In this document: in pieces, positions 1 through 64,000 of the stretch
How the letters are laid out: the number at the start of each line of letters is the position of its first letter
Position numbering within the stretch: the stretch's first letter is position 1
Translations under genes and position numbers: made by a program
Notes under the pieces: generated by a model
The model's input: only the letters and a program-made list of their open reading frames with translations
Databases searched by the model: none
Told to the model about the DNA's origin: nothing
DNA from: a virus
Strand: one strand, 5' to 3'
Length of the DNA: 64,000 nt
Virus record (IMG/VR): IMGVR_UViG_3300029395_000163

Positions 1-641
1 GTTTTGAAGAATGAATCCTGATCTTTCAATATTAAGATATTTTTAACTGGGATATGAATAGTGTCTACGATTGTAGACGTAGTAAGAGGGGCATAAGCTG
101 ACATTTCTACGATTTTCGCATCATTCTTCGGCATTTTATTACCGAGCCCCATTGTGAGCCAATCATATGCTTTATCATAAAGCTTCTCATTGATAAAGAT
201 AACCTGTCCGGATTTCGCTTTGGCGCTGGTTCGATACAACATACGATAATGGATGGTTTGAGAACTTTTAACGCTTCCGTCCTTTTTCTTAGTCGTATAA
301 GTGATGGAAACTCCTTCTTCGTAAAATTGTTCTCGAATCTCTCCGCGTTTTTTTGGCGCATATTTATTTTTGTTTCCTTCTATCTTTGCAACAACCTTCT
401 CAAGTTTCTTTCTTTCCTCTTCGTTTGCTGCGTTCTTAATCATTTTATTCAGTCGTTTTTTCTCGTCTTCATACGACCTACTTCCGAAATCAAAATCTAA
501 ACAAATAACATCTCTGGTAGATTCCCCTTTATACACCTTCATGCCGTTTTTTTGAAGGAAATAATAGAACAAACTATTGTTAAGCATTGCATCTGTATAA
601 GTAAAGTAATCTCTAATTCCGAGATTGACATCATAAAGCAT
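1..641 (-). CDS. Hypothetical protein, N-terminal portion (gene continues past the left window edge). Start is uncertain: Met codons at 641, 587 and 542 all lack a good RBS, and a GGAGG at about 691-695 could serve an ATT start near 683.
   Basis: Uninterrupted minus-strand frame from 722 to position 1, verified codon by codon over 1-190 and 360-722. K/E-rich sequence (..NEEERKKLEKVVAKIEGNKNKYAPKKRGEIREQFYEEG..). The F-rich plus-strand ORFs 249..500 and 370..555 are its antisense shadow. Confidence 0.5.
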   Translation of the reverse strand, partial: MLYDVNLGIRDYFTYTDAMLNNSLFYYFLQKNGMKVYKGESTRDVICLDFDFGSRSYEDEKKRLNKMIKNAANEEERKKLEKVVAKIEGNKNKYAPKKRGEIREQFYEEGVSITYTTKKKDGSVKSSQTIHYRMLYRTSAKAKSGQVIFINEKLYDKAYDWLTMGLGNKMPKNDAKIVEMSAYAPLTTSTIVDTIHIPVKNILILKDQDSFFK

Positions 642-687
642 TCCTGCGCTAATATTCTTTATTTTAATTCCGAATTCGCTAATATTG

Positions 688-924
688 CTACCTCCAGTCG
701 TAGTATTCTGCGGTTTTAACTTCTAAGTCGGTTTCTTCTAAGATTTCATCTACGGTCAAACACTTGAAGCAATTATAATGGTAGTAATTTCCCGCATAGG
801 TTTCTATGTAATCTGTTCCCGGCGATATATCCCCGCCGCAATATTTACACTTCATGTAAAATCTTGAATTTGAATAGTTGGGGCATCCGGGTGGGCATTT
901 TGGCTGCTTACATAAATCGCACAT
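688..924 (-). CDS. Small Cys-rich protein (78 aa, about 12 Cys), zinc-ribbon-like
   Basis: ORF-track ORF with CxxC / CPPGC / CKYC / CFKC motifs; sits in the leftward operon. Confidence 0.5.
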   Translation of the reverse strand: MCDLCKQPKCPPGCPNYSNSRFYMKCKYCGGDISPGTDYIETYAGNYYHYNCFKCLTVDEILEETDLEVKTAEYYDWR

Positions 925-926
925 TG

Positions 927-1232
927 TTAATCCTTGTATCCTATGGTTATTGCAGCAAGAATATTTTCATATTCGGCAATTTCTCGCGAAAATCCTGTTT
1001 CCGAATACATATCAGATATCTTCTTTGTCAATGTCATGAATAAATCCATTCGTTCACACGAAACAATAAATCTGTCAATAAAGTTCATGAAAGAATCTGA
1101 TTCTTTTTTCGTCATATACATTTCGGCGATATATTGAGAATTTCTTTTATCCCATTTAGCCATTACATAAATCTGATAGTCTTCGTCTAAATTAATAGAA
1201 ATAGTCTGTCCCTGATTGCTGTATCTAAGCAT
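927..1232 (-). CDS. Hypothetical protein (101 aa)
   Basis: ORF-track ORF, tightly packed in the leftward operon with a 4-nt overlap to the upstream gene. Confidence 0.5.
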   Translation of the reverse strand: MLRYSNQGQTISINLDEDYQIYVMAKWDKRNSQYIAEMYMTKKESDSFMNFIDRFIVSCERMDLFMTLTKKISDMYSETGFSREIAEYENILAAITIGYKD

Positions 1233-1440
1233 ATAAATCCTCCTCTAAATCTTTTGTATCTCTCTCAAGAATGTTAATCATGCACTGCATATCAAATACA
1301 CTGTCATTGATTATCTGGTTGATAATAGCCCCGGGAGTATCTGATTCTTCAAAGATAGTACATTGTTCCCGATGTAACCATTCTCTTGACTTAATTACTG
1401 GATTCTTATTAGTATCTTCTTTTTTATATGTATGAGTCAT
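1225..1440 (-). CDS. Hypothetical protein (71 aa)
   Basis: ORF-track ORF. The RBS GGAGGT sits 6 nt upstream of the ATG on the minus strand, and the 23-bp motif copy A is 32 nt further upstream. Confidence 0.5.
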   Translation of the reverse strand: MTHTYKKEDTNKNPVIKSREWLHREQCTIFEESDTPGAIINQIINDSVFDMQCMINILERDTKDLEEDLYA

Positions 1441-1472
1441 TTAGTTACCTCCATTTCTTGGTGTTTCCGCCT

Positions 1473-1495
1473 GCACTATATACTTCTGAAAACGG
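1473..1495 (-). promoter_or_regulatory. 23-bp conserved motif, copy A (plus strand GCACTATATACTTCTGAAAACGG), just upstream of the leftward gene 1225..1440. Putative promoter/operator.
   Basis: Exact 23-bp direct repeat of 2509..2531. Contains TATATA (-10-like) on the minus strand. Intergenic. Confidence 0.4.
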
Positions 1496-1527
1496 CGTGA
1501 TTTTTTTTGAATTTAGGCTCGCTTTCT

Positions 1528-2283
1528 TTATAGTAGTGCGTTTGCCGCGAGGAGTTCGCTTTCCCATCCGGGATTATTTTTAAGGATGGAGACAGCACCC
1601 TGTAGTTCTTTTTTCCAACCCACCTTATTAATAACAATAACTCGAGGAGAACATATAGGGCTGTTCTTGCTGGAGCGATGGATTATGTTACTTTTTATCA
1701 ATAATGGATTTGCTCCTTTACAAAGTTCTTCTATTGTGCCGTAAAAAGTATTGTAATGAATCCCAATTTCTTCTGCGGATACTTTTATATTTTTAAAAAA
1801 TGCTTCGGGATTTTCTAGTGTTTCCTCTTGATGGGATGATCTTTTTATAATATTTGCTTTTATATATAGATAGACACGAAGAAGAGTATCTTTGGTTATT
1901 GCAGAGTCAATCTTCATGATATTTAAGAGCTCTTTTTCAGTAAAAATAGTAAAATCACACGATGGATCAAAAGCGTCGCAAATCTGATATTTCAAAAACG
2001 ACTCATATCTTAAAACTGATGGTGTATTGAGTGAGCGTATAAGACCTAATTCTTCCAGTTTATTTATTGATTTAACGATATCGTTGAAAATTTTGGGCTT
2101 TCTAGAAGTACATTTTGCAGAATATATATCCATGATTTCTTTAATCGATATAAAGCTTTGGTTTCTAATGTTTCTATTATTGTTTAGCAAGTAATATATG
2201 ACATAGAACGAAGGTGTTACGTCAAAGTCTTTTTCAATATCGCATTTTATAAAATTGTTCGGAATTTTTACGAAATACTCCAT
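1528..2283 (-). CDS. Winged-helix DNA-binding protein, phage replication-initiator or transcriptional-regulator-like (251 aa from an internal start)
   Basis: The ORF-track ORF is 1528..2451, but Met57 at 2283 is preceded by AAGGAG with 7-nt spacing. Sequence is helix-rich (..SIKEIMDIYSAKCTSRKPKIFNDIVKSINKLEELGLIRSL..). It lies next to an ori-like non-coding region. Confidence 0.5.
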   Translation of the reverse strand: MEYFVKIPNNFIKCDIEKDFDVTPSFYVIYYLLNNNRNIRNQSFISIKEIMDIYSAKCTSRKPKIFNDIVKSINKLEELGLIRSLNTPSVLRYESFLKYQICDAFDPSCDFTIFTEKELLNIMKIDSAITKDTLLRVYLYIKANIIKRSSHQEETLENPEAFFKNIKVSAEEIGIHYNTFYGTIEELCKGANPLLIKSNIIHRSSKNSPICSPRVIVINKVGWKKELQGAVSILKNNPGWESELLAANALL

Positions 2284-2508
2284 AGAATTCTCCTTTCTTT
2301 TCGTACCGGACGTACTTTGCCCAGCAAATATGGGTGATTCAGTCTGGAACGACAATTTTGTGACATGACCCCCAGATAAGCACAGTCGAGATGTCATGTT
2401 TTTGTCACCAGAATGTGACCTATTAATATAAGACTTAATAAGATAAGACATTGTTTCGCCAAGTGGACTTTCGTGTTTTCGGCTAGAAAATGCCGAGCCA
2501 CGAGCGTC

Positions 2509-2531
2509 GCACTATATACTTCTGAAAACGG
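2509..2531 (-). promoter_or_regulatory. 23-bp conserved motif, copy B, about 226 nt upstream of the start of the leftward gene 1528..2283
   Basis: Identical to 1473..1495. Confidence 0.4.
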
Positions 2532-2599
2532 ACAGAATTTTTCTGCGATCTGACGGTTACGGTGAGATATTAGACAATTACTGTGCATATTATCCGTGC

Positions 2600-2637
2600 A
2601 ATAACAAAATAAAAAAGACTACACTCATATGTAGTCT
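2600..2637 (-). terminator. Rho-independent terminator for a leftward transcript
   Basis: 8-bp perfect stem AGACTACA/TGTAGTCT (2616-2623 / 2630-2637) with a 6-nt loop. An A-run on the plus strand at 2607-2616 gives a U-run on the minus-strand RNA. Confidence 0.45.
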
Positions 2638-2873
2638 ATAGAATACAAACGTAATTATCTTTTTTCTGCGAATACATCCAGATGTAATCTGAATATAGAT
2701 ACCAATTCACGCAAGAAAGTTTATTTATGAAAACACACACCTAACAGGATGATTCTTGAAAAGGAGTTCAGCGAGCTGAAAGGTTGTTGCAGATAAAGAA
2801 TCGGATTATATGCTGGAGCTAGAGATTATGCAATGATGTAGCGGCAAAAATTCATTTTTCTGAAAAATCGCAA

Positions 2874-2882
2874 ATTGTGGAT
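2874..2882. promoter_or_regulatory. DnaA box (TGTGGATAA, the reverse complement of the TTATCCACA consensus)
   Basis: Perfect 9-mer. It sits inside a 12-bp unit TTGTGGATAAGT that recurs at 2948..2959. Confidence 0.45.
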
Positions 2883-2949
2883 AAGTTTTTAGCAAAATTG
2901 AAAATCTTAGATAGGACCAGTGAATATACGTTCGGAATCATGTTGATAA

Positions 2950-2958
2950 CTTGTGGAT
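2950..2958. promoter_or_regulatory. DnaA box, second copy
   Basis: Perfect 9-mer TGTGGATAA, 76 bp from the first copy. Confidence 0.45.
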
Positions 2959-2959
2959 A

Positions 2960-3260
2960 AGTCGATTTTTGAGGTGAGGTAGGAATGTTTTTTCGGGCAG
3001 GAATAAAGACTAAAACGATGGGCTGTTCGACGGGTGGTTTGAGGTCTGAAATGTGTTTTTGAGCAGTGATTGTGAGGGAAGAGGGAGGTGTTTTTTGGTA
3101 TGAGGATTTTAAGTGAGTGTTTAAGGGGGCTAACTAATTCGATCCGCTAAAATAAAGGCTCTAAGCTAGGTTTTTGCCACCCCCTTATAAACCGTGACAA
3201 ATTTAGATTTGTGGGTGTTTTTGGGTAGGTGAAAAGTCCAAAATACCGCATAAACAAGCC
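2960..3260. repeat. G/T-rich iteron-like degenerate repeats of the form (A/G)TGTTTTT(T)(G/C)G, at least 4 copies. Possible origin iterons or bent DNA.
   Basis: Repeated motifs near 2981, 3047, 3083 and 3214, with strong G/T strand skew. No convincing ORF here (3300..3521 and 3481..3708 on the minus strand rejected). Confidence 0.3.
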
Positions 3261-3296
3261 ATATTTGAGAAAATCGAAAAAAATTGAAAAAAGGGC

Positions 3297-3324
3297 TTGT
3301 CAGATTTTATGCCGGTCATATAGT
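3297..3324 (+). promoter_or_regulatory. Sigma-70-type promoter (TTGTCA-N16-TATAGT)
   Basis: -35 at 3297-3302 and -10 at 3319-3324. Transcripts run rightward toward the leader and the 3727 gene. Confidence 0.5.
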
Positions 3325-3330
3325 AAGAGT

Positions 3331-3588
3331 GTAACTTGAAAATGAGCATTGAAACGAGAGAGAGGAGTAGAAAAGAAACCAGTCAACCAAACACAAAAGA
3401 CCTTCCCATAGGCATGATAAAACGATTTGAAACAAGTCAACAAAGCAACTAGAGACCCTCTAGTAAAACAGGGTTGCACCCTACACGCTAGGGTGTAGCG
3501 TTCCATGACAAACGAATACAAGAGCGGAAGGCAGGTGGTGTATCCCCGAACTTCCGAACCACTTTAGGGAACTAAAGTAGATTTTTTT
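3331..3588 (+). ncRNA. Putative small RNA or terminated leader of about 260 nt, running from the promoter to an intrinsic terminator
   Basis: No ORF with an RBS lies between the promoter at 3297 and the terminator at 3561-3588. The 3' part contains repeat copy 1 (GGTGGTGTATCCCC). Confidence 0.3.
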
Positions 3589-3606
3589 GGTGGTGTATCC
3601 CCAAAC
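3533..3606. repeat. Two direct copies of AGGTGGTGTATCCCC(G/A)AAC, at 3533-3551 and 3587-3606. They flank the leader terminator and are inverted relative to 4601..4622.
   Basis: Read directly from the sequence; the 14-bp core GGTGGTGTATCCCC is identical in both. Confidence 0.6.
3561..3588 (+). terminator. Intrinsic terminator or attenuator (stem ACTTTAG, loop GGAA, stem CTAAAGT, then T7)
   Basis: 7-bp perfect stem with a tetraloop, followed by AGATTTTTTT. Confidence 0.45.
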
Positions 3607-3726
3607 CAAGTCTTTTCCTTTGTGGGGCTGGAAGTGTTGGAAACTCTTGGAAATTCCATATTTTGTCAAAACATTACAAAACTGGGCTACAACTATGCCC
3701 AAAAACAAGAAAAAGGAGAAAAAATC

Positions 3727-4515
3727 ATGAAAACAATGAGTACTTTAAGAATCAGCAACACTAAAATTGAATCCGTAGAAGTTCCGGCTTATACTCTAGG
3801 CGTAAGCAATGAACACTTGTTTGCTAAAGCGGTTAATACTTTACGGCTTAAAGACGAAAAGTCTAAACTTGAGAAAGAGTTTTACAAGTTGACAATTCGT
3901 TTATCAGACGTTCGTAAGGCGGGCTATAACCCTGTGAAAGTATTTGACGACTTAGGCATGAATGAGTATGACGTGGATTCGTCTGTAATCGCAGACAGTT
4001 GTTCATATCTCAAAGCTTTGGACGAAATTTCCAAAGACTACTTATATGACGGCGAAATCCCCGACATCATCAAAACTCGTGCAAGCCTTTATATTGCGGC
4101 TATTGACGACAAAGTGTCTATTGGAACAGCTTTAAAGACTACAGGTAAAAAATTAGGGTTCGTTCCAAATCCTGTAAACTTTGGCAATGGTAGCACTGAC
4201 TTGTATGATATTGGCTTTGCTCATGGGACTTATGGACTCAACGAAGACGAAAAGAAGAACAAAGAAAAAGAGTTTGTGGAAGCGTTAAAAGTTTACGCTA
4301 AACAGTACGAAACGCAAAAAGGGGAACTCACAGACACTTATAAGTATAAGATAAACAAAAGGGTAGTCAACGCACTTCTTACACCTTTAGAAGAAACACT
4401 TGGAAGCGATAAGAAAACAGGCGAAATTGTATATATTCGTCTGAAAAATAAAGATAAGTGGTTGTGCGTTCTGGCTAGAGCGTTGTTTAGGATGCCAGAA
4501 CCTGAAACAAAATAG
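3727..4515 (+). CDS. Hypothetical protein (262 aa), a moron-like gene with its own terminators
   Basis: ORF-track ORF is 3622..4515. Met36 at 3727 is preceded by AAAAGGAGAAAAAATC. No recognisable domain. Confidence 0.6.
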   Translation: MKTMSTLRISNTKIESVEVPAYTLGVSNEHLFAKAVNTLRLKDEKSKLEKEFYKLTIRLSDVRKAGYNPVKVFDDLGMNEYDVDSSVIADSCSYLKALDEISKDYLYDGEIPDIIKTRASLYIAAIDDKVSIGTALKTTGKKLGFVPNPVNFGNGSTDLYDIGFAHGTYGLNEDEKKNKEKEFVEALKVYAKQYETQKGELTDTYKYKINKRVVNALLTPLEETLGSDKKTGEIVYIRLKNKDKWLCVLARALFRMPEPETK

Positions 4516-4585
4516 GCGACGTGCTAGCAAGAACTGAGTTTAGCATCCTAGCGCCCACCCAATTACAACGCCGCCAAAAACAGTG

Positions 4586-4628
4586 CGGTACCAAGAATAC
4601 AGGCTTGGGATACACCACCCACCTGTAT
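4586..4628 (+). repeat. Hairpin GAATACAGG..CCTGTATTC whose loop carries an inverted copy (GGGATACACCACCC) of the 3533/3587 repeat
   Basis: 9-bp perfect stem. The loop is the reverse complement of GGGTGGTGTATCCC. Confidence 0.55.
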
Positions 4629-4656
4629 TCAACACTAAAGCTAATATATCACAATT

Positions 4657-4714
4657 AGAGCTGGTCTGTCCAGCTCTTTTTTCGCACACAGGAGCGTACA
4701 TACGCTCTTTTTTT
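4657..4714 (+). terminator. Two tandem rho-independent terminators
   Basis: AGAGCTGG-tctgt-CCAGCTCT followed by T6, then GAGCGTA-ca-TACGCTC followed by T7. Confidence 0.65.
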
Positions 4715-4782
4715 ATTACAAAAATTTTTTCGCGTCACGTTTAACGCGAAAACCAAAATCCACCGTGAAAGGGGCTAATAGT

Positions 4783-5157
4783 ATGAAAATCCTAAATATG
4801 GCACTTTGCGCCAATAGACACAATATACCCGAAGCAACCGATGGCTATATTTTCCGCGAAATAGCCGACCCAACCAACACTTGGCGGCTCGAAAAACAGG
4901 CATTTTCCGCCATATGGGCTGCGTGCAACGCCAAAAAATACCTCGTGTATTTAGGTTCAATCAGTCCGCGATTTGGCAACTGCGATTTAGAAGACGCTTT
5001 ATGCATCGAGAAAGACGTGCATTTAAACCTGTACGTTACCGGATTAACTCCGGCTTTAATTGCAGTATTAAACATTTGCCGCGAAGAGTCAATCACGGTT
5101 GACTTATACCATTATGACCGCGAAACAGGCGGTTACTTTATTCAAAAGGTCAAATAA
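4783..5157 (+). CDS. Hypothetical protein (124 aa)
   Basis: ORF-track ORF 4765..5157 begins at GTG. The ATG at 4783 has a GAAAGGGG RBS with 8-nt spacing. Confidence 0.5.
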   Translation: MKILNMALCANRHNIPEATDGYIFREIADPTNTWRLEKQAFSAIWAACNAKKYLVYLGSISPRFGNCDLEDALCIEKDVHLNLYVTGLTPALIAVLNICREESITVDLYHYDRETGGYFIQKVK

Positions 5158-5184
5158 TCCAAATCCACGAAAGGGGTTAATGCC

Positions 5185-5778
5185 ATGAAATATAATAATT
5201 TTTACATGAGAAGCAATGATACAGACCAGCTTTACAAGTTTGTTCTTACACCGTTCCAGTGCGAGTTCTTGAAAGAAGTACTTTCACACTGTGACGTATT
5301 AGAGTACACAGCCGGAAGAAAGTGGCAGATGATTCAGCTTTCGGTAGCAATCAAGCTCAAAGGCTTTCAGATGCCGAAAAATAGTCTAGTAATATTCGAC
5401 AGGAATGGCTATATCTGGGCTTATACTCGTCTTTCCAGCTTTATCGGAAAGAAGAAGAATCTCAAGTATATGCGACTGGCGTGTTATGACCCGGATTTAG
5501 ACGAATGGTCTGATACGATTATCGGCAGAAATTCGCTGTCATTAAGCGTTTACGATGCCATTGTGCTTACCGGACGAAAGCGGACAAAACGTGCGTATGA
5601 CCCATCAAGGGAAAACTACTCAAAATGGATGAATCACGCAAGAAAAGCTAAAAAAGGAACCGGCGGACAGAGGGATTTTCCGGAAACCACAACAGAACAA
5701 CTCAATTATCGCGGATTCACGGACGAATCATATTGGGCTGGAATGGTTGGTTCAATGGTCGCAAACGGAATCAGATAA
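5185..5778 (+). CDS. Hypothetical protein (197 aa)
   Basis: ORF with an AAAGGGG RBS. Confidence 0.55.
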   Translation: MKYNNFYMRSNDTDQLYKFVLTPFQCEFLKEVLSHCDVLEYTAGRKWQMIQLSVAIKLKGFQMPKNSLVIFDRNGYIWAYTRLSSFIGKKKNLKYMRLACYDPDLDEWSDTIIGRNSLSLSVYDAIVLTGRKRTKRAYDPSRENYSKWMNHARKAKKGTGGQRDFPETTTEQLNYRGFTDESYWAGMVGSMVANGIR

Positions 5779-5840
5779 AACCAGCGGTAAAAAAAATAAA
5801 TGGGTAGGGAATACTCTGCCATTCTGAAGGGAGAAGAGAA

Positions 5841-6146
5841 ATGTTAGAGAAGTTATTATCATTATTTGCGGGAATCGGATTAGCAGTATTATTAATTATT
5901 GCAGCAAGCGGAAATTTGAGCAGCCAAAAGCAGGAAGTCAAAGCGGCAACAGAAACCACTATTGCAACAACCGAAAAATCGGAAGCTACAACTGCCGAAA
6001 AATCGGAAGCAAATACAGAAGAAGTATTTAGCAACGGAAACACAAAAGACACAATCAATATGAATACTGTTACAGATTTTGAAGTAGATGGGAATACATT
6101 AATCATCTATACAAATGACGGTAGTGCATACGAATGGGAAAGGTAG
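5841..6146 (+). CDS. Small membrane-anchored or secreted protein with a TTEKSEA tandem repeat (101 aa)
   Basis: N-terminal hydrophobic segment, GAAGGGAGAAG RBS, internal repeat ATTEKSEATTAEKSEA. Confidence 0.5.
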   Translation: MLEKLLSLFAGIGLAVLLIIAASGNLSSQKQEVKAATETTIATTEKSEATTAEKSEANTEEVFSNGNTKDTINMNTVTDFEVDGNTLIIYTNDGSAYEWER

Positions 6147-6155
6147 GTAAGACAA

Positions 6156-6626
6156 ATGAATAATGGACTTTATATGATGATTTCAGATAAGGAAGTAAGA
6201 GAAAACACGAGTAGAACGCCGGTGAGTAACTTATTAATTACATTAACACTTATTATGGTACTTGCGATGAATCCGGTAACCGTAAAAGCGAATACAAACA
6301 AGGATTTATCCGTTGCAACAACATATATTTCGCGGCATTATCCGGGATATAAAGTTCGGTTCGTTCCGGAAGGGAAGCCAAATACGATGAAGCTGCGGAC
6401 TCGCAAGGGAAAACGGATTGTTTATGTAGAGATTTTAAAGTCGCGCGCAAAGGGAAGCCTAAAAGGCAAACGGCGAAGCTGGGGAATCACGGCGAAAGGT
6501 TCGTATATTACATACAATCGGCGGGTAAAAATCGGCAAACGGGTTACTAGCTACTGTATATGGAATCCGAATAGCAATTACACGGACGACGTAGTTGCGG
6601 TAGTAGATAACGGGTTCATTCGCTAA
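6156..6626 (+). CDS. Secreted basic protein (156 aa) with a signal-peptide-like N-terminus
   Basis: Hydrophobic stretch LLITLTLIMVLAMNPVTVKA, then a K/R-rich body. Confidence 0.5.
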   Translation: MNNGLYMMISDKEVRENTSRTPVSNLLITLTLIMVLAMNPVTVKANTNKDLSVATTYISRHYPGYKVRFVPEGKPNTMKLRTRKGKRIVYVEILKSRAKGSLKGKRRSWGITAKGSYITYNRRVKIGKRVTSYCIWNPNSNYTDDVVAVVDNGFIR

Positions 6627-6707
6627 ATCGGAAGGCAAACGAGAAATAGGGTGGTACCGCAATTTAGCAAGGGAAACAAGCTTGATTTTGGTAAAGGAGG
6701 AATAGAA

Positions 6708-7388
6708 ATGGGATTAAAGGCAACAAATAATCTTCTTGGAATTGAAGACATAAGAGAGGAGTTGTTTTCATACTGCACAGCAACTTCATGTGGGGAATGT
6801 CTTTTTAAATTGTCATGTGATTTTTACGATATGGATGAAGAAGAAATTGAAATATACTATGCGTTAATTTTTGAGACAGATGAAATGAAGAGAGAAGATA
6901 AGGCGAAACTGATTTATGAGGTACAATGGCTTAAACAACATTGCTATAGAGGATGTGAAAATTGTGCTCTTGTTGATGTCGAGGATTGTTCTTGCTTTGA
7001 TAAAGAAGAAATTATTCATAGAAACTTTGATGCGATAATGAAAAAGAGAAAAGAAATTTTGGAATATTGCAAAAAACATAGCTGTGTTAGTTGTGCTGCG
7101 AATGATATATGCAATCGTAATATTGATCTCGACGACCCAGAGGTCTCTGATTCCTATATAGAGAGAGTTTACAAAAAAGCACTGAAAACCGTGCAGAATC
7201 ATGGGAAAGATGAGAAAACAGACACCAAAGTAAGAATAGAAGGCAAAGCAGATTCGGAAAATATTATACTGGAAAATTCAGCGGAAAACGAAACCGTAAT
7301 TAAAATTTCTTCAAACAGGAAAATTGATAACGTTACAATAGTTTTTGCAGAAGAGAAGGGAGAAAAGCACGATGGCGTACAGAAATAA
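6708..7388 (+). CDS. Cys-rich repeat protein (226 aa) with three CxxC-containing modules. Paralogous domain to 8350..8973.
   Basis: ORF-track ORF is 6651..7388. Met at 6708 follows AAAGGAGGAATAGAA. Motifs YCTATSCGEC, HCYRGCENC, YCKKHSCVSC. Confidence 0.5.
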   Translation: MGLKATNNLLGIEDIREELFSYCTATSCGECLFKLSCDFYDMDEEEIEIYYALIFETDEMKREDKAKLIYEVQWLKQHCYRGCENCALVDVEDCSCFDKEEIIHRNFDAIMKKRKEILEYCKKHSCVSCAANDICNRNIDLDDPEVSDSYIERVYKKALKTVQNHGKDEKTDTKVRIEGKADSENIILENSAENETVIKISSNRKIDNVTIVFAEEKGEKHDGVQK

Positions 7389-7749
7389 TATGAACCCCAT
7401 GAAGTTAATATTGGTAGTGATTTTTGCGGCAGTAATCGTATCTATGACGTTAACTGGCTGCAAAAAATGTGTGTCAACAGAATATGAATATGTTCCAGTA
7501 AAGATTATAGATGCAAAAAGACGATCGGCTTATTCATATCCAGTAAGAGTAGGGAAAACAACGTCAATTAGAGTTGTTCCTGCGTCATATAATACAGTCG
7601 TTGAGTATGATTCTGTGGAATATTCCCTTAGCAGTTCAGAAACGTATTACAAATACCGGGATAAAATCGGCAAAACCGCAAAAGGGAAATTAGAAACAAA
7701 GCGTTACGATGATGGAAGTACAAAAGTCCGAATTGTATCGCTAGAATAA
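7372..7749 (+). CDS. Lipoprotein (125 aa) with an LTGC lipobox
   Basis: ORF-track ORF is 7345..7749. Met at 7372 follows GAAGGGAGAAAAG. Signal plus lipobox VSMTLTGCKK. Confidence 0.5.
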   Translation: MAYRNNMNPMKLILVVIFAAVIVSMTLTGCKKCVSTEYEYVPVKIIDAKRRSAYSYPVRVGKTTSIRVVPASYNTVVEYDSVEYSLSSSETYYKYRDKIGKTAKGKLETKRYDDGSTKVRIVSLE

Positions 7750-7759
7750 GGAGGGAATT

Positions 7760-8311
7760 ATGATTTCACATATAAGATTATTTAAAATAAAGAGAGTTGG
7801 AGATGCGACATACGGCGAATTAAAAGCGATAGAAAGCTACCTAGCGTGGCTGAAATTAGAAAGGGAAATTGATTTTGAAGAGTATTCTCCTTTCAGGGAA
7901 TGTCATGTTAGAAAAGAATTGCTTTCGTTGTATAAAACGACGTACTTTTCGAATATTTGGGATTTTGAAAAATCGGCGGAGACAGTCGCAGAGCTTCCGC
8001 GTGGGAATTGTGCTTATGAATGGATTCTACGAAATAACCCCGAGATGTCTTTGTGTGGAGTCTATGAAATCACCAAAAGGGAAATAGAAAATTTGACAGA
8101 TGATTGTTCAAAAATGCTATTTTTTGTGAATATCAATCTAGAAAACATAGAGGATCTTCAAGACATGGTAACGGAATCGCTTCTCGGGTTTTATGATTAT
8201 GTAGCCGACTATGCATATGTATTACAAAATGTGCTTTGTATGCTGAAAGCAGTACTAAAAGAAACTAATTTCGAAGATGAGATGATACTGTACGAATATG
8301 TTTTAGAATAA
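7760..8311 (+). CDS. Hypothetical protein (183 aa)
   Basis: TAAGGAGGG RBS. Confidence 0.55.
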   Translation: MISHIRLFKIKRVGDATYGELKAIESYLAWLKLEREIDFEEYSPFRECHVRKELLSLYKTTYFSNIWDFEKSAETVAELPRGNCAYEWILRNNPEMSLCGVYEITKREIENLTDDCSKMLFFVNINLENIEDLQDMVTESLLGFYDYVADYAYVLQNVLCMLKAVLKETNFEDEMILYEYVLE

Positions 8312-8349
8312 ACGGTTAGTAAACTTAAAATAAGGAAAGGTGGGATTTT

Positions 8350-8973
8350 ATGGGATTATTTGATTTTTTGAAGAAAAGAAAACCGGAAGAAGTCAATGAG
8401 AGTACAGAAAAGATAAATGAAGTAGAATATCTGCCGGAACTTCCTCCGATGGAATTCAAAGAGATGAGAAGAATATTAGCTACATTATGTATGATTGAAT
8501 CAATAGAAGACTGTATGTACTGTCCTCTTGATGGAAATTGTCCTTTTTATAGGAAAACGCAGATTTGGGATATTAACGAAACGGAAGCTCGTCATCTTTG
8601 CGAAATACTTTTAAAGAAAGGAGTTCTTGATTACTATACAGATATAAAAATCAACAACGAAGACAGAAAAGAGGAACTTCAAGTATACTGCAATCATGTT
8701 AAATGCGAAAATTGCATTATGGCAAATAGAGGAAGCTGCGATTTTGATTCTATGACCGATAATAGAGAGATTCGTGCTCTTTACGAAGCAGTCTATTACG
8801 GGGAGATTGAACAAGCGGAAGAATATCTAAAGCAAAGAGTTCAGTTAATTGGAGAGGAGTTGGCGGTGGAGTTACCAAAAGATGTGGAAGACAAAAACGT
8901 AAAAATAACTTTTGTTAAATGTGACAAAACCAGAAGCGAACTGAAAGAACGCAAGAAAGGAGAGTCGAAATGA
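8350..8973 (+). CDS. Cys-rich protein (207 aa). Same Cys-module family as 6708..7388.
   Basis: Motifs DCMYCPLDGNCPFY and YCNHVKCENCIMANRGSC. Confidence 0.5.
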   Translation: MGLFDFLKKRKPEEVNESTEKINEVEYLPELPPMEFKEMRRILATLCMIESIEDCMYCPLDGNCPFYRKTQIWDINETEARHLCEILLKKGVLDYYTDIKINNEDRKEELQVYCNHVKCENCIMANRGSCDFDSMTDNREIRALYEAVYYGEIEQAEEYLKQRVQLIGEELAVELPKDVEDKNVKITFVKCDKTRSELKERKKGESK

Positions 8974-9191
8974 TTCCAAAATTTTTTAAGAAAAAAGAAG
9001 TGTAGCGAGAGTGGGGGGTCAAAGAAACTTCCAACTGCTAAAAGAATAGAAAATATAGCTCACGAGATAGATTCTAAACTTCAAAAAGGAATGGTGTTTA
9101 AACACACAACTAAGTAAAAATATTTCAAGCTAAATATGGAGTGAATTGGAAACATTATATGAAAAAAATGATTTTTTGGAGGTTTTTTAAA

Positions 9192-9341
9192 ATGGCAAAA
9201 GAAAATAAACCACGTTGGAAAAATCTTGATATGTGGGAAAGACTGGCTAGAAGATGTAAGCAGAACGGTGCATCAAAAGAAACCGTTGAACGTATTAGAG
9301 AACATGGAAATCAGAGAATGAAAGAAAGAGAATTAGAATGA
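9192..9341 (+). CDS. Small hypothetical protein (49 aa from an internal start)
   Basis: ORF-track ORF is 9141..9341. The TGGAGG RBS lies upstream of the ATG at 9192. Confidence 0.35.
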   Translation: MAKENKPRWKNLDMWERLARRCKQNGASKETVERIREHGNQRMKERELE

Positions 9342-9541
9342 AAGTGTTTTATTGGATAATGATATGTTTAACGTATTTACAAGGTATTGCTTTCGCCGTA
9401 TGGTCGATAGGATATGTAATATACTATTTCGTTAAATTACGTAAAGAATACGAGGAATTTGATGCAGGGATATATATATCTGTACTAATAGGACTTTCAT
9501 GGGGGATCGCGACTTCATTACTCCTTGCCGCGCTCTCTTAA
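9338..9541 (+). CDS. Small two-transmembrane-helix membrane protein (67 aa)
   Basis: Two hydrophobic helices; start overlaps the upstream stop (ATGA). Confidence 0.45.
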   Translation: MKVFYWIMICLTYLQGIAFAVWSIGYVIYYFVKLRKEYEEFDAGIYISVLIGLSWGIATSLLLAALS

Positions 9542-9632
9542 ACAATAACCTTTTAATTGATTGCGTCGCAACGGAAAGCGGCGCTATTTTTATGCCAAAA
9601 ATCAGAAAGACAAAAGAGAAATGGAGGGTAAA

Positions 9633-9815
9633 ATGAAAGAATTTTTATCAGTAATAAGCATGGTTCTTATGATTTATTTCGGAGCAGCATTTATTAATAC
9701 ATATGAAATCGAGTACTTTATTCCGGCGGCAATCTTTTTCATGTCAACAGTCGGGATCATTATTGCAGACACAATAAAAGGTTATAAGGAGGCGAGAGAT
9801 AATGACGAAGTTTGA
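9633..9815 (+). CDS. Small membrane protein (60 aa)
   Basis: ORF-track ORF is 9561..9815. GGAGGG lies upstream of the ATG at 9633. Two hydrophobic segments. Confidence 0.4.
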   Translation: MKEFLSVISMVLMIYFGAAFINTYEIEYFIPAAIFFMSTVGIIIADTIKGYKEARDNDEV

Positions 9816-10011
9816 AGAGATCGGTCAGAAATTCCAGATGCAAGCGTATGATATAGATTACGCAAAATGGAGCTTTAAAAACTCTTGTAACATTTGTTGT
9901 TCTAGAGGATTACACATTAAATGCGAAAATTGTGCTATTGCTCAGTCTCACGCGTTAGTTATAGCGGCGCTCGAAGAAGCGAAAAGGGAAAATAGACAGG
10001 CGGCAAATTAA
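9802..10011 (+). CDS. Small Cys-rich protein (69 aa)
   Basis: AAGGAGG RBS; CNICCS..CENC motif. Confidence 0.45.
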   Translation: MTKFEEIGQKFQMQAYDIDYAKWSFKNSCNICCSRGLHIKCENCAIAQSHALVIAALEEAKRENRQAAN

Positions 10012-10044
10012 ATGGTAAGATAGACAAAAAGGAGGAGTAAGAAG

Positions 10045-10419
10045 ATGAATAAAAAGAAAATTATTGCTATTGTTTGTCTTGTCGTTGTTGCCGTAGTTGC
10101 ATTTAGAACCTATTCGACTCAGTGCGTTTACTGGGAAAGAATAAACGGCGAAGGTGTTGTCACGGAGACATATCATCTAAGTAAAAGAAGACCGGAAGAG
10201 CCGGTGAAAAAAGCTATAAGTTTGCTGCGGTATCCACCGGAATATAAAGTGACAGTCACTTATGATAATGTTGATTACACTGTTGATGACGAACTGGTGT
10301 ATAATAAATTAAAGGACATGAAAGGGGAAAAAGTAAAAATAGAAATTAACCTAGAAAAATTGAGAAATGGCAATTATATAAAGAGAGTAATAGCCATTGA
10401 TGATGTTCCTTTAAAGTAA
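10045..10419 (+). CDS. Membrane-anchored or secreted protein (124 aa)
   Basis: AAAAAGGAGGAG RBS; N-terminal helix IIAIVCLVVVAVVAF. Confidence 0.55.
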   Translation: MNKKKIIAIVCLVVVAVVAFRTYSTQCVYWERINGEGVVTETYHLSKRRPEEPVKKAISLLRYPPEYKVTVTYDNVDYTVDDELVYNKLKDMKGEKVKIEINLEKLRNGNYIKRVIAIDDVPLK

Positions 10420-10432
10420 ATATAGACAATCA

Positions 10433-10466
10433 AGCATTCTGCGATTATGCGGGGTGCTTTTTTATT
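10433..10466 (+). terminator. Putative intrinsic terminator
   Basis: Imperfect GC-rich stem (G-U wobbles) followed by T7. Confidence 0.35.
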
Positions 10467-10492
10467 GCAATAATTTAAGAGAAAGGGGTTTT

Positions 10493-10726
10493 ATGATGAA
10501 TAAAATCGAACGCTTAGAAGATAGAATTCGCCGAAATAAAAGAGAAATCAAAAATCTAAAAAATATTCTGGTAAACACAGAAGATGAATATGAAGCCGAA
10601 AATTTAGCGGAAGACATTCTTTTGCGGCAACTAATTGTGACGGAAGCGAGAAAAGAACTCGACAAAATCATGATGGGTTGCGGATATGCCAGTTACGACG
10701 ATTACTTGGCTTCGGAATGTGCGTAG
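10493..10726 (+). CDS. Coiled-coil protein (77 aa)
   Basis: ORF-track ORF is 10454..10726. GAGAAAGGGG precedes the ATG at 10493. Confidence 0.45.
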   Translation: MMNKIERLEDRIRRNKREIKNLKNILVNTEDEYEAENLAEDILLRQLIVTEARKELDKIMMGCGYASYDDYLASECA

Positions 10727-10739
10727 AAAGGAGATTAAA

Positions 10740-11000
10740 ATGCCGTTAAAAATTGAACTTAAATCTAAGATATTGATGCGGCTGGAGCAGTCGGGAATTG
10801 ATAACTTAAAGGAATACGCGAAAATCTTAAAGAAAACGGCGCGATACAAGGATTTTGGCGTGTATTTATCTGCTCTGGTTAGAGATATTGTATTTGACCG
10901 GGATGATGTTTCGTCTTGGAAGTCTAAATACAAGGTAGACAGCGATGAAGCAATAAACATGATAAAAGATGCGTTAAGCGAATTGGAGGTACTTGCATGA
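10740..11000 (+). CDS. Hypothetical protein (86 aa)
   Basis: ORF-track ORF is 10686..11000. GAAAGGAG precedes the ATG at 10740. Confidence 0.45.
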   Translation: MPLKIELKSKILMRLEQSGIDNLKEYAKILKKTARYKDFGVYLSALVRDIVFDRDDVSSWKSKYKVDSDEAINMIKDALSELEVLA

Positions 11001-11127
11001 CAATTATGAATTTTATTCCGGCGGAATCTCAGGGAAGCGATTTCGTAAAAAACAAGAGAAATCACAGGAGAAAGCGCGAAAATGATCTTGTTATTAAAAG
11101 GGAAGTTCGCGCAAGGAGGAAAGCAAG

Positions 11128-11382
11128 ATGCAGCGAAAAATCTTGACAGGAGCAGCCAGAGAAGATTTAAAGAGTTTAATTTCAGATTTTTGTCTGAATA
11201 TTGACGCAGATAGATTCGTTGAAAGGCTCGAAATAGAAATCTCAGGGAAAAGAGTTCCTTCCTATTATAAAGGAATTAATAAGAAGTCGGATTATTGTTA
11301 CGATGTGGGATACCAGAGGTTATTGCCGAGAATAATTGATTCGATAGAGCAATACGATGAGAAAATTGCAAAAGTGGCTTAA
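11128..11382 (+). CDS. Hypothetical protein (84 aa)
   Basis: AAGGAGGAAAG RBS. Confidence 0.5.
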   Translation: MQRKILTGAAREDLKSLISDFCLNIDADRFVERLEIEISGKRVPSYYKGINKKSDYCYDVGYQRLLPRIIDSIEQYDEKIAKVA

Positions 11383-11394
11383 AGGAGGTGTTTT

Positions 11395-11694
11395 ATGTTT
11401 AAATATGATGATTCCGAAGAAATGAAGTCTTTTCTGGATAGAGTGGCGAAATGCGAAAATGAACAAGAAAGAGAGATGCTGGAACAGATTAAGCATTACC
11501 TAGATTATCCAGAGCAGTTATCAGCGATACATGCGGCAGAAAGCTTTTTGGGTATTAAATTAGAAATGAAGAAGCCTCCGAAAGATATTATCTGCAAAAT
11601 AGCTGAACAGATGTATGAGGAATTGGCGGAATTTCATGAGAATTGCGAGCAAAAAAATGGGGGATATTTTTTACGAAACATATTTAGTAGATGA
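11395..11694 (+). CDS. Hypothetical protein (99 aa)
   Basis: AAAGGAGGTG RBS. Confidence 0.5.
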   Translation: MFKYDDSEEMKSFLDRVAKCENEQEREMLEQIKHYLDYPEQLSAIHAAESFLGIKLEMKKPPKDIICKIAEQMYEELAEFHENCEQKNGGYFLRNIFSR

Positions 11695-11726
11695 ATTTAG
11701 AAGATATTTTGGATTGGGAGAATAAT

Positions 11727-12236
11727 ATGGCTACAATTACTTTAAATATGGAAAATCTGTCGAAAGTAGAGAGAGAACAGCTTTTATCTTTGGTTGAAAA
11801 AGCAAATAAGCCTAAAAGATTTTGCCTTGATGATATGAGAGATAAAGGAATCTTTTTCTTTATAGATCCGGCAGGCGGCGTATGGAAGAAAGAGTTCATT
11901 TCGAGCAACTCATGCGACGAAAATAAATTCCTTTTAGGAAACGCTTTCCCAACAAGGGAAGCTGCGGAATTTGAAGTAGAGCGACTTAAAGTGCTTCATG
12001 AAATCAAAGAGTTTATTGCAAAAAATGATGATAAAGAGATTGATTGGACGGATAGTGTTGAGTTCAAGTACGTTTTAACATACCTCATAGATGATAGTAA
12101 AGTATCTGCTGGCGTATTTTACAGTAGTATGAAATATCAAAAAGAACTTTGTGCTTCTTCTGAGAAGATTATAAACGATATGATTGAGACTGTCGGCGAA
12201 GAGCGAATCAAGAAATACTATTTCGGAATAGAATAA
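11727..12236 (+). CDS. Hypothetical protein (169 aa)
   Basis: ORF-track ORF is 11691..12236. GGGAGA precedes the ATG at 11727. Confidence 0.5.
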   Translation: MATITLNMENLSKVEREQLLSLVEKANKPKRFCLDDMRDKGIFFFIDPAGGVWKKEFISSNSCDENKFLLGNAFPTREAAEFEVERLKVLHEIKEFIAKNDDKEIDWTDSVEFKYVLTYLIDDSKVSAGVFYSSMKYQKELCASSEKIINDMIETVGEERIKKYYFGIE

Positions 12237-12248
12237 GCGAAACCATTA

Positions 12249-12273
12249 GGGCTACGAAAGTAGCTCTTTTTTT
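12249..12273 (+). terminator. Intrinsic terminator (GGGCTAC-gaaa-GTAGCTC followed by T7)
   Basis: 7-bp stem with a GAAA tetraloop and a T-run. Confidence 0.5.
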
Positions 12274-12345
12274 ATGCAAAAAAATAAAAGCGTTTTCAGA
12301 AGTAATAGTTGGAAGCGAAATAAAAAAGAGAAAAGGAGATTTATT

Positions 12346-14154
12346 ATGAACAATGATTTTTTACAGAAAGTAAATGAAGAAATTTTAGCAGAAGATAATT
12401 CACGGTTTACAAATCCGGACAAGATGGAACTTACGGCGGAAGTAAAAGCCGGATTAATTGATGAAATCTTAGAATTGCATCATGAGTTTGGATATGATTC
12501 TACGACATATGGAGTTGAGAAGATTGTTGATACTTGGTGGGAGAACAAGGGAAGATACATGACTCAGTTATTTGGAAATCATCCGAATTATGTACCGGGT
12601 AAATTTCAGATTGTATTTGACTCGGATTATAATCGAGAAATAGATTCGGCTGCAGTAAATGAATTTCTTGAATGGGTAAGAGATAGAATCATCGAGAAAT
12701 TTGAGACTTATACCAAAAGAGAAGCTGAACGTATTGGAAGTGCTGGATTTTATACAGTTGTAAGCAATGAATATCCTGCCGGTATCTGTATTTCTGGGGC
12801 GGATTGCCTCACTTTTAATAAAATATTCCGTTGTTTCGAAAGTGCTTTGAAAATAGGAACAACACATCTTTTAGAAGATAACGCTTCCAATATAATAAAC
12901 GAATACTTTACAGATATCAGATCCAGAGAAGGACAAAAGAAATCTCGAGTTATAGGGAAAATCTGTAAAACACTCAACATTGACAAACATGCAGATTACA
13001 ACAGAGAATACGCTAAGCTGTGCGACGCTGTAAATCCATTAAACATTGTAAGACATACGATAATTTCTTGGAATCCAGTAGACTATTACACGATGTCTTT
13101 CGGAAATTCTTGGTCTTCCTGTCATACAATCGACAAAGAAAACAAGAGAGGAAAATCATCTGGATATTCGGGCTGCTATAGCGGCGGAACTATCAGTTAT
13201 ATGCTCGATGAAGTTAGCGTTGTATTTTATACAGTTGACAAAAATTACGACGGAAGAGATTTTGAACTTCAGGATAAAATTAACCGATGCATGTTCCATA
13301 TAAGTCGAGAAAACGGATTTTTCGTACAGGGTAGGGTCTATCCTCAAGATAATGACGGATCAAACTCTGTATATAAGTCAATAAGGGAAATCATGCAGAA
13401 AATAATCGCGGATTCTTGGGGGGTAGAAAATCTTTGGGAAGCGCCGAAAAAGGGAGGAGAGTATTGCAGTATGGTAATTAATCACTGCGGGAAAAATTAC
13501 GCAGACTACTTCAATTACAAGAATTGCAATGTTTCGCTTCTTAAAGGGGAAAATATAGAAAATGTAAAAAAGATAAATGTTGGACATGATGGAATTTGTC
13601 CATGTTGCGGTAGAGAACACGACGAAGAAGAAACAATAACTTGCTATAGCTGTTACAACAAAACGTACAAATGTGAGTGTTGCGGTTATGAATATAGCGA
13701 AGATAATTTGTGGCTTATAGATGGATACTATTATTGCGCTGATTGCTGTAGCGAATGTAGTGATTGCGGCGAAAGAATGGTTAATGACAACGCAACTTAT
13801 GTTAGAAATTACGGAAACGTATGCGATCGTTGCTTGGAGTCAGGAGATTATGATGAGTGCGCTGAATGCGGCGAATGGATAAGAGTAAATAACTTGGAAA
13901 CAGTGATAGCAGAAGACGGAACTATTTTCTGCGATTATAGATGCGCCGAAAGCTCCGGTTATGTGTACGTATCAGAAACTGGAGAATATGTATCCGAAGA
14001 TGAGTGCGTTTATTGTTCAAACTGCGGAGAATATGTTTTGGAGGAAGACTTTGATTTTGAAGAGAGAATGTGTAACAGATGTATAAAAGAAATGAGCGAA
14101 AATCAAGATATTAATTTTTCAGATGAACCTATAAGACTTGAAGATATTGCGTAA
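12346..14154 (+). CDS. Large protein (602 aa) with a C-terminal array of more than ten CxxC zinc-ribbon motifs
   Basis: ORF-track ORF is 12274..14154. AAAAGGAG lies 8 nt upstream of the ATG at 12346. C-terminal 180 aa are packed with CxxC pairs (CPCCG, CYSC, CECCG, CADCC, CSDCG, CDRC, CAECG, CDYRC, CVYCSNCG, CNRC). Confidence 0.6.
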   Translation: MNNDFLQKVNEEILAEDNSRFTNPDKMELTAEVKAGLIDEILELHHEFGYDSTTYGVEKIVDTWWENKGRYMTQLFGNHPNYVPGKFQIVFDSDYNREIDSAAVNEFLEWVRDRIIEKFETYTKREAERIGSAGFYTVVSNEYPAGICISGADCLTFNKIFRCFESALKIGTTHLLEDNASNIINEYFTDIRSREGQKKSRVIGKICKTLNIDKHADYNREYAKLCDAVNPLNIVRHTIISWNPVDYYTMSFGNSWSSCHTIDKENKRGKSSGYSGCYSGGTISYMLDEVSVVFYTVDKNYDGRDFELQDKINRCMFHISRENGFFVQGRVYPQDNDGSNSVYKSIREIMQKIIADSWGVENLWEAPKKGGEYCSMVINHCGKNYADYFNYKNCNVSLLKGENIENVKKINVGHDGICPCCGREHDEEETITCYSCYNKTYKCECCGYEYSEDNLWLIDGYYYCADCCSECSDCGERMVNDNATYVRNYGNVCDRCLESGDYDECAECGEWIRVNNLETVIAEDGTIFCDYRCAESSGYVYVSETGEYVSEDECVYCSNCGEYVLEEDFDFEERMCNRCIKEMSENQDINFSDEPIRLEDIA

Positions 14155-14170
14155 ACAGGAGGGAAAAGAG

Positions 14171-15193
14171 ATGAGTAAGAAGACAAATAAAAAACATAAG
14201 TCCAATAAACAAATAATGAACAATATAAAGTTCAACGAGTGCAGTAATCAAGAATATTATGATTTTATACATATTTGCCAGATGACACAGAAGCAGCTTA
14301 AGACCTTCGTTTACTATAAGCTTAAATCTTATGAATATGAGCCAGAAAAGGGAGATGGCTGGGTATTTGCAGAAGGGAAGACACCGGTTCTTTTAACTGC
14401 TCATCTGGATACAGTACACAAAGTTCAGATGTATAGTTACATGGAATACGAAAACTCAAAGAAAGAACATATTCTGACTGCGAGTGACGGAATCGGAGGA
14501 GACGACCGGTGTGGTGTATATATGATTCTAGAACTAATCAGAAGAGGATTTCGCCCATCAATTCTTTTTTGCGAAGATGAAGAAAAGGGAGGAATCGGAA
14601 GCGATAAATTCATCGAAACAGAAACAGCGAAAAAATTGGCTGGATTGAATTACATGATTGAATTAGACCGTGCGAATTCCAAAGATGCAGTATTTTATGA
14701 ATGTGATAATAAAGACTTTACAGAATACATCACATCTTCCACAGGATATAAAGAGGCATATGGCAGTTTTAGCGATATTTCAACTTTGGCTCCTTTTGCC
14801 GGAATTGCGGCGGTAAACCTTAGTTGTGGATACTACAATGCTCATACGGTATACGAAGAAGTGAATATGGAAGAAATGTTTCACACAATCGACGTAGTTG
14901 GTGAATTACTGAAAAGCGAAAACGAAGATAGCAAGCAATTTGAGTATATTCCAGAAGTGTGCAGTGCAATAAGTTCTTATTATGGGTATGATTCTTATTA
15001 TGGCTATGATTGCGGAGAATGGTTTGAGCCGGATGCAACCACCGAACTTTATATCATATACGCAGAAAACAATGAAGAAAAAGAAGTATTGATTGAAGGA
15101 TGCAGTGAGTCAGATGCGTGGACAAACTTTTTTATGACGTACGGTGATATTTGTTACAACGATATTCTGGATTATTATGTGAGCAGAAATTAA
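14171..15193 (+). CDS. Dinuclear-zinc aminopeptidase-fold protein (M28/M42/M20-like), 340 aa
   Basis: Ordered metal-ligand motifs TAHLDTV (His-x-Asp), GGDDRCGV (Asp-Asp), CEDEEKGGIGS (Glu-Glu), then later Asp and His. Start at 14171 follows ACAGGAGGG. Confidence 0.5.
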   Translation: MSKKTNKKHKSNKQIMNNIKFNECSNQEYYDFIHICQMTQKQLKTFVYYKLKSYEYEPEKGDGWVFAEGKTPVLLTAHLDTVHKVQMYSYMEYENSKKEHILTASDGIGGDDRCGVYMILELIRRGFRPSILFCEDEEKGGIGSDKFIETETAKKLAGLNYMIELDRANSKDAVFYECDNKDFTEYITSSTGYKEAYGSFSDISTLAPFAGIAAVNLSCGYYNAHTVYEEVNMEEMFHTIDVVGELLKSENEDSKQFEYIPEVCSAISSYYGYDSYYGYDCGEWFEPDATTELYIIYAENNEEKEVLIEGCSESDAWTNFFMTYGDICYNDILDYYVSRN

Positions 15194-15206
15194 GGAGGTA
15201 GAACTG

Positions 15207-16112
15207 ATGATTTTTAAAATAGAAGAAGTGTTAGAAGAAATTCAAAGACAAGCCGAAGTATTTGGAGGATCAAGAGTGCTCGGTTCTTATGATAATTTTT
15301 CTGGATACATCGGAGCGCGCGATTCACACGTGCCATTTTCTAGAAATACTATATCTTCATTTTCCAATAAAAAAGAAATCTGTGAAGATAGTTCAAATAT
15401 AACATTAGAACAGTTTGTTTCAGGTTTTATAGATGAACTCATAGAGTCAAATTTCTCAAATATCCGTAGTAGAAATTATGAAGTGATAAAAAAGTTAGTA
15501 CATAAAACGGATCAATATAATTCTTTAGTATGCGAAGAAGTTTTTGGAGGTGAATTCGGTATTTGTTATCTCCTAAAATATGACTATAGACCTGCATTTT
15601 TTGTCGATAAGATTATTCTTAAAGCTCTTCATATGACAGAAGAAGAGTTTCTTGAGATGGCGAAAAAGAAAGAGAAATGTCGTTCATGTGCGAGATTTAC
15701 TCCAAAATCTTATGGCTTAGAAATAAAAACTAACGGGTTAGAACTTATGAGTGAGGTATTGAATAAAAGATTTTTAGACAGAATCGGAGAGAAACTGGAT
15801 TTTAAACCGTTTATTTTGGCTACTAGTCGTTACGGAAAAGCTGTAGCGCTTAAATGCGAGAACATAAAGATTGGATTGAATTCTTGCATTGCCTCAGAAG
15901 ATAGAAAGGTAAAAGAAGCTATCCAGAATATTGCTCATTTGACATTCTCAATTCGCTATGTTTTTTATTTCGACCCAAGAAAAAATTACTTTGCAAACAT
16001 AGGAAATAAGACGTTCACGATTAGAGATACAAGTAACATTTTTTACTCTATTTCCGATCATTATGATGAGAATTTAAGCTTTCCTATTAATTATCATATT
16101 AGGTTTGCATAA
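15207..16112 (+). CDS. DUF5688-like protein, paralog 1 (301 aa)
   Basis: N-terminal pattern E.L..IQ....FGG..L..YDN..G shared with 16134..17033 and 17421..18254. C-terminal YFDPRKNYF. Confidence 0.5.
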   Translation: MIFKIEEVLEEIQRQAEVFGGSRVLGSYDNFSGYIGARDSHVPFSRNTISSFSNKKEICEDSSNITLEQFVSGFIDELIESNFSNIRSRNYEVIKKLVHKTDQYNSLVCEEVFGGEFGICYLLKYDYRPAFFVDKIILKALHMTEEEFLEMAKKKEKCRSCARFTPKSYGLEIKTNGLELMSEVLNKRFLDRIGEKLDFKPFILATSRYGKAVALKCENIKIGLNSCIASEDRKVKEAIQNIAHLTFSIRYVFYFDPRKNYFANIGNKTFTIRDTSNIFYSISDHYDENLSFPINYHIRFA

Positions 16113-16133
16113 ATCATTGAACAGGAGGAAGAA

Positions 16134-17033
16134 ATGGACGAAAAACTTAAACTGTTTCTGGAAGAGCTGAATATACAAGCTAGGTGCTTGGGCGGCTTGT
16201 TGCAAAATTATGACGCAAATCTTGGATTTTATTACCTGATTGGATGTGACAGTAATGGGACTGCTGATAGGTTTTCAGAATCAGATATTACTAGCTATAT
16301 TCTGGACGAAACTAATTACGGAACGAAAATGATAGATATGAAAACATTAGTATCTAAATTTATCGAAAAAGATGTTGAAGCGGAATGCTGGTTTATCGAC
16401 GCTATTGATGAATTTGAAATAGTCAAAGATATGAATCCAACAGGATCAGAAAATAAAGATTGCGCTTCCAAAAAAGTTATGAATGGAGACTATTCTTTAT
16501 ACTTTTATTTTTTAGCTGTAAAAACAGGAGAAAAATATATAGTAACAGAAAAGATGCTGAGAAAAATGAGGGTATCTAAAGAAGAATTTTTGGACAAATA
16601 TGGTTCAAAGGCAAAATGGAATCCACAAAGTCGTATGAGAATTACAAGGGCGGGGGATTGTTGTTATTCAATAGTTCCTATGGAAAGCTTCCTGTCTAAT
16701 ATGAGGATAAGCAGTAGGACGCTCAATCGACTAAGCAAAAGGCTTGGGAATGAACCGTTCTTTATCCTATATGATGCTTCTCTTAACGCCGTAGCTCTTG
16801 AGGCGAGATATGTAGTTGACTATATACGAGATTTCCCTATTACAGTGAGAGAGCTTGGATTTAGGGCGATGGTTACATCGACAATGTGGATCACTGAAAA
16901 TTTTGGGATTTGCGCTGAAGCGTTTTACTATGATCCCAGAACGAGAACCCTATCGACTATAAGCGACGAAAAGATTAGCGCTTCAATAGAGAGAGAGGAG
17001 GTGACGTATGACCAGAGTAAAATCTTGGAATAA
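16134..17033 (+). CDS. DUF5688-like protein, paralog 2 (299 aa)
   Basis: Motifs shared with its neighbours (RVSKEEFL, YYDPRTRT). Confidence 0.5.
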   Translation: MDEKLKLFLEELNIQARCLGGLLQNYDANLGFYYLIGCDSNGTADRFSESDITSYILDETNYGTKMIDMKTLVSKFIEKDVEAECWFIDAIDEFEIVKDMNPTGSENKDCASKKVMNGDYSLYFYFLAVKTGEKYIVTEKMLRKMRVSKEEFLDKYGSKAKWNPQSRMRITRAGDCCYSIVPMESFLSNMRISSRTLNRLSKRLGNEPFFILYDASLNAVALEARYVVDYIRDFPITVRELGFRAMVTSTMWITENFGICAEAFYYDPRTRTLSTISDEKISASIEREEVTYDQSKILE

Positions 17034-17196
17034 AAGAGAATTTGAAAAGCTTCTAAGAAAAAACGGGTATAAATTAGACCGGATAAACGGAAGCCATTAT
17101 ATCTATAGCAACGGCGAAAAATCAATCGCCGTCAAACAAAAAATAAATAAGATGATCGCAAGGAGGCTCATCAAAGAAAACGATTTAAAACTTTAA
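17008..17196 (+). CDS. hicA: HicA-family mRNA-interferase toxin (62 aa)
   Basis: LLRKNGYKLDRINGSHYIYSNGEKSIAVKQ matches the HicA/YcfA signature (..GSH..). GAGGAGG RBS. Confidence 0.7.
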   Translation: MTRVKSWNKREFEKLLRKNGYKLDRINGSHYIYSNGEKSIAVKQKINKMIARRLIKENDLKL

Positions 17197-17206
17197 AGGA
17201 GAAAAT

Positions 17207-17407
17207 ATGTTTTTATGGTATTTTGCAAAGGCGGGTCAGATGGTAGATCACAGATTTACAGATGATGTGGCTATTGTTTTTGCGGCAACAAAAAGCGGCG
17301 CAATAAGAAAATTCCAGAACTTGTATTTAAGAGTCGAAGAGAGCGAAGTGCAGCCGGTTAGTTTGAGGAAGATTCTTAAGCGACCAGAAATTTTAACAGA
17401 TTATTAG
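17207..17407 (+). CDS. Putative HicB-like antitoxin (66 aa), assigned by position only
   Basis: Immediately downstream of hicA with an AAAGGAG RBS. Only weak resemblance to UPF0150/HicB folds. Confidence 0.3.
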   Translation: MFLWYFAKAGQMVDHRFTDDVAIVFAATKSGAIRKFQNLYLRVEESEVQPVSLRKILKRPEILTDY

Positions 17408-17420
17408 AAGGAGAAAGAAA

Positions 17421-18254
17421 ATGAGAAAAGAAAGAATCGAATCAATAATAAGGACGCTACAGATTACTCAGGAATTGAGAGCGAAAGGATATAATGCTGA
17501 AATGCGGATAGTCAATAAAAACGGGCTTGACATTTTTGGTATTGAGATAATAGAAGATGATTCTTCAAGTAATAAAATTTCTCCGGTGTACTATCCGGAC
17601 AAGTTTGACGGAGATACAAGAGAAATCGCGGACCAAATTATCGAGAATTATAAGAGCATGAAAATTCCAAAAGAAGAGATAATAGATGGAATATCTAAAT
17701 CTTTTGAAGAAGTGAAAGATAAGTTAATCATATGTTTGGAGCCTGTTCATGACGCGGATTATATCACGGGGAAATATTTAGATTTGCAATTATATATAAG
17801 ATATCGTATTTCAAACAATATGTCTGCGAAAGTGACAAAAGATCTGGCTGATATATGGAGAGTAAGCAAGGAAGAGTTGCTTAGTGCAGCGATAGAAAAC
17901 ACAAGAAAGAAAATTGTTGCAAAAAATCTGCAGGGTATGTTAGTTGATTTTGAGTGTATTGAAGATGCTCCTCCGTTGGTATTTTGCGGGAATAATGAAG
18001 GAATGTATGGAGCAGGTTATTTGGCATTAAAAACAAAAATTGAAGAGCTTTCTAGTATATTCGGAAGAGATTTATATATCCTTCCATCTAGTATTCATGA
18101 AGTTTTAGTAACTCCAGATAATGGACTTTATGAAGTAGAAGACTTAAAAAAGATGGTAAAAGAAGTGAATGATACAGAGGTGTCACCAGAAGAGAGATTG
18201 AGCTACAGTGTCTATAAATATTCTCGAAGAGATGCCGAAATCAAGGTTTTGTAG
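17421..18254 (+). CDS. DUF5688-like protein, paralog 3 (277 aa)
   Basis: WRVSKEELL, PPLVFCGNNEGMYGAGYL motifs. Confidence 0.5.
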   Translation: MRKERIESIIRTLQITQELRAKGYNAEMRIVNKNGLDIFGIEIIEDDSSSNKISPVYYPDKFDGDTREIADQIIENYKSMKIPKEEIIDGISKSFEEVKDKLIICLEPVHDADYITGKYLDLQLYIRYRISNNMSAKVTKDLADIWRVSKEELLSAAIENTRKKIVAKNLQGMLVDFECIEDAPPLVFCGNNEGMYGAGYLALKTKIEELSSIFGRDLYILPSSIHEVLVTPDNGLYEVEDLKKMVKEVNDTEVSPEERLSYSVYKYSRRDAEIKVL

Positions 18255-18282
18255 TAAAAAAATATAGAAGCAAGTATTTAGG

Positions 18283-18308
18283 AGGCGTATTTTTATACGT
18301 CTTTTTTT
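18283..18308 (+). terminator. Intrinsic terminator
   Basis: 8-bp stem AGGCGTAT/ATACGTCT (one G-U wobble), TTTT loop, T7 run. Confidence 0.45.
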
Positions 18309-18340
18309 GTATACAATTTAAAGAAAGAGAGATATAAAAG

Positions 18341-18598
18341 ATGATCAAAGATTCAAAGAAAACTACCAGAGCAATCAAGAGAAATGCGGCAATTAATGGA
18401 ATTTGCGAGGAGATTAATAAGGCAAGACAAAGAAAGCAAACAACTATTAATTTAAGCAGACGACATAAAGACTACATGGACATTGAACGAAAATTAGAAG
18501 GAAGGAGCCAGAAAGAATATATCCAGAAATTGATTGCAAAAGACATGAAGAGACATCCTAACGAAGCTGGTTTTGCGGAAGTGATAAAGGCAATCTAG
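18341..18598 (+). CDS. Ribbon-helix-helix (CopG/Arc-like) DNA-binding protein (85 aa)
   Basis: Beta strand TTINLS followed by two short helices (RSQKEYIQKLIAKDM). Confidence 0.45.
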   Translation: MIKDSKKTTRAIKRNAAINGICEEINKARQRKQTTINLSRRHKDYMDIERKLEGRSQKEYIQKLIAKDMKRHPNEAGFAEVIKAI

Positions 18599-18653
18599 TA
18601 ATATCAGATAATCGTTTATAAAAGTAAAGCATAAATAATAAGGAGAATTTAAA

Positions 18654-18920
18654 ATGGCAAGAAAACACTTTTTAGTAAAACCGGCAACAGGGAAATTATT
18701 AACAAAAATGGTAGTTGGAAGTTATCTCGAATCAAATAAAAAGAAGAAGATCGTACATAGTACATCTGTCGCTATTTTTGGAAAAGAGAAAAAGTTTCTG
18801 GATATTATGGCGCAGAAAACAGGCAAATCGGTTTCGGCATATGTTAGAGATTTAATTTCGGAAGATATGGAGCTGAATCCAGAAATTGTAGACGCATCTC
18901 GCTCTATTCAGTATATGTAA
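18654..18920 (+). CDS. Ribbon-helix-helix DNA-binding protein, paralog (88 aa)
   Basis: STSVAIFGKEKKFLDIMAQKTGKSVSAYVRDLISEDME. Confidence 0.45.
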   Translation: MARKHFLVKPATGKLLTKMVVGSYLESNKKKKIVHSTSVAIFGKEKKFLDIMAQKTGKSVSAYVRDLISEDMELNPEIVDASRSIQYM

Positions 18921-18973
18921 ACCCACAGAAAAAATACAGGTAAATATAGAAGTATATATCAGGAGGAAGAAAA

Positions 18974-19273
18974 ATGGCATTTAAAAATTATGGAAGTAAA
19001 AGAACATCAGACATTAACTACAAGGTTGTCGAAAAATATGGAAAACTTTCTAACAATGAAGGAAAAATGAATAAAGAGCTTAGAGTCGTGTCTTGGAACG
19101 ACGGGGAGCCGAAATATGACATCAGACCTTGGCAGGAGAACGAAGACGGAACAGAAAGATGCGGAAAAGGAATTACCTTTACGGCGGAGGAGCTGGCGAC
19201 ACTCTTTGATATTCTGAAAAATATTGACGAAGAGAACGCGGAAGAATCAGCCGAAGAAATTTGCGAAGAGTAA
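18974..19273 (+). CDS. YdbC/PC4-like ssDNA-binding protein (99 aa)
   Basis: KELRVVSWNDGEPKYDIRPW....KGITFTAEELATL matches the bacterial PC4-fold YdbC family. Confidence 0.5.
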   Translation: MAFKNYGSKRTSDINYKVVEKYGKLSNNEGKMNKELRVVSWNDGEPKYDIRPWQENEDGTERCGKGITFTAEELATLFDILKNIDEENAEESAEEICEE

Positions 19274-19292
19274 TAATCAGGAGGGAAATTAT

Positions 19293-21353
19293 ATGAACAA
19301 TTTTATTAAGTTTAAACAGGAATTACAGCGTCATTTTAACGAGATGGTATCTGATGCCGAAAAATTATTTGAGGTAGATGTAGATAAAGACGAATTATGG
19401 GAGATGTATTTAAGCAGTTTTCCGGCGGGAACAAACGGAATTTACAGACAGAGAAGGGAACATGATTGCGGAGTCTGCCGTCAGTTCATTAAGAACATTG
19501 GTGCTGCAGTAGCGATTAAAGACGGAGAAGTACATACGATTTGGGAGTTAGACTTAGGCGGCGATAAAACCTATCAGCCGGTATGTGATGCATTAGATGC
19601 ATTTGTAAAATCTCACAAAGTAAAAGATATCTACGTCAGTAAACTACCAAAAATCGGAGTTGATTTAAACAGAGAAAACGCCGGAGATAAGGTTATTACA
19701 TGGCATCACCTTTATTGCGAGTTACCAAGAAGACTGGTTGACAGAAGTGGAAGAACTGCCGGAGATATTAAGGGTGGATTTAGAGATACGAAAAATGTAT
19801 TTAAGCGCTCTTTAGATGAAATCTCTATGGAAGCTGTCGATACAATTCTTGAGCTGATTGCTTCAAATACTCTTTATAGAGGAGCCGAATGGAAATCAGC
19901 ACTGACCGAGTTTAAAAAGTACAAAGAGAAGTACGACAAAATCGAATCAGAAGAAAATAAGGAACTGTTTGCATGGGAAAATTCTCTAGCGGCAGGAATT
20001 TCAATCGGTAGAATTAGAAATCACAGCATTGGAGTTCTTTTAGTGGATGTGAGCGAAGGAGTCGATTTAGATACAGCGGTTAAGAGATATGAACAGATTG
20101 TTGCACCAGCAAATTACAAACGTCCGAAGGCAATCTTCACAAAGAAAATGTTAGAAGACGCAAAAAATACGCTCACAGAACTTGGATATATGAATTCCTT
20201 GCAGAGAAGATTTGCAAATCTTGACGATATTACAATTAATAATATTCTTTTCTCAAACAAAGATGCAGCTAAAAGAATTTCAAATGCCGGAGATATTTTT
20301 GGCGAGTTAGAAAAGGAAGTTGCAATTAATCCTAAGAGATTTTCGCGAGTCGAAGAAGTTGCCGCGCAGGATTTTATTAAGAATGTTCTTCCTACGGCAA
20401 GAGAAGTCGAAGCTTTTATTGAAAATAAACACAGCAAGAACTTTGTTTCTATGATTGCGCCGGTTGATCCGGAAGCTCCAACAATGTTTAAGTGGAATAA
20501 TGGATTGAGTTGGGCTTATAGCGGCAATATTGCTGATTCCGACTTAAAGCAGAATGTAAAAGCAGCAGGTGGAGCTATTGACGGTGTTTTAAGGTTTTCG
20601 ATTCAGTGGAATGAAAACGGAAATGATAATTGCGATTTAGATGCTCATTGTATTGAGCCAAATGGAAACGAAATTTTCTTTGGTAATTGCAGAAAACCCA
20701 GAAAATCTAGCTCTGGAGGACAGCTTGATGTAGATATTGTTGATCCATGTGGAACGATTGCAGTAGAAAATATTACTTGGGATAATTTATCTAAGATGAA
20801 ACCGGGCAAGTATAAGTTTTTCGTAAGACAGTATAGTGGAAGTGTCAAGAAAGGGTTTAGAGCAGAAATCGAATTTAACGGCGAAATCCATTCATTTGAT
20901 TATGGAAGAAGTATGAGATCCGGAGAAAACGTTACGGTTGCAGAAGTTACATTGGATAAGTATGGTAACTTTGCAATCGAGGAGAAATTAAGCGGAAACT
21001 CTTCAATTTCCAGCAGAGAGATTTGGGGTGTGAATACAAATCAGTTTGTTCCGGTATCCGTTATTAGTTATTCACCAAATTATTTTGACGAGCAAAAGGG
21101 AATTGGAAACAAACATTTGTTCTTTTTCTTAGATGGTTGCGTTAACGATGAAGAACCAAATGGTTTCTATAATGAATTCCTTAAAAATGAGCTTTTAGAG
21201 CATAAGAGAGTATTTGAAGCTCTTGGTTCAAAGTGCCATACAGAAGACACGGAAGACCAGCTTTCAGGAATTGGATTCAGCCTGACAAAGAGAGATGAAC
21301 TTATTGTTAAGGTCAAAGGAGCCACAGAGAGAATTATGAAAATTAAGTTTTAG
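19293..21353 (+). CDS. Large hypothetical protein (686 aa)
   Basis: ORF-track ORF is 19224..21353. CAGGAGGG lies 7 nt upstream of the ATG at 19293. No motif recognised. Confidence 0.55.
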   Translation: MNNFIKFKQELQRHFNEMVSDAEKLFEVDVDKDELWEMYLSSFPAGTNGIYRQRREHDCGVCRQFIKNIGAAVAIKDGEVHTIWELDLGGDKTYQPVCDALDAFVKSHKVKDIYVSKLPKIGVDLNRENAGDKVITWHHLYCELPRRLVDRSGRTAGDIKGGFRDTKNVFKRSLDEISMEAVDTILELIASNTLYRGAEWKSALTEFKKYKEKYDKIESEENKELFAWENSLAAGISIGRIRNHSIGVLLVDVSEGVDLDTAVKRYEQIVAPANYKRPKAIFTKKMLEDAKNTLTELGYMNSLQRRFANLDDITINNILFSNKDAAKRISNAGDIFGELEKEVAINPKRFSRVEEVAAQDFIKNVLPTAREVEAFIENKHSKNFVSMIAPVDPEAPTMFKWNNGLSWAYSGNIADSDLKQNVKAAGGAIDGVLRFSIQWNENGNDNCDLDAHCIEPNGNEIFFGNCRKPRKSSSGGQLDVDIVDPCGTIAVENITWDNLSKMKPGKYKFFVRQYSGSVKKGFRAEIEFNGEIHSFDYGRSMRSGENVTVAEVTLDKYGNFAIEEKLSGNSSISSREIWGVNTNQFVPVSVISYSPNYFDEQKGIGNKHLFFFLDGCVNDEEPNGFYNEFLKNELLEHKRVFEALGSKCHTEDTEDQLSGIGFSLTKRDELIVKVKGATERIMKIKF

Positions 21354-21368
21354 GAGGCAAAGAGTGGT

Positions 21369-21767
21369 ATGAAAGAAAAAATGAAACAGGAAGCCATTGA
21401 AAGAATGAAAATGCTAGGAATTTCTCCAAAGACAATAGAGGTGTTCGAAGAAACTGGAGAGATTGGACTGTCTATTGCTCCTTTTTCTATTTGTGGGATT
21501 ACTCCAGAATACGAAAAACTCATATCTGAATGGGAAGAAGAAACCGAATGTGTAGTATATCATGCCATATATAACGGAGCATCTGTTGGAGCTTTACTTA
21601 CTATTTTGTTCGTTTCTGATGATGAAGAGGAATGGGAATTAGACAGGAGAGATATGGAAGCAGGCTATCCAATGGCGTATGTATTTAATCTTGATATTCC
21701 TGAATTTTCAGAATATGGGGCAATCTCGGTAGAAAACATAGACGGCGTATTGAAAAGAATCGGTTAA
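21369..21767 (+). CDS. Acidic hypothetical protein (132 aa)
   Basis: ORF. Confidence 0.5.
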   Translation: MKEKMKQEAIERMKMLGISPKTIEVFEETGEIGLSIAPFSICGITPEYEKLISEWEEETECVVYHAIYNGASVGALLTILFVSDDEEEWELDRRDMEAGYPMAYVFNLDIPEFSEYGAISVENIDGVLKRIG

Positions 21768-21779
21768 AAGGAGAATACT

Positions 21780-22169
21780 ATGAAAAACAAAAATTTATTT
21801 GAAGTAGCAACAAGAAAACAGTACAGATTTCCATATAAAGGAAACGCATCTGTAGAAGATTTATGGCATCTGCCGCTTAAAGAATTAGACTCAATCTTTA
21901 AAACTCTTAATGCAGAAGCAAAAAAGACAGAAGAAGAAAGTCTTCTGAATACAAAAAGTGCTGAAGATGAAGTGGTCTTAGATAAAATCGAGATTGTTAA
22001 GCACATTGTCCGGGTAAAGCTCGAAGAGAAAGAAGCAAGAGAAAACGAGAAGAAAAACAGTGAATTAAAGCAGCGACTCCTCGGAATTAAGGCGAAAAGA
22101 GAAGATGAAGCACTGGAGAAGATGACTGATGAAGAACTGAATAAAGCGATTGCAGAATTAGAAGCGTAA
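21780..22169 (+). CDS. K/E-rich coiled-coil protein (129 aa)
   Basis: AAAAGGAGAA RBS. Confidence 0.5.
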   Translation: MKNKNLFEVATRKQYRFPYKGNASVEDLWHLPLKELDSIFKTLNAEAKKTEEESLLNTKSAEDEVVLDKIEIVKHIVRVKLEEKEARENEKKNSELKQRLLGIKAKREDEALEKMTDEELNKAIAELEA

Positions 22170-22221
22170 TTATTCTAGCTGGCTGGCTTAATGCTGGTCA
22201 GCTTTTTTTAAGGAGAATAAC

Positions 22222-22635
22222 ATGATTAGAAGAGACTTACTTAAAAAGGCACTCGACATTGACAAAGGATATTTTGAATATAAGAAATTTCATCTTCACA
22301 ATTCTTTAATTAATAGGTTGCGGAAACATTATAAGCTTTATGAAGCCGTCCAGAATTTTTATGATAACGAAGACATAGAAGACAAAGAGAGAAGGATGGA
22401 GCATCTTACATGGCAAGAACTTATTGGTCCCGGAATATGGTTTGCGACGCAAAAAGAAGCAGATGAACAGGCTCTTGATTGGCTTAAATGGATTAAAAGG
22501 TCAAGTATGTCGAAAAAAGACAGACTTTATATTGCAGAAAGAGACGGAGAAATCGGGATTTATTTTTACGGCAGAGATTATTGCGAGGATTATTACTTTC
22601 ATTTTGTGAAGAAAGAAAAAGAACTACTTGCATGA
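22222..22635 (+). CDS. Hypothetical protein (137 aa)
   Basis: TTAAGGAGAA RBS. A terminator-like GC stem with T7 lies at 22171-22210 upstream. Confidence 0.5.
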   Translation: MIRRDLLKKALDIDKGYFEYKKFHLHNSLINRLRKHYKLYEAVQNFYDNEDIEDKERRMEHLTWQELIGPGIWFATQKEADEQALDWLKWIKRSSMSKKDRLYIAERDGEIGIYFYGRDYCEDYYFHFVKKEKELLA

Positions 22636-22669
22636 AATGACGAGAAAATCAGAAAGGTAGGTAAATAAT

Positions 22670-23119
22670 ATGTTATTACATGAACAGAAGTCATTATACG
22701 TAATGGACGCTGAAGAAAAAGAAAATTTAAAGGATATGGTTCTTGTTGCAATCAATGAGCTTACGAAATTTGAGCCGGGTATAACCGATGAGGACAGAGA
22801 GGAATTTGGAGTAGAATTTTCAAATATACCGCCATTTAATCCGGGGATGATAGAAGATGTTCTTCTTGAGTTAGGATACAAAGAAGGAGAATTAGATACA
22901 AACGGATGCGAATATGATTACTGGTATCCTTTCACCCACCCAGACAAAAAGCACTTTCCTCCGGTTGAATTGGTAGGAACAGCGTGGATTCATAAATGTA
23001 AGCTGAATGGAATGTACGATGATCATAAGTCATATCCTCATCTGGAAGATAACCCGGAATACACACGTAGAATTAAACGCGGAAAAGAACTCTTAGCTAA
23101 AGCGATGGATAGAAAATAA
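22670..23119 (+). CDS. Hypothetical protein (149 aa)
   Basis: AAAGGTAGG RBS. Confidence 0.5.
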   Translation: MLLHEQKSLYVMDAEEKENLKDMVLVAINELTKFEPGITDEDREEFGVEFSNIPPFNPGMIEDVLLELGYKEGELDTNGCEYDYWYPFTHPDKKHFPPVELVGTAWIHKCKLNGMYDDHKSYPHLEDNPEYTRRIKRGKELLAKAMDRK

Positions 23120-23154
23120 ATTCTATAAAAATATTGTATAGGGAGGGGATAGAC

Positions 23155-23391
23155 GTGAGAGTAAAGTGGCAGATTATTAGCGAAGATAAAGATGGGAAAC
23201 CGACAAAATGGCGCGCAGAAATAAATAGCGAAAGATTTGGCAAATACGCATGGATAGAACTCATCCGAACAGAATCAAAAGGGAAAGAGTACGTGGTAAG
23301 CATTGAATGTTTAGAGAAAATAGAGATAGTTAACTGTACGTCTTTGGCTAGTGCGAAATCATGGATTAGAAAACATCTGGGAGGCAAGTAG
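23155..23391 (+). CDS. Hypothetical protein (78 aa), GTG start
   Basis: GGGAGGGG lies 6 nt upstream of the GTG at 23155 (ORF-track ORF 23134..23391). Confidence 0.45.
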   Translation: MRVKWQIISEDKDGKPTKWRAEINSERFGKYAWIELIRTESKGKEYVVSIECLEKIEIVNCTSLASAKSWIRKHLGGK

Positions 23392-23394
23392 ATT

Positions 23395-23685
23395 GTGGAC
23401 ACAAAGAAGATAACTGAGGGATTAGAAAGATGCGGATTCCGGTTAATAGAAAATTATGAAGATACTCATTTGCTTTTCCGCCGAGAAATAGAAAAGATTC
23501 CGTTTATTTTTGTAGTGGTTACAACGCATGAAGGAAATAGAAACAGGATTATGTTCAGAGCTGACCCGGAGGAAAATCATGACAGATGGTCTAATTGTGA
23601 TTTTCAGAGGTTTTATAAAAATGAAGATGACTTAATTAAGAACTGGAATCGTATCCTAATATTTGATTATGACGAATGTAATTAG
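23395..23685 (+). CDS. Hypothetical protein (96 aa), GTG start
   Basis: ORF. Confidence 0.45.
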   Translation: MDTKKITEGLERCGFRLIENYEDTHLLFRREIEKIPFIFVVVTTHEGNRNRIMFRADPEENHDRWSNCDFQRFYKNEDDLIKNWNRILIFDYDECN

Positions 23686-23700
23686 AAGGAGAAGAGAAAG

Positions 23701-23961
23701 TTGAAGGATGAAATTCGAGTAAAAGTAGATGGAGGGTATTTAATATCTGGCAGAAATGTAGATCCGGATTATGATGGCATATATGTTTGTTTTGAATCGG
23801 ATTCAGGATATATTGTAGATATTGCTATTGCAGAAGTAAAATTGGAAAACAATAAAGAAGTAATTGATATCTATAATTACGAAGATGTTAGTTCTGACGA
23901 GTGGACGAGCAAATTCTCCATTAAGACGAAAGATATTAAGGAGGCACTGCAGGATGGATAG
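23701..23961 (+). CDS. Hypothetical protein (86 aa), TTG start
   Basis: AAGGAGAAG RBS. Confidence 0.4.
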   Translation: MKDEIRVKVDGGYLISGRNVDPDYDGIYVCFESDSGYIVDIAIAEVKLENNKEVIDIYNYEDVSSDEWTSKFSIKTKDIKEALQDG

Positions 23962-24427
23962 CTTAATTTTAAAAACAATTAAAGAAGTAGAAGATTTAAA
24001 TTATGATACACCGGAAGGTATAATTCGGGATTCAGATACAATTCTCGTGGATTTGTTAAATGATAGTGATTTCGAATTTTCAGGGATTTCTCAGGACATT
24101 TTCAATATTTACAAAAAGAGCAAGGATAAAGAGGCTGTAAAAGAAATGTTCTTTGAATTTGTTGGAATGGAATTTGAAGAGTACTTAGTTAAATGTTTGA
24201 AAGAAATTACTCGAGGAAAAGAGTTATCTGGTAAGTTCATAGTATATTTAGAAAAAACTTGTAAAAATGAATATTTAGTCGAAGCTAATTCTGAAGAAGA
24301 AGCAGTACAGATTGTAAGCGAAAAATACGGCAATGCCTGCAAAAATACGGGATTTTTCAGTGAAAAATATTCTGTTAGACGACCAAATAAAAGTGATAAT
24401 TTAGATTTATGCGAGACATGTAACTAG
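23954..24427 (+). CDS. Hypothetical protein (157 aa)
   Basis: ORF-track ORF is 23864..24427. AGGAGG precedes the ATG at 23954. Confidence 0.45.
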   Translation: MDSLILKTIKEVEDLNYDTPEGIIRDSDTILVDLLNDSDFEFSGISQDIFNIYKKSKDKEAVKEMFFEFVGMEFEEYLVKCLKEITRGKELSGKFIVYLEKTCKNEYLVEANSEEEAVQIVSEKYGNACKNTGFFSEKYSVRRPNKSDNLDLCETCN

Positions 24428-24441
24428 AAAGGAGATTAATT

Positions 24442-24888
24442 ATGACGAGAGAACAGCTTAGAAAAACAACAGATTACACTGAGGCGATGAACAAAATCCG
24501 AAAATATTCAAGAGGTTTTCAGTTTACTTTATACTACAGCGAAATCCCGAAAGCAAAAGCAATTAACACGATCTGCGGAACCGGTAAGGACGCTTACGGT
24601 GTAATTAACTACCCAAACGGTACAAGTGTAAGGGTATCCGTTACAAATGATACCCAGCGCGACGCTTTCCGTAGATACTTTAGCGCCACAGAACGTAAGG
24701 AACTGGCAAGCGTGGAAGCAGATATTAAGGCTATTGAGGTTTCCCAGTTCAAGACCAGGGAAGACCTGGCAGCTGACTACGGTACAGAATGTAAGTACGA
24801 CGGAAAAGCCAGACGGTGGAAAGTAAAAACGCCACAGTATACCGAAGAAGAATTTAAGAAGTGGCAAGTTACCAAAATGAAGCATTAG
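24442..24888 (+). CDS. Hypothetical protein (148 aa)
   Basis: GAAAGGAGA RBS. Confidence 0.55.
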   Translation: MTREQLRKTTDYTEAMNKIRKYSRGFQFTLYYSEIPKAKAINTICGTGKDAYGVINYPNGTSVRVSVTNDTQRDAFRRYFSATERKELASVEADIKAIEVSQFKTREDLAADYGTECKYDGKARRWKVKTPQYTEEEFKKWQVTKMKH

Positions 24889-25034
24889 TAGTAATACGAG
24901 ACACTTGTAGTTCACAGATAGGATGCATCAAGTGTCCGATTGGAGACGATAGCGGAAGGTGTCTTATTCATGATAGATATCCAGCCGATTGGAAACTTAA
25001 AAATCCAGATGAAGTTGTGAGGTTAATGGAATAA
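24861..25034 (+). CDS. Possible small zinc-ribbon protein (57 aa), GTG start overlapping the end of the previous gene
   Basis: Motif CSSQIGCIKCPIGDDSGRCLIH. Shorter than the ORF-track cutoff, weak RBS. Confidence 0.25.
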   Translation: MASYQNEALVVIRDTCSSQIGCIKCPIGDDSGRCLIHDRYPADWKLKNPDEVVRLME

Positions 25035-25097
25035 TCAGATAAAATATACATAAAAGAAAGGGCGGCAAATAAGCTGCCTTTTTTATTTGGAGGGAAA

Positions 25098-25790
25098 TTG
25101 AGTAAGAGAAAGATAATTTTATTGCCAGACAAATTTAAAAAGAAAACAGGGATACATGTCGTTACTGCTCACAGAGGGAAAATGGAAGGAATGGCATCAA
25201 TTTCTACTTCCTGCCTCTGCAATAAACATTGTAAAGAATACAGTAAAAATAATGAAAACATATGTTCTTACTGTTATGCAAATACAAGTCTGAGAACTTT
25301 TACAGGGATGCAAGATAACTGCAAGAAGAACACAGAGATTTTAACCTCGAGAATTTTAACTCCAGAAGAGCTTCCAGTTTTGAACTATTCGTATTTCAGA
25401 TTTGAAGCATTTGGCGATTTAGTCAATGAAACACAACTTATTAACTATTTCAATATTTGCCGCAATAATAAGGGAACGCATTTCGCTTTATGGACCAAAA
25501 ACCCGTTTATTGTTCAGAGTGCTATATCTAAAGGATATAAGAAGCCGAGAAATCTAAATATAATTCTGAGTAGCATGAAGGTGAACAAACCGGCAGAACA
25601 CTCGAAATACGATTTCGTAGATAAGATTTTTACTGTGTATTCTGATGACTATATTTCTGAAAATAAAATAGAAATTAATTGCGGATCAAAATCATGTTTA
25701 TTGTGCCAGAAATGCTACCGCAAGACGAAAGAAAAAGAAATTAATGAGCGGTTAAAAGTAAGAAAAGTCAAAGGAGAAAATATTGCATAA
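25098..25790 (+). CDS. Cys-rich protein resembling the phage Gp37/Gp68 (DUF5131) family (230 aa)
   Basis: SCLCNKHC...ICSYCYA resembles the GC..S.GC.NCYA N-terminal signature. TTG start right after GGAGGG. Confidence 0.4.
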   Translation: MSKRKIILLPDKFKKKTGIHVVTAHRGKMEGMASISTSCLCNKHCKEYSKNNENICSYCYANTSLRTFTGMQDNCKKNTEILTSRILTPEELPVLNYSYFRFEAFGDLVNETQLINYFNICRNNKGTHFALWTKNPFIVQSAISKGYKKPRNLNIILSSMKVNKPAEHSKYDFVDKIFTVYSDDYISENKIEINCGSKSCLLCQKCYRKTKEKEINERLKVRKVKGENIA

Positions 25791-25865
25791 ACCTTACGTA
25801 AAACATCGAATTAAAAAGACAAAGCGGAGACTCTATGATATAATTTTTAGAAAGGAGGTATCAAT

Positions 25866-26591
25866 ATGGGAGTTAAAGGATACGCATCAACAGTAATAGT
25901 TACAGGAATTATATTAACGCCGTTTGTCGCAATAATTAGAGATGGACTACCTTTTGGAGTTATAGCATTATGGGTAATTTGCATATCGCTGGCTTGGAAG
26001 TCTAATTCTCTTGTGGTTAATTCGTGCAGGTATTTACGTGATAAATATGCAGAAAATCCGGGAGCTTATCTTCCTCCGAAATTCGTAGTTAAAATGGGGT
26101 TAGTGAATCTCGTTCCAAAGAAAGGAGTTGAAATTCCTAAAATTTACCAAATGGATAGATTTATCTGTCTAGCGGCTCAACATGTAATAGTTTACGATGA
26201 GAAATATCGCCACTTAAACATTGAAAAATCAAATTATTCGGCAGTTATAAAAATACTCTCGAGAGGAACATATTACGTTGACAATTTTGGAGTATACAGA
26301 AAAGGAAATGAAACTGTAGGAGAAATACCGCCGGGAAGTCAATTCGATGATAGTGTTGACCGGAAAAGAATATACATATCTTCCGTTGAAACGATTAAAG
26401 GGAATTTTAGTTTTGTTAAAAATCCTTATTGGCAAAGAGGAATCCCTACGACTGCAGAAAAGTCTAAGTATTTCAACTATTACAATGCTTATAAGTACAA
26501 TAAAAAAGATAAAAAATATTATTTTATAGACAACCCAATAGTAACGGATGAAAATAATAAAATACCGGAGGCGGATGTTGATTACAGATAA
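25866..26591 (+). CDS. Membrane protein (241 aa, two N-terminal TM helices plus a soluble domain)
   Basis: GAAAGGAGG RBS. A TATAAT-like promoter lies at about 25813-25848. Confidence 0.55.
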   Translation: MGVKGYASTVIVTGIILTPFVAIIRDGLPFGVIALWVICISLAWKSNSLVVNSCRYLRDKYAENPGAYLPPKFVVKMGLVNLVPKKGVEIPKIYQMDRFICLAAQHVIVYDEKYRHLNIEKSNYSAVIKILSRGTYYVDNFGVYRKGNETVGEIPPGSQFDDSVDRKRIYISSVETIKGNFSFVKNPYWQRGIPTTAEKSKYFNYYNAYKYNKKDKKYYFIDNPIVTDENNKIPEADVDYR

Positions 26592-26609
26592 AAGCGAGGA
26601 GGTGCGTAT

Positions 26610-27623
26610 ATGCAGGGAAGACTAGAGACGAAGTTAAAAACGGAAGCAAAAATTCGCAGCCAACTGGATGAAGCGCCGAAATACCTGCAAGATTATGCTT
26701 ATAACTTGTCGTCTTCAAAAGAACCAAGAACAGTTTTGGAATATATTAGAAAGATAAAATTGTTCTTAACATTCTTAAATGAAGACTACAATCAGATTGA
26801 TATTTCTAAAGTTACAGATTCAGATATCAGCCGGTATATCGCAAGCAGAGAAGTAAAAAAGGTAAAAGTGAAAAATAAAAGAACCGGAAAAGTAGAAGAA
26901 AAAATATCCGCTACTTCCGCTTCATACTTAAAGGGAACCCATACAGTGCTTATGGGTTTCTTTTCTTATCTGCAAGCGAAAGAATATATTAAGTCAAATC
27001 CAGTTCAAATGATTCAGCGAATCAGGAGGGAAGATACAATAAAAAGAAGGCGATTTAAAGAAGAAGACTTGAGAGAAATAATGAAGTCTGTAGATCGAAT
27101 CAATAAAGAAGGTAGCTATATCGGATATAGAGATAGAGCAATCATAATGTTGCTAATAAATACAGGAATGAGAGAAACTGCGCTGACAGAGATAAATGTA
27201 GGAGACATTAATTTTAACGACAACAAGTTAGTTATCATAGATAAGAGATATACAACTCATGAATATTATCTAAACCCAATGTTATCCAGCATATTAAAAG
27301 ATTATATCGAGAAGAGGGAAGAGTATCTAGTAGGAAGAGAAATAGATGCTCTTTTTGTTTCGCAGAAAAAGAACAGGATACATCCTAATTCTGTTGCGGA
27401 TTTAGTAAAAAAGTACACTCTTGATTCACTCGGCACACCGTTATCTCCTCATAAACTTAGAGCGGCGTTCTGCACTATACTTTACGATAAAACGAAAGAC
27501 ATAGAATTTGTTCGGGATGTTGTTGGACATAAAAGTGCATCTACGACAAGAAAATATATTGTTAAAGATGGAACTGAAAAAATGAAAGCATCAAATATGA
27601 TGGCAGATATATTCAAGCAATAG
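26610..27623 (+). CDS. int: Tyrosine recombinase / phage integrase (337 aa)
   Basis: C-terminal motif HKLRAAFCTILYDK....VVGHKSASTTRKYI (R..H..R..Y catalytic residues). GAGGAGG RBS. Confidence 0.8.
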   Translation: MQGRLETKLKTEAKIRSQLDEAPKYLQDYAYNLSSSKEPRTVLEYIRKIKLFLTFLNEDYNQIDISKVTDSDISRYIASREVKKVKVKNKRTGKVEEKISATSASYLKGTHTVLMGFFSYLQAKEYIKSNPVQMIQRIRREDTIKRRRFKEEDLREIMKSVDRINKEGSYIGYRDRAIIMLLINTGMRETALTEINVGDINFNDNKLVIIDKRYTTHEYYLNPMLSSILKDYIEKREEYLVGREIDALFVSQKKNRIHPNSVADLVKKYTLDSLGTPLSPHKLRAAFCTILYDKTKDIEFVRDVVGHKSASTTRKYIVKDGTEKMKASNMMADIFKQ

Positions 27624-27648
27624 ACCGGGGATTTTCTCCGGTTTTTCT
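27624..27648 (+). terminator. Putative intrinsic terminator after int
   Basis: 8-bp stem ACCGGGGA/TCTCCGGT with a T-run. Confidence 0.4.
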
Positions 27649-27715
27649 CATAAAAATTTGACCGAAAATGAGAAGTAGTAAGTAAAGGAACAATTAAAGA
27701 AAGAGAGAAAGGGTT

Positions 27716-28279
27716 ATGTTATATGTAATACAAAAAGGAAATCAATATATACGGTTGAGCGATACTGGAAAAGTAGATACCGTAGGATTAAAAAAAGCGA
27801 CAAAATTTACGCTGGATGAAGCAAGAAGAACAAAGTTAAAGGCTCCCGTAAAGACAAAAGGATTTGAAATACGCGAACAGCCTTTAAAAGATACTAAAGA
27901 GAAAAAGAAAAAAACTATACGAAAACAGTTCAGCGTGTCAGAGAGAAGTCAGGTTTATAGCAAGACAAATGGACATTGCGGAATTTGCGGCGAATTTGTT
28001 CCGTTCGATTCTTTTACGATAGACCATATTATTCCGATATCGAAAGGCGGAAGCAGCACAATAGATAATCTACAGTGTTCTTGCTTGGTCTGCAATCGAA
28101 TTAAACAAGATATTTTGCCGGAAGATTTGTTCGATAAGATTTCTGCAATAATTTCATATCAGCTTAAAATTGGCGGTAAAATCGAAGTAGACAGCCTTTT
28201 AAAAGATTGCATTAAAAAGAAAATGTCTCTAAAAATGTTTGGAATAAAAAAGAGGGGAAAACACAAGCATGACAAATAA
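27716..28279 (+). CDS. HNH endonuclease (187 aa)
   Basis: CGICG....DHIIPISKGGSSTIDNLQCSCLVCNRIK is an HNH His-Me finger. Confidence 0.75.
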   Translation: MLYVIQKGNQYIRLSDTGKVDTVGLKKATKFTLDEARRTKLKAPVKTKGFEIREQPLKDTKEKKKKTIRKQFSVSERSQVYSKTNGHCGICGEFVPFDSFTIDHIIPISKGGSSTIDNLQCSCLVCNRIKQDILPEDLFDKISAIISYQLKIGGKIEVDSLLKDCIKKKMSLKMFGIKKRGKHKHDK

Positions 28280-28460
28280 AGATTTGATTGATTTATGTAC
28301 CGAGCGCTGGGATAGAATTCATAAAATATATCCAGAAAGACCGTGTGAGGGATGTGAATACTATAAGCAGTGCACTATTTTCTGGAATAAATACCGGACG
28401 ACTCCCTACAAAGAACAATACAGTAAGTTACTGTATACTGACAAAAAAATACCGTATTAA
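28269..28460 (+). CDS. Small Cys-containing protein (63 aa)
   Basis: ORF overlapping the end of the HNH gene. Confidence 0.4.
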   Translation: MTNKDLIDLCTERWDRIHKIYPERPCEGCEYYKQCTIFWNKYRTTPYKEQYSKLLYTDKKIPY

Positions 28461-28508
28461 AATGGTAAAAGATACCACGGGAAACACGAACAAAAGTTCG
28501 GAAAATGC

Positions 28509-28538
28509 TTGACACTGTGCTGTAGTACATGGTATATT
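28509..28538 (+). promoter_or_regulatory. Strong sigma-70-type promoter (TTGACA-N18-TGgTATATT with extended -10)
   Basis: Consensus -35 plus extended -10, followed by about 400 nt of leader before the GTG at 28944. Confidence 0.5.
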
Positions 28539-28943
28539 ATGACAAGGAAAATAAAAAACCGCCCCTTTATAACGGTGTTGGAGCACCTTGGGGCGGAACG
28601 TAAAATGCTTTGTCCATAAAAGAACAAAGATTGTAAAGATATGTTGGAGCATATCCTTACGTTTCTTTATCTTACTATACAATTCTTTTAAGGTCAAATA
28701 AAATCTTTATTAAATATTTTCCAAAAAACGTAACTGAATAACAAAAGAAAGTCTCGGTGTAAAGATGTCTTTGTGCGGCGAACGCCTGTTTGCACCATAA
28801 AAACATTGAGAAATTACTTAGTTGACTTTCTAAAAACCGCATGGTTAAGCCATATTTCGGGGGTGAAATGCGTCCGTTATATGGAAACCTTGCCGGTAGA
28901 CTGTAGCACTTGAAAGTGTTAGTGTTCGAAAGAGAGGTTAGAA

Positions 28944-31202
28944 GTGAATACGGAAAAAAATGTCGAAGAGTATTATGCAAATAATGCTGCAAAAGTCAGA
29001 AAAATGGTTGATGATATCATTAAGCGGTACAGATTTAATATTACCGACAAAGATGATTTCTATTCAATCGCAAATGAAGTATTTGTAAAGATACTGGATA
29101 CTTACGACGGCAAAAGAGATTTTAAGGGATATCTATATTCTTGCTTAGAGAATCGAATCAAGCAGGAACAAACAAGGAGAAATGCTCTTAAAAACGGCGG
29201 AGATAAGCTCATATCGTCTTTAGATGATACTGAAAGTAATGAAGACATAAATCCTTATGAAGTTATTGAAGGAGCTATATCAGCAGAAGATGAATTTATG
29301 GAGAATTGCGGAGAATGGAGCAGTCCTGTAATTGCAGAATATTTTAGTAAGTTAAGTCCGATGCAGATGGAAATAGCCAAGCTCAAGTCAGAAGGATATT
29401 CGTTTGAAGAAATAGCGAAAAAACTTGGAATTACATTAAACAGATATTATGAATTATGTAATGATATGACATCAATAGAGAAGACAAGAGATTTAATCAG
29501 TTCAAAAAATAAAGCATTAAAAAAAGAATTTGTTATTAAAGGAGAACCATCTATGAATATTCCCAAAGCAGAAACCAGAACAACCACTACTAGTACAAGC
29601 GAAAAGACAAAAATGATTGCATTATCTGTAATATCTATATGTCTGCAATTAGATGCTCGTAGTATTTTGGATAATCACCCGCTTCAGAGAGCGTCTGGTC
29701 AATGGTCTAAAATCATGCAGAGCAATTTAATTTCAGATTTATTGCAAGGAAATGCAATTCCTCCGCTTTTGCTGGCAGAACAGTATATTAATGGGGTCGC
29801 CTATAAATGGCTTTTAGATGGTAAACAGCGACTTGTCGGAGCTATATATTCATATTTAAATGATGGGTTCAAAATCAGTAGAAATGTAGAGAGAAATATG
29901 ATTGAGTATCAAGCAAATGAACAAGATGAGAATGGTAACATTGTTTGCGACAGTTACGGAATCCCGAAGAAGATTAACTGCGAATTCGACATTAGAAATA
30001 AAAAGTTCTCTCAATTACCGAAAGAATTACAAGAGAGATTTAAAAATTACAACCTCCAGATAACTCTTAATCTAAACTGCACAAAGGAGCAGATTGAATA
30101 CGATATCAGAAGATACAATCAGTCTAAGCCGATGAGTGTTGCTCAGAAAGGAGTTACTTATCTTGGAGAAGATTTTACTAAAATCGTTAAGACTCTTTCA
30201 GCGAAACCGTTCTTTAAAGAAAAAGGTAATTATAGTCCATCAGAATCTTATAACGGCAAATTAGATAGGACAATTATTGAGTCTATTATGTCCATTAACT
30301 TTTTAGATAAATGGAATAAGAGTAATGACGTAAACTGTTCATATTTAAAAGAGAACGCAAAAGTGAAACAGTTTAACGTTTTAGAATCCATAATCGATAG
30401 ATTATACGATGTTGTTACTGACGAAGTAAATGACTTGTTTGATTCAAAGAATTCATTTGTCTGGTTTACTTTATTTGATCGGTTTACAAAGACTAAGATT
30501 GGTCGCTCGGAAACAGAAGATGAAAAGTTCGTAGAATTTTTGGCGGCATACAAAGAAGAACTACATAGCCGAAAAATTGACGGCATGACAACGGAAGACA
30601 TTGATTATAACGCTGGGACAAAAGGAAGAGTGGCGGTCAGAAAGAAACTCGAACATATTGAAGCACTCATGAATGAGTTTTTGGGAATTGAAGTTTCAGA
30701 AGGAGTCGAATCTTTCAATACTAATGACACAATCGATAGCTATATTTCGGAATTTTGCTCAACAAATCTTATGAACAATGCGGTCTCTGGAGATGTAAAT
30801 AAAGTAAGAGCCGCTGTCGGAAGTATGATGTTTGTAAATGGATTTAATGATTATTCAGATAAAGCTATTCAGGAGTATATCTCCGGCAATAACTATTCAG
30901 AGAATGATATTTCAGATATGGAATTGTATTCTTCTGTATTGAACGACTGGAGTTCAGATATTGACAAAAACTCAAGAATTTTCGACATGGAGAATATCCC
31001 AGTATTATTAAAAGTCATTTCTAAATCATATGAGAAGGAAATGGATGAAAACTTCTGTATTGAATGGTTTAAAGGAATCGTGGAAAACTACGGAACAAAC
31101 GTAAAATTTTCCGGCGTAAATACAGAAGATTATAATATGATGCTCAATAGTTTAAATAACTATGTGACATATAAAGAAGAGAAACTCGAAGATGCAGCAT
31201 AA
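28944..31202 (+). CDS. Fusion protein (752 aa): N-terminal ECF-like sigma-70 domain (regions 2 and 4) joined to a DUF262 / ParB-like (GmrS N-terminal type) domain and a long C-terminal region
   Basis: Region 2-like DDFYSIANEVFVKILDTYDGKRDFKGYLYSCLENRIKQEQTRR. Region 4 HTH LSPMQMEIAKLKSEGYSFEEIAKKLGITLNRYYEL. DUF262 signatures HPLQRASGQWS and, about 40 aa later, WLLDGKQRLVGAIY (cf. IP.YQR.Y.W ... IDGQQRLTT). GTG start with an AGAGAGG RBS. Confidence 0.6.
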   Translation: MNTEKNVEEYYANNAAKVRKMVDDIIKRYRFNITDKDDFYSIANEVFVKILDTYDGKRDFKGYLYSCLENRIKQEQTRRNALKNGGDKLISSLDDTESNEDINPYEVIEGAISAEDEFMENCGEWSSPVIAEYFSKLSPMQMEIAKLKSEGYSFEEIAKKLGITLNRYYELCNDMTSIEKTRDLISSKNKALKKEFVIKGEPSMNIPKAETRTTTTSTSEKTKMIALSVISICLQLDARSILDNHPLQRASGQWSKIMQSNLISDLLQGNAIPPLLLAEQYINGVAYKWLLDGKQRLVGAIYSYLNDGFKISRNVERNMIEYQANEQDENGNIVCDSYGIPKKINCEFDIRNKKFSQLPKELQERFKNYNLQITLNLNCTKEQIEYDIRRYNQSKPMSVAQKGVTYLGEDFTKIVKTLSAKPFFKEKGNYSPSESYNGKLDRTIIESIMSINFLDKWNKSNDVNCSYLKENAKVKQFNVLESIIDRLYDVVTDEVNDLFDSKNSFVWFTLFDRFTKTKIGRSETEDEKFVEFLAAYKEELHSRKIDGMTTEDIDYNAGTKGRVAVRKKLEHIEALMNEFLGIEVSEGVESFNTNDTIDSYISEFCSTNLMNNAVSGDVNKVRAAVGSMMFVNGFNDYSDKAIQEYISGNNYSENDISDMELYSSVLNDWSSDIDKNSRIFDMENIPVLLKVISKSYEKEMDENFCIEWFKGIVENYGTNVKFSGVNTEDYNMMLNSLNNYVTYKEEKLEDAA

Positions 31203-31211
31203 GGAGGGCTT

Positions 31212-31361
31212 ATGGCGAAGAAAATTGATTTGCAGCTCGGAGACAATGTAGTGATGATTGCTATGACTATTATCACAGATGACGGTAAAGACGCAGGAAC
31301 TTATTCCGTCGAACAGAGATTGTATACAACAGAGGATTTCGAGTCGGAGGATGAAACATGA
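31212..31361 (+). CDS. Small acidic protein (49 aa)
   Basis: TAAGGAGGG RBS followed directly by ATG. Not in the ORF track (under 60 aa). Confidence 0.4.
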   Translation: MAKKIDLQLGDNVVMIAMTIITDDGKDAGTYSVEQRLYTTEDFESEDET

Positions 31362-31412
31362 TATTCAAGGACTTGATAATCTGTTAAATATAAGAAGAGG
31401 AGGAAAGCAGTT

Positions 31413-31580
31413 TTGTTTGTGGTTTTTCTAATAGGGGTTTTTATTGCCGCCTTTATAGGTCTATTGCTAGTTTATATCGGCAACAAGGTTTTAAATGAGA
31501 TGAAGATGGATGATATGAACTCCGAAATGGAGATGAAAATTAAAAAAGAAATGACGAATTTTAAGGAGAAAAGCGAATGA
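31413..31580 (+). CDS. Small single-TM membrane protein (55 aa), TTG start, translationally coupled to the SPFH gene
   Basis: GAGGAGG RBS. Its stop overlaps the SPFH start (ATGA). Confidence 0.4.
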   Translation: MFVVFLIGVFIAAFIGLLLVYIGNKVLNEMKMDDMNSEMEMKIKKEMTNFKEKSE

Positions 31581-32440
31581 AAAAGATTATTGCACTTGTT
31601 TTAGTAGTAGTGTTTGCGATTTTTGGAGGAATTTTTGCGGTAACACACATAAAAGTTATTGATGCCGGGAAAGTGGGAGTTGTTTATTCTGCAAATGGAG
31701 GCGTTAAAGACGAGCTATATCGTCAGGGATGGCACTTTGTTCCTCCGATGCATAAAGTAAAAGAATTCACTGTTGGAAACGAGCAGTTAGTCCTTTCAAA
31801 AGATAAAAGAGAAGGATCTGAAGGAGATGATTCCTTTAAAGTTGCGACATCCGATGACGCAAGCATCGGATTAAGTTTCCAGATGAGCTATAGATTCATC
31901 GAAGAAAATGTTGCCGATACATATAAGAAATTTAAGGGTATGAGCGGAGAAGACATTGTAAATAATCGAGTAAAAACGGTTATCAAATCAAAAATCTCCG
32001 AAGTTACTACAAATTATAGCATGATGGATATTTATTCCGGAAACAGAAGCGAGATCAACCACAAAATCACAGAATATCTAAATAAAGATTTTAGCAGCAA
32101 GTACGGAATTGAAGTATTGGATGCTTCCATTATTGATGTCCATTTAGATAAAAAGTTAAAACAGGCGGTAGAGAACCGAGTGCAGGCGTTACAGAAAAAA
32201 CAGCAGGCACAGGTTGAACAGGAAACTGTAAAGGTAGAGAATGAAACCAAGTTATTGCAGGCAAAGAATGATGCTGAAATTAAGAAGACAAAAGCTGAAG
32301 CTGAAGCCGCATCTAATCAGACAATCGCAAAGAGTATCACAAAAGAATTAATCGAAATGAAACTAGCGGAAGCGAGACTTGAGCATGGTTGGATTACGAC
32401 TCAGGGAGCTGGAGCTGTGGTAACAAACGGAGGTAATTAA
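31577..32440 (+). CDS. SPFH / band-7 (flotillin/HflKC/prohibitin-like) membrane protein (287 aa)
   Basis: N-terminal TM, then VIDAGKVGVVYSANGGVKDELYRQGWHFVPPMHKVKEFTV..., typical of the SPFH domain, with a C-terminal coiled coil. Confidence 0.7.
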   Translation: MKKIIALVLVVVFAIFGGIFAVTHIKVIDAGKVGVVYSANGGVKDELYRQGWHFVPPMHKVKEFTVGNEQLVLSKDKREGSEGDDSFKVATSDDASIGLSFQMSYRFIEENVADTYKKFKGMSGEDIVNNRVKTVIKSKISEVTTNYSMMDIYSGNRSEINHKITEYLNKDFSSKYGIEVLDASIIDVHLDKKLKQAVENRVQALQKKQQAQVEQETVKVENETKLLQAKNDAEIKKTKAEAEAASNQTIAKSITKELIEMKLAEARLEHGWITTQGAGAVVTNGGN

Positions 32441-32443
32441 TTT

Positions 32444-32659
32444 ATGTGGTTATTTCTTTTGATATGCGAATTAGTATCTATAGCGATATGGTTCGTTATG
32501 TATATTGAAGATTTATTTTTCCAAATTATTCCCGGAAATAGGTCTAATGTAGAAGATAAGGTAATTGCCCTTTTATTTGTAGCCGTTTTCGCCGGATGGT
32601 TTCTGGTATGGTATTTCATATACCTTTTTATAAGAGCCATCAAAAAAATTACAGAATAA
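32444..32659 (+). CDS. Small two-TM membrane protein (71 aa), possible NfeD-like partner of the SPFH protein
   Basis: Two hydrophobic helices, tightly coupled to the SPFH gene. Confidence 0.45.
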   Translation: MWLFLLICELVSIAIWFVMYIEDLFFQIIPGNRSNVEDKVIALLFVAVFAGWFLVWYFIYLFIRAIKKITE

Positions 32660-32681
32660 GTTATTGCAGGAGGATTTTTTC

Positions 32682-33014
32682 ATGAGCAAACCAAATAAGA
32701 ACCGTAAGAAATACTACGAAACATACAAGCAGGAGAATCGCCTCTTAAAAAACAAAGAGAAGAAAAAAGAAAAGCATGAGAAAAGAATGGCGAAATTCGC
32801 AAAACGCCGAGAAGAAGGAAAGACTTATTCTTATAAGCCAAATCCATTTAAAAAGGACTCCGAGGAATACATTTTAGAGGAGAATAATAGAAGACGCAAA
32901 AATATCAGAGCTATTGACATTGGTAAATGGGATAGTGTTATGAGGAAGTTGCAGAATCGCAGAGATAAAGAGCTGGAATTAGCGAAAGCTCGAAAGGAAA
33001 GCAAAAGAAAATAA
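32682..33014 (+). CDS. Highly basic K/R/E-rich protein (110 aa)
   Basis: ORF-track ORF is 32664..33014. CAGGAGGA lies 7 nt upstream of the ATG at 32682. Confidence 0.5.
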   Translation: MSKPNKNRKKYYETYKQENRLLKNKEKKKEKHEKRMAKFAKRREEGKTYSYKPNPFKKDSEEYILEENNRRRKNIRAIDIGKWDSVMRKLQNRRDKELELAKARKESKRK

Positions 33015-33025
33015 ACCACTGAATT

Positions 33026-33050
33026 GCAGGGAGTTCATTTCCCTGCTTTT
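33026..33050 (+). terminator. Intrinsic terminator closing the sigma-DUF262 / SPFH transcription unit
   Basis: 7-bp perfect stem GCAGGGA/TCCCTGC, 7-nt loop, TTTT. Confidence 0.55.
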
Positions 33051-33076
33051 ATAAACAAAAAATAAAGGAGAAAATA

Positions 33077-33709
33077 GTGTCAGAAGAAAAAAATGTTTTT
33101 AAGATTTTGAATTCTATTGATGTGTCTGGAAAAGTAAAAGAGAAAAATAAGCTTTCATACCTTCCGTGGGCTTCCGCTTGGGCAGAAGTAAAAAAGCTGT
33201 ATCCGGATGCCTCATTTGAAATCAAGAAGCAGACAATGGAAAATGGCGTTGAAAGACCTTGGTTAGATGATGGGAAGACTGGCTGGGTAGAAGTTTCTGT
33301 TACGATTAGTGGTCAGACCATTACTGAAATGCTGGCGATTATGAACTTCAGCAACAAAGCTATTCCTGCCGATCAGATTACTGCGACAGATGCAAACAAA
33401 TCAATCAAAAGATGTCTTACAAAAGCGATTGCAATGCATGGATTGGGCTTATATGTGTACGAAGGAGAAGATATCCCAGAAGATACAGCAAGAACAATCG
33501 AATTAAAATCAGTCATCAAAGATATTGTTGCAAGAAAATGCTCAACAGAAAAAGGGAGAGCGAGAGTAGGAGAAATCTGTAAAGAAGCTGAAAAGAAAGC
33601 CTTCCCTATGATTTCAGAAGAAGACATCAGAGGGGATTATACAAAGATTGAAGATTTAGAGATTTTGCAGAATTTGAAAACTCAGCTTTTAGCATTAAGA
33701 ACAAAATAA
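33077..33709 (+). CDS. Putative single-strand annealing protein (Sak3/DUF1071-like, Rad52 superfamily), 210 aa
   Basis: KLSYLPWASAWAEVKKLYP.. N-terminal motif. It opens a recombination module (HD, Cas4-like exonuclease, SSB downstream). Confidence 0.45.
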   Translation: MSEEKNVFKILNSIDVSGKVKEKNKLSYLPWASAWAEVKKLYPDASFEIKKQTMENGVERPWLDDGKTGWVEVSVTISGQTITEMLAIMNFSNKAIPADQITATDANKSIKRCLTKAIAMHGLGLYVYEGEDIPEDTARTIELKSVIKDIVARKCSTEKGRARVGEICKEAEKKAFPMISEEDIRGDYTKIEDLEILQNLKTQLLALRTK

Positions 33710-33719
33710 GGAGATTCAT

Positions 33720-34355
33720 ATGTCTAACGAAAACGTATGTAGATTTGAAAAACTGCTACAAGGAGTGAAAAGAGAAGGAGTTGAAGAGCTTCTGAATTTT
33801 ATTAGAGGCTCTGACTTCTATACCGCTCCAGCCAGTACGAGATATCATCTGGCAGAAGAAGGCGGATTACTTAAGCATAGTCTTCATGTGTATGATTGCT
33901 TGATGAAGAAGAAAGAAAATCCTGTTTGGAAAGAGGCATTAAGCGACGTTTCAGACGATACTGTTATCCTAGTATCATTGCTTCATGATTTATGCAAGAC
34001 ATACTTTTATGGAGAAGAATTGAAAAACAGAAAAACATATGATGAAGAGAAGGTTAAGGCGGCGAACCCTAGAACAGTAAAAAGAGACGCTAACGGAGAA
34101 TTTATATGGGAAACCGTTCCTGCATATGTAGTAGATGATAAATACCCATTGGGGCATGGAGAAAAGAGCGTATTTTTTATAATGCAGTTTGTTAAGCTGA
34201 CGATGCTCGAAATCGCTGCGATTAAGCACCATATGGGGGCATATTGCGATTCTAGCCAATGGAATACTCTCGGGCAAGCGTATGAAAAATATCCTTTGGC
34301 ACTGGCACTTCACGAATCAGATCTTGAGGCGACATACTTACTAGAAACGGAATAA
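33720..34355 (+). CDS. HD-domain phosphohydrolase (211 aa)
   Basis: RYHLAEEGGLLKHSLHV plus LLHDLCK (the H..HD metal-binding motif). Confidence 0.6.
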   Translation: MSNENVCRFEKLLQGVKREGVEELLNFIRGSDFYTAPASTRYHLAEEGGLLKHSLHVYDCLMKKKENPVWKEALSDVSDDTVILVSLLHDLCKTYFYGEELKNRKTYDEEKVKAANPRTVKRDANGEFIWETVPAYVVDDKYPLGHGEKSVFFIMQFVKLTMLEIAAIKHHMGAYCDSSQWNTLGQAYEKYPLALALHESDLEATYLLETE

Positions 34356-34373
34356 GCGAAAGGAAGATAATAT

Positions 34374-35171
34374 TTGGCGGTTGATTCGCTAAAGAAACCT
34401 AGATACTCATTTAGCCGATTAGATTGCTTTGAAAAGTGCAAATACAGTTATTATTTAAAGTATGTACTTGGAGAAGACGGAGCGGATGAATATATAGCAG
34501 AAGGAAATTATTATGCCGAAGTTGGGTCTTTTATGCATGAGATTCTCGCAAAGATTTTTGAAGGCGAACTTTCTGCGGATGATGCTCCTAATTATTTTGT
34601 CGAGCATTACGATGAATTTGTATTTTATAAAGTCAAGAAGTCGATTATGGACAAGACCTATGATTTATGCTTGGATTATTTGGCTACAGAAGATTTTGGC
34701 TGGGCGGAAGGATACGAAGTGGTCGGCGTTGAGCTAAGAACAGAATTAGTAGTTCAAAAACACGACTTTATCGGATTCATTGATTTATTATTAAGAAACT
34801 TGAAAACTGGAGAATATTGGCTGATTGACCATAAGAGCGCGCCGTACCCGTTTAGAAAAGACGGGAAAGGGATTTTGGCTAAGTCTAAAAAGAGCTTTGA
34901 ATCATATAAAAGGCAAATGTATTTATATTGTCATGCAGTCAAAGAAATATACGGAGAATTCCCGCAAAAAATTACGTGGAATCACTTTAAAGAGAAGAAA
35001 CTTGCGACAATTCCATTTATGCAGGAAGAATATGAGGAAACGATGAAATGGTTTTTGGAGACTATAAAAAGAATAGAAAAAGAAAAATTCTTTGAGCCGA
35101 CAAAAGACTTCTTTCACTGTGCGTTTATCTGCGATTATAGAAATTGTTGCGAATATAAAAAATATGAATAA
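34374..35171 (+). CDS. PD-(D/E)xK exonuclease of the RecB/Cas4 type with Fe-S cluster cysteines (265 aa)
   Basis: N-terminal YSFSRLDCFEKCKYSYYLKY and C-terminal HCAFICDYRNCC give the Cas4-like Cys pattern. TTG start. Confidence 0.6.
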   Translation: MAVDSLKKPRYSFSRLDCFEKCKYSYYLKYVLGEDGADEYIAEGNYYAEVGSFMHEILAKIFEGELSADDAPNYFVEHYDEFVFYKVKKSIMDKTYDLCLDYLATEDFGWAEGYEVVGVELRTELVVQKHDFIGFIDLLLRNLKTGEYWLIDHKSAPYPFRKDGKGILAKSKKSFESYKRQMYLYCHAVKEIYGEFPQKITWNHFKEKKLATIPFMQEEYEETMKWFLETIKRIEKEKFFEPTKDFFHCAFICDYRNCCEYKKYE

Positions 35172-35185
35172 ATTGGAGGATACAT

Positions 35186-35599
35186 ATGAATCTTGTTGTA
35201 GAAATTGGAAGATTAACTAGAGACCCAGAAGTGAATAACGGAGCAGTTAGATTATCTATCGCTGTAACTAGAAGATTTAAAAACAAAGAAGGACAGTACG
35301 ATACTGATTTTATTAACTGTGTTTCATTTGCAAAAACAGGAGAATTTATCCAGAAGTATTTTCATAAAGGAGATAAGATTGCTATTACCGGAAGAATCCA
35401 GACAGGAAGCTATACAAACTCAGAAGGAAAGAAGGTATATACAACAGATGTGGTTGTAGATAATGCGGAATTCGTGGAAAGCAAAGGTGGTTCTGCACCT
35501 GACTCAACACCTTTAGGTCAGACAAAGAAAGAACCTACATCTAAGGATGATTTTATGCAGGTCCCGAGTGGAGACGATGACGAATTACCATTCAACTAA
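35186..35599 (+). CDS. ssb: Single-stranded DNA-binding protein
   Basis: OB-fold sequence with an acidic C-terminal tail ending DDDELPFN. Confidence 0.8.
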   Translation: MNLVVEIGRLTRDPEVNNGAVRLSIAVTRRFKNKEGQYDTDFINCVSFAKTGEFIQKYFHKGDKIAITGRIQTGSYTNSEGKKVYTTDVVVDNAEFVESKGGSAPDSTPLGQTKKEPTSKDDFMQVPSGDDDELPFN

Positions 35600-35628
35600 A
35601 AATTTGTTGAGGAGGTTAGGAGGGTGTA

Positions 35629-36129
35629 ATGCCCTCCGATTATAATATGGCGAAAGAAAAGATATATAAGTGTAGATATAATCATTGCAAACATGAGACA
35701 AAAGATGTTCTTGCTTCGGAAGCAGTCAAAGACGGAAACCGATATTTTCATAAAGATTGCTATAAGACAAAAGAAGAGATTAATAAAATTATAGAATTAT
35801 TCGCAGAATATATAAACCCGAATGTGGTTTTTGCTGTTTTGCGAAAGGTGGTAAATAATATTGTTTTTAATCGGGGAGTAGACAGCGGGTTGTTGCTATT
35901 TGGATTAAACTACTATATTGCCAACAAAATTACATTAAATTATCCTCAAGGATTATATTATGTGATTCAAAATAAAAATGTAATCAAGGGGTACAAAGAA
36001 AAGAAAAATAAAGAATACCTTATTGAACAGAAAAAGAATTTGCAAAAAGCTGAAGACGATACGGAAATGGTGTCTTCGTTTACATACAAACCTAACAAGC
36101 AAAAGAGTTTTGCGGATATTTTGAGATAG
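35629..36129 (+). CDS. Hypothetical protein with an N-terminal Cys/His cluster (166 aa), possibly a helicase loader or replisome organiser
   Basis: CRYNHCKHE...YFHKDCY motif; sits between ssb and the helicase. Confidence 0.4.
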   Translation: MPSDYNMAKEKIYKCRYNHCKHETKDVLASEAVKDGNRYFHKDCYKTKEEINKIIELFAEYINPNVVFAVLRKVVNNIVFNRGVDSGLLLFGLNYYIANKITLNYPQGLYYVIQNKNVIKGYKEKKNKEYLIEQKKNLQKAEDDTEMVSSFTYKPNKQKSFADILR

Positions 36130-36154
36130 GAGTGATATTCTGGCAGATTTATCG

Positions 36155-37483
36155 TTGATTTCAGATCAACAAGCGGAATCAGGTGTAATTGCGACATTGA
36201 TGTATCATCCAGATTTTATACTTCATACCGATTATCTTAAGCCGGGATATTTTTACGATGTATGCAATGGATGTATTTTTTGGGCTATACAAGAGTTATA
36301 CAAAAACGGAATAGAAACGATAGACGCAATAAATATAAGCAGTATGTTAAATTCGAACAGAGCAGTAAAGAAGAGAATCCAGTCATATAATTTAACAGAT
36401 ATTCAAGAATTCATAAATATGGCTCAATATGGGGCTCGGCATAGTTTGGAAGAGTACAAATTTTTGGTGAATATTGTAGTAACATGTTCATTTAAAAGAG
36501 ATATGTATAATAATGCTGCAGAGATCCAATCTCAATGCCTCAATCCAGATATTACGCTTAATGACTTAAACAAGTCGGTGAATGATAGAAACAGTAAGAT
36601 AACAGAACAATATCTCGTAAGTAATGAGATAGAAATGTTCGGAGATAAGATGGATCGTTTATGGGAAGAGATAGAGGAATCGCGAACAGATGACGGAATT
36701 TGCGGATTGCCTTCAAAGTTCCCGGCATTAAGCGAATATTTCACATATGAAAGGAAAGAGTTAGTATTATTAGTTGCAAGAATGAAAAAAGGTAAAAGCT
36801 TTTTCTTTCTGAATGAAGCCATGTTTCAGTTAAAACACGGCGTACCGATTTTATATCTTGACACAGAGATGTCTTCAAAAGCCTTTCTTCTAAGGGCATT
36901 ATCCAATTTAACAGGTCTTAGCATAAAGACGATCAAAAATGGTAAATATGACAAAGCAGGAGCAGAAAGATTAGCAAGAGCAAGAGCGTTCTTGAAACAA
37001 GCTCCGTTCGTTCATATGTATATTCCGAACTCGTCAAAGGAAGAAATATACTCTATTTGCAAAGTACTAAAATACAAGATGAATCTGGAATTGGTTATTT
37101 ATGATTACATAAAGGAAGACGAAGGAACATCTTCTGAAATTTATAATCAGCTTGGAGCTATGACGACATTTTTAAAGAACACGATTGGCGGAGAACTTGA
37201 TTTGGCTGTACTTGCAGGAGCACAGCTTAATAGACAAGATGAAATTGCCGATAGTGACAAAATTGCTCGATACGTTTCAACTATTATGCTTTGGCAGGAA
37301 AAGACATCAGAAGAGATACAGCAAGATGGAGGACTAGAATACGGAAATTTCGCTATAAGGATTCCGACAAATAGAAATGGTTGTCAGACAGGAGACGGAG
37401 AGTATATATCTATGTCATTTGACGGCGAAGTTGCGAGAATATGGCAACCTAAGCAGCCTCCTAGATTACCATTCATAGCATGA
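36155..37483 (+). CDS. DnaB-like replicative helicase (start uncertain)
   Basis: DnaB N-terminal domain (QQAESGVIATLMYHPD), a Walker-A-like ARMKKGKS, and a RecA-like C-terminal domain. Confidence 0.65.
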   Translation: MISDQQAESGVIATLMYHPDFILHTDYLKPGYFYDVCNGCIFWAIQELYKNGIETIDAINISSMLNSNRAVKKRIQSYNLTDIQEFINMAQYGARHSLEEYKFLVNIVVTCSFKRDMYNNAAEIQSQCLNPDITLNDLNKSVNDRNSKITEQYLVSNEIEMFGDKMDRLWEEIEESRTDDGICGLPSKFPALSEYFTYERKELVLLVARMKKGKSFFFLNEAMFQLKHGVPILYLDTEMSSKAFLLRALSNLTGLSIKTIKNGKYDKAGAERLARARAFLKQAPFVHMYIPNSSKEEIYSICKVLKYKMNLELVIYDYIKEDEGTSSEIYNQLGAMTTFLKNTIGGELDLAVLAGAQLNRQDEIADSDKIARYVSTIMLWQEKTSEEIQQDGGLEYGNFAIRIPTNRNGCQTGDGEYISMSFDGEVARIWQPKQPPRLPFIA

Positions 37484-37491
37484 GAAGGTAG

Positions 37492-38502
37492 GTGATTGAG
37501 ACGCATTACGACAGCGAAGCTCTTAAAGAGATGTGTGATCAAATAGATTTGCTTGAGTATGCAAAGCAAAGTGTTGATTTTACTAGAAGAGGTCGCGATA
37601 CTTATGCGGCTCATTGTCCTCTTCATGTAGATAAAACCCCGTCATTGTTTATAACGCCGAGCAGGAACGCATTTTATTGCCAGTCATGTCATCAAGGAGG
37701 CAATATTCTCACTTGGCTTATTAAGATGGAACACTTGTCTTTTAAAGAAGCGGCGGAAAAGATATGTCAGCTTTCTGGAAAAGATATTTCAAAAATGCAA
37801 ATATGCGAATCCCTTAGATATTATAAATCGTTAAAAAGGATGAAAGAAGATGAAGAACCTAAAATTATAAAAAGAGATATTTTACCAGAGCAAAGTATAG
37901 AAAAATATAGTGACGAGATTCCGCAGGAGTGGCTAGATGAAGGAATTTCTGCCGATATAATGAAGAAATTTCAGATAAGGATAGACAGATCGGCGAACAG
38001 AATTGTTTATCCGGTTCGCGATAAAAATTTCAATTTAATCGGATTCAAAGGAAGAACAAGATTTCAGAATTATAAAAGTCTAAACGTTCAAAAGTATATG
38101 AATTATACGAAAATCGGAACGATAGATTTTTTTGCAGGAATGAAAGAAAGCCATGATTATATAAAAGAAAAAAACGAAATCATAATCTTTGAGGGACTAA
38201 AGAGTGTGATGAAGTTATGGTCATGGGGAAAACAGTTTAATGCTGTCTCGTCAGAAACAAGTGTTTTAAACATGGAGCAAATAAAAATCATTTTAGAAAT
38301 GGGAATTAAGAATGTAGTCATAGCTTATGATAACGATGTCTATATTGGAGAAATAAGGAAAAAGATGCAATTCTTAAAACGCTTCGTAAATGTTTTTGCG
38401 GTTATAGATTCTAAGAAAATATTGAGTGGAGAAAAAATGGCTCCAGTTGATGATGGGGAAAAGATATGGAACGAGTTGTATGAAGGAAGAATTAAGATAT
38501 AA
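37492..38502 (+). CDS. dnaG: DnaG-type DNA primase
   Basis: Zinc-binding domain CPLHVDKTPSLFI....FYCQSCHQGGNILTWL, then a TOPRIM region IIIFEGLKSVMK...AYDNDVYIGE. Confidence 0.75.
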   Translation: MIETHYDSEALKEMCDQIDLLEYAKQSVDFTRRGRDTYAAHCPLHVDKTPSLFITPSRNAFYCQSCHQGGNILTWLIKMEHLSFKEAAEKICQLSGKDISKMQICESLRYYKSLKRMKEDEEPKIIKRDILPEQSIEKYSDEIPQEWLDEGISADIMKKFQIRIDRSANRIVYPVRDKNFNLIGFKGRTRFQNYKSLNVQKYMNYTKIGTIDFFAGMKESHDYIKEKNEIIIFEGLKSVMKLWSWGKQFNAVSSETSVLNMEQIKIILEMGIKNVVIAYDNDVYIGEIRKKMQFLKRFVNVFAVIDSKKILSGEKMAPVDDGEKIWNELYEGRIKI

Positions 38503-38507
38503 AAGGA

Positions 38508-38539
38508 GAGCTTAGTCAAAATAAATAAGCTCATTTTTT
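38508..38539 (+). terminator. Intrinsic terminator between primase and polymerase
   Basis: 7-bp stem GAGCTTA/TAAGCTC, 11-nt loop, T6. Confidence 0.45.
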
Positions 38540-38565
38540 GCGCTAAAAAACAGAAAAGGAGAACC

Positions 38566-41500
38566 ATGACAATCTTAGATTATGCAGTTAAAGCGAAAGA
38601 ACGGCTTGATTTTGTTTTCCCGTATGACTTAAAAGAATGGCTCGGAGATATGAATATGCTGATGGAAAACTATCATAAGCATACAACATGGTCTGATTTG
38701 GTTCAGATTGATTCCGCTACGAGCATGGAAGAATTTATAGAGTATTCAAAAGATTTGGGTTGCAAGAATTATTTTTCTGGAGAACATGGATATCAAGGGG
38801 AATGGCTTGCGGCGTATGACTTATGCACTCAAACAGGAGTAAATTTTAGATATTCAGTAGAAGCATATTGGGTAAAAGATATAAATAGTGTTACCACAGA
38901 AGAGTACATAGACAAAAAAGGAAACAAAAAAATAAGAGAAAAAAAAGACAATATGAATTGCCATATGATGATTGTTGCAAGGAATTACAAAGCAATGAGA
39001 AAGCTAAACTACATGATTTCGGTGGCTCATCAGGAAGGATTTTATTATAAGCCGCGAATCGACTTAAATATGCTTTTTGAGCTAGACGAAGATGACGTTT
39101 ATATTACATCTGCCTGCATTGCTGGGTGGAAATATGAGGATGCAACCGAAATTTGGTATAGAGTTGCAAAACATTTTGGAAGCAGCTTTTTTCTCGAATA
39201 TCAGGCAAACAATACAGATGAACAGAAGAAAATCAACAGTGTTATCTACGAGCTTTCTCAATCAGCCGGAATTAAAACAATTATTGGTTTGGATACTCAC
39301 TATATCAGTGAAGAAGATAGGATTAAAAGAGATAACCTTTTAAAGAGAAAAGGAATTCGATATCCCGAGGAAGATGGCTGGTATATGGATTTCCCGACTG
39401 GAACAGAAGTGTTTCAAAGAATGAATGAGCAAGGGGTTATACCTCCGGAAGAAATCATATATGCGATGATGAATACTCACGTATTTAACGAAGGATGTGA
39501 AGATCTAAACTACAATACAAAATTCAAAATACCAATCTTAGAAAAATACAAGGGTAAATCTTACGAAGAGAGATCGAAAATTTTGCTGGACTTGCTCAAC
39601 AAAAAATATAATGAAGAAGATTTTGAACATAGAACAGAAGACAGAAAAGAAGGTATGCTTTATGAATATTCTGAGATAGACGGAAGCGGAACGGTCGATT
39701 ATTTCTTAGATAATTACGAGCTTATTGATTTGGCGGTTAATAAATATGGAGGACACATAACTACTACTTCAAGAGGAAGTGCGAGTTCATATTATTCAAG
39801 TAAATTACTTGGATTTACAACTATGGATAGATTCGAAGCGGAAGTTCCTATTTACCCAGAAAGGTTTGTAACAAAGGACAGAATATTAAATTCCCATCAA
39901 ATGCCAGATATTGATATTAATTGCCAATCACAAGAGCCATTCGTTTTGGCAGGCAAAGAACTATGTGGAGAACATGGTTGTTATCCATTACTTGCTGTTG
40001 GTAGACTGAAGGAGAAGAACGGATTTAAGCTTTACGCGGGAGTGAACGGAATTGAACCTTCAGTAGCAAATGAAATTACTAAAAGTATTGATCGATATAA
40101 TGAGGCTCTCAAAAATGCAGAAGAAGAGGATAAAGACCTTATAAATATTGAAGATTATATTACAGATGAATATCATTTACAATTATTCAATGAAAGTAAG
40201 TCATATCAGGAAATCATTGAACAAGCGAAGGTTCATGCTTGTGGTTTTGCTTTATTTAACGGAGTTATTGGAGAAGAAGATGTTCCCGGATATGGAGATA
40301 TTCGATATGAGATAGGACTTATTCGTTGCCATTCCGAAAGTACAGGAAAGACAACCATTGTTGCAAATATTGAAGGAAGTTTGCTTGATAAATACGGATA
40401 TGTAAAAGACGATTTCTTAATCGTAGATGTTGTAGGTATTATACATAAGCTGTATTCAGCGATTGGGCGCGAAGTTCCGACTGTTACAGAATTAAGAAAA
40501 ATGGTAACTGATGACGAAAAAACATGGAAGATGTACGAAATTGGTGCGACATGTTGTTTAAATCAGTGCGAAAAAGCTTCTACTACTAAAAAGGTCATGA
40601 AGTTTAAACCGAAAAATATTAAGGAATTAGCTGCATTTATTGCAGGCATAAGACCCGGGTTTAAATCACTGATAGACGGATTTTTGGATAGAGTGGAGTA
40701 CACGAACGGAGAACCGGCAATCGACGATTTGCTGGAAGATTGTTTTCATTACATGTTGTACCAAGAAGCAGTAATGAAGATTTTTTCGTGGCTCGGAATC
40801 GAAATGAAAGATAGTTACGACACGATAAAGAAAATCAGCAAAAAGAAATTAAAAGGCGAAGCACTGCAGCACGTAGAAGACACGTTAAGAGAACATTGGT
40901 TACAAAATATCGGGAATCTAGATAATTTCGAACCAGTGTATAAAGTAATTAAGGATTCGGCGAGATATAGCTTCAATGCTCCTCATGCTCTGGCAATGGC
41001 GAACGACAGTTTATATGAAGCGTGGATGAAAGCGAATTATCCGTCTGTATTCTATGAAGTAACATTGAATCACTATCAAGAAAAAGGAGATAAGAATAAA
41101 GTCGCTGAGTTGATTCACGAAGCTAGAGTGGTTTTCGGCTATAAAATGGGAACCTATGAGTACGGCAAAGATAATACGAAATTTACGGTAGATGATTCAG
41201 ATAAGATTATTTATCCTAACTTATCAAGTGTTAAAAGCATTGGAGATAAAGCGGTAGAGGCTATGATGGAAATATCTAAAACTGATAAAAAAGATATTCT
41301 TGATATTTACGCCGCAATAAAGGGAACAAAAATAAATTCATCTGTATTCAGAAAACTTGTAAAGATTAATTATTTCAAGCAGTACGGAACTATTAAGTAT
41401 ATACTTCGATGCTTAGATGTTTACGACAAATGGGCGGGCAGAAAAACCATTTCAAAATCAGATATCCCGCAGTTAGGGTTACAGAACATAAACCTTAAGA

Positions 41501-41997
41501 AATATACAACAGATGTAACTCCAAAAGGAAATATAAGTAAAAAGAGATTGGTTATTTACGACATAATGGGGTTAATAAAGTCCATATGTTCGAATATATC
41601 AGAAGAAGAATTCCCGTCTCCAATCATGGCTCAGTTCCAGTATGAGATTCTTGGGTATATAGATTATAGGGACGAAGGAGTGATGGATGGATATAGGACG
41701 GTATGCGTAACCAATTTAGACACAAGATATTCCCCTAAATTTGATGCATATTGTATTAAGAATGGGGAGATTTCGGAAATGAAGATTCACAAGAAAAAGA
41801 ACTTCAGGGATAAAAGATGCAAAACCAGCTTTCAAGATTTAAAAATCCAAGACGGAGACATTATTTATATACGAGACTGCAAAAAAGAACCAAAAAGGCG
41901 AAAAACGGACAATGGATGGGAAGACATTCCAGATGCATACGATTGGTGGATTAAAGATTACGATGTCTTGTATAAAGCACATAAGGAGGCAGCTTGA
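38566..41997 (+). CDS. dnaE: DNA polymerase III alpha subunit (DnaE/PolC-type, PHP domain plus polymerase core), 1143 aa
   Basis: PHP motifs near the N-terminus (HKHTTWSD...GEHGY) and the FNAPHALAMANDSLYEAWMKANYP finger motif. Confidence 0.8.
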   Translation: MTILDYAVKAKERLDFVFPYDLKEWLGDMNMLMENYHKHTTWSDLVQIDSATSMEEFIEYSKDLGCKNYFSGEHGYQGEWLAAYDLCTQTGVNFRYSVEAYWVKDINSVTTEEYIDKKGNKKIREKKDNMNCHMMIVARNYKAMRKLNYMISVAHQEGFYYKPRIDLNMLFELDEDDVYITSACIAGWKYEDATEIWYRVAKHFGSSFFLEYQANNTDEQKKINSVIYELSQSAGIKTIIGLDTHYISEEDRIKRDNLLKRKGIRYPEEDGWYMDFPTGTEVFQRMNEQGVIPPEEIIYAMMNTHVFNEGCEDLNYNTKFKIPILEKYKGKSYEERSKILLDLLNKKYNEEDFEHRTEDRKEGMLYEYSEIDGSGTVDYFLDNYELIDLAVNKYGGHITTTSRGSASSYYSSKLLGFTTMDRFEAEVPIYPERFVTKDRILNSHQMPDIDINCQSQEPFVLAGKELCGEHGCYPLLAVGRLKEKNGFKLYAGVNGIEPSVANEITKSIDRYNEALKNAEEEDKDLINIEDYITDEYHLQLFNESKSYQEIIEQAKVHACGFALFNGVIGEEDVPGYGDIRYEIGLIRCHSESTGKTTIVANIEGSLLDKYGYVKDDFLIVDVVGIIHKLYSAIGREVPTVTELRKMVTDDEKTWKMYEIGATCCLNQCEKASTTKKVMKFKPKNIKELAAFIAGIRPGFKSLIDGFLDRVEYTNGEPAIDDLLEDCFHYMLYQEAVMKIFSWLGIEMKDSYDTIKKISKKKLKGEALQHVEDTLREHWLQNIGNLDNFEPVYKVIKDSARYSFNAPHALAMANDSLYEAWMKANYPSVFYEVTLNHYQEKGDKNKVAELIHEARVVFGYKMGTYEYGKDNTKFTVDDSDKIIYPNLSSVKSIGDKAVEAMMEISKTDKKDILDIYAAIKGTKINSSVFRKLVKINYFKQYGTIKYILRCLDVYDKWAGRKTISKSDIPQLGLQNINLKKYTTDVTPKGNISKKRLVIYDIMGLIKSICSNISEEEFPSPIMAQFQYEILGYIDYRDEGVMDGYRTVCVTNLDTRYSPKFDAYCIKNGEISEMKIHKKKNFRDKRCKTSFQDLKIQDGDIIYIRDCKKEPKRRKTDNGWEDIPDAYDWWIKDYDVLYKAHKEAA

Positions 41998-42529
41998 TAT
42001 TTTAGATTTATACAAATACACAGATAAAGAAAAGGAATTATTATTAGAATCTATGGTTATTTTGATAGACACAAGAGAGAAGAAAATAGATCATATAATT
42101 AGCAGTTTCGATAAAGCTGGGATTAAATACAAAATAAAGACATTAAAATATGGAGATTACAGTTTTTTGCTGACTAAAAATCCCGAGCTGGGAATTCCGA
42201 GAGACATATCTTTTGAAGGAAAGGTAGTCGTTGAAAGAAAAGGCAGTTTAGAGGAGCTGTCTACGAATCTAACAAAAGGAAGAGATAGGATTGAAAAGGA
42301 GTTTGCTCTTGCCCCATATGAAAAAGTCTTGCTCGTAGAAAACGCCGGCTATTCAGACATAGCGGATGGGAACTACAGAGGAGATTATAATAAAAAGTCT
42401 TTTCTTGCATCAATTCATACATTTTGGTTTAAATATCATATCCCTGTATTCTTCATGCCGGATCACAAATATTCTCCGCTTTTTATTAAAAAATATTTCG
42501 AATATTATTTAAAAAATTATATGAGGTAG
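41912..42529 (+). CDS. ERCC4/XPF-Mus81-type (restriction-endonuclease-fold) nuclease. Start is uncertain; the TAAGGAGG at 41982 suggests initiation near 41999.
   Basis: Motif order IDTREKK ... GDYSF ... VVVERKGSLEELSTNL matches the D..RE / GDY / ERK..DL..S pattern of the ERCC4 domain. Confidence 0.45.
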   Translation: MDGKTFQMHTIGGLKITMSCIKHIRRQLDILDLYKYTDKEKELLLESMVILIDTREKKIDHIISSFDKAGIKYKIKTLKYGDYSFLLTKNPELGIPRDISFEGKVVVERKGSLEELSTNLTKGRDRIEKEFALAPYEKVLLVENAGYSDIADGNYRGDYNKKSFLASIHTFWFKYHIPVFFMPDHKYSPLFIKKYFEYYLKNYMR

Positions 42530-42532
42530 ATT

Positions 42533-42736
42533 ATGAAAAATTACTTAGTATCAGCAAGAATTGTTCTTCCCGTATTAGATGTAGCTAACAAAGACGAAGC
42601 CGAAAACTTCATTAGAAATACTTTTAGAGCGTTCTCTCCAAGATTAAATTTAGACATTTATGCGGTTGATGATTTCGATGACATAACAATAGAGGACGAA
42701 TCAGAGAAAAAACAAGAGGAAATTCAGAAGATATAA
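42533..42736 (+). CDS. Small acidic protein (67 aa)
   Basis: ORF with a GAGGTA RBS. Confidence 0.45.
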   Translation: MKNYLVSARIVLPVLDVANKDEAENFIRNTFRAFSPRLNLDIYAVDDFDDITIEDESEKKQEEIQKI

Positions 42737-42757
42737 TTGCAGAAAGGGGATGGTTAT

Positions 42758-43495
42758 ATGTTCATGATAACAGGAGATACTCACGGAGACTGGATAAGAA
42801 GATTAAGGAAGGAATCTTTTCCAGAGCAGAAAGTCATGACTAGAGACGACTATGTGTGTATTGCCGGAGATTTTGGAATCTGGAATAATTCAGCGGAAGA
42901 AAATTATAAGCTAGATTGGCTGGAAGAGCGTAATTTTACGACTTTATTCGTTGAAGGAAATCACAGCAATTATGACATATTAGACAATGTTCCTGTAAAA
43001 ACGTGGAACGGCGGAAAAGTACATTTTATTCGTCCGCATGTGATTCATCTCATGAGAGGACAAGTTTATAACATCGACGGGAAAAAGATATTTACTTTTG
43101 GCGGCGCAAAAAGCCACGACATCCAAGATGGGATTCTTGAGATAGGAGATTCAAGGATTAAAAAGTGGATAGCTGACCCGTACAAGATGTTTCGAGTCAA
43201 TCATTTGAGCTGGTGGAGTCGTGAACTACCAAATGATGCAGAAATGTTAGAAGGAATTCATAATTTGGAGGAAAATGACAATATAGTAGATTATATTATT
43301 ACTCATTGCACATCTACTTCTTTACAGGACAAAATGTCTAATGGATTTTTCAAATCAGATAAGTTAACTGATTATTTCGATAATATAAGGGAAAAGACAG
43401 ATTTTAGTTGCTGGATTTTCGGTCATTACCACGATAATTTGAAGGTAACTGAACGAGATATATGTTTGTACGAACAGATAGTCAGATTATTTTAA
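42758..43495 (+). CDS. Calcineurin-like metallophosphoesterase (245 aa)
   Basis: GDTHGD, GDFG, GNHSNYD and GHYHD motifs. Confidence 0.65.
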   Translation: MFMITGDTHGDWIRRLRKESFPEQKVMTRDDYVCIAGDFGIWNNSAEENYKLDWLEERNFTTLFVEGNHSNYDILDNVPVKTWNGGKVHFIRPHVIHLMRGQVYNIDGKKIFTFGGAKSHDIQDGILEIGDSRIKKWIADPYKMFRVNHLSWWSRELPNDAEMLEGIHNLEENDNIVDYIITHCTSTSLQDKMSNGFFKSDKLTDYFDNIREKTDFSCWIFGHYHDNLKVTERDICLYEQIVRLF

Positions 43496-43505
43496 GGAGA
43501 AATAT

Positions 43506-44000
43506 ATGAAAAGACAAATTAGAAGAAATGTTTTCGAAACCAATTCAAGTTCAATGCATAGCTTATCAATCAAAGGAAGAAAGGGAATAACGGAGTATCT
43601 CCCTGTAGATACGGATAGCAATAAAGTAATTACGAAATTTGGTGAATTTGGGTGGGGATACGAAAGGTACAAGGACCCAGAAACTAAATTATCATATCTT
43701 GCGACGATGCTTATAGAAACGCATCCATTTTGTTTCTCTCTCGAAGAATTGTATGAAACTGAAGATTTCAAGAAAATCAATGACGTTGTTGCTTCAAGAT
43801 GTAAATGTGACGGAATCATAATTAATGAAGAAATAAAAGAGGTTTGCTATGAAGGTATGAGCTGGGCAGACCACGATGGCTATATTGATCATCTATCAGT
43901 AAAAAGAATAGACGATTTGATGAAAGAATATGGCTGCACAATAGAAGAATTTATTTTCGATAAAGGAATTAAGCTGATAATTGATAACGACAATCACTAG
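43506..44000 (+). CDS. Hypothetical protein, paralog A (164 aa), with a conserved N-terminal 25-aa tag
   Basis: MKRQIRRNVFETNSSSMHSLSI... shared with 44010..44420. TAAGGAGAA RBS. Confidence 0.55.
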   Translation: MKRQIRRNVFETNSSSMHSLSIKGRKGITEYLPVDTDSNKVITKFGEFGWGYERYKDPETKLSYLATMLIETHPFCFSLEELYETEDFKKINDVVASRCKCDGIIINEEIKEVCYEGMSWADHDGYIDHLSVKRIDDLMKEYGCTIEEFIFDKGIKLIIDNDNH

Positions 44001-44009
44001 GAGGAATAT

Positions 44010-44420
44010 ATGAAAAGACAGATTAGAAGAGGGACATTTGAAACTAATAGTAGTAGCACCCATAGTTTGTCAATCTGTAGCGAAGAGAAATTCAATCAGT
44101 GGGAAAATGGAAAGCTCGCTTATAGAGAGTATGAAGATGAGTTTGTAAAGATTCCAGATTTATCGCGAGACGAAAAAGAAAGAGCTCGACAAGATTACGA
44201 GGATCACAAAGATGAGTACGCTAAAGACTGGGATGAGTTATCTGAGGATTTAAAAGAAAAATATTATACTAAATATTCAGAAGATATTCATGCTGAGGAT
44301 ATTGATGCAGAGACCTTCAGAGAATGGAGTCATGATTGTTATCTTGAAACGTTTGTAAAACATTATACTACAGAAAGTGGAGATAAAATCGTTGCGTTTG
44401 GAAAGTGGGGATATGAATAA
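44010..44420 (+). CDS. Hypothetical protein, paralog B (136 aa), with the same N-terminal tag and a divergent acidic body
   Basis: MKRQIRRGTFETNSSSTHSLSI...; the nucleotides differ at synonymous sites. Confidence 0.55.
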   Translation: MKRQIRRGTFETNSSSTHSLSICSEEKFNQWENGKLAYREYEDEFVKIPDLSRDEKERARQDYEDHKDEYAKDWDELSEDLKEKYYTKYSEDIHAEDIDAETFREWSHDCYLETFVKHYTTESGDKIVAFGKWGYE

Positions 44421-44467
44421 TAGCAAGATGATTTGAGTTAGTAAGAGTATTTTTGGAGGATATAAGA

Positions 44468-45364
44468 ATGGAACTGTTAGGAAAATATAAAAATGGAAAT
44501 TATACCGTTTCAATTTTTTCGGACGGTACAAAAGTCAGAGAGACAAACGAGGATTGGTTCTGTCCGGAATGGGCTGAAAATATGGATATAAAGATAACGA
44601 ACGAATGTTCTATGAATTGCGCTTTTTGTCACGAAGGAAGCACTCCAGCCGGAAAACACGGAGATATCCTAAATGAAAAATTTGTTGACACGTTGCATCC
44701 ATATCAAGAAGTCGCAATCGGCGGCGGAAACGTATTAGAACATCCAGATTTAATTTTGTTTCTTGAAAAGCTTAGAGATCGAAAAGTGATTGCAAATATT
44801 ACAGTTAACCAAGTTCATTTTGAACAGAATTTTAAACTTATCCAAAAGCTTGTAAGCGAAAAACTGATTTACGGGCTTGGCGTTTCACTGGTAAATCCGA
44901 CAGGAGATTTTATATCAAAAATTTCTACTATACCAAATGCAGTAATTCACGTAATTAACGGAATTTTGAAGCCAGAAGATATTGAAAGCTTAAGAGATAA
45001 AGATTTAAAGATTTTGATTCTTGGATATAAGCAATTAAGAAGAGGATTTGATTATCTTATCGAATCTTATGAAGAAGTAAGAGAAAACCAGAAGTGGCTG
45101 TACGATACTCTTTCGGATATCCTTTCAATGTTTAAAGTCGTGAGTTTTGACAATCTCGCTATTGAGCAGCTCGAAGTAAAAAGACTCGTGAAAGACGACG
45201 AATGGGAAGAATTTTACATGGGAGACGATGGAAATTTTACTTATTATATAGATATGGTTGAAAGAAAATTTGCCCAAAGCTCAACTGCTCCGTTCGATAA
45301 GAGACACGACTTGTTGGATTCAGTGGATGAGATGTTTAAAATAATTGGAGTCACCCATAAATAG
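44468..45364 (+). CDS. Radical SAM enzyme (298 aa)
   Basis: CSMNCAFC (Cx3Cx2C) near residue 50 and GGGN, with GGAGGA 7 nt upstream of the ATG. No SPASM-like extra Cys cluster. Confidence 0.65.
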   Translation: MELLGKYKNGNYTVSIFSDGTKVRETNEDWFCPEWAENMDIKITNECSMNCAFCHEGSTPAGKHGDILNEKFVDTLHPYQEVAIGGGNVLEHPDLILFLEKLRDRKVIANITVNQVHFEQNFKLIQKLVSEKLIYGLGVSLVNPTGDFISKISTIPNAVIHVINGILKPEDIESLRDKDLKILILGYKQLRRGFDYLIESYEEVRENQKWLYDTLSDILSMFKVVSFDNLAIEQLEVKRLVKDDEWEEFYMGDDGNFTYYIDMVERKFAQSSTAPFDKRHDLLDSVDEMFKIIGVTHK

Positions 45365-45372
45365 GAAGAAAT

Positions 45373-45954
45373 ATGAATTACTACATAAGCGATACTCACT
45401 TAGGTCATAAAAATATTATGAAGCTCGATGAACAGGACGGCGGAAGACACTTTGAAAATATTGAAGAACATGACAATTTGATCGTTGAAAACTGGAACAA
45501 AACAGTAACATCAAGCGATAAAGTATATATCCTCGGAGATTTTAGCTGGATGAATGCTCGTGATACGGAAGAGATTCTTCGAAAGCTTAATGGAGTGAAA
45601 TTCCTTATAAAAGGAAATCACGATGGATGGAGTGAAAACAGTAACTGTAGAGGATATTTTCAAGGAATTTATGATTATAAAATGATTAAAGATAATGGTA
45701 GGAAAGTTGTTTTGAGTCATTATCCGATTCTTTTCTATCAGAATCAGCATAAAGGAGCGATTCATTTGTACGGACATGTCCATAACACAAAGGAAGAGGA
45801 ATTGTTCCAAATAGCAATCACAAATGTTTCCTCAGACATAGGTATCCCAGTGAATTCTTATAATGTAGGCTGTATGCTTAAACATATGGATTACACTCCG
45901 AGAACTTTAGATCAAATCCTAAAACAGAAGGAAGATATAATAATTAGAAAATAA
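45373..45954 (+). CDS. Calcineurin-like metallophosphoesterase (193 aa)
   Basis: SDTHLGH, GDF, GNHD and GHVH motifs. Confidence 0.65.
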   Translation: MNYYISDTHLGHKNIMKLDEQDGGRHFENIEEHDNLIVENWNKTVTSSDKVYILGDFSWMNARDTEEILRKLNGVKFLIKGNHDGWSENSNCRGYFQGIYDYKMIKDNGRKVVLSHYPILFYQNQHKGAIHLYGHVHNTKEEELFQIAITNVSSDIGIPVNSYNVGCMLKHMDYTPRTLDQILKQKEDIIIRK

Positions 45955-45988
45955 AGATTACTTGATAGATAGGGAGGTTGTTGCGAAA

Positions 45989-46357
45989 ATGCACGATAAA
46001 ATATTAATATTGGCAGCTATGATTCTGGGACATATTTTAGCTGATTATAACCTACAGGGTTGGCTTGCTTCTGCAAAGCAGAGAAAATACTGGAAAGAAA
46101 ACGCTCCTAAGAAAATGTATCAATACGATTATATCATGGCATTATTTATGCATAGCTTTTGCTGGACATGTTTAATAATGATACCGGTACTGATTAGTGA
46201 GCAGCATATTTATTTTTGGATGTTAGCTTTTCTCAATACCGCAATACATATGTATGTGGATAATGAGAAGGCAAATAAAGAAACGATAAATTTAGTTGAA
46301 GATCAAATTATTCATTTAATTCAAATATTTTTAACTTGGAGCATACTCATATTGTAG
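45989..46357 (+). CDS. Polytopic membrane protein, DUF3307-like (122 aa)
   Basis: HILADYNLQGW motif and four hydrophobic helices. GGGAGG precedes the ATG at 45989. Confidence 0.45.
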   Translation: MHDKILILAAMILGHILADYNLQGWLASAKQRKYWKENAPKKMYQYDYIMALFMHSFCWTCLIMIPVLISEQHIYFWMLAFLNTAIHMYVDNEKANKETINLVEDQIIHLIQIFLTWSILIL

Positions 46358-46607
46358 TAACAGAAACCATTAACGCCAAGTATGGATTAAAGAACAGGTT
46401 TAGTTTTATAGCGATTATGGTAATTATAGTAATCAGCGGTTTATTTGATTTTTCTGGTAAATGGTTAGTGGAATATATCTTTAAATGGAGACATATCAAT
46501 GGTTGAGTTAAATAAGTTATCTACATGTTATAGCAGAGACAAACCACTGCTCGAAGATTTTAATTATAAGTTTAATACGAGAATGTATGAGATATTAGGA
46601 GAAGTAT

Positions 46608-46907
46608 ATGGATAAAGCTGCATTATTTATGGATATGCCGGAAACCTGTGCGGAGTGTATGTTTTCTCGAAAGCTACCAGGAGGGATTACTGCTTGCTGC
46701 GAGATAGAGTCCGAGCCGTTAAATGAACGTCTTTGCAGGGTAATTGATCTAAAAGCCGGATATTTCAAGAAAAGGCAGACATGGTGTCCTCTGAAGAGAT
46801 TCTCAGGCGTAAAATGTGACAAATGTTTCAATATTTTTTTGCACGGGTATCAGTGCGGATGGGATGACTTTAAAAGACAAATGTTAAATGATGAGATGGA
46901 GGAGTAA
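46608..46907 (+). CDS. Cys-rich small protein (99 aa)
   Basis: CAEC, CC, C..C and CDKC motifs. Confidence 0.5.
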   Translation: MDKAALFMDMPETCAECMFSRKLPGGITACCEIESEPLNERLCRVIDLKAGYFKKRQTWCPLKRFSGVKCDKCFNIFLHGYQCGWDDFKRQMLNDEMEE

Positions 46908-46911
46908 GCGC

Positions 46912-47616
46912 TTGAGAAAGAAGAAGGAAACAATCGAAGTTCTAGAACAAGAAGAATTAAGGAATTTTATAAAATTTAGCCCCCAAATAGCCAAATGCAA
47001 CTTATGTAATAATGACCCGCAGATTATAAAAAAGACAGGAGTTGATAAGTACGGGTTTGAAGAAGCGAAATATAAAATATATTGTCCGACTTGCCAAGTA
47101 GGAACAGGATTTTCTTCATTTAATGGTACGGCAATAGATAAATGGAATAAGAAAATGTCTCCCATTAAGTATAAAGATTGTCACATATATGCGTTTACTC
47201 CGTCGGACGAACAATCAGATATTCTAATGGAAGACTATAAGCTTAACTTCTCGTTGCGAGAATATGAGATTGTTCATGGGAAGGGAGGAAGTCACTTTTT
47301 GTACTATATATACGACAAAAAAGAGCGAAAACTGAATCAAGATATTTTTGTCGATGATGTCGCACTATATGGTGCTAATTCGTTTTCCATGTTTATAGAT
47401 GGAATCCCTAAATTTAAAGTTTGCGTTGTTATTGCTAACAATAAAGAAGATGCAGCGAAAATGCTAAATAAAAGATTAGGAGATTTTTTTAAAGAGGGTA
47501 GAAAAACTTTAAATAAAAAGATAGAGAATTATGAGGAACTTTTGCATAATGCAGAACTTAAACTAAAAAAATACAATGACTATATAAACGAAATTTCAAA
47601 AAATAACAGCTTATAA
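46912..47616 (+). CDS. Lar-family-like zinc-ribbon domain (restriction alleviation type) fused to a roughly 150-aa C-terminal domain (234 aa)
   Basis: CNLCNN......YKIYCPTCQVGTGFSSFNGTAIDKWNKK resembles the Lar signature (C..C ... C..C ... A...WN). TTG start with GGAGGA at 8-nt spacing. Confidence 0.45.
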   Translation: MRKKKETIEVLEQEELRNFIKFSPQIAKCNLCNNDPQIIKKTGVDKYGFEEAKYKIYCPTCQVGTGFSSFNGTAIDKWNKKMSPIKYKDCHIYAFTPSDEQSDILMEDYKLNFSLREYEIVHGKGGSHFLYYIYDKKERKLNQDIFVDDVALYGANSFSMFIDGIPKFKVCVVIANNKEDAAKMLNKRLGDFFKEGRKTLNKKIENYEELLHNAELKLKKYNDYINEISKNNSL

Positions 47617-47631
47617 TATATGGGAGCGGAT

Positions 47632-48462
47632 ATGCAGAATATAAAAGATTATTGGACAGGCAAAGAAAAAAGAGCGGAAATTGCGAAAGTTCATACGAAA
47701 GAGATGGAAGAAAAATACTCGAAAGAAATAAAGTATTCCATTAAAAATACAGAAATCTGCAATTCTATAGATATCTTAAAAACAGAAAAAGAAGAGACAG
47801 AGAACACTACGGTAGAGGCTCAAATTTATGTCTGCGATATAGATACAGTTGGAGCAATTTTAGAGTTCGCTTCAAAAGATAAAAGAATTGCGGCTTTAAA
47901 TTTTGCTTCATACAAAAATGCCGGCGGAATGTTTATTAAAGGAAGTAGAGCGCAGGAAGAATGTCTCTGTCACGAGTCATTTTTATATAATGTGCTAAAA
48001 GAAGCGGAGCCATATTATGAATTAAACAGAAAAAGTAAAAATCATGCATTATATCATAACAGAGCCCTTTATTCTCCAGATATTATTTTTGAAAGAGAAG
48101 GCAAAATATGTTATTGCGACGTAATTACTTGTGCCGCTCCTAACAAGAGAGCAGCTCAAAAATATTGTAACGTCTCTGATGAAGAAAATTCGAGGGTTTT
48201 AGAATCGAGAATTGATTTTGTCTTAGACATAGCAAAAGGGCATAAAATAGATATTCTGATCCTTGGCGCTTTCGGATGCGGAGTTTTCGGACAAAGCGGA
48301 GAGGAAGTTGCAAAAATATTTCATAAGCTGTTATTGCGAGAAGAATATGGTTGTTTTGAGAGTGTCGTATTTGCTGTTCCTGCAAGTAAAAACGGGAATT
48401 TTCAGAGCTTTTACGATTGCTTTAGCGGTGAAATTTTAGAAGTGAAACATAATAGTCGATAA
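47632..48462 (+). CDS. Macrodomain protein of the bacterial-type poly(ADP-ribose) glycohydrolase family (DUF2263/TIGR02452-like), 276 aa
   Basis: LNFASYKNAGGMFIKGSRAQEECLCHESFLY matches the PARG signature GGG-x6-8-QEE. Confidence 0.6.
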   Translation: MQNIKDYWTGKEKRAEIAKVHTKEMEEKYSKEIKYSIKNTEICNSIDILKTEKEETENTTVEAQIYVCDIDTVGAILEFASKDKRIAALNFASYKNAGGMFIKGSRAQEECLCHESFLYNVLKEAEPYYELNRKSKNHALYHNRALYSPDIIFEREGKICYCDVITCAAPNKRAAQKYCNVSDEENSRVLESRIDFVLDIAKGHKIDILILGAFGCGVFGQSGEEVAKIFHKLLLREEYGCFESVVFAVPASKNGNFQSFYDCFSGEILEVKHNSR

Positions 48463-48488
48463 TCAAATTTTCTATACGGAGGAATTTT

Positions 48489-49814
48489 ATGTACTGTGCT
48501 TATATTACTACTATCAGAAAAATTAGAAAACATAGCAACGCAGACAGATTACAGTGCGTTGAGGTATTTGGACAGAATGTAATTGTCGATTTGAGTTACA
48601 AAGAAGGACAGAGGGTAGTATTTTTCCCGACAGACGGGCAGTTATCCGCTGAATATGCGGAAGAAAATAACCTTGTAAGAATTAAAGACGAAAATGGAAA
48701 TAATGTTGGCGGATACATGGACGAAAACAAAAGAAATGTTACTGCAATCAAATTAAGGGGAGAGAAGTCAGAAGGTCTTGTTCTTCCAATCGAAACGCTG
48801 GCTAAATATACAGATATCGAGAAATTAAAGGATGGAGACCAGATTACCGTTTTAGGCGGTCATGAAATTTGTCGTAAATATATTCCTAGAAAAAATGAGA
48901 GAAGTAGTTCTAACTATTCAGGAAGCAAAAATAGTAAAAGAAAGAATAAGAAGAAATTAGCTGTAGTTTATCCGTTCTTTAAGGAGCATAAAGATACCGC
49001 CCAGTTAGCTTACAATATGAATGCTTTTAAGCCGGGCGACACGATTTACATCACTCGTAAAATGCATGGGACTTCCGCTCGAACAGCTAAGACCGTAAAA
49101 GTTGAAGATAAGAATAGTTTTGTTAGAACATTGCTCCGAATGAAACCTAAGAAAGAGAAAAATATTGCGATTGTATCTGGAAGCAGGAGAGTGATTTTAG
49201 AAGACGTAACCAGAAATGATGGATATTACTCCGATAACTCATTTAGAAGAAAATATCATGAGCTGCTTAAAAATCGAATCCCAGAAGGAATGGAAATCTT
49301 TTATGAGATTGTTGGATGGGTAAACGAATCAACTCCAATTATGCCATCTGTTTCAAACAAGAAAGTCAAAGATAAAGAGTTTTCAAGAAAATTTGGCGAT
49401 TCAACCGTTTTTGCTTACGGATGCGAGCCGGGAGAATCAGAAATGTATGTTTATAGAATGACGATGACTTCACCAGATGGAACAGTAATTGAACTTCCGT
49501 GGGAAACAGTTAAGATTTGGTGCGAGAAACTCGGAGTCAATCATGTTCCAGAACTTGAGAAGTTTATGTTCACAACGCAGGAAGACTTAAAAGAAAGAGT
49601 AGATAAATACATTACTGGAATGCCAGCGGATGAAATTGGTAAGACCCATATTGCAGAGGGCGTAGTTGTCAGAATTGACAATAGAGAAAGCTTTACAGCC
49701 TTTAAAGATAAGTGCTTTGAATTTAAGGTTTGCGAAGGAATCATCAAAGATACATCCGACGTTCCAGATATGGAAGAAGCTGAAGAAGTTATGGAGGAAA
49801 ATATAAGTGCATAA
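48489..49814 (+). CDS. ATP-dependent RNA ligase (Rnl5/DraRnl-like; N-terminal OB-like domain plus nucleotidyltransferase), 441 aa
   Basis: Motif I KMHGTS (cf. T4 Rnl2 KIHGTN). Domain order resembles DRB0094-type ligases. Confidence 0.6.
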   Translation: MYCAYITTIRKIRKHSNADRLQCVEVFGQNVIVDLSYKEGQRVVFFPTDGQLSAEYAEENNLVRIKDENGNNVGGYMDENKRNVTAIKLRGEKSEGLVLPIETLAKYTDIEKLKDGDQITVLGGHEICRKYIPRKNERSSSNYSGSKNSKRKNKKKLAVVYPFFKEHKDTAQLAYNMNAFKPGDTIYITRKMHGTSARTAKTVKVEDKNSFVRTLLRMKPKKEKNIAIVSGSRRVILEDVTRNDGYYSDNSFRRKYHELLKNRIPEGMEIFYEIVGWVNESTPIMPSVSNKKVKDKEFSRKFGDSTVFAYGCEPGESEMYVYRMTMTSPDGTVIELPWETVKIWCEKLGVNHVPELEKFMFTTQEDLKERVDKYITGMPADEIGKTHIAEGVVVRIDNRESFTAFKDKCFEFKVCEGIIKDTSDVPDMEEAEEVMEENISA

Positions 49815-50802
49815 AAGAATACCTCGTTTAATTGTGATGGTTGGGCTTTCTGCGAGCGGGAAGTCTAGCTACGCAAAAGAACTTGAAAAGGAAAATCCGA
49901 CAAACACGATCGTAATTTCATCTGACGCAATAAGAGAAGAGATATGCGGAAGAGTGGAAGATCAATCTAAAAACGGAGAAGTATTTAGAATTTTCCACGA
50001 AAGAATTCGAAGAAATCTTGAAAAGAAAAAAGATGTTATTGCAGATGCAACAAATATTACGATGAAATCTCGCCGAGCAATTCTAAATCGTGTAAATGGC
50101 TTAGACGTACATAAAGAATGTTATATCATGTCAAAACCATTTAGTTATTGCGTGGAAGATAATAAAGATAGAGAGCATCCGGTTCCAGAAAGTGTTCTGT
50201 ATAAACAATTATTCAAATTCCAGATTCCATTCTATGAAGAAGGATGGGATTATGTTTCTATAGTGGCACGTCATGACTTCGACGACCTTTATAGAGCCTT
50301 TTCCGTTTCAGATTTGTTTAGTCGTATGTATCAGTTCGATCAAAAAAATCCACATCACAATAGAACACTGGACGAACATTGCTCAGAAGCATACGAATGT
50401 TTTTGCAAAATGAGAGGATATAATGCTCACTTCTTAAGATTAGCCAGTCATTTTGCCGTAGGAGCGTTCCTTCACGATATCGGAAAAGTGTTTACTCAAA
50501 AAATTGACGAAGATGGAATCGCCCATTATTACGGACATGCGGAAGTTGGAAGTTATATGGTTCTCACTGAATTGCAAAGACCAGATGATTTAAGAGGAAG
50601 TATGCCCCTTCTTGATTGTTGCTTTTTGATAAATTATCATATGTTGCCGTTTGGCTGGAATAGCGAAAAATCTATACGCAAATGGAGAAGTAGATTTGGA
50701 GACAAGAAATTTGAAGTTTTGCGAGATTTCCACCAGTGCGATATCGCAAGAGACAAAGCAAAAGAAATGGAGAAATCTATTGAGAGATGTAAGCAGGATT
50801 AA
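49807..50802 (+). CDS. Polynucleotide kinase (P-loop) fused to an HD-domain phosphohydrolase (331 aa); RNA end-healing enzyme
   Basis: Walker A GLSASGKSS at the N-terminus. C-terminal HHNRTLDEH...FLHDIGK...HYYGHAEVGS is an HD domain. GTG start with GGAGGA. Confidence 0.65.
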   Translation: MHKRIPRLIVMVGLSASGKSSYAKELEKENPTNTIVISSDAIREEICGRVEDQSKNGEVFRIFHERIRRNLEKKKDVIADATNITMKSRRAILNRVNGLDVHKECYIMSKPFSYCVEDNKDREHPVPESVLYKQLFKFQIPFYEEGWDYVSIVARHDFDDLYRAFSVSDLFSRMYQFDQKNPHHNRTLDEHCSEAYECFCKMRGYNAHFLRLASHFAVGAFLHDIGKVFTQKIDEDGIAHYYGHAEVGSYMVLTELQRPDDLRGSMPLLDCCFLINYHMLPFGWNSEKSIRKWRSRFGDKKFEVLRDFHQCDIARDKAKEMEKSIERCKQD

Positions 50803-50995
50803 AGAGTTTACGGATGAACTCGCAGAGATTTGGGCAGATGAATTTCCGGATTGGAGATTTGGGCAGTTAATGAATAATTTTTTAGCATGGCTGTCTTCAT
50901 ACAAGAAAACAGATTGCTTCTTTCCAGAAGAAAAAGAAATGATGGAATTGTTTAAAGAGTACGCAGGTAGAAAAACAGATATCACAAAGGAGTAG
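50773..50995 (+). CDS. Possible small protein (about 74 aa) overlapping the end of the kinase gene
   Basis: ORF-track ORF 50651..50995 lies in another frame. A plausible TTG start follows GGAG. Confidence 0.25.
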
Positions 50996-50998
50996 TAT

Positions 50999-52975
50999 TT
51001 GGAAAGTTACAGAAAAATCGAAAAAATTAAAGCTTTAATAAAAACTCTTAATGAAGCTTCTGAAGCATATTACAACTATGGGAACTCGGTTATGAGCGAT
51101 GCAGAATTCGACAAAAAAATAGGCGAGCTGAAGAAGTTAGAGTCAGAAACAAAATTTTATTCATCTAATAGCCCTACTCAAAATGTAGGAGCTACAATTC
51201 TAAAAAATATCCCAGAAGTAAAACATGATATTCCAATGCTTTCGCTTGATAAGTGTCATTCGATAGAGGAAGTAGTTGAATTTTCTAAAGGAAAAAATTC
51301 TGTTGCCTCTATCAAGCTTGATGGAATGAGTGTCCGACTAATTTACAAAAATGGCGATCTTCTTAAAGCAGTTTCAAGAGGAAATGGAATCGTCGGAAAT
51401 GATATTACGGAAGCTGCCAAACAGTTTATGAATGTGCCGCTACATATAAACAAAGAAGGCATCTATAAAATAAATGGTGAAGCGCTTATTAAGCTAGATG
51501 ACTTTAAAGAAGTAAATAAAAACGGAGAATATAAAAATAGTCGCAATTTAACTGCAGGAACATTATCTACGTTAGATACAAGCGTGGTAAAAAACAGAAA
51601 AATTAGCTGGTATGCATGGGAAGTAGTCGAAGGAGCTAAAGATTCTTTGTTTTCTTTGCAACTATCTGAAGCAGAATCTCTTGGCTTTGATGTTGTTCCG
51701 TTTAGTGGTGTTGTTTATGGAATGACAAAAATCGATGAAGTAATAGAGTTTTTTATCAAGAAAGCGGATGAAATGAATCTGCCGCAGGACGGAGTTGTCT
51801 TCAAATTTCAAGACGTAGACTACGGAAAATCTCTTGGATACACGAGTCACCATTTTAGAAACGGAATTGCATGGAAAGCAAAGAACGATGATATGGAGAC
51901 AAAGTTAAAGAGAATCGAATGGACAATGGGAAAGACAGGAAGTCTCTGTCCGACAGCTATTTTTGAGCCGGTAGGACTAGAAGGTACTACGGTAGAAAGA
52001 GCGTCTCTTCATAATATTTCCGTCATGAGAGAAACACTTCATCAACCATTCGAAGGACAGGTTATTGCAGTATATAAAAGCAATTTGATCATTCCTCAGA
52101 TAAGATGGGGCGAATATCTATCAGCGGAAGAATTAAAAAATAAAATGCTTATTAATCCTCCAGATAAGTGCCCATTATGCGGCGGCGAGACAGGGATTGT
52201 AAAGGAAAATAACAGCGAAGTTCTTATTTGCAAAAACCCTGATTGTCAGGGAAAACTGCTTGGCAAACTTTCTCATGCAGTGAGTAAAAATGCGCTAGAT
52301 ATAGACGGATTATCAGATGCTACATTACAGAGATTTATTAATAAGGGCTGGATTTGTTGTATTAAAGATATTTACCATCTCAACAAATATAAGAATAGTA
52401 TTCTCAGAATGGATGGATTTGGAAAAAAATCAGTTGAAAACTTGTTGGGCAGTATAGGGAGATCAAGAATTATTTCATTTGATAGATTTCTTGCCGCATT
52501 ATCAATCCCTTTGATTGGAACATCTGCAAGCAAAGACATGGCTAAAATGTGCAATTACGATATCGAAAAATTCAAGCAAATCATGGGAGAAAGTCCGTAT
52601 AAATTTACTGCAATAGATGGGTTCGGAGATAAAATGGCTCATTCGCTATTTGTGTGGTGGAGTAATAATTGCGACAAATTCCTTGAGTTGGAGAAAGAAT
52701 TCTTTTTTGAAAAAGTAGAGGAAAATCCGGCAGAAAATAAATTAGAAGGGAAGAATTTTGTGATTACCGGAAAGCTACATCAGTTTGCAAATAGAAGTAA
52801 GCTAAAAGAAAAAATTGAACAACTTGGCGGTAAGGTTGTCGGTTCTATTTCATCTAAAACAGATTATTTAATTAATAACGATAAAAATTCTACAAGCAGT
52901 AAAAACATCAAAGCAAAACAGTTGAATATACCGATTATTTCGGAAGAAGATTTTTTAGAAATTATAGAGGAATAA
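50999..52975 (+). CDS. ligA: NAD-dependent DNA ligase
   Basis: Domain Ia (YYNYGNSVMSDAEFDKKIGELKKLE), PMLSLDK, the adenylation motif KLDG, a Zn finger CPLCGG...C, and a C-terminal BRCT. Confidence 0.8.
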   Translation: MESYRKIEKIKALIKTLNEASEAYYNYGNSVMSDAEFDKKIGELKKLESETKFYSSNSPTQNVGATILKNIPEVKHDIPMLSLDKCHSIEEVVEFSKGKNSVASIKLDGMSVRLIYKNGDLLKAVSRGNGIVGNDITEAAKQFMNVPLHINKEGIYKINGEALIKLDDFKEVNKNGEYKNSRNLTAGTLSTLDTSVVKNRKISWYAWEVVEGAKDSLFSLQLSEAESLGFDVVPFSGVVYGMTKIDEVIEFFIKKADEMNLPQDGVVFKFQDVDYGKSLGYTSHHFRNGIAWKAKNDDMETKLKRIEWTMGKTGSLCPTAIFEPVGLEGTTVERASLHNISVMRETLHQPFEGQVIAVYKSNLIIPQIRWGEYLSAEELKNKMLINPPDKCPLCGGETGIVKENNSEVLICKNPDCQGKLLGKLSHAVSKNALDIDGLSDATLQRFINKGWICCIKDIYHLNKYKNSILRMDGFGKKSVENLLGSIGRSRIISFDRFLAALSIPLIGTSASKDMAKMCNYDIEKFKQIMGESPYKFTAIDGFGDKMAHSLFVWWSNNCDKFLELEKEFFFEKVEENPAENKLEGKNFVITGKLHQFANRSKLKEKIEQLGGKVVGSISSKTDYLINNDKNSTSSKNIKAKQLNIPIISEEDFLEIIEE

Positions 52976-52977
52976 AT

Positions 52978-53199
52978 ATGAAAATTTCAATGAGAACGAG
53001 AGAGGTAGTAGAGGTAGATGCATTTACCATTCTTTCAAATATAAGACATCGTTTGGGATTAGCTGGCTATTTTATGGAAGACAATAAAGTCTACGAATTT
53101 CTTGATGGGCAAGAGATAGAGGCACCCGACTATATCCAAGAAAAGAAAGAAGTTATTAATGCATTTGAAATACTAGAAGAAGAACTGAGAGACAAATAG
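52978..53199 (+). CDS. Hypothetical protein (73 aa)
   Basis: ORF. Confidence 0.45.
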   Translation: MKISMRTREVVEVDAFTILSNIRHRLGLAGYFMEDNKVYEFLDGQEIEAPDYIQEKKEVINAFEILEEELRDK

Positions 53200-53208
53200 G
53201 AGAGCTTT

Positions 53209-53889
53209 ATGAACAAAATAACGAAATTATTACTTGCGGGAGCTTTTTCTTCTGCGCTAAGTGTCGTCCCTGTTTCGGCGGGGACAGTAAATTTTCAGAC
53301 ATACTTTAAGCCGGACAAGGTAATTGTACAGAATGAGCATAATGGGTATTTAAATGTTTATAACGAAGAAAACGGAGAAAAACTGTATTCAGCAAAAAGA
53401 GACGTTAAATACCTATATTCTACAGCATCTTTAAATATAAGAAAAACTCCTTCTATTAATGGGGAAATACTTCAAACGGTTAGAATCGGAACAAAACTAA
53501 AAAGGATAGGAGATGCTTCTTGCGGCTGGGATATAGTAAAGCTTGCAGATGGAACAAAAGGGTTTGTGTGGAACGAATACTTAAGCGAGCAAAATCCGGT
53601 GATTCCTATGGGGAGATTTAAAATTACTTATTATTGCAACTGCGATAGCTGTAGCGAAGGATATGGAAGACTTACCAGCACGGGGCACACTTGCAAGAGC
53701 GATTATACTATAGCGGTTGATCCGTCCGTTATTCCTTATGGGACGACAGTTTATATAAACGGGGGAGAGTACCTTGCGGATGATTGTGGTGGAGCAATTA
53801 AAGGGAACATTATAGATGTCTACGTGGACCATCATGAGCTAACGGAAAAGAATGGCGTTGACTATTACGATGTTTACATAAAAAGATAG
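53209..53889 (+). CDS. Secreted SH3b plus 3D-domain protein (YuiC / MltA-like cell-wall binding or lytic), 226 aa
   Basis: Signal peptide, SH3b-like segment, then YYCNCDSC...IAVDPSVIPYGTTVYINGGEYLADDCGGAIKGNIIDVY (3D domain). Confidence 0.55.
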   Translation: MNKITKLLLAGAFSSALSVVPVSAGTVNFQTYFKPDKVIVQNEHNGYLNVYNEENGEKLYSAKRDVKYLYSTASLNIRKTPSINGEILQTVRIGTKLKRIGDASCGWDIVKLADGTKGFVWNEYLSEQNPVIPMGRFKITYYCNCDSCSEGYGRLTSTGHTCKSDYTIAVDPSVIPYGTTVYINGGEYLADDCGGAIKGNIIDVYVDHHELTEKNGVDYYDVYIKR

Positions 53890-53898
53890 GAGAACAAT

Positions 53899-54147
53899 TT
53901 GATTAAGAAAACGTTTTTATTGGATTTATCTAATATTTGTGATTTACAGAATTTCGTTAACGATTTGAATACGTATGTAATTGCCGATGTAGATGCAATA
54001 GTTGGAAGATATGTCGTGGACGCTAAATCGGTTCTTGGGATGATGTCAATATGCAACAGAAATATTAGAGTTGGGATACATAGTTGTTCGCAGAGAGGTC
54101 TTGAGACATTCGAAGGTATCTGCAAGAAATACGAGGTATCTGAATGA
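53899..54147 (+). CDS. HPr-fold protein of the Crh type (lacks His15, keeps Ser46), 82 aa
   Basis: Aligns to HPr: KTF..., ADVDAIVGRYVVDAKSVLGMMSI matches ..NLKSIMGVMSLG. The GIHARPA segment is replaced by NICDLQN. TTG start with an AGGAGAA RBS. Confidence 0.45.
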   Translation: MIKKTFLLDLSNICDLQNFVNDLNTYVIADVDAIVGRYVVDAKSVLGMMSICNRNIRVGIHSCSQRGLETFEGICKKYEVSE

Positions 54148-54317
54148 CGAATAGAGAAAGAATACGAGTTTTAAAAGAAATTAGAGATAGATACTTAATT
54201 CTAGGAGAGAACATGGCAGGTTCAGGACATGAACTCAATCTTTTAAAAAAAGAAATAGAGGCTCTGAATTGGGTGATTAAAGCCTGTGACAAATATGAAA
54301 AGCAAACGAGAAGTTGA
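54144..54317 (+). CDS. Small hypothetical protein (57 aa)
   Basis: ATG overlaps the upstream stop (ATGA); under the ORF-track cutoff. Confidence 0.3.
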   Translation: MTNRERIRVLKEIRDRYLILGENMAGSGHELNLLKKEIEALNWVIKACDKYEKQTRS

Positions 54318-54331
54318 GAGGTGGAAGCTTT

Positions 54332-54505
54332 ATGGCTATTAAAATTATTCAACACGGAAGATTAAGGAAGTGTGCTTGCTTTAATTGTGGATGCATTTTT
54401 TCGTTTGAAAGAGAAGATACGAAAGAAGAATTAGTAGGTATTTCAGAATATGCAACATGCGTAGAATGTCCAGAGTGCGAAGAAAGGAATATTATAAGTC
54501 TATGA
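54332..54505 (+). CDS. Small zinc-ribbon protein (57 aa)
   Basis: CACFNCGC....CVECPEC; GAGGTGG RBS. Confidence 0.45.
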   Translation: MAIKIIQHGRLRKCACFNCGCIFSFEREDTKEELVGISEYATCVECPECEERNIISL

Positions 54506-55239
54506 TTAAATTAGAAAATGTAGTTTTAGCGAATCCAGGGCAAATGGAGTTTATTATTGAAGGCATGAGGAATCCTATGAACTCATGGGAGAAGAGTGAT
54601 AGTGGCGTTTGTTTAAAAAGTTTACCATGTCACAGTTGTCATGAAAATAGAAATGACTGCAAGAAAAATATCGATTCTGGTTATGTTCTCGGAGAAAACG
54701 ACCACTCGCTCATGCAGCGCTTAGCTAAGGCTGGCACCGACCATAGAAAATTTATGAGAATGATGCCGGTGTATGTGAGAATTACGGCTCCTTTGTATTG
54801 GTGGAAAGAGTTTGATACTTATAAAGTGGCGACCGTTTCCAATAGTTGTTCGACAATGCACAAGATAGATGCAAAAAAATTTGTATTAGATGATTTTTCC
54901 TATGAACATCTGATAAATAATGAAGAAATTACATATCCAAACTCAGACGGTGGAGATGATGAATGGGGTTCTTTGGATATTTTAGATTTGACTATGGATG
55001 CCCTTAACCACTATAGGGATTTATACTTGAAAACAAAAAACAAGAAATATTGGTGGCAGATGATTCAACTATTGCCATCTTCATATAATCAGACTCGTAA
55101 TGTTTTTTTGAATTATGAGGTTCTGGCAAATATCTATAAATCTCGCAAAAATCATAAACTAGATGAATGGAGAGAATTCTGCAAATGGATTGAGAGTCTG
55201 CCATACAGAGAATTAATTACAGGGAAAAATGATGACTAA
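54502..55239 (+). CDS. Hypothetical protein (245 aa) with a weak ThyX-fold-like pattern but no RHR..S..SxRY motif
   Basis: DHRKFMRMMPVYVRITAPLYWWKEFDTYK loosely resembles FEH..FHVKAPIFVARQWFRHR of ThyX. Confidence 0.4.
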   Translation: MIKLENVVLANPGQMEFIIEGMRNPMNSWEKSDSGVCLKSLPCHSCHENRNDCKKNIDSGYVLGENDHSLMQRLAKAGTDHRKFMRMMPVYVRITAPLYWWKEFDTYKVATVSNSCSTMHKIDAKKFVLDDFSYEHLINNEEITYPNSDGGDDEWGSLDILDLTMDALNHYRDLYLKTKNKKYWWQMIQLLPSSYNQTRNVFLNYEVLANIYKSRKNHKLDEWREFCKWIESLPYRELITGKNDD

Positions 55240-55391
55240 TATTTTGGCATCAGTGCGGATAACGTGTCAGTCATATCTTTTCTTTAAATTTTTTCAAAGA
55301 CTTGCAAGCGGAGATTACGATATAGCCGCTTTTGCAGGCTTTTCTTTTATTCTATTAACAATCGTAATGTTTTCATAAGAAAAGGAGATAT

Positions 55392-55955
55392 ATGTTAATA
55401 ATCTTAGGTAAAACAGCAAGTGGGAAAAACACAATAGTAAACGAACTTGTTAAGAATTATGGGTTTAAGCAATTAGTTACTTATACTACTCGCCCCAAGA
55501 GGAAAGGTGAAATTGAAGGAATTACATATCATTACATTTCGTTAGAAGAATTTAAAAAGAAAGACAGAGAAGGTTTTTTTGCTGAATCAAGTTATTTCTG
55601 TCCGGCATCCGGCGGAGAATGGGCTTATGGAACAAGCTTAGAGGATTTTAAAAAAGCTGATGATAAAACAGTTTTAATTACTAATCCAAGAGGATACGAT
55701 TCTCTTTTAAGTAATATTGGGCTTGGTCATGCCTGCTCAATATATATTATAGCAAAGGAAGATATTCTTCTTGATAGATTAGAGGAGCGAGGAGATTCCT
55801 TTTTAGAAGCACAACGTAGAATTGTCGCAGATAGAGAGGATTTTGAAGATGTAGGGAACTATGTGGATTTTTGGATTGCAAATGACGGAATGCTTTCTAT
55901 AGAGGAGATTGCAGCCGCAATAAATCGACGAATTGAAAACAAAGAATGCAAATAA
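55392..55955 (+). CDS. Guanylate-kinase-like (d)NMP kinase (187 aa)
   Basis: P-loop GKTASGKNT and YTTRPKRKGEIEGITYHYISLEEF. Confidence 0.65.
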   Translation: MLIILGKTASGKNTIVNELVKNYGFKQLVTYTTRPKRKGEIEGITYHYISLEEFKKKDREGFFAESSYFCPASGGEWAYGTSLEDFKKADDKTVLITNPRGYDSLLSNIGLGHACSIYIIAKEDILLDRLEERGDSFLEAQRRIVADREDFEDVGNYVDFWIANDGMLSIEEIAAAINRRIENKECK

Positions 55956-55987
55956 ATACAACGACATTTTAATTAAAGCAGGAGAGT

Positions 55988-58249
55988 GTGTGTATATTGG
56001 TAAAAGTTATTAAAAGAGACGGAAGTTATGTGGATTTTTGTTCTGATAAAATTTATAAAGCTATTTTAAAGGCGATGCCTTCTGGTTCTGGAGTAGATAA
56101 AAAAATAGCATTAGAAGTTGCGGAAGAAATAAAAGCTGAATGTTGCATCGAAGAAGAAATAGATATTTCCGAGATTGAATCAATGGTCTATGACAAATTA
56201 ATAGACAAAGGACATAGGCTGACAGCAAAATCCTACGAAGGATACAGGAGAATCAGAGAATTTCAGCGTGAAAATAAAAATACAACAGATGAACAAATTA
56301 TCCGATTAGTAGAAGACTCCGATGAATATTTGAAGGATGAAAATGCGAATAAAAACCCCGTATTGAATCCAACAAAAAGAGATTATATTGCCGGATCAGT
56401 AAGTTCAGATGCAACAAAAAGATATTTGCTTTCCCCAGATATTGTACAGGCACATACGGATGGACTAATTCATTTTCATGATTCAGATTATTTTATTCAA
56501 CACATGCATAATTGCGACTTGATTAATCTCGAAGATATGCTTCAGAACGGAACAGTAATTAGCGACGTTATGATTGAAAAGCCGCATAGTTTTTCTACAG
56601 CCTGCAATATTGCAACTCAGGCAGTAGCTCAAATCGCCAGTAATCAGTATGGGGGGCAGAGTATTTCTCTTGCTCATTTGGCTCCATTTGTGGAAGTTAG
56701 TAGAAAGAAAATTCGAAAAGAAGTAGAGCATGAATTGCGTGATATAGCCAACACAGTATTAAAAGGTGAAGAGTTTGAAAGGGTAGCCAACAAAATTACA
56801 GAAGAAAGACTCAGGAAAGAGATCGAAAAGGGTATTCAGACAATTCAGTATCAGTTAGTAACTCTTATGACGACAAATGGACAAGCGCCTTTTATTACTA
56901 TTTTCATGTATTTAAATGAAGCAAAAAACAAAAGCGAAAAGAAAGATATTGCAATGCTCATCGAAGAAATGTTGAAACAGAGAATTCAAGGAGTTAAAAA
57001 CGAAGACGGAGTTTATATCGCTCCGGCATTTCCTAAATTAATATATGTTTTGGAAGAAGACAATATCAAAGAGAATTCTACATACTGGTATCTTACAAAA
57101 TTGGCGGCAGAGTGTTCTTCTAAAAGGCTCGTACCAGACTATATCTCTGAAAAAATAATGCTTGAGCTGAAGGGCGACGTTTACACTTGCATGGGATGCA
57201 GGAGTTTTCTTACTGTTGACAGGTTTACGAGCGAGGTAGGTAATATTGCAAATGCAAAAAACTTTGACACCGACAAGCATAAGTATTACGGACGTTTTAA
57301 CCAAGGTGTCGTAACGATCAGCTTACCTGATATTGCTTTGTCGTCTAACGGAGATTTTGATAAGTTTTGGGATATATTTGAAGAAAGAACAGAGTTGTGT
57401 CATAAAGCATTAAGAGCAAGACATGATAGGCTTTTAGGAACTTCATCAGACGTTGCACCTATCTTATGGCAGCATGGAGCTCTTGCGAGACTCAAAAAGC
57501 ACGAGAAAATTGACCGCCTTCTTTACGATGGATATTCCACCATCTCTCTTGGCTATGCCGGACTGTATGAATGTGTCAAATTTATGACCGGATGCTCTCA
57601 TTCAGACGAAGGAAAAGGAGAAGAATTTGGCTTGCAGGTAATGCAGGCATTAAATGATAAATGTAATCAGTGGAAAGAAGCAGAAAATATTGATTACAGT
57701 TTGTATGGAACGCCGCTGGAAAGCACAACATATAAGTTCGCAAAATGTTTAAAATCTCGTTTTGGAGAGGACATCTTTGTTAAATTAGATGGATTTGATA
57801 GGAATTATATCACAAATTCTTACCATATTCCTGTTTTTGAACCAATTACTGCATTTGAAAAACTCAGAATTGAATCTAAGTTTCAGAAATTAAGTCCTGG
57901 AGGGGCAATTTCCTACATTGAAGTGCCAAGCATGAGCCATAATATTCCCGCATTGTTAAATGTTATTGAATTTATATATAACAATATTATGTATGCTGAA
58001 ATCAATACAAAAAGCTGTTATTGCGAAAAATGTGGATTTGACGGGGACATTCCTCTCGTAGAAGATGCAAACGGAAAACTTAAATGGCAATGCCCTAATT
58101 GCGGCAATGATGACAATACAATGATGGACATTGCATTCAGGGTTTGCGGATATATTGGAACTGCAAAAAATGGAGGAAATCAAGGCAGATATGGAGATAT
58201 ACACGATAGAGTGTATCATTTAGACGATATGGAATATGAGGAGGATTAA
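55988..58249 (+). CDS. nrdD: Anaerobic ribonucleoside-triphosphate reductase (class III)
   Basis: ATP-cone-like start VKVIKRDGSYVDF, glycyl radical region, and a C-terminal zinc ribbon CYCEKCG....CPNCG. Start is GTG 55988 or TTG 55997. Confidence 0.8.
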   Translation: MCILVKVIKRDGSYVDFCSDKIYKAILKAMPSGSGVDKKIALEVAEEIKAECCIEEEIDISEIESMVYDKLIDKGHRLTAKSYEGYRRIREFQRENKNTTDEQIIRLVEDSDEYLKDENANKNPVLNPTKRDYIAGSVSSDATKRYLLSPDIVQAHTDGLIHFHDSDYFIQHMHNCDLINLEDMLQNGTVISDVMIEKPHSFSTACNIATQAVAQIASNQYGGQSISLAHLAPFVEVSRKKIRKEVEHELRDIANTVLKGEEFERVANKITEERLRKEIEKGIQTIQYQLVTLMTTNGQAPFITIFMYLNEAKNKSEKKDIAMLIEEMLKQRIQGVKNEDGVYIAPAFPKLIYVLEEDNIKENSTYWYLTKLAAECSSKRLVPDYISEKIMLELKGDVYTCMGCRSFLTVDRFTSEVGNIANAKNFDTDKHKYYGRFNQGVVTISLPDIALSSNGDFDKFWDIFEERTELCHKALRARHDRLLGTSSDVAPILWQHGALARLKKHEKIDRLLYDGYSTISLGYAGLYECVKFMTGCSHSDEGKGEEFGLQVMQALNDKCNQWKEAENIDYSLYGTPLESTTYKFAKCLKSRFGEDIFVKLDGFDRNYITNSYHIPVFEPITAFEKLRIESKFQKLSPGGAISYIEVPSMSHNIPALLNVIEFIYNNIMYAEINTKSCYCEKCGFDGDIPLVEDANGKLKWQCPNCGNDDNTMMDIAFRVCGYIGTAKNGGNQGRYGDIHDRVYHLDDMEYEED

Positions 58250-58251
58250 GC

Positions 58252-58746
58252 GTGAGGTATGCAAAAATCAGGAGTATGGATATTAGTAATGGAGAGGGCG
58301 TAGGTGTCGCTCTCTTCGTTCAAGGATGCCATTTTCATTGCAATAACTGTTTTAATTCCGAAACATGGGATTTTAATGGCGGCAAAGAATGGACAGATAA
58401 AACCGAAGAAGAGTTTCTAGAGCTTGTAAATAGACCGTATATTCAAAGAATCTCTATTTTGGGCGGGGAACCTTTAGAAAATTGCAATATTTCGTATTTA
58501 AAAAATTTGCTGTTTAAAATCCCACCAAATAAAACCGTCTGGCTATACAGCGGGTTTACATGGGAAGAGATTTCGGAGGTTAGAGAGAAAGAAAGACTTG
58601 TTATATTATGTGATGTCTTAGTGGATGGAAGATATATCCACGAATTAAGAGATATGAATCTCAAGTTCAGAGGAAGCAGTAATCAGAGGATCATTGACGT
58701 TAAAAAATCTTTAGAATCAGGAGAAGTTGTTCTATGGGATATCTAA
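58252..58746 (+). CDS. nrdG: Anaerobic RNR activating enzyme (radical SAM)
   Basis: GCHFHCNNCFN Cys motif; GTG start directly after nrdD. Confidence 0.75.
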   Translation: MRYAKIRSMDISNGEGVGVALFVQGCHFHCNNCFNSETWDFNGGKEWTDKTEEEFLELVNRPYIQRISILGGEPLENCNISYLKNLLFKIPPNKTVWLYSGFTWEEISEVREKERLVILCDVLVDGRYIHELRDMNLKFRGSSNQRIIDVKKSLESGEVVLWDI

Positions 58747-59369
58747 TCAGCCACTTCAAAGGTAAATATCGGATTCTCTGCCCACATAATCAATACAATC
58801 AATTCTCCAGAGACTTAAAAGGAAACTTTGAAGAAATAGATTGCTATATAAAATGTGCGAATAAAGTAACAATTTCATACTATGGGAAAGGAATATTAGA
58901 AGCCTATGTTCCATCTATCGGGAAAGGCAGAAACATTCTTCGAGCGATTGAAGAAGATGGCATGAGCGACAAAATCACAAAAAATTTTGAGACGGATTCA
59001 GAAGTAATCATTAGGTTCCCGGCGAAAGAGATGGATAAGTTCGAAAAATACTTCAAGCCACTCACGTCAGGAGCCGGAATAAGCCCCTTTTCAACGAAAA
59101 ACTTGCCAAAAACAGATTATATCATCGAAGAGGATAAATTGGAGGAGTATAAAAAAATAATCTCGGAATTAGGCTCTGAGACACCGATAGGTATAGCACA
59201 TCTGACTAATACATTTATTAAATCTCTTGCGACAAAAAGAAACCCGTTAGAGAAAATAAAAGCAGATATGCAAATGAAAGGATTGAGAGGGAAAGAATAT
59301 ATAGACAAAATCGGGCAGTGGGATAACTATATAAGATTCTTAAAAAGGAGTATGAAATGTTCGGATTAA
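58734..59369 (+). CDS. Hypothetical protein (211 aa)
   Basis: ORF. Confidence 0.5.
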   Translation: MGYLISHFKGKYRILCPHNQYNQFSRDLKGNFEEIDCYIKCANKVTISYYGKGILEAYVPSIGKGRNILRAIEEDGMSDKITKNFETDSEVIIRFPAKEMDKFEKYFKPLTSGAGISPFSTKNLPKTDYIIEEDKLEEYKKIISELGSETPIGIAHLTNTFIKSLATKRNPLEKIKADMQMKGLRGKEYIDKIGQWDNYIRFLKRSMKCSD

Positions 59370-59476
59370 TTATGGGCATGTCAGCAATGTTTATGGTAGG
59401 TGCTTGCATCGGAATAGGCATGACAGCACTTTGTAGCGCAAGTAGAGAAGCAGAAAATATGGAGGAAAATTTGAAT

Positions 59477-59923
59477 ATGAAAAACGTACAGGATATTTTA
59501 ATCAAGAAACTCACAGATACAGCAGTAATTCCAACAAGAGGAAGTAGTGAAGCAGCAGGAGTTGATTTGTACGCAAATATTTCGGAAGAAATCAAGATTA
59601 AGCCGCATGAAACAAAAAAGATTGGAACTGGAGTCGCAATGAAACTGCCAAAAGGAACATTTGGAGCTATCTTTGCTCGAAGCGGATTAGCAACGAAAAA
59701 TGGGTTAAGACCTGCTAATTGTGTAGGAGTGTGCGATTCCGACTACAGAGGAGAGTATATCGCTCCGTTACATAACGACACAGAAGAAATTCAGGTAGTT
59801 AAGCCGGGAGACAGAATTGCTCAGTTGGTTTTGATGCCATACATTCCAATGGATTTTATTGAAGTAGTCGAGTTAGAAGAGACAGAAAGAGGAACTGGCG
59901 GCTTTGGCTCAACAGGAGAGTAG
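59477..59923 (+). CDS. dut: dUTP diphosphatase. The frame is open from 59357, and a 40-aa hydrophobic N-terminal extension cannot be excluded.
   Basis: Trimeric dUTPase motifs (AAGVDLYA, RSGLA, GVCDSDYRGE, GDRIAQLV, RGTGGFGSTG). GGAGGA precedes the ATG at 59477. Confidence 0.75.
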   Translation: MKNVQDILIKKLTDTAVIPTRGSSEAAGVDLYANISEEIKIKPHETKKIGTGVAMKLPKGTFGAIFARSGLATKNGLRPANCVGVCDSDYRGEYIAPLHNDTEEIQVVKPGDRIAQLVLMPYIPMDFIEVVELEETERGTGGFGSTGE

Positions 59924-60205
59924 TATTACTAGGAAGGAGCTAATTTGATGGGTGCTGCATTGGCAATTATATTAGGTGCAATCACAGGAAGAATTATTTA
60001 TCTTATTATGGAGAAATTTCTATGGTAAAAGAAATCAATACTGTTCAAGATTTAATTAATGAACTAAAAAAGTTCCCTTTAGAAATGGAAGTTAGAGATT
60101 ATTGTTTCGACAAAATTGAAGAAGTAAAAATAAAAACATGGACGCACGATAATTATCCATATAATTTGCCAGACAAAGATTACGTCTGTCTTGAGTGAGG
60201 TAAAA

Positions 60206-60424
60206 ATGTTTGTATATATTAAGACAAAAAATCTAATTAAAGGAGTGAATGAATTTTCTTTTAATATAGATACGAAACGAGAAGAGTGTTTGTATATAGA
60301 AGATGGGAATATAGTACTTATTAGAGGGTACAGAGGAATTTTATTCTGTTGTTCCATGGAAAATATCGAATATATAGTAAAAGAAGATGGCATAGAAGCA
60401 GAATCAGATGAGTCATTTCAGTAA
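60206..60424 (+). CDS. Hypothetical protein (72 aa)
   Basis: ORF-track ORF is 60191..60424. GAGTGAGG precedes the ATG at 60206. Confidence 0.4.
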   Translation: MFVYIKTKNLIKGVNEFSFNIDTKREECLYIEDGNIVLIRGYRGILFCCSMENIEYIVKEDGIEAESDESFQ

Positions 60425-60448
60425 ATAAAAAAAGGAGTTTTGATTTAT

Positions 60449-60616
60449 ATGAAGGTTCAAGAATTAATTTCTAAATTAGAAGGAGAATGCATTTGTCGAG
60501 GTTTATATCCAGACGAAGTAGATGTATGCGTCATAGACGACCAAGATTTCATATTTGAAGAATTCAATATTAGATATGAGAGTAAGGATTTGCCATTTAT
60601 AAGCATTGAATTATGA
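60449..60616 (+). CDS. Small hypothetical protein (55 aa)
   Basis: AAAAAGGAG RBS; under the ORF-track cutoff. Confidence 0.4.
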   Translation: MKVQELISKLEGECICRGLYPDEVDVCVIDDQDFIFEEFNIRYESKDLPFISIEL

Positions 60617-60662
60617 TGCAAAACAATTGGAACTATTATTTTCATGCAGAGGAGGTAGATAC

Positions 60663-60959
60663 ATGAAGGAGCGTTTTCAGAACTTAGAGCCGGGAGATAT
60701 CCTGTTCGTAACAGAGGAGGGAGCAAAAACGACGATTCCATATTTAATCATGTATGATAATAGATGGAATTTGATATGTCTAGCCTGTGGAGGAATCACG
60801 GGAAGTTTTAAATCCAAAGAAGAATTGTATGAAGCTGTTAAAGAATGCGTAATAGATATAATTCCGCGCCAAATAGCGACTAATATGATGAATGCCCAGC
60901 TTAGAGGGAGATTCAAATATCCTATAGTAGCTCACGATAACGGTACTTATGTTGGATAG
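60663..60959 (+). CDS. Hypothetical protein (98 aa)
   Basis: ORF-track ORF is 60606..60959. GAGGAGG precedes the ATG at 60663. Confidence 0.5.
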   Translation: MKERFQNLEPGDILFVTEEGAKTTIPYLIMYDNRWNLICLACGGITGSFKSKEELYEAVKECVIDIIPRQIATNMMNAQLRGRFKYPIVAHDNGTYVG

Positions 60960-60967
60960 GAGGGAAA

Positions 60968-61444
60968 ATGGTAGGAATAGGATTTCTTACATTTGTTATT
61001 GTACTTATGGCTGTTGTGTTTATGGATGATATTCCAAATTCCATAAAGAAACAACTATACATTAAAAAACATCCAGAGATTAAGATATTTTTGAACACAT
61101 ATAAACAGCTAAATGAGCGAAGAAAATCGGATTGTGAAGCAATGAGAAGACTGCGTAGCGCAATGGAATGTGTTCCGGAAGAAGAAAGACAGAGCTTAAA
61201 TGATGTCCATTTCAATTTTTTAAAAGACTCTAAGAAAATGGAACGCTGTATGGAAAGTTTTTGCGAAACAAATAAAAACGTGATTCGAGACGCACAAAAG
61301 ATTTTTCTCGATGAATTTGATTGTCGAGCAATGCGATGGGCTGAAAGGGCGCGAGTACAGCAAAAAATCGAAGTTAAAAAACAGAAGAGTATAGCGCAGG
61401 CTGAAAGGAGGAGCTTATGGAAATCAAAGAAATTAGAGAAATAA
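60968..61444 (+). CDS. N-terminally membrane-anchored protein (158 aa)
   Basis: TAGGAGGG RBS; TM helix followed by a charged coiled coil. Confidence 0.5.
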   Translation: MVGIGFLTFVIVLMAVVFMDDIPNSIKKQLYIKKHPEIKIFLNTYKQLNERRKSDCEAMRRLRSAMECVPEEERQSLNDVHFNFLKDSKKMERCMESFCETNKNVIRDAQKIFLDEFDCRAMRWAERARVQQKIEVKKQKSIAQAERRSLWKSKKLEK

Positions 61445-62421
61445 TTAAGGGTAGTGAATATAATTTTCTCCGCAATAACGAGCATTTGTGGAAGAACGTG
61501 ATATTGCTTGGATTAGGAGGGAGTCATGCGTATGGATTAAATACGCCAGAATCAGATATAGACATTAGAGGATGCGCTTTGAATTCCAAAAGAGAGATCC
61601 TATTAGGAAAAGGTTTCGAACAGGTAGAAAATAAAGAAACAGATACCGTAATATATTCGTTCAATAAAATGATTTCTCTATTGTGTAATTGCAATCCTAA
61701 TGTCTTGGAAATTTTTGGTTTGAAACCAGAACACTACTTGTACATATCTCCATTCGGACAAGAATTATTAGATAATAAAGACTTATTTCTTTCTAAGAGA
61801 GCGATAAAGTCATTTGGCGGTTACGCTGTGAGTCAACTATATAGGCTCCAGCAAAAAACTCTATGCGCGTTATCAGAAGAAGAATACAACGAACATATTT
61901 GTAAAGTTATCAATCAAATGATATTTAAACTAGAAAGTAGATACGGTTTAAAAAATGTTAAAGTGTTTGTGGAAAACGGCGAACTGAAGATAACGACCTC
62001 TATAGAGGATTTTCCTCTTGAAGATTTGGCGGGATTATTAAGTGAAATCAACAATACTTCAAGAGATTATAAGAAAAAATCGAAACGCAATGAATACGCA
62101 ATAAATCACAAAAAAGCTGCAAAACATAGCGTTAATCTAATTCGCCTCCAGATGATGGCGATCGATCTCCTAGAGAATAAAGAGATTATCACATATAGAG
62201 AAAAAGAGCATGATTTACTAATGGATATCAGACTCGGAAAATATTTAGACTCAGATGACAAGCCGAATTCTGCATTCTTTGATATCGTGCATGAATATGA
62301 GAAAAAATTTGATTACGCAAAAAATAATACTGAGCTTCCAGAAGAACCAGATATGGACAAGATTAATGACTTTGTTATGTCTGTAAATGAAAGGATTGTA
62401 AGAGGAAGCACATTTGATTGA
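61417..62421 (+). CDS. Pol-beta-superfamily nucleotidyltransferase, RlaP-like (RNA-ligase-associated), 334 aa
   Basis: LLGLGGSHAYGLNTPESDIDIRGC is the GS...D.D nucleotidyltransferase motif. Confidence 0.55.
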   Translation: MEIKEIREIIKGSEYNFLRNNEHLWKNVILLGLGGSHAYGLNTPESDIDIRGCALNSKREILLGKGFEQVENKETDTVIYSFNKMISLLCNCNPNVLEIFGLKPEHYLYISPFGQELLDNKDLFLSKRAIKSFGGYAVSQLYRLQQKTLCALSEEEYNEHICKVINQMIFKLESRYGLKNVKVFVENGELKITTSIEDFPLEDLAGLLSEINNTSRDYKKKSKRNEYAINHKKAAKHSVNLIRLQMMAIDLLENKEIITYREKEHDLLMDIRLGKYLDSDDKPNSAFFDIVHEYEKKFDYAKNNTELPEEPDMDKINDFVMSVNERIVRGSTFD

Positions 62422-62454
62422 TAGCAGAGAAAAAGTTGAAGGAGATAAATAACA

Positions 62455-62724
62455 ATGATTGAGATTCTAAAACCGATTTTCATGACAATAGGTATATCTA
62501 CAGTTGGCTTTATGATTTATGTAGTAGTCTGCGAGATAATCAACAAATTCAATAGATGGCGCAAGAATGGCTGCAAAATTAAATGTCTTTGTAAACCTCA
62601 TATTTATGAATTTTATTGGTTCTTTCCTAATTCTGGGGAGTTAGCATTAAAGTGCAAAAAATGTGGGAAAATAAAAAAAATTATAGTTGATAAAGAATCT
62701 TTTGATACCGGGATGTGGAAGTGA
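62455..62724 (+). CDS. Small TM plus Cys protein (89 aa)
   Basis: ORF. Confidence 0.45.
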   Translation: MIEILKPIFMTIGISTVGFMIYVVVCEIINKFNRWRKNGCKIKCLCKPHIYEFYWFFPNSGELALKCKKCGKIKKIIVDKESFDTGMWK

Positions 62725-62826
62725 ATATGGGAAATAAAATTGAAAAAGTGATTGGTGTGCTACCTATCACAAATAGAATATGTTATGGAAAAGTAGATAA
62801 AGAAAATAGATGAGAGAGATGAAAAG

Positions 62827-63096
62827 ATGACTAACGAAGAAGCAATAAAAGAATTAAGTTATGATGATACGGCTTACGGAGGTAATTGTACCTATGAAGT
62901 CAGAATGGAAGCAATTAAGGCGTTGGAAAAACAGATTCCTAAGAAAGTCACAAATATGAAACGTATTCTTGATTTTTCTGGAAACTATTATACTTCAAGA
63001 GGAAATTGTCCTTGCTGCAAAGAAGGACTTAATAGGTCTTTTATTTATTGTAATAAGTGCGGACAAAAACTTGATTGGGGAGGAATAAATGGATAG
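62827..63096 (+). CDS. Small zinc-ribbon protein (89 aa)
   Basis: CPCCKEG....CNKCGQ. Confidence 0.45.
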   Translation: MTNEEAIKELSYDDTAYGGNCTYEVRMEAIKALEKQIPKKVTNMKRILDFSGNYYTSRGNCPCCKEGLNRSFIYCNKCGQKLDWGGING

Positions 63097-63352
63097 AAGA
63101 AATAGAAAATATTATTTGGTGAGATTACCATATTATCATAATACATGTGTTAAAAAATTAAAAGAAATTAAAACGGTAAAGATTGCAAATCCTTATGATT
63201 TTGATAAAGATAGGAAGTATGGATACGCAAACTGTTTAATTGGATTTTCTAATAATGTAGAAAATTCTGTTCTTACAATTTTAAATTCAAAATGGGAGTA
63301 TGGTTATAAACCAAAATATAAAGAAATTACTAAAGAAATGATTGGACATTAG
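63089..63352 (+). CDS. Hypothetical protein (87 aa)
   Basis: ORF. Confidence 0.45.
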   Translation: MDRRNRKYYLVRLPYYHNTCVKKLKEIKTVKIANPYDFDKDRKYGYANCLIGFSNNVENSVLTILNSKWEYGYKPKYKEITKEMIGH

Positions 63353-63370
63353 GAAAGATACAAATAAAAA

Positions 63371-63874
63371 ATGGGAAAATCATTAGAATTTATTAAAGAG
63401 AGAATCAAATCAGGTGGGACAAACGGTATGGAGAATAATAAATATAACTGGATGGAAGAACAAACACCGTTTGAAGTTCTCAAAGAATCATTAAAATTAG
63501 CAATTACAGGTTCTATCTTATGTAACCAGACATTTAAATATAACATTCTAAACAAAGGTACATTTAAGGTAAAACTTATTTATAATCCAGATGCCGAATA
63601 TGATTATTTTACAATGCAACATTGCTCATCTGATGGAACTTATGCACATCTTTATGAGTTGATGGAAATATGTGTAGAAAACATCATTAATCTTAAAACT
63701 TATTTTAAATCTGTAAAAATTCCAAAAGATCTATCAGAACATACTATAATTTATACCATAGGTGATTTTGTATTAGCTTCTGAAACGGATAGGAAAAAAT
63801 TTAAAACAGAGGATAAACCTTGGTTGGATTGTAGATTTACTGCAATGTTGCCTATTAAATTTGAGATTAAATGA
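63371..63874 (+). CDS. Hypothetical protein (167 aa)
   Basis: ORF. Confidence 0.5.
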   Translation: MGKSLEFIKERIKSGGTNGMENNKYNWMEEQTPFEVLKESLKLAITGSILCNQTFKYNILNKGTFKVKLIYNPDAEYDYFTMQHCSSDGTYAHLYELMEICVENIINLKTYFKSVKIPKDLSEHTIIYTIGDFVLASETDRKKFKTEDKPWLDCRFTAMLPIKFEIK

Positions 63875-64000
63875 TGCCTGAAACGGCAGTTTTATTTGGA
63901 AAATAAAATATATAATAATATAAGAATAGGAGAAATTTAGAACAGATGAATTAACAATCATGGCAAGGAAGGATAATAAATTAAATATGAAAAGTATATT

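Follow-up and report, generated by a model that had tools for sequence, protein, structure and literature searches.

The interval at positions 28509-33050 of the window (the whole 64,000-nt stretch of viral DNA that was analyzed, IMG/VR record IMGVR_UViG_3300029395_000163) probably consists of independent modules juxtaposed in the early region of a Clostridia phage, rather than of a dedicated system. More specifically, comparison of homologous loci indicates that its sigma-DUF262 and SPFH genes are independent modules that stand side by side in only one phage lineage, and thus are not a dedicated system. The initial annotation had described this interval as a single transcription unit that looks like a self-contained accessory system. 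The underlying features, namely a promoter at 28509, six plus-strand ORFs and a closing terminator, are all present (Table 1), and the sigma-70/ECF-like, ParB-DUF262 and SPFH domain calls are correct. Co-transcription is plausible, but sigma and SPFH as a self-contained accessory system is unsupported by the homologous loci.

Table 1. Coordinates of the features in and next to the six-gene interval.
Feature	Position	Strand	Remarks
LexA-type (Cheo-like) operator CGAACAAAAGTTCG	28487..28500	.	8 nt upstream of the -35 hexamer
Sigma-A type promoter TTGACA-18-TGgTATATT	28509..28538	+	11/12, TG at extended -10
Predicted cis-antisense RNA, ~118 nt	28545..28662	-	three hairpins and U-tract; complementary to the start of the + leader
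A-tract and hairpin 1	28548..28596	.	outer stem CCGCCCC/GGGGCGG (28559-28565 / 28590-28596)
Hairpin 2	28633..28660	.	TTGGAG loop again (28644-28649)
Convergent promoter TTGACC-17-TAAGAT	28669..28697	-	9/12
Leader 3' half	28700..28943	+	long invariant stretches relative to relatives with 67-86% identical flanking proteins
Sigma-70 (ECF-like sigma2+sigma4) / ParB-DUF262 / helical C-terminal fusion	28944..31202	+	752 aa
49-aa acidic ORF (acid49)	31212..31361	+	lineage-specific, only in L002-L005
55-aa protein (tm55), N-terminal single TM helix and charged tail	31413..31580	+	coupled to SPFH
SPFH / prohibitin-HflKC-like membrane protein	31577..32440	+	287 aa, Band_7 E 2.6e-29
71-aa ORF (tm71), two hydrophobic segments	32444..32659	+	doubtful or dispensable
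Highly basic protein (basic110)	32682..33014	+	110 aa from ATG, AGGAGG 8 nt before
Intrinsic terminator-like hairpin GCAGGGAG-loop-TTCCCTGC and TTTTAT	33026..33046	+	

The sigma part of the fusion protein scores 61.2 bits against TIGR02937 (NCBIfam cut-off 42.9, E 9.2e-17). The DUF262 part falls below the Pfam cut-off (23.9 versus 33.2) and is supported by matches to PADLOC NsnA (2.4e-10), phrog_2598 (1.6e-11) and GmrSD_N; its DGxQR motif (DGKQR) is invariant or nearly so across homologues. A total of 280 homologues share 35-44% identity with the protein, many of them spanning about 99% of the query, and Foldseek matches its AF2 model (pLDDT 78.7) best, albeit weakly, to BrxU, ECF sigmas and ParB. 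NsnA (Menshen), GmrSD/BrxU and SspE have the same arrangement of a central DUF262 with DGxQR followed by a helical domain, with the PADLOC NsnA match spanning residues 215-579 of the window protein and BrxU being the top fold match. NsnA proteins may bear extra N-terminal DNA-binding domains, but only region-1.1-like domains are listed for them (PMC12065111), whereas the N-terminus of the window protein is a sigma2+sigma4 module. Unlike the ParB-DUF262 sensors, the window protein has no DUF1524 nuclease domain, PADLOC finds no NsnB or NsnC gene beside it, and its gene follows a LexA-type promoter in a phage instead of lying in a defence island.

SPFH relatives occur in 81 phage loci of 13 lineages; relatives of sigma-DUF262 fall into 20 lineages and include 53 loci outside the window's own lineage. 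Neither set of loci is phylogenetically independent. A sigma gene is found near SPFH only in that lineage (4 contigs), with none within 6 kb in 76 of 80 viral SPFH loci, and SPFH is absent within 6-8 kb of sigma-DUF262 in all 53 outside loci. Seven phage contigs hold both genes in the same orientation, 26-39 kb apart. Genes that recur beside sigma-DUF262 encode a PemK-like toxin (14 lineages), a 218-aa protein (13 lineages) and integrases, never SPFH. The whole six-gene arrangement is retained in four related contigs (L002-L005) and only there, and these are syntenic from integrase to SSB. Accordingly, the co-conservation in related phages that the initial annotation had proposed as a test is not observed: in homologous cassettes the genes are scattered or never co-occur. 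Within the cassette, only the NsnA-like DUF262 part matches a known defence model. There may be some recurrent proximity between SPFH genes and regulators, as Streptococcus phage phi3396 also has a prohibitin gene directly next to one with the annotation of transcriptional activator.

Across the 81 loci, the only fixed neighbour of SPFH is a small TM ORF. In 80 of them an ORF of 47-95 aa with a strongly hydrophobic 19-residue stretch ends between -17 and +31 nt from the SPFH start, and 10 of the 13 lineages have members related in sequence (clusters 22 and 223). The TGA of the window's 55-aa ORF overlaps the SPFH ATG as ATGA. The SPFH protein matches phrog_200 (E 3.6e-53), its gene carries 63 synonymous versus 7 non-synonymous changes, and relatives at 24-30% identity are present in 410 cultured phage records. 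Its AF2 model has a helix at the N-terminus in addition to the SPFH domain and a long coiled coil, and aligns full-length with prohibitin, HflK/C, erlin and stomatin cages (E 6e-16 to 1e-11), all of which Foldseek ranks above flotillin. The flotillin-like assignment made initially is therefore confirmed as SPFH/Band_7 but revised to prohibitin/HflKC-like. The best full-length structural matches are the HflK/C-FtsH and prohibitin cages (e.g., PDB 7vhq, 7wi3, 9cz2, 8rrh), which have in common with the window protein an N-terminal membrane anchor, SPFH domain, long coiled-coil helix and short C-terminal segment. However, the HflK profile match is weak and the HflK/HflC equivalog cut-offs are not reached (33 versus 159 bits; 20.5 versus 134); the window has a single SPFH gene with a 55-aa TM partner instead of a K/C or PHB1/2 pair, and a link to FtsH would be by analogy.

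Enterococcus phage EF1TV provides a precedent for a small-TM and SPFH pair. Another Firmicutes phage example is Kayvirus MbpV/MbpS, a small N-terminal-TM protein with charged C-terminal part and an SPFH membrane protein, of putative function (PMC7150955). These genes are located in the lysis region between the endolysin gene lysK and tgl, whereas the window pair lies between regulator and recombination genes in the early region; MbpV has 102 aa, compared to 55 aa for the window partner, which overlaps the SPFH start, and sequence identity is low. SPFH-NfeD operons (e.g., QmcA-YbbJ, PDB 8z5g) also couple SPFH translationally to a small membrane-protein gene, but neither tm55 nor tm71 has an NfeD (PF01957) signal at E <= 0.1 and, judging from their length, neither could accommodate the NfeD OB-fold domain. 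The earlier suggestion of tm71 as a possible NfeD-like partner is consequently not supported. This ORF has no other family match either, shows 2 synonymous versus 16 non-synonymous codon changes relative to L004, i.e., no purifying selection, and is missing in L003, where a TnpB (OrfB_IS605) gene stands after SPFH in its place; we regard it as a doubtful or dispensable gene. For all other genes, including sigma-DUF262, comparison with relatives reveals codon changes biased to the third position (11 synonymous versus 6 non-synonymous for acid49, 34 versus 18 for basic110). Profile searches including PHROGs returned no family match for acid49, and partial relatives of basic110 lie about 5 kb from SPFH in three loci (L013/L016/L081), not adjacent to it.

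The intergenic gaps across the six ORFs are, in order, 9, 51, -4, 3 and 22 nt, and no convincing plus-strand terminator was found within the set. Given the strong conserved promoter, co-directional genes, small gaps and single conserved closing terminator, co-transcription in the window's phage is plausible, and the six genes would probably make up one early phage transcript. The tight coupling initially described throughout does not hold for the whole interval, because a leader of 400 nt, both structured and conserved and carrying a convergent promoter on the minus strand, precedes the first gene. At the other end, L003-L005 retain the stem and T-tract of the terminator, although its loop has changed. 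Read-through is likely there, since the Sak gene starts 30 nt beyond and no promoter-like site was found between 32660 and 33076.

The operator is the sole perfect match to CGAAC-N4-GTTCG in the window. This motif is the Bacillus Cheo-box consensus; the host here belongs to the Clostridia, whose LexA box may differ. All 32 element-bearing loci have a LexA-type box, allowing up to 2 mismatches, at a distance of 57-122 nt on the upstream side of the hairpin, compared to 1.5% of random 120-nt windows, and LexA binding at the operator is predicted. LexA-controlled prophage switches, such as that of the Bacillus thuringiensis phage GIL01, carry a host-LexA-type operator at a key phage promoter; unlike these, the putative operator would act in a Clostridia host and control a sigma-ParB fusion that would also be subject to a layer of antisense RNA. 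The promoter is the only plus-strand site scoring at least 11/12 in the 64-kb window and the best sigma-A promoter on the coding strand, and shows no change in L082/83/85, three relatives with about 85% identity. Of the 32 loci, all but L109 (best plus-strand site 8.5) have a promoter scoring 10.5-12.5 at 33-61 nt upstream of the hairpin.

Downstream of the promoter, the outer stem of hairpin 1 surrounds an inner hairpin GGTG-TTGGAG-CACC (28574-28587). Read on the minus strand, this GC-rich hairpin is followed by UUUUUUAUUUU and constitutes a predicted intrinsic terminator; a terminator-like site was flagged there. The core 14-mer recurs upstream of sigma-DUF262 in many divergent loci, and the outer stems around it are non-homologous yet base-paired, i.e., they covary. 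The sequence TGTTGGAGCA occurs exactly twice in the window, each time within a hairpin loop; hairpin 2 is followed by a U-rich run GUUUCUUUAUCUU, and L088/L092 have an equivalent second hairpin with loop TTGGCG. A minus-strand promoter lies 36-144 nt beyond the hairpin in 32 of 32 loci (spacer 17 nt, 16 in L120), and its score reaches 9.5 or more in 100% of loci versus 18% of background windows, and 10.5 or more in 66% versus 3.5%. The antisense transcript predicted from it folds at -39.2 kcal/mol (z = -5.8; -5.6 for the L088 counterpart). The leader keeps about 94% identity to relatives in which the flanking proteins share 67-86%, folds as a whole with z = -4.7 and contains a second LexA-like box CGAACGCCTGTTTG at 28779-28792; no Rfam match was found for the leader/antisense region. 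Promoter activity, antisense RNA, read-through at hairpin 2 and termination are all predicted here from sequence.

We weighed three other explanations. It is highly improbable that the six genes constitute a dedicated membrane-associated accessory system and that sigma-DUF262 works with SPFH and the small proteins, be it in defence, superinfection exclusion or host takeover. Such a system would be consistent with the tight packing between strong promoter and conserved terminator, with an arrangement kept in four contigs, with the resemblance of the DUF262 part to the NsnA sensor of the Menshen defence system (PMC12065111), and with the 88-96% DNA identity of the acid49-to-SPFH segment to relatives (75-85% in the flanks), which would also suit a locally co-adapted unit. 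The comparative data already contradict it, however: adjacency is restricted to one closely related, fully syntenic lineage, the partner is absent or distant in the other loci, neither gene has acid49, tm71 or basic110 as a conserved partner, and even within the lineage the TnpB insertion of L003 splits the set. In addition, the other five proteins have no match among the PADLOC defence models. An unlikely explanation, too, is that the TM-SPFH pair is a separately expressed moron with its own weak promoter, possibly active in the lysogen, and serves as a superinfection-exclusion or lysis-timing device. A site inside the cassette (ATGAAA-18-GATAAT, 31351-31380, 9/12), at the 51-nt gap that is identical in all relatives, could drive the pair separately, but it is weak and lacks an extended -10. 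The pair is indeed autonomous elsewhere, as in L140/L141 it comes after opposite-strand genes and so must be transcribed on its own promoter; its small partner shares the holin-like layout noted for MbpV of the Kayvirus lysis region (PMC7150955), and some family members are annotated as lipoprotein. In most loci, though, it sits among same-strand early, replication or nucleotide-metabolism genes and not in a lysogeny module or beside an endolysin, and our literature search found no experimental exclusion phenotype for phage SPFH genes.

[quoted passage not shown] The plus-strand RNA would then stop at hairpin 2, where the U-rich run is found, and the sigma gene would have another start, either non-sigma-A or regulated by read-through. 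The hairpin core is shared by loci other than those of sigma-DUF262, which makes its role in controlling the sigma gene uncertain: at least 120 viral contigs have the core, most of them small phages that lack sigma-DUF262, beside integrase genes; in Bacilli genomes it forms the terminator stem-loop of Rfam BsrG RNAs; and the element is 1.1-2.8 kb away from the sigma gene in some relatives. The 3' stem-loop of the BsrG model shares the core GGUG-C(N)CCA(A)-CACC with the terminator hairpin of the window, and bsrG/SR4 likewise consists of overlapping, convergently transcribed RNAs (PMC3834814); their overlap is 3'-3', whereas that in the window is 5'-5' from face-to-face promoters and its plus-strand RNA appears to run into protein-coding genes. 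Moreover, the BsrG model gives no match to the window even at E = 1, no small ORF, and no toxin ORF, is conserved on either strand of the antisense region (indels and a lost start codon relative to L082), and the U-rich tail of the second hairpin is not kept in L088. No alternative sigma-A promoter exists between 28700 and 28943, and the strong plus-strand promoter aims at the next plus-strand genes, including or leading to the sigma gene, in 31 of 32 loci.

We therefore favour juxtaposed independent modules. The interval would be the promoter-proximal part of a long co-directional early region in a ~125-kb phage of Lachnospiraceae-type Clostridia, with three modules probably read as one transcript in this lineage and a terminator that is likely leaky into the recombination genes, which lack a promoter of their own. 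One module, comprising acid49, the doubtful 71-aa ORF and the 110-aa basic protein, would be lineage-specific filler. Another would be a regulatory head, conserved among the large gut phages of one clade: the LexA-type operator and near-consensus sigma-A promoter, the structured leader, with a convergent promoter directed at its first ~118 nt and yielding a cis-antisense RNA that ends at the conserved hairpin and U-tract, and the gene for a fusion protein in which a DNA-binding ParB/DUF262 module of NTPase type is joined to an ECF-like sigma factor. Upon DNA damage LexA would be removed, the sense transcript would have to outrun or titrate the antisense RNA, and the sigma-ParB protein would then act on phage DNA or RNA polymerase to bring about the next stage. 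The third would be a mobile two-gene membrane unit in which a ~50-aa single-pass protein is translationally coupled to the prohibitin/HflKC-like SPFH protein. By analogy to solved SPFH cages, the latter may form an oligomeric membrane cage with the small partner in or at it, and its most likely target would be a host membrane process, for example FtsH-type proteolysis, secretion or lysis timing.

The window is phage DNA with a GC content of about 35%, a uniform GC skew and nearly all ORFs on the plus strand, and it shows 53 mismatches over 12.9 kb to the 125-kb contig IMGVR_UViG_3300045988_149622 (L002). Named relatives of its sigma-DUF262 fusion and SPFH proteins come from Lachnospiraceae and other Clostridia, and a DNA search of GenBank phages with the region returned the SPFH gene as sole match (70% identity, in an unannotated 176-kb gut phage). 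Genes for a tyrosine integrase, an HNH endonuclease and a 63-aa ORF precede the six-gene interval; those for a Sak-like annealing protein, an HD phosphohydrolase, a PD-(D/E)XK exonuclease and an SSB follow it.

All six ORFs of the initial annotation are present as described, including the overlap of the 55-aa ORF stop with the SPFH start (TGA/ATG), and the basic protein starts at an ATG behind AGGAGG. The promoter (TTGACA-18-TGgTATATT, 11/12) is the sole plus-strand site of that strength in 64 kb; the terminator, a hairpin followed by TTTTAT that is kept in relatives, is the only convincing one on the plus strand of the region. Codon-position analysis against the ~85%-identical locus L004 indicates purifying selection on five of the six ORFs: the SPFH gene has 63 synonymous and 7 non-synonymous changed codons. 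The ORF without purifying selection encodes the 71-aa two-TM protein (2 synonymous, 16 non-synonymous). In L003 (6963-8066) a TnpB gene (OrfB_IS605 plus Cas12f1-like TNB) lies directly after the SPFH gene, in place of the 71-aa ORF.

Positions of the features discussed (nucleotides of the window unless residues are given)
Feature	Position	Strand	Remark
Tyrosine integrase gene	26610-27623		upstream of the interval
HNH endonuclease gene	27716-28279		upstream of the interval
63-aa ORF			upstream of the interval
LexA-type box	28487-28500		perfect
Promoter	28509-28538	plus
Predicted face-to-face promoters	28545-28697	both
Hairpin core	28574-28587		behind an A-tract
Convergent promoter	28697-28669	minus	TTGACC-17-TAAGAT
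Leader, 3' half	28700-28943
Second LexA-like box	28779-28792
Sigma-DUF262 fusion gene	28944-31202		752 aa
Sigma2-like helices	residues 3-85		AF2 model; disordered linker next
Sigma4-like helices	residues 128-173		AF2 model; second linker next
Alpha/beta DUF262 domain	residues ~220-400		AF2 model
C-terminal part	about 350 residues		AF2 model; all-helical
Acidic ORF	31212-31361		49 aa
Promoter-like site	31351		weak
Single-TM ORF	31413-31580		55 aa
SPFH gene	31577-32440		287 aa
SPFH segment close to L003	31577-32330
Two-TM ORF	32444-32659		71 aa
Terminator-like site	32591		weak
Basic protein gene	32682-33014		110 aa
Terminator	33026-33046	plus
HD-phosphohydrolase gene	33720-34355		segment 33677-34400
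SSB segment close to L004	35177-35600

One promoter, co-directional genes and one terminator fit the single transcription unit proposed initially, and these features make co-transcription of the six genes in the window phage plausible. The picture is complicated by the 400-nt leader, with its hairpins and convergent promoter, and by a weak promoter-like and a weak terminator-like site inside the interval. The Sak gene begins 30 nt past the terminator and no promoter-like site was found between 32660 and 33076, which makes it probable that the recombination and replication genes are reached by read-through at 33046, or from a promoter of another type; the promoter-terminator bracket would then not be a closed unit. 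The region also appears mosaic. Identity to L004 is 95-100% in the SSB gene and identity to L003 is 96-99% in the SPFH gene, against 75-85% in the surrounding DNA, suggesting recent recombination between related phages. The HD-phosphohydrolase gene has no counterpart in L003-L005 (0% aligned) and by this alignment is a lineage-specific insertion between the Sak and exonuclease genes.

The initial annotation had joined the sigma-DUF262 and SPFH genes in one self-contained system, and comparison of loci speaks against this. Scanning viral contigs gave 80 loci with SPFH relatives (56-100% identity) and, with MT835469, 81 loci in 13 lineages. When the cassette and flanking proteins were searched against these loci by tblastn, the sigma-DUF262, acidic, two-TM, Sak and integrase genes were found in L002-L005 only, which belong to the same phage lineage as the window and are syntenic over the whole 12.9 kb. 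All-against-all clustering of neighbouring ORFs left the ORF at position -1 as the sole recurrent neighbour of SPFH at a fixed position. On the sigma side, three genomic contexts and 54 viral loci were compared (20 lineages at 70% identity); genes that recur beside the fusion gene encode a PemK-like toxin, a 218-aa protein and integrases, and SPFH lies nearby in the window's own lineage only. Seven contigs carry both genes, in the same orientation and 26-39 kb apart: 3300045988_120770 (sigma at ~50.0-52.2 kb, SPFH at ~81.5-82.4 kb), 3300045988_120677, 3300007138_000004, 3300029841_000001, 3300045988_124120, 3300045988_117585 and 3300045988_105603. Furthermore, the SPFH gene and its small TM partner (the TM-SPFH pair) come after opposite-strand genes in two loci, one from a temperate phage of 40 kb (L140) and one from a Lachnospiraceae genome (L141), so that a promoter of their own is necessary there. 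Given adjacency in a single lineage, distant genes in seven contigs, a stand-alone pair and the TnpB gene of L003, the cassette genes are scattered or do not co-occur, and a dedicated sigma-SPFH system is not supported by the sequence comparisons.

The SPFH domain call itself holds, PF01145 (Band_7) scoring 103 bits where the cut-off is 23.6 (E 2.6e-29). In the AF2 model (pLDDT 77) residues 2-23 form an N-terminal helix and residues 25-189 strands and helices; long helices lie at 192-253 and 256-270, with a coiled-coil helix of ~60 residues; a predicted N-terminal membrane anchor and C-terminal coiled-coil helices are as in the cage-forming members of the family. SPFH cages are now structurally understood, and in a Foldseek search of the PDB the top places go to the human prohibitin complex and to the HflK/C, erlin and stomatin cages (E 6e-16 to 1e-11), with TM-scores, normalised to the query, of 0.50-0.67 for full-length prohibitin and HflK/C matches. 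The label "flotillin-like" had to be dropped: flotillin complexes rank 29th and lower with a target coverage of 0.31-0.35, and no flotillin-specific Pfam family matches at E <= 0.1. An HflK/HflC equivalog was rejected on TIGR01933 (33.1 against 159.4 bits) and TIGR01932 (20.5 against 134.4); moreover, HflK/C are paired paralogues, whereas the six-gene interval holds one SPFH gene. Nor was an NfeD-like partner found, since neither the 55-aa nor the 71-aa protein has an NfeD match at E <= 0.1 and the latter is not conserved.

What does accompany SPFH is an ORF of 47-95 aa with a strongly hydrophobic stretch, which ends -17 to +31 nt from the SPFH start in 80/81 loci; these small TM partners have a common layout and often a common sequence (MWVVFLL...GNKV..., then a charged tail). 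More distant SPFH relatives (24-30% identity) occur in 410 cultured phage records (Staphylococcus, Bacillus, Enterococcus, Streptococcus), annotated as prohibitin, HflC or lipoprotein. Herelleviridae also have a small-TM partner of the phage SPFH gene, with the gene order reversed: in Enterococcus phage vB_EfaH_EF1TV (L373 3259-3408), a protein of 49 aa, made up of an N-terminal TM helix and a charged tail, starts at the SPFH stop codon. In Kayvirus, the holin-like single-TM protein MbpV and the SPFH protein MbpS are encoded between lysK and tgl, and the authors suggest only a putative role, help with secretion (PMC7150955). With these two precedents, pairs of a small TM protein and an SPFH protein are already known in phages, and the TM-SPFH pair joins them, with a candidate function: by structural analogy, the SPFH protein would form a membrane cage with its small partner and act on a host membrane process. 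The neighbours of the pair tend to be early, replication or nucleotide-metabolism genes. In Streptococcus phage phi3396 (L372 3091-4675) the prohibitin gene phb1 overlaps its neighbours on both sides, an HTH_3 gene upstream and, downstream, a gene with the annotation transcriptional activator; genes for a XerC-like recombinase, an HNH endonuclease and the terminase come next, and the set is reminiscent of the window neighbourhood (integrase, HNH, regulator, SPFH). For the cassette as a whole, a role as a defence system was rejected, as PADLOC matched the DUF262 part alone; a literature search on SPFH and defence found nothing relevant.

Two domain calls were made on the fusion protein. The sigma domain matches TIGR02937 at residues 17-167 (61.2 bits, curated cut-off 42.9), and PHROG sigma families match at about 1e-8. 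DUF262 is supported by PADLOC NsnA, phrog_2598 and an invariant DGxQR motif, PF03235 reaching 23.9 bits, below the Pfam cut-off of 33.2; D292, G293 and Q295 do not vary among 30 homologues, and K294 and R296 hardly do. Fold matches to the whole AF2 model (pLDDT 78.7) are weak, owing to its several domains, and comprise BrxU (GmrSD family; top match, E 6e-3), ParB/Noc and ECF sigma factors, of which those solved in initiation complexes match with a probability of 0.87-0.99 at E > 0.1. A cognate promoter motif did not emerge. By its predicted regions 2 and 4 the protein is assigned to the sigma-70 family (ECF-like). The fusion is a real family, with 280 database matches, many at 35-44% identity over ~99% of the length.

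Two known identities were considered for the DUF262 part. A GmrSD enzyme would carry a C-terminal DUF1524 (HNH-type) nuclease domain, for which Pfam gave no match at E <= 0.1. PADLOC NsnA matches residues 215-579 (E 2.4e-10), and a Menshen system is defined by NsnA with genes for the NsnB ABC-ATPase and the NsnC effector immediately downstream (PMC12065111); both are absent there, the genes being the 49-aa ORF, the TM protein, SPFH and others, on which PADLOC has no match. The protein is therefore neither a GmrSD enzyme nor part of a Menshen system. It resembles the NsnA-type sensors that combine ParB-DUF262 with a DNA-binding domain (PMC12065111) in its added N-terminal DNA-binding module. 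Upstream of the fusion gene, a PemK-like toxin gene recurs (14 of the 20 sigma-DUF262 lineages), and so do integrase genes; a small partner follows the toxin in L086 (7012-7670), L088 (6853-7508) and L089 (5227-5873), and the window lineage has the HNH endonuclease and the 63-aa ORF at this position instead. Toxin and partner could mark a maintenance module of phage-plasmid-like elements.

At the head of the interval, the box CGAACAAAAGTTCG at the promoter, of the CGAAC-N4-GTTCG type, is unique in 64 kb, and all 32 loci have a LexA-type box with <=2 mismatches at the corresponding position, compared with 1.5% of background windows, pointing to an SOS-regulon-type operator whose position is conserved across lineages. 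A second LexA-like box, CGAACGCCTGTTTG, lies further down the leader, where relatives keep CGAAC-N4-GTTTG. From promoter to GTG start the leader is ~94% identical in relatives, against 67-86% for their flanking proteins, and it folds more stably than shuffled sequences (z = -4.7). Beyond a short core, no similarity to distant sigma-DUF262 loci was found by blastn-short or nhmmer; what these loci have in common is an architecture without a common sequence: LexA-type boxes, a near-consensus promoter, an A-tract, a long outer stem that covaries while its sequences are unrelated between loci, and an inner hairpin GGTG-YTGGMR-CACC. A covariance model built from one sub-clade proved too sequence-specific (it recovered more sub-clade members strongly and other lineages at E 0.1-0.4), so covariation was examined by scanning the stems directly.

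On the minus strand, A-tract and hairpin read as a canonical terminator, and 36-144 nt beyond the hairpin all 32 loci conserve a minus-strand promoter whose spacer is 17 nt (score >=10.5 in 66% of loci against 3.5% of background). The two predicted promoters face each other, an arrangement that the 32 loci conserve by architecture, not by sequence. The predicted antisense RNA of ~118 nt has three hairpins and a U-tract (z = -5.8; -5.6 for the counterpart in L088), two of its loops being the identical hexamer CUCCAA on the minus strand. We infer that a cis-antisense RNA opposes a sense promoter gated by LexA. Relatives hardly differ in the 3' half of the leader, which is predicted to be structured and has no family match. 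Rfam gave nothing at gathering thresholds on the leader, with a chance-level STnc310 match (E 0.13). Small leader-encoded proteins were ruled out, the candidate ORFs on both strands being broken in relatives by 2-nt indels or a lost start, and so was a tRNA, as there is none in the window. Distant relatives carry tRNA genes at the equivalent place: upstream of sigma-DUF262, L088 has a tRNA-Gln (7856-7929) and L089 (6168-6659) a suppressor-like tRNA with anticodon CUA (called Pyl), a tRNA-Lys and a tRNA-Glu.

Pattern scans of viral and bacterial collections established that the hairpin core is not confined to sigma-DUF262 loci. The pattern ATAAAAA-N(6-34)-GGTGTTGGCGCACC occurs in at least 120 viral contigs, mostly phages of 18-40 kb, and in 108 stretches of bacterial genomes. 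In the small phages the usual place of the element is just 5' of an integrase gene, of the tyrosine or serine type, usually with a minus-strand promoter beyond it and without the LexA box. The core GGTGTTGG(C/A)GCACC behind the A-tract is found in L144-L263 (viral) and L264-L371 (bacterial genomes), and its minus-strand loops contain NCCA, like the 3' end of a tRNA. L109 (~4789) and L120 (~5770) have the inner hairpin in flipped form (GGTG-CGCCAA-CACC), with no change in the orientation of A-tract and outer stem. An inversion between the stem arms would have this effect, and the finding argues that either strand or either orientation can serve. Because the core extends beyond sigma-DUF262 loci, the element is, as judged from its distribution, one of a broader class of small-RNA or terminator modules near integrase genes. 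It may be part of an attachment site, as an attP core, a reading considered in view of the adjoining integrase genes of both types; it may also be an sRNA gene, or the relic of a type I toxin-antitoxin system. In Bacilli the same core is the 3' stem-loop of Rfam BsrG, a type I toxin mRNA. RF01412 (BsrG) has no match at E <= 1 in 28480-28960, and a bsrG/SR4-type system was rejected without a model match or intact small ORFs in relatives; the terminator hairpin core alone is common to both. We hypothesize that at sigma-DUF262 loci the element controls the sigma gene.

Taken together, the most fitting reading of the interval is the opening part of an SOS-type early operon, in which a mobile TM-SPFH pair and lineage-specific small ORFs would have come to lie directly behind the sigma-ParB regulator gene of the clade. 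A bolder reading, which we regard as possible but doubtful, makes the head the master switch to lysis, triggered by SOS, in an undescribed clade of Lachnospiraceae phages with large genomes (110-180 kb), with the SPFH pair a mere passenger. Such a switch would consist of the LexA-type box, the promoter, the cis-antisense RNA with its conserved NCCA-loop terminator hairpin, and the sigma-factor/ParB-DUF262 fusion, which would unite in a single protein the recognition of promoters and a ParB-like, NTP-dependent clamping or sensing of DNA.

These results correct an attractive grouping, in which adjacency inside one promoter-terminator bracket had been taken for a system; comparative genomics identifies the sigma-SPFH neighbourhood as a lineage-specific juxtaposition. 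In its place are two testable objects. One is a very widespread pair of a small TM protein and a prohibitin-like SPFH protein in phages of gut Clostridia, with distant SPFH relatives in cultured phages of Staphylococcus, Bacillus and Enterococcus and small TM partners in EF1TV and Kayvirus. The other is a sigma-factor/ParB-DUF262 fusion behind a LexA-type promoter with a conserved predicted antisense RNA, a candidate induction switch for large gut phages. Both are directly addressable in a cultivable Lachnospiraceae lysogen, or heterologously.

Follow-up and report, generated by a model that had tools for sequence, protein, structure and literature searches.

What is encoded by a phage open reading frame in which an ECF-type sigma factor appears to be followed by a DUF262 domain, and what might such a protein do for the phage that carries it? 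We addressed this question for the virus record IMGVR_UViG_3300029395_000163, analyzing a 64-kb stretch of its DNA (hereafter the window) together with related loci from phages, prophages and metagenomes.

Domain organization of the 752-aa protein

The 752-aa ORF, which begins with a GTG start codon, is present as described by an earlier interpretation made from the letters of the DNA (the sequence-only reading), and all strings quoted there were recovered: DDFYSIANEV...TRR (aa 37-79) and LSPMQ...YYEL (aa 137-171) in the sigma part, HPLQRASGQWS (aa 245-255) and WLLDGKQRLVGAIY (aa 289-302) in the DUF262 part. Profile searches and structure models confirmed a predicted domain order of an ECF-like sigma-70-family factor (aa 3-188), an NsnA/GmrSD-type sensor (aa 215-582) and a helical tail (aa 590-752) (Table 1). 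The fusion is genuine rather than a sequencing artifact, since 111 independent loci carry the same architecture. A 753-aa ORF elsewhere in the window (55988-58249), considered as a paralog, is NrdD and unrelated.

Table 1 Features of the sigma/ParB-DUF262 locus, with coordinates in the 64-kb window
Feature	Coordinates	Strand	Basis or remarks
Host sigmaA-type promoter: TTGACA, 18-nt spacer, TG, TATATT	28509..28538	+	Score 11/12 plus TG
5' leader, ~400 nt, conserved, structured (predicted)	28545..28943	+	Folding, conservation
Putative cis-antisense small RNA, ~114 nt	28548..28661	-	Convergent, overlaps first ~115 nt of leader
Promoter-like site for antisense RNA: TTGACC, 17-nt spacer, TAAGAT	28669..28697	-	Score 9/12
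Sigma / ParB-DUF262 fusion gene	28944..31202	+	Identical or near-identical proteins on many contigs of up to 359 kb
Sigma domain 2 (aa 3-83)	28950..29192	+	Three helices with region 2 motifs
Sigma2-sigma4 linker (aa 84-124), disordered	29193..29315	+	pLDDT <50
Sigma domain 4 with helix-turn-helix (aa 125-188)	29316..29507	+	TIGR02937 profile, Foldseek
ParB-DUF262 (GmrSD_N-type) NTP-binding domain (aa 222-400)	29607..30143	+	Profiles, motifs, predicted fold
Helical ParBDB-like domain (aa 401-582), NsnA-C / GmrSD-M type, predicted DNA-binding	30144..30689	+	PADLOC NsnA match
Variable eight-helix C-terminal domain (aa 590-752)	30711..31199	+	Missing in ~30% of relatives

For the N-terminal part, the NCBIfam sigma70-ECF profile TIGR02937 matched aa 17-167 at 61.2 bits (cut-off 42.9), extending to profile position 149 of 165, and Pfam Sigma70_ECF scored 21.2 bits (cut-off 21.1). 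Single-domain models scored lower, with Sigma70_r2 at 19.3 bits, under its cut-off, and both Sigma70_r4_2 alone (13.9 bits) and the Pfam HTH matches weak. In the predicted structure, ~190 columns of this part aligned by Foldseek to the whole of ECF sigmaH (probability 0.97-0.99), which together with TIGR02937 bears out the region 2 and region-4 HTH of an ECF-type sigma-70 factor proposed from the sequence. Domains sigma1.1 and sigma3 are absent, and the model places just a disordered linker of ~40 aa between sigma2 and sigma4. In the family consensus this linker bears a region 3.2-like motif, SLDxPIGxxxxxTxGDxI ("sigma finger"-like), which the family profile aligns to the SigA motif PVSLETPIGEE..LGDFI; most of the family retains the motif, which is degenerate in the present protein and its clade. 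Profile searches of the 752-aa protein returned no anti-sigma domain family. K-mer searches for a target promoter motif in the intergenic regions of the window and of a 176-kb relative, MT835469.1, yielded AT-rich noise only.

The sensor part was matched by the PADLOC NsnA profile (E 2.4e-10), with aa 215-579 aligned to positions 39-382 of 385. Pfam GmrSD_N (PF03235) scored 23.9 bits on the present protein (cut-off 33.2, E 5e-5) and matched 34 of 45 family members at E<=1e-3 (best E 5.9e-12), and precomputed PF03235 matches are recorded for most homologs. Because a sequence search of solved structures returned only sigma factors, a fold search was needed for the DUF262 part, and the predicted structure recovered the ParB-DUF262 fold. 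Using published definitions of the DUF262 motifs and the ParBDB domain (PMC12065111), we located motif I as QRASGQW (aa 248-254, one extra residue relative to QRxxxW), motif II as DGKQR (aa 292-296, pattern DGxQR) and motif III as the variant IRRYN (aa 388-392), where I replaces the F of FxxxN. Residues Q248, R249, W254, D292, G293 and Q295 are invariant across 45 relatives; among 146 more distant representatives, R249 is likewise invariant and D292, G293, Q295 and R296 are conserved at >=90%. These invariant motifs suggest that the domain binds and hydrolyzes NTP. Both DUF262 hallmarks of the sequence-only reading are thus confirmed, by profiles (NsnA and the relatives' GmrSD_N matches) and by the predicted structure, as is its sigma half, for which the sigma70-ECF profile exceeded its cut-off.

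Downstream of this domain, the sequence-only reading saw 400 aa of unknown function. This part of the description required revision: ~180 aa correspond to the ParBDB helical domain that completes an NsnA-type module, and the last 160 aa to a further GmrSD-type helical domain. The same reading reported no DUF1524 His-Me nuclease, and Pfam indeed gave no match to it even at E<=10; the C-terminal domain is all-helical, with no histidine among its invariant and near-invariant columns. The sensor is the best-conserved part of the protein (identity 61-69% vs 37-46% for the sigma part), and the mean pairwise identity of the ParBDB domain within the family is 61%. A GP88-like protein (25098-25790) was considered as a sensor homolog, and its weak profile match over a short helical stretch was judged not meaningful.

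Fused and split sigma-sensor loci

Across 162 related loci, the two modules were fused in 111, encoded with an adjacent sigma gene in 44, and split by a ~390-nt spacer in 2; the remaining five comprised three contig ends, one locus without a sigma gene within 6 kb, and one degraded fragment. The fusion also recurs in metagenomes, where the sequence-only reading had proposed looking for it: among 80 IMG/VR loci, 44 were fused, 35 had a separate sigma gene and one was cut by a contig end. Separate sigma genes in these 35 loci encode 189-225 aa and lie 17-33 nt upstream of the sensor on the same strand. A neighbor-joining tree of the sensor module implies at least four switches between fused and split states. 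Sigma and sensor are a conserved, obligate pair, maintained either as a fusion, as in the present phage, or, in some fifth to a quarter of relatives, as neighboring co-oriented genes with the sensor downstream. The family comprises at least 221 clusters at 50% identity (E<1e-30), and sigma2, linker and sigma4 are complete in at least 76 of 146 clusters at this identity level. Free-standing sigma proteins of split relatives match TIGR02937 along the whole model (E 1e-5 to 1e-9) and, in size and profile match, look like ordinary sigma factors. The gene downstream of them is the ParB-DUF262 protein itself, not an anti-sigma factor.

No description of sigma2/sigma4 joined to DUF262 was found in the literature searched, consistent with the sequence-only reading, to which the combination was foreign to described systems. 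The protein differs from the type IV restriction enzymes GmrSD, BrxU and SspE in that it has no DUF1524 His-Me nuclease and the functional domain attached is an N-terminal sigma factor. With ECF (group 4) sigma factors it shares a core of two domains, sigma2 and sigma4, joined by a flexible linker, and a regulator that either forms the C-terminal part of the protein or is the product of the next gene downstream. Some ECF groups carry C-terminal extensions with a regulatory role; here, however, the attachment is a ~370-aa ParB-DUF262 plus ParBDB unit, to which a second helical domain may be added, rather than an anti-sigma or small sensory domain, the gene is phage-borne, and the family consensus has a region 3.2-like motif more typical of groups 1-3. 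Menshen NsnA is similar in that aa 215-579 span nearly its full profile (ParB-DUF262 and ParBDB), and type II NsnA also has an added N-terminal nucleic-acid-related domain. The present locus differs in its phage setting, as opposed to a host defense island, in having neither the NsnB ATPase nor the NsnC effector, and in an N-terminal addition, complete sigma2 and sigma4, that lies outside the 33 NsnA N-terminal families of the Menshen survey, where sigma-70 entries are region 1.1-like only (PMC12065111). Precedents for genetic linkage of an ECF sigma factor to a DNA-targeting or sensing partner are dCas12f-sigmaE (PMC12259090) and type III-E Csx30-RpoE. In the present system, the partner is a ParB-superfamily protein predicted to bind NTP, not the RNA-guided protein of dCas12f-sigmaE (PMC12259090) or the sliding clamp of T4 gp55/gp33/gp45, and the system is known from sequence.

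Phage context and transcription of the locus

Family members occur in Lachnospiraceae prophages, including those of cultured strains such as Eisenbergiella tayi DSM 26961, Hungatella hathewayi WAL-18680 and [Clostridium] symbiosum ATCC 14940, and in gut phage contigs of 110-180 kb; one homolog is present in the 176-kb phage genome MT835469.1. Close relatives share the gene order integrase, HNH, sigma-sensor gene, SPFH, Sak, exonuclease, SSB, DnaB, primase and PolIII, and in the window the gene is followed by two small ORFs and by genes for an SPFH protein and for recombination, none of them matched by PADLOC. Around homologs with 35-40% identity, no further gene in common with the window could be detected over 10-20 kb, and these homologs often adjoin genes for a PemK toxin, an AbiH protein or an HTH protein. 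This mobility and neighborhood mean that an accessory or defense gene also fits. No downstream neighbor recurs in 97 dereplicated loci, and neither PADLOC at the locus nor the neighbors of these 97 loci revealed NsnB, NsnC or a nuclease near the gene.

Three further candidates were rejected. The HNH gene at 27716-28279, considered as a GmrD-like nuclease partner, is syntenic in close relatives only, is not recurrent, and has PADLOC matches to generic HNH. DUF262 proteins are also encoded by cultured Bacillus phages (FADO and others), which were set aside as models because no sigma gene adjoins their DUF262 gene. A partition-type ParB of a phage-plasmid was dismissed since homologs are integrated in chromosomes and no annotated gene at or around the locus matches a partition ATPase.

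The consensus promoter with extended -10 described upstream of the gene is borne out (TTGACA-18-TATATT with upstream TG) and is the sole + strand match with at most one mismatch in the 64-kb window. In three related phages its hexamers are conserved and its spacer varies; in the relatives L087 and L088 the hexamers are identical and the spacer differs. Transcription would start near 28545, and no + strand terminator-like site was called between 27600 and 31700, i.e., up to 500 nt beyond the gene. The long leader noted in the sequence-only reading holds for the present phage (~400 nt) but not for the family, in which the median upstream gap is 156 nt; many members have a short gap, and a leader profile matched four very close relatives only. 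In this phage the leader has a predicted fold of -116.6 kcal/mol (z -5.6 vs shuffles), is 80-85% identical to L087 (64-81% for flanking genes) and shows compensatory changes at ten pairs among 4 sequences. It matched no Rfam family beyond chance level. The string TGTTGGAGCA, considered as a dispersed binding site, has only two exact copies, both in the leader, and one-mismatch matches occur at chance level.

The start of the leader may also be transcribed in antisense. Folding of 28548..28661 is stronger for the - strand (-39.2 kcal/mol, z -6.1) than for the + strand (-34.1 kcal/mol, z -3.65), where the + strand has A.C mismatches the - strand has G.U or Watson-Crick pairs in each of the four related leaders, and terminator-like sites in this region were called on the - strand only. 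The putative antisense RNA is predicted to form three hairpins, two with CUCCAA loops, ending in a CCGCCCC/GGGGCGG stem and then a run of U. Its promoter-like site faces the sigma gene promoter, with hexamers conserved and spacer variable across 4 related loci.

Candidate roles of the sigma-sensor pair

Our best explanation, to which we give about an even chance of being right, is that the phage expresses a sigma factor early and that a DNA sensor which binds NTP controls either the activity of this factor or its targeting to DNA. This agrees with the idea in the sequence-only reading that an NTP-dependent module for sensing DNA could be tethered to RNA polymerase. Host sigmaA RNA polymerase would transcribe the gene early, from the consensus promoter; the sigma part would then bind the host core polymerase and redirect it to phage promoters, while the ParB-like module would bind DNA in a nucleotide-dependent manner. 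The sensor may gate the sigma factor, which would stay inactive as long as the proper state of the DNA has not been detected, or may tether the holoenzyme, anchoring it to phage DNA. Polymerase binding, target promoters, NTPase activity and sensor input are each what we infer for such a protein. The logic would be that of GmrSD, SspE and Menshen, in which a DUF262 sensor drives an attached effector, with sigma replacing the nuclease. We favor this explanation because of the domain identities, intact NTP motifs, obligate pairing and phage context, and also because of the synteny in close relatives, the host promoter and the lack of any called + strand terminator. Counted against it are the failure to find a target promoter motif, the lower conservation of sigma2 and sigma4, the degenerate region 3.2-like motif of the clade, and the fact that characterized DUF262 proteins are mostly defense sensors (PMC12065111).

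A rival explanation is a prophage-borne defense or superinfection-exclusion factor, in which an NsnA-type sensor would detect invading, possibly modified DNA. Sigma would then act as the output and either activate a response or capture polymerase so that infection is aborted, comparable to the RpoE branch of type III-E CRISPR. The PADLOC NsnA match, the sensor role of DUF262 modules in GmrSD, SspE and Menshen, and known links between sigma factors and defense sensors are all compatible with this alternative, as are the PemK, AbiH and HTH genes next to homologs and the otherwise unrelated phage backgrounds of distant homologs; the gene's own strong host-type promoter would also allow expression in a lysogen. 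We nonetheless consider a defense role unlikely: NsnB, NsnC and a nuclease are all missing nearby, no downstream partner recurs in the 97 dereplicated loci, in close relatives the gene is syntenic and heads the early and replication genes, and it is also found in the 176-kb phage genome MT835469.1.

Alternatively, the sigma-like part might have lost polymerase binding and serve solely as a DNA-binding HTH module, like the additional N-terminal DNA-binding domains of type II NsnA, making the protein a nucleotide-regulated repressor or genome organizer akin to DndB or KorB. Free-standing sigma proteins of normal size that match TIGR02937 end to end argue against such a role, as do the complete sigma2-linker-sigma4 arrangement in at least 76 of 146 clusters (50% identity) and the sigma-finger-like motif, which would have no role in a plain DNA binder and is retained by most of the family. 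We therefore regard it as improbable, even though the sensor is better conserved than sigma2 and sigma4, this clade has a degenerate region 3.2-like motif, and 23% of Menshen NsnA proteins have added N-terminal DNA-binding domains. DndB is itself a DUF262 protein that regulates transcription and would be a parallel. The Menshen paper cites DndB solely as a ParB-family NTPase (PMC12065111). An anti-defense decoy, imitating GmrSD-type enzymes of the host or sequestering the signals of these enzymes, the other option raised in the sequence-only reading, found no support and is highly improbable, since only a general resemblance to GmrSD minus the nuclease speaks for it, and it would leave both the obligate sigma pairing and the invariant NTP-binding motifs unexplained.

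For an early phage sigma factor under sensor control, a more specific mechanism can be proposed tentatively, as a possibility we hold to be less than probable: an NTP-gated ParB-superfamily sensor would read a property of phage DNA, for example its replication status, a modified base or a site for loading, and then deliver or license sigma. Polymerase recruitment would thereby be set by DNA state, not by promoter sequence alone. Such a system would parallel dCas12f-sigmaE and the T4 clamp-gp55 coupling with protein components only, and would for the first time tie the ParB/DUF262 family directly to RNA polymerase.

DUF262 sensors have so far been found to drive nucleases in anti-phage defense; here a sensor of this kind is encoded by a phage and coupled to a sigma factor. 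If our reading is true, the DUF262 sensor is a portable switch able to control transcription, and sigma factors would gain a new kind of partner for regulation or targeting. The family is common in prophages of human-gut Lachnospiraceae, and its presence in cultured strains makes the question directly testable. The sigma-sensor pair could explain the timing of gene expression in large temperate gut phages.

Pairing of the sigma and sensor modules

Searching exhaustively with the sensor module, we recovered 221 clusters at 50% identity (E<1e-30), and among the best 146 clusters a sigma domain was present in 76 and absent in 69. To identify the neighbours of the unfused sensor forms, we fetched genomic loci of the family. 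Across 80 viral contigs, sigma and sensor were fused in 44 and encoded by separate genes in 35, with one locus cut by the contig end; the separate sigma genes (189-225 aa) are on the same strand, 17-33 nt upstream of the sensor gene. Together with 78 loci taken from species-representative bacterial genomes, the set came to 162: the two parts are fused in 111, adjacent in 44, and separated by a ~390-nt spacer in 2. The only real exceptions were a locus that lacks a sigma gene and a degraded fragment. Sigma factor and sensor are an obligate pair. The sensor-module tree requires at least four switches between fused and split states, and this recurrent fusion or fission under persistent adjacency is strong evidence that the two work as a single unit.

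Hosts are almost exclusively Lachnospiraceae, including the cultured Eisenbergiella tayi DSM 26961, Hungatella hathewayi WAL-18680, Lacrimispora spp., and [Clostridium] symbiosum ATCC 14940, and viral contigs carrying the family are mostly 110-180 kb. Synteny with the window is complete in close relatives (76-86% identity); the sigma-sensor gene is the sole gene that the window shares with distant ones (35-40% identity).

Domain composition of the fusion protein

The ORF proposed by the sequence-only reading was recovered exactly, with every quoted motif. Its sigma-70 region is confirmed by NCBIfam TIGR02937 (sigma70-ECF superfamily; 61.2 bits versus a cut-off of 42.9, aa 17-167), and Pfam Sigma70_ECF scores right at threshold. 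A 45-member family profile matched the SigA and RpoD structures, aligning regions 2.2-2.4, a region 3.2-like SLDxPIGxxxxxTxGDxI motif, and region 4. An AlphaFold model (pLDDT 78.8) places sigma2 at aa 3-83 and sigma4 at aa 125-188, joined by a disordered linker.

For the suggested DUF262 domain, Pfam GmrSD_N falls below threshold in the protein itself (23.9 bits) but is present in 34 of 45 relatives. The PADLOC model of NsnA, a Menshen component, covers aa 215-579 with profile positions 39-382 of 385, and the sensor part structurally matches BrxU and SspE. NsnA combines ParB-DUF262 with a helical DNA-binding "ParBDB" domain according to a 2025 Menshen analysis, the DUF262 motifs being QRxxxW, DGxQR, and FxxxN (PMC12065111). 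Here, motif I is one residue longer than QRxxxW, motif III is IRRYN, and motif II (DGKQR) is kept family-wide, with D292, G293, and Q295 invariant and R296 at least 90% conserved. The remainder, initially read as 400 aa of unknown function, is not featureless: the NsnA model matches the ParBDB part to aa 579, and the last 160 aa, predicted alone as eight helices (pLDDT 90.5), resemble the same protein's ParBDB-like region (E 4e-4 versus 0.2-0.5 in controls). No DUF1524 nuclease was found in the protein, as originally noted. Within the family, identity is highest in the sensor (61-69%), followed by sigma2 (46%), sigma4 (37%), and the tail (31%).

In several related phages, another DUF262/NsnA-like gene, shorter and lacking a sigma domain, lies a few kb away from the sigma-sensor gene. 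Separately, 29 stretches of a giant protein, P0149 (3791 aa), match the sensor query (best match, query residues 60-105), suggesting that it contains many DUF262-derived segments repeated in a long array.

Genomic setting and expression

The window holds the early and replication genes of a large phage or prophage, and nearly all its genes are on the + strand. Annotated genes encode a tyrosine integrase, HNH endonuclease, SPFH protein, Sak annealing protein, HD hydrolase, PD-(D/E)XK exonuclease, SSB, DnaB, primase, PolIII-alpha-type polymerase, RNA ligase with polynucleotide kinase, NAD-dependent ligase, and NrdD. The left end holds the only sizeable - strand ORF and a stretch of ~1.2-1.4 kb lacking + strand ORFs, and may be a lysogeny switch or prophage edge. 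RNA ligase and polynucleotide kinase are encoded side by side, a pairing typical of tRNA-repair cassettes against host anticodon nucleases. The polymerase of a 76%-identical relative includes intein domains (Hint, Intein_splicing); that of the window matched DNA-polymerase families alone in a PHROGs search.

Recurrent neighbours are all upstream, namely a tyrosine integrase, a Cro/C1-type HTH gene, a PemK toxin, and a - strand virion-gene block; downstream, no neighbour recurs among 97 dereplicated loci. One member of the virion-gene block is a conserved ~920-aa protein of unknown function (phrog_25339 / phrog_8308; 42 of the 97 loci), whose gene is beside virion genes and 1-4 genes ahead of the sigma gene; it has no Pfam or PDB sequence match. 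In 24-26 dereplicated loci the PemK/MazF-type toxin gene, accompanied by a small HTH or RHH gene in divergent orientation, lies just upstream; in the window an HNH endonuclease takes its place.

The consensus promoter reported earlier holds across related phages, which share its hexamers and TG but differ in the spacer, and it outranks every other sigmaA-type site on the window's + strand. The ~400-nt leader is likewise real, structured, and as conserved as neighbouring genes. Over the first ~115 nt, a - strand RNA is the better fit (z -6.1 versus -3.65 on the + strand): its three hairpins are clean, and it closes with a GC stem followed by a U-run. Where the + strand has A.C mismatches the - strand has G.U pairs, which holds for all four related sequences, and the hexamers of a facing - strand promoter are conserved. 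This putative RNA converges on the sigma gene promoter, its canonical GC stem and U-run end overlapping the + strand transcription start, and carries CUCCAA, resembling an anti-Shine-Dalgarno sequence, in two loops. The arrangement, restricted to the window's phage group, looks like control of the sigma gene by a convergent antisense RNA. An exact 10-mer occurs twice here, 66 nt apart and nowhere else in the 64 kb window; each copy forms the tip of a hairpin, and neither varies among four related phages.

Coordinates of features in the window and in loci of relatives (L-numbers)
Feature	Location	Strand	Details
Left-end region	window 1-3621		ORF 1528-2451 (-); second sigmaA-like promoter at 3297
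Putative cis-antisense small RNA	window 28548-28697	-	~114 nt; own promoter TTGACC-17-TAAGAT
10-mer TGTTGGAGCA	window 28576-28585, 28642-28651		
Sigma-sensor gene	window 28944..31202	+	752 aa; GTG start
PolIII-alpha-type polymerase	window 38566-41997		1143 aa
PolIII-alpha-type polymerase, relative	L087 16311-19593		1468 aa
RNA ligase, polynucleotide kinase	window 48489-50802		adjoining
~920-aa protein	L169 2592-5351	-	opposite to sigma gene
PemK/MazF-type toxin	L001 8411-9233; L002 8688-9362 (toxin with divergent HTH or RHH gene)		
Second DUF262/NsnA-like gene	L002/L003 3217-4026; L014 1218-2414; L149 10684-11487; L152 10644-11444		

Candidate functions

Databases already record both Pfam domains on some members, which sources name "sigma factor" or "GmrSD domain protein". 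No description of the sigma and DUF262 combination was found in the literature searched, and sigma-type domains among NsnA N-terminal additions in the Menshen survey are region 1.1-like only (PMC12065111). We give about an even chance to a phage sigma factor that would be made early and redirect host core polymerase, the ParB-like module serving as an NTP-dependent DNA sensor that would gate it or tether it to phage DNA. Such a protein would share the sensor-effector logic of GmrSD, SspE, and Menshen, with a sigma factor where the nuclease would be. As precedents, DNA-engaging partners are genetically linked to ECF sigma factors in dCas12f-sigmaE (PMC12259090) and in type III-E Csx30-RpoE. A search for target promoters of the phage sigma, covering the window and the 176-kb relative MT835469.1, failed.

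A role in prophage defence, the sigma part being its output, seems unlikely; the Menshen components NsnB and NsnC were sought near the sigma-sensor gene and neither was found. Somewhat less probable still is a DndB- or KorB-like regulator whose sigma part would merely bind DNA; the free-standing sigma partners align with the general sigma model over its full length. A decoy is highly improbable. Read as a sensor-controlled phage sigma factor, the protein would combine two known kinds: sigma factors that have a regulatory partner, and DUF262 sensors to which an effector is attached.

Follow-up and report, generated by a model that had tools for sequence, protein, structure and literature searches.

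An N-terminal motif marking an undescribed protein family that partners one clade of radical SAM enzymes

In a 64-kb stretch of viral DNA (hereafter the window, meaning the whole stretch analysed) two tandem open reading frames, ORF A and ORF B, start with nearly the same peptide and precede a gene for a radical SAM (rSAM) enzyme. The question raised by this locus is what a shared N-terminal tag does on two dissimilar proteins beside such an enzyme. The initial annotation had considered a capsid-targeting sequence of the T4 type, a recognition peptide for a modifying enzyme and a shared N-cap, and had thought a functional tie to the neighbouring rSAM conceivable.

The tagged gene pair and its shared N-terminus

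The features of the locus are as follows.

43506..44000, + strand: ORF A, 164 aa, an A-type tagged protein
43506..43571, + strand: ORF A tag, motif I, MKRQIRRNVFETNSSSMHSLSI, used in the A-versus-B BLASTP and codon comparison
43638..43658, + strand: ORF A motif II, FGEFGWG, with E47 invariant and F45, F48 and G49 nearly invariant in the alignment of ORF A homologues
43875..43892, + strand: ORF A motif IV, DGYIDH, with G125, D128, H129 and also S131 invariant in the same alignment
43983..43997, + strand: ORF A motif V, DNDNH, at the C-terminus, with D162 invariant and N163 nearly invariant in the same alignment
44010..44420, + strand: ORF B, 136 aa, a B-type protein in which the tag is followed by an acidic helical insert and, at the end, a hairpin
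44010..44075, + strand: ORF B tag, MKRQIRRGTFETNSSSTHSLSI, from BLASTP, the codon comparison and hhalign against the ORF A family
44391..44417, + strand: ORF B C-terminal hairpin, VAFGKWGYE, perhaps left over from motif II (weak matches)
44468..45364, + strand: rSAM gene, 298 aa, ATG start, the catalytic half of the split pair, matching PF04055 and phrog_16999
44606..44629, + strand: [4Fe-4S]/SAM cluster motif CSMNCAFC (C47-x3-C51-x2-C54), read in the sequence

ORF A and ORF B lie on the same + strand with a spacer of 9 nt, and each is preceded by a GGAG-type ribosome-binding site. A further spacer of 47 nt separates ORF B from the rSAM gene. The window contains no tagged ORF besides ORF A and ORF B, and the three genes form one conserved cassette, which is surrounded by genes of nucleotide and DNA metabolism. 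Between 41800 and 46600 neither promoter enrichment nor a terminator was found, which is compatible with co-transcription of the cassette without being evidence for it.

Both ORFs are as initially described, and the near identity of their N-termini is confirmed by 19 identities over residues 1–22 (BLASTP, pairwise E 2e-10). At the level of the 22 tag codons, 12 are identical between the two genes, seven differ synonymously and three non-synonymously, and the synonymous differences include the serine switches TCA/AGT and TCA/AGC. Such synonymous differences argue for purifying selection and not recent gene conversion, as had been proposed. The argument is much stronger when extended across genomes. 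Among 247 distinct copies (51 nt) of the motif, each of the three invariant serines is encoded by all six serine codons, and the invariant arginine by codons of both families; therefore selection acts on the peptide and not on the DNA.

The survey of related genomes that had been suggested reveals the tag on many additional proteins. A profile of 32 residues, searched against 1.84 billion representative sequences (clustering at 50% identity), matches 3,885 clusters. Nearly all of the matches listed lie at residues 1–31, and internal or C-terminal copies of the tag are very rare. Across 184 distinct tagged proteins from the loci retrieved, the conserved positions are R (100%), F (99%), E (100%), T (96%), N-S-S-S (99–100%) and H (100%); the pattern used to collect these proteins imposed E, N, the serines and H, and left R and F free. 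T-N-S-S-S begins right after residue 11 in 169 of the 184 split tagged proteins, that is those encoded separately from the rSAM, and in most of the fused proteins described below.

The tag defines a large superfamily without annotation. Its 3,885 clusters (50% identity) include two folds that appear to be new, and the superfamily has no entry in Pfam, NCBIfam, the PDB or the searchable literature. ORF A, ORF B and seven other tagged proteins gave no match in Pfam, NCBIfam or PADLOC, and in PHROGs matched solely phrog_28997, of unknown function. Sequence and profile searches of the PDB with ORF A gave no match, and literature searches on the motif strings, on rSAM together with megaphage and on Ma-LMM01 returned nothing relevant. 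A tag that is the catalytic motif of an already characterised family, a case allowed for in the initial annotation, thus finds no counterpart in Pfam, NCBIfam, the PDB or the literature. For the HAD, metallophosphoesterase, SGNH and histidine phosphatase families, a profile match together with the corresponding α/β fold was not found. To our knowledge the motif order, fold or profile support of the SGNH, HAD, histidine-phosphatase, DEDD-exonuclease and ASKHA families is wrong for the tag, and we likewise know of no fitting motif order, fold or profile among pyruvoyl/Ntn self-processing, cobalamin-binding or triceptide/HxS motifs.

The radical SAM enzyme and its partner domain

The product of the third gene is a radical SAM enzyme, in agreement with the initial annotation. 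It contains the CxxxCxxC motif and a GGGN element, and matches PF04055 with an E-value of 3e-6 (27.9 bits, the gathering cut-off being 29.5) and phrog_16999 with one of 2e-45. The cysteines C47, C51 and C54 do not vary among 22 homologues or within the fused family. No further invariant cysteine is present in this set, and therefore there is no auxiliary cluster. The SAM-binding motif of the GGE type reads A-I-G-G-G-N in the window rSAM and GGGEP in the fused family, and is conserved in both. Searches of the PDB with the rSAM return generic similarity to the rSAM core of solved structures only, and neither an RRE (PqqD-like) nor a SPASM/twitch domain was detected above noise with Pfam and NCBIfam. 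The protein has a pI of 5.0.

The tag and this enzyme are found together from whichever side the search is started. When IMG/VR loci are anchored on the rSAM, a tagged ORF directly adjoins it in all 27; when they are anchored on ORF B, the rSAM is present in 79 of 80, the exception being a contig end. Among 80 loci from genomes and MAGs the motif pattern is matched in 70, a variant (ETNSSI[DE]H) is found in two and five are truncated contigs. The remaining three, with Christensenellaceae relatives of the rSAM at 44–47% identity, have no tagged neighbour. In a set of 50,697 phage records the tag is borne by 24 (15 Lak and 9 Microcystis phages), and these are the same 24 that encode a full-length close homologue of the rSAM.

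The tagged genes form tandem arrays of one to six beside the rSAM gene. Each of the three to five copies in the Lak genomes (540 kb) adjoins the rSAM; in Lak-C1 the rSAM gene is followed by five tagged genes, and another locus (L004) contains three. The cultured cyanophage Ma-LMM01 has an A-type protein (gp130) and the rSAM (gp128); the main text of the Ma-LMM01 transcriptome paper does not mention gp128–130. In the thermophilic Rhodothermus phage RM378 the rSAM is gp108 and the A-type protein gp106, with the variant ..L-S-T-N-S-S-S-S-H-S, and the tag motif is also present in phages binned with Lachnospiraceae genomes. The superfamily tied to this dedicated rSAM thus extends over Lak megaphages, large phage-like contigs from gut metagenomes, Ma-LMM01, RM378, Salmonella phage Arash and plasmid-like elements.

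In Arash and more than 100 other proteins the two are joined in one polypeptide of 440–530 aa. Arash gp146c, annotated as a 'methyltransferase', is a protein of 477 aa in which an A-type domain (MYLTQIRYGFATNSSSSHS .. GYGWD .. GYIDHES .. GGNDN) is followed by the rSAM. The architecture is common: among the matches listed, 120 homologues of 435–570 aa cover 92–100% of the Arash protein; CxxxCxxC is found in all 120 and the N-terminal motif in 118. The fused homologues bear precomputed PF04055 matches; the large contigs that encode them are phage-like and plasmid-like, and some were deposited as Methylobacterium, Thermoanaerobaculia or Promethearchaeota. Invariant in this family are G-W, K..Y, D-H-x-S and G-G-N-D-N, of which G-W corresponds to motif II of ORF A and GGNDN aligns with motif V.

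When compared with the profile of the fused family using hhalign, ORF A aligns to positions 12–153 (134 columns, probability 98.2) with all five of its motifs, and the window rSAM to positions 181–485 (probability 100, E 3e-40). Since the two proteins align to the two halves of the fused family, ORF A and the rSAM gene are, as judged by sequence, a split version of one two-domain enzyme. The description of the tag as sitting on otherwise unrelated bodies is not supported, because ORF A over its whole length is equivalent to the N-terminal domain of the two-domain rSAM enzyme, and ORF B resembles a derived fragment. An undescribed protein family that partners one rSAM clade has the tag as its signature; within a domain of ~150 aa, itself undescribed and shown to be the obligate partner of that clade, the tag constitutes motif I. 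The near-perfect two-way co-occurrence and the gene fusions bear out the suspected functional tie between tag and rSAM. The genetic architecture of tagged partner plus rSAM is well supported, and the relation of fused to split forms yields a clear, testable pair of enzyme and partner, with cultured and tractable carriers in Arash (gp146) and Ma-LMM01 (gp128/gp130).

At the fused loci there are no extra tagged genes, the paralogue arrays being confined to loci where the partner is a separate gene, and no further conserved partner gene was found near the fused enzymes in the neighbourhoods examined. The two arrangements also differ in the tag itself: residue 11 is Glu in 100% of split forms and Ala in 100% of fused forms. 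The segment T12-N-S-S-S-x-H18-S19 is invariant in both and equally distant from Met1, even though a one-residue indel shifts the invariant Arg.

Body types of the tagged proteins

ORF A has 718 homologues, conserved over the full length, with five family motifs: I (F-E-T-N-S-S-S-x-H), II (FGEFGW), III (K-L-S-Y), IV (DGYIDHQS) and V (DNDNH). The 882 homologues of ORF B are all ~137 aa long and end in VAFGxYGY; ORF B lacks motifs IV and V. The statement that the two proteins diverge completely after the tag is largely correct, in that their family profiles align in the tag region alone (hhalign, probability 98.8), but it overlooks a weak second match. Here residues 36–53 of ORF A (..NKVITKFGEFGWGYE) align with the C-terminus of ORF B (..GDKIVAFGKWGYE) with a pairwise BLAST E-value of 0.033; a trimmed profile–profile comparison of this hairpin gives E 0.005 with a probability of 6.7% (hhalign). 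From these alignments ORF B looks like a cut-down paralogue of ORF A that has kept the tail and possibly one hairpin, which suggests the N-terminal module of ORF A with an acidic insert, ending at the hairpin.

The B type is the commonest pared-down form among the tagged paralogues. C-type bodies (~240 aa) contain divergent versions of the A motifs, D-type bodies (200–330 aa) have a C-terminal cysteine cluster, and several further types exist, such that tagged proteins span 90–330 aa. With HMMs built from the bodies alone, the B body is found without the A body at 68 loci, the A body alone at 20 and neither at 52. Loci with a single partner may have one of A type (Ma-LMM01 gp130), B type (L132 and L138) or D type (L156 and others).

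AlphaFold2 (AF2) models of the ORF A and ORF B monomers, for which the alignments were shallow (25–30 sequences), have pLDDT values below 50 at residues 1–15 and above 85–90 in the bodies. Both predicted folds are apparently new. The tail has a charge of +2.5 and the bodies are acidic, with a median pI of 4.6. A basic tail of low pLDDT would fit a flexible segment that docks and presents the invariant core.

A possible role for the tail

The best overall explanation, which is given around even probability, is that the tail engages the rSAM and that the tagged proteins are clients modified at the tail. Engagement of the rSAM is proposed because the tail and the rSAM are the sole elements common to every system. 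Residues 1–11, which are basic and hydrophobic, would dock the tail and so place T12-N-S-S-S-x-H18-S19 in or at the rSAM active site. Glu11 may add binding energy in trans only, and its retention in split forms and replacement by Ala in fused forms are as expected in that case. The 5'-deoxyadenosyl radical would most probably act on the tail, either by client modification or by installing a cofactor on Ser or His. As a separate gene, the partner has been duplicated into arrays of one to six paralogues with very different bodies, all keeping the tail, and these variable bodies would set the role of each modified protein.

A more far-reaching form of this proposal, tentative and well short of even probability, is that of a widespread and mostly phage-borne modification system. 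A minimal rSAM would carry out radical chemistry on T-N-S-S-S-x-H-S, 11 residues from the client N-terminus, and so install a new protein-derived cofactor, crosslink or stable radical on clients whose bodies phages have diversified into effector arrays. If true, this would be a previously unrecognized post-translational modification across ~3,900 protein clusters. Once worked out, the chemistry could reveal a new rSAM reaction or a new protein-derived cofactor, and could also explain a recurrent 'dark' module in large phage genomes.

Several observations are counterpoints to modification of the tail. Low AF2 confidence in the tail could mean a missing ligand or a shallow alignment. An enzyme stably fused to its own substrate would be unusual, fusion being more typical for two cooperating catalytic domains. 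The invariant A-type motifs DHxS, GGNDN and K..Y could form an ordinary active site with the tag. Most peptide-modifying rSAMs carry an RRE and SPASM or twitch domains, which this rSAM does not have, and the three rSAM relatives at 44–47% identity mentioned above are without a tagged neighbour.

By analogy the mode of action would be closest to that of rSAM maturases and activases that serve protein clients, or to that of an rSAM whose accessory domain is detachable. In PFL-AE with PFL/GrcA, anSME with sulfatases and QhpD with QhpC, a dedicated rSAM is likewise coupled to proteins bearing a short motif. The client segment of such activases and maturases is likewise flexible and might fit into the partial TIM barrel, and several clients per enzyme are possible. 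Unlike these systems, the proteins described here have no glycyl-radical fingerprint, no (C/S)xPxR and no SPASM domain or auxiliary cluster; their motif lies at the very N-terminus with a constant spacing from Met1, and enzyme and 'client' are often fused. A glycyl radical enzyme was rejected: ORF B ends in FGxYGY and ORF A has FGWGY, but without the R-V-x-G context, and models of glycyl radical enzymes in the family libraries do not match the tagged proteins. A formylglycine client of the anSME kind was also rejected, the motif being S-S-S-x-H and the rSAM having three invariant cysteines only. Cobalamin-binding class B rSAMs and RRE-containing maturases similarly place an accessory domain N-terminal to the rSAM core, with split and fused versions equivalent. 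In contrast to those, the accessory domain here has no sequence or fold match to known ones, and after splitting off has radiated into paralogue arrays.

The main rival to client modification is a composite active-site cap formed with motifs IV and V, and both this and the recognition-peptide reading, which correspond to two of the initial suggestions, are possible. The tag would then serve the A-type domain as its first loop for catalysis or ligand binding, the domain itself being a second enzyme module sharing the metabolite of the rSAM (for example a hydrolase or a binder of small molecules or nucleotides). ORF B and other truncated paralogues would be subunits, regulatory or degenerate, in which the loop is retained for assembly. 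This reading, which is somewhat unlikely, draws on the four further invariant polar motifs of the A-type and fused proteins (G-W, K..Y, D-H-x-S and G-G-N-D-N), which are enzyme-like, on domain fusion as is typical of cooperating catalytic modules and on the position of the cassette amid nucleotide- and DNA-metabolism genes. It is harder to reconcile with the many systems that have a B- or D-type partner alone, without those polar motifs, with the near absence of internal or C-terminal copies of the motif across the 3,885 clusters, and with the AF2 models, which leave the tail unpacked on the body.

A third reading is improbable. The tail would be a precursor in which the rSAM converts Ser or His, to be excised as a diffusible cofactor or antimetabolite as for PQQ and mycofactocin, the A-type bodies supplying the excision. 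An invariant short peptide beside a dedicated rSAM does recall PqqA/PqqE and MftA/MftC, and the polar motifs of the A-type bodies are hydrolase-like. However, the neighbourhood has no conserved protease, transporter or RRE partner, the precursors would be large folded proteins, and the tail is N-terminal where the PQQ and mycofactocin cores are C-terminal. The wider likeness to RiPP precursors and their rSAM maturases lies in tandem genes with a conserved N-terminal segment beside an rSAM, and in an apparent docking part (residues 1–11) and invariant part (residues 12–19) that resemble leader and core. In RiPP systems it is the variable core that is modified, whereas here it would be the conserved part; the partners are folded proteins of 90–330 aa with confident AF2 bodies, and there is no RRE, protease or exporter. 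A classical RiPP relationship, which the initial annotation had thought conceivable, was rejected on the folded partners, the invariant N-terminal segment and an rSAM without RRE or SPASM.

Capsid targeting is very improbable. It would have the first 11 residues (..V-F-E) route the proteins to the prohead and be cut after Glu, as in T4 IPI-III. T4 targeting sequences end in hydrophobic-x-Glu, a pattern, though only a pattern, that MKRQIRRNVFE fits, and the tandem genes, N-terminal peptide of ~10 residues and divergent bodies recall the T4 internal-protein loci. The tag differs from those peptides in being strictly linked to an rSAM. It is identical in unrelated lineages (Lak, Microcystis, Rhodothermus and Lachnospiraceae-binned phages) and is found on fused rSAM enzymes of phage- and plasmid-like contigs, some of which have been assigned to genomes or MAGs of bacteria or archaea. 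All fused forms have Ala in place of Glu11, and conservation runs beyond the supposed cleavage site. Finally, Arash virion preparations contained 116 proteins and the fused protein gp146 was not among them (PMC10585845).

A recent tandem duplication or gene conversion without special meaning has next to no probability: the two genes are adjacent, but their tags differ at seven synonymous and three non-synonymous codons with similarity elsewhere limited to one hairpin, and this codon evidence refutes it together with the age of both families, which have 718 and 882 full-length homologues.

Genes surrounding the cassette in the window

The proteins of the cassette, which consists of ORFs A and B and the adjoining radical SAM gene, are 98-99% identical to their counterparts in IMGVR_UViG_3300045988_149622 (125 kb). 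This phage contig, more than 100 kb long, must thus be closely related to the source of the window. Around the cassette lie the following genes:

38566..41997, PolIII-alpha-like polymerase, upstream of the cassette
41912..42529, ERCC4-type nuclease, upstream of the cassette
42737..43495, + strand, calcineurin-like metallophosphoesterase, on one side of the cassette
45373..45954, + strand, calcineurin-like metallophosphoesterase, on the other side
46888..47616, + strand, 242-aa ORF with a Cys-rich N-terminal region, downstream
47620..48462, + strand, 280-aa ORF whose product has a PARG (macro-like) catalytic domain of microbial type (PF10021, E 2.3e-28), downstream

The two metallophosphoesterases that bracket the cassette are distinct from each other. 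Further downstream, the N-terminal region of the 242-aa ORF weakly matches PF14354, the Lar restriction-alleviation protein (E 7e-4), in a hit that falls short of the cut-off. The 280-aa ORF that follows it may be a phage enzyme that removes ADP-ribose.

Variant tagged proteins and radical SAM relatives

The tag, the near-identical N-terminal motif of ORFs A and B, is also carried by proteins with other bodies. Those of D-type are 200-330 aa long and have a conserved C-terminal Cys cluster, C..YF..GCL..C.CGF, seen in genome or MAG loci L156 (7057-7995), L171, L186, L166 and L170. The Cys residues may provide ligands for a metal or for an Fe-S cluster. A D-type gene is often the sole tagged gene adjoining the radical SAM gene. 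One 395-aa ORF of the representative library (P0291) contains two tag motifs, the first belonging to a C-type protein and the second to an A-type protein that has an MKK start of its own; this is either a true fusion or an artefact of stop-codon read-through or recoding.

Relatives of the radical SAM enzyme with 44-47% identity also occur without a tagged neighbour, at approximately 6000-8900 on three Christensenellaceae MAG contigs (L163, L167 and L172). There they are preceded by a 292-304-aa ORF and a 309-aa ORF, and may represent a cellular side branch that has another partner.

Annotations and neighbouring genes in other phages

The record annotation of Ma-LMM01 gp131 (L195:3058-3858) as ‘histidyl tRNA synthetase’ looks doubtful, and the protein gave no Pfam match at E values up to 0.01. 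Salmonella phage Arash gp146c (L197:2515-3945) is labelled ‘methyltransferase’ in GenBank. A methyltransferase domain was not seen in this protein, which is in fact an A-type domain fused to the radical SAM enzyme.

RNA-repair-type genes appear to be recurrent neighbours of the cassette in unrelated phages:

L004:1-3830, RlaP, CCA-adding enzyme and DHH/DHHA1 phosphoesterase
L196:1211-2296, poly(A) polymerase, Rhodothermus phage RM378
L197:4362-4814, RNA ligase, Arash
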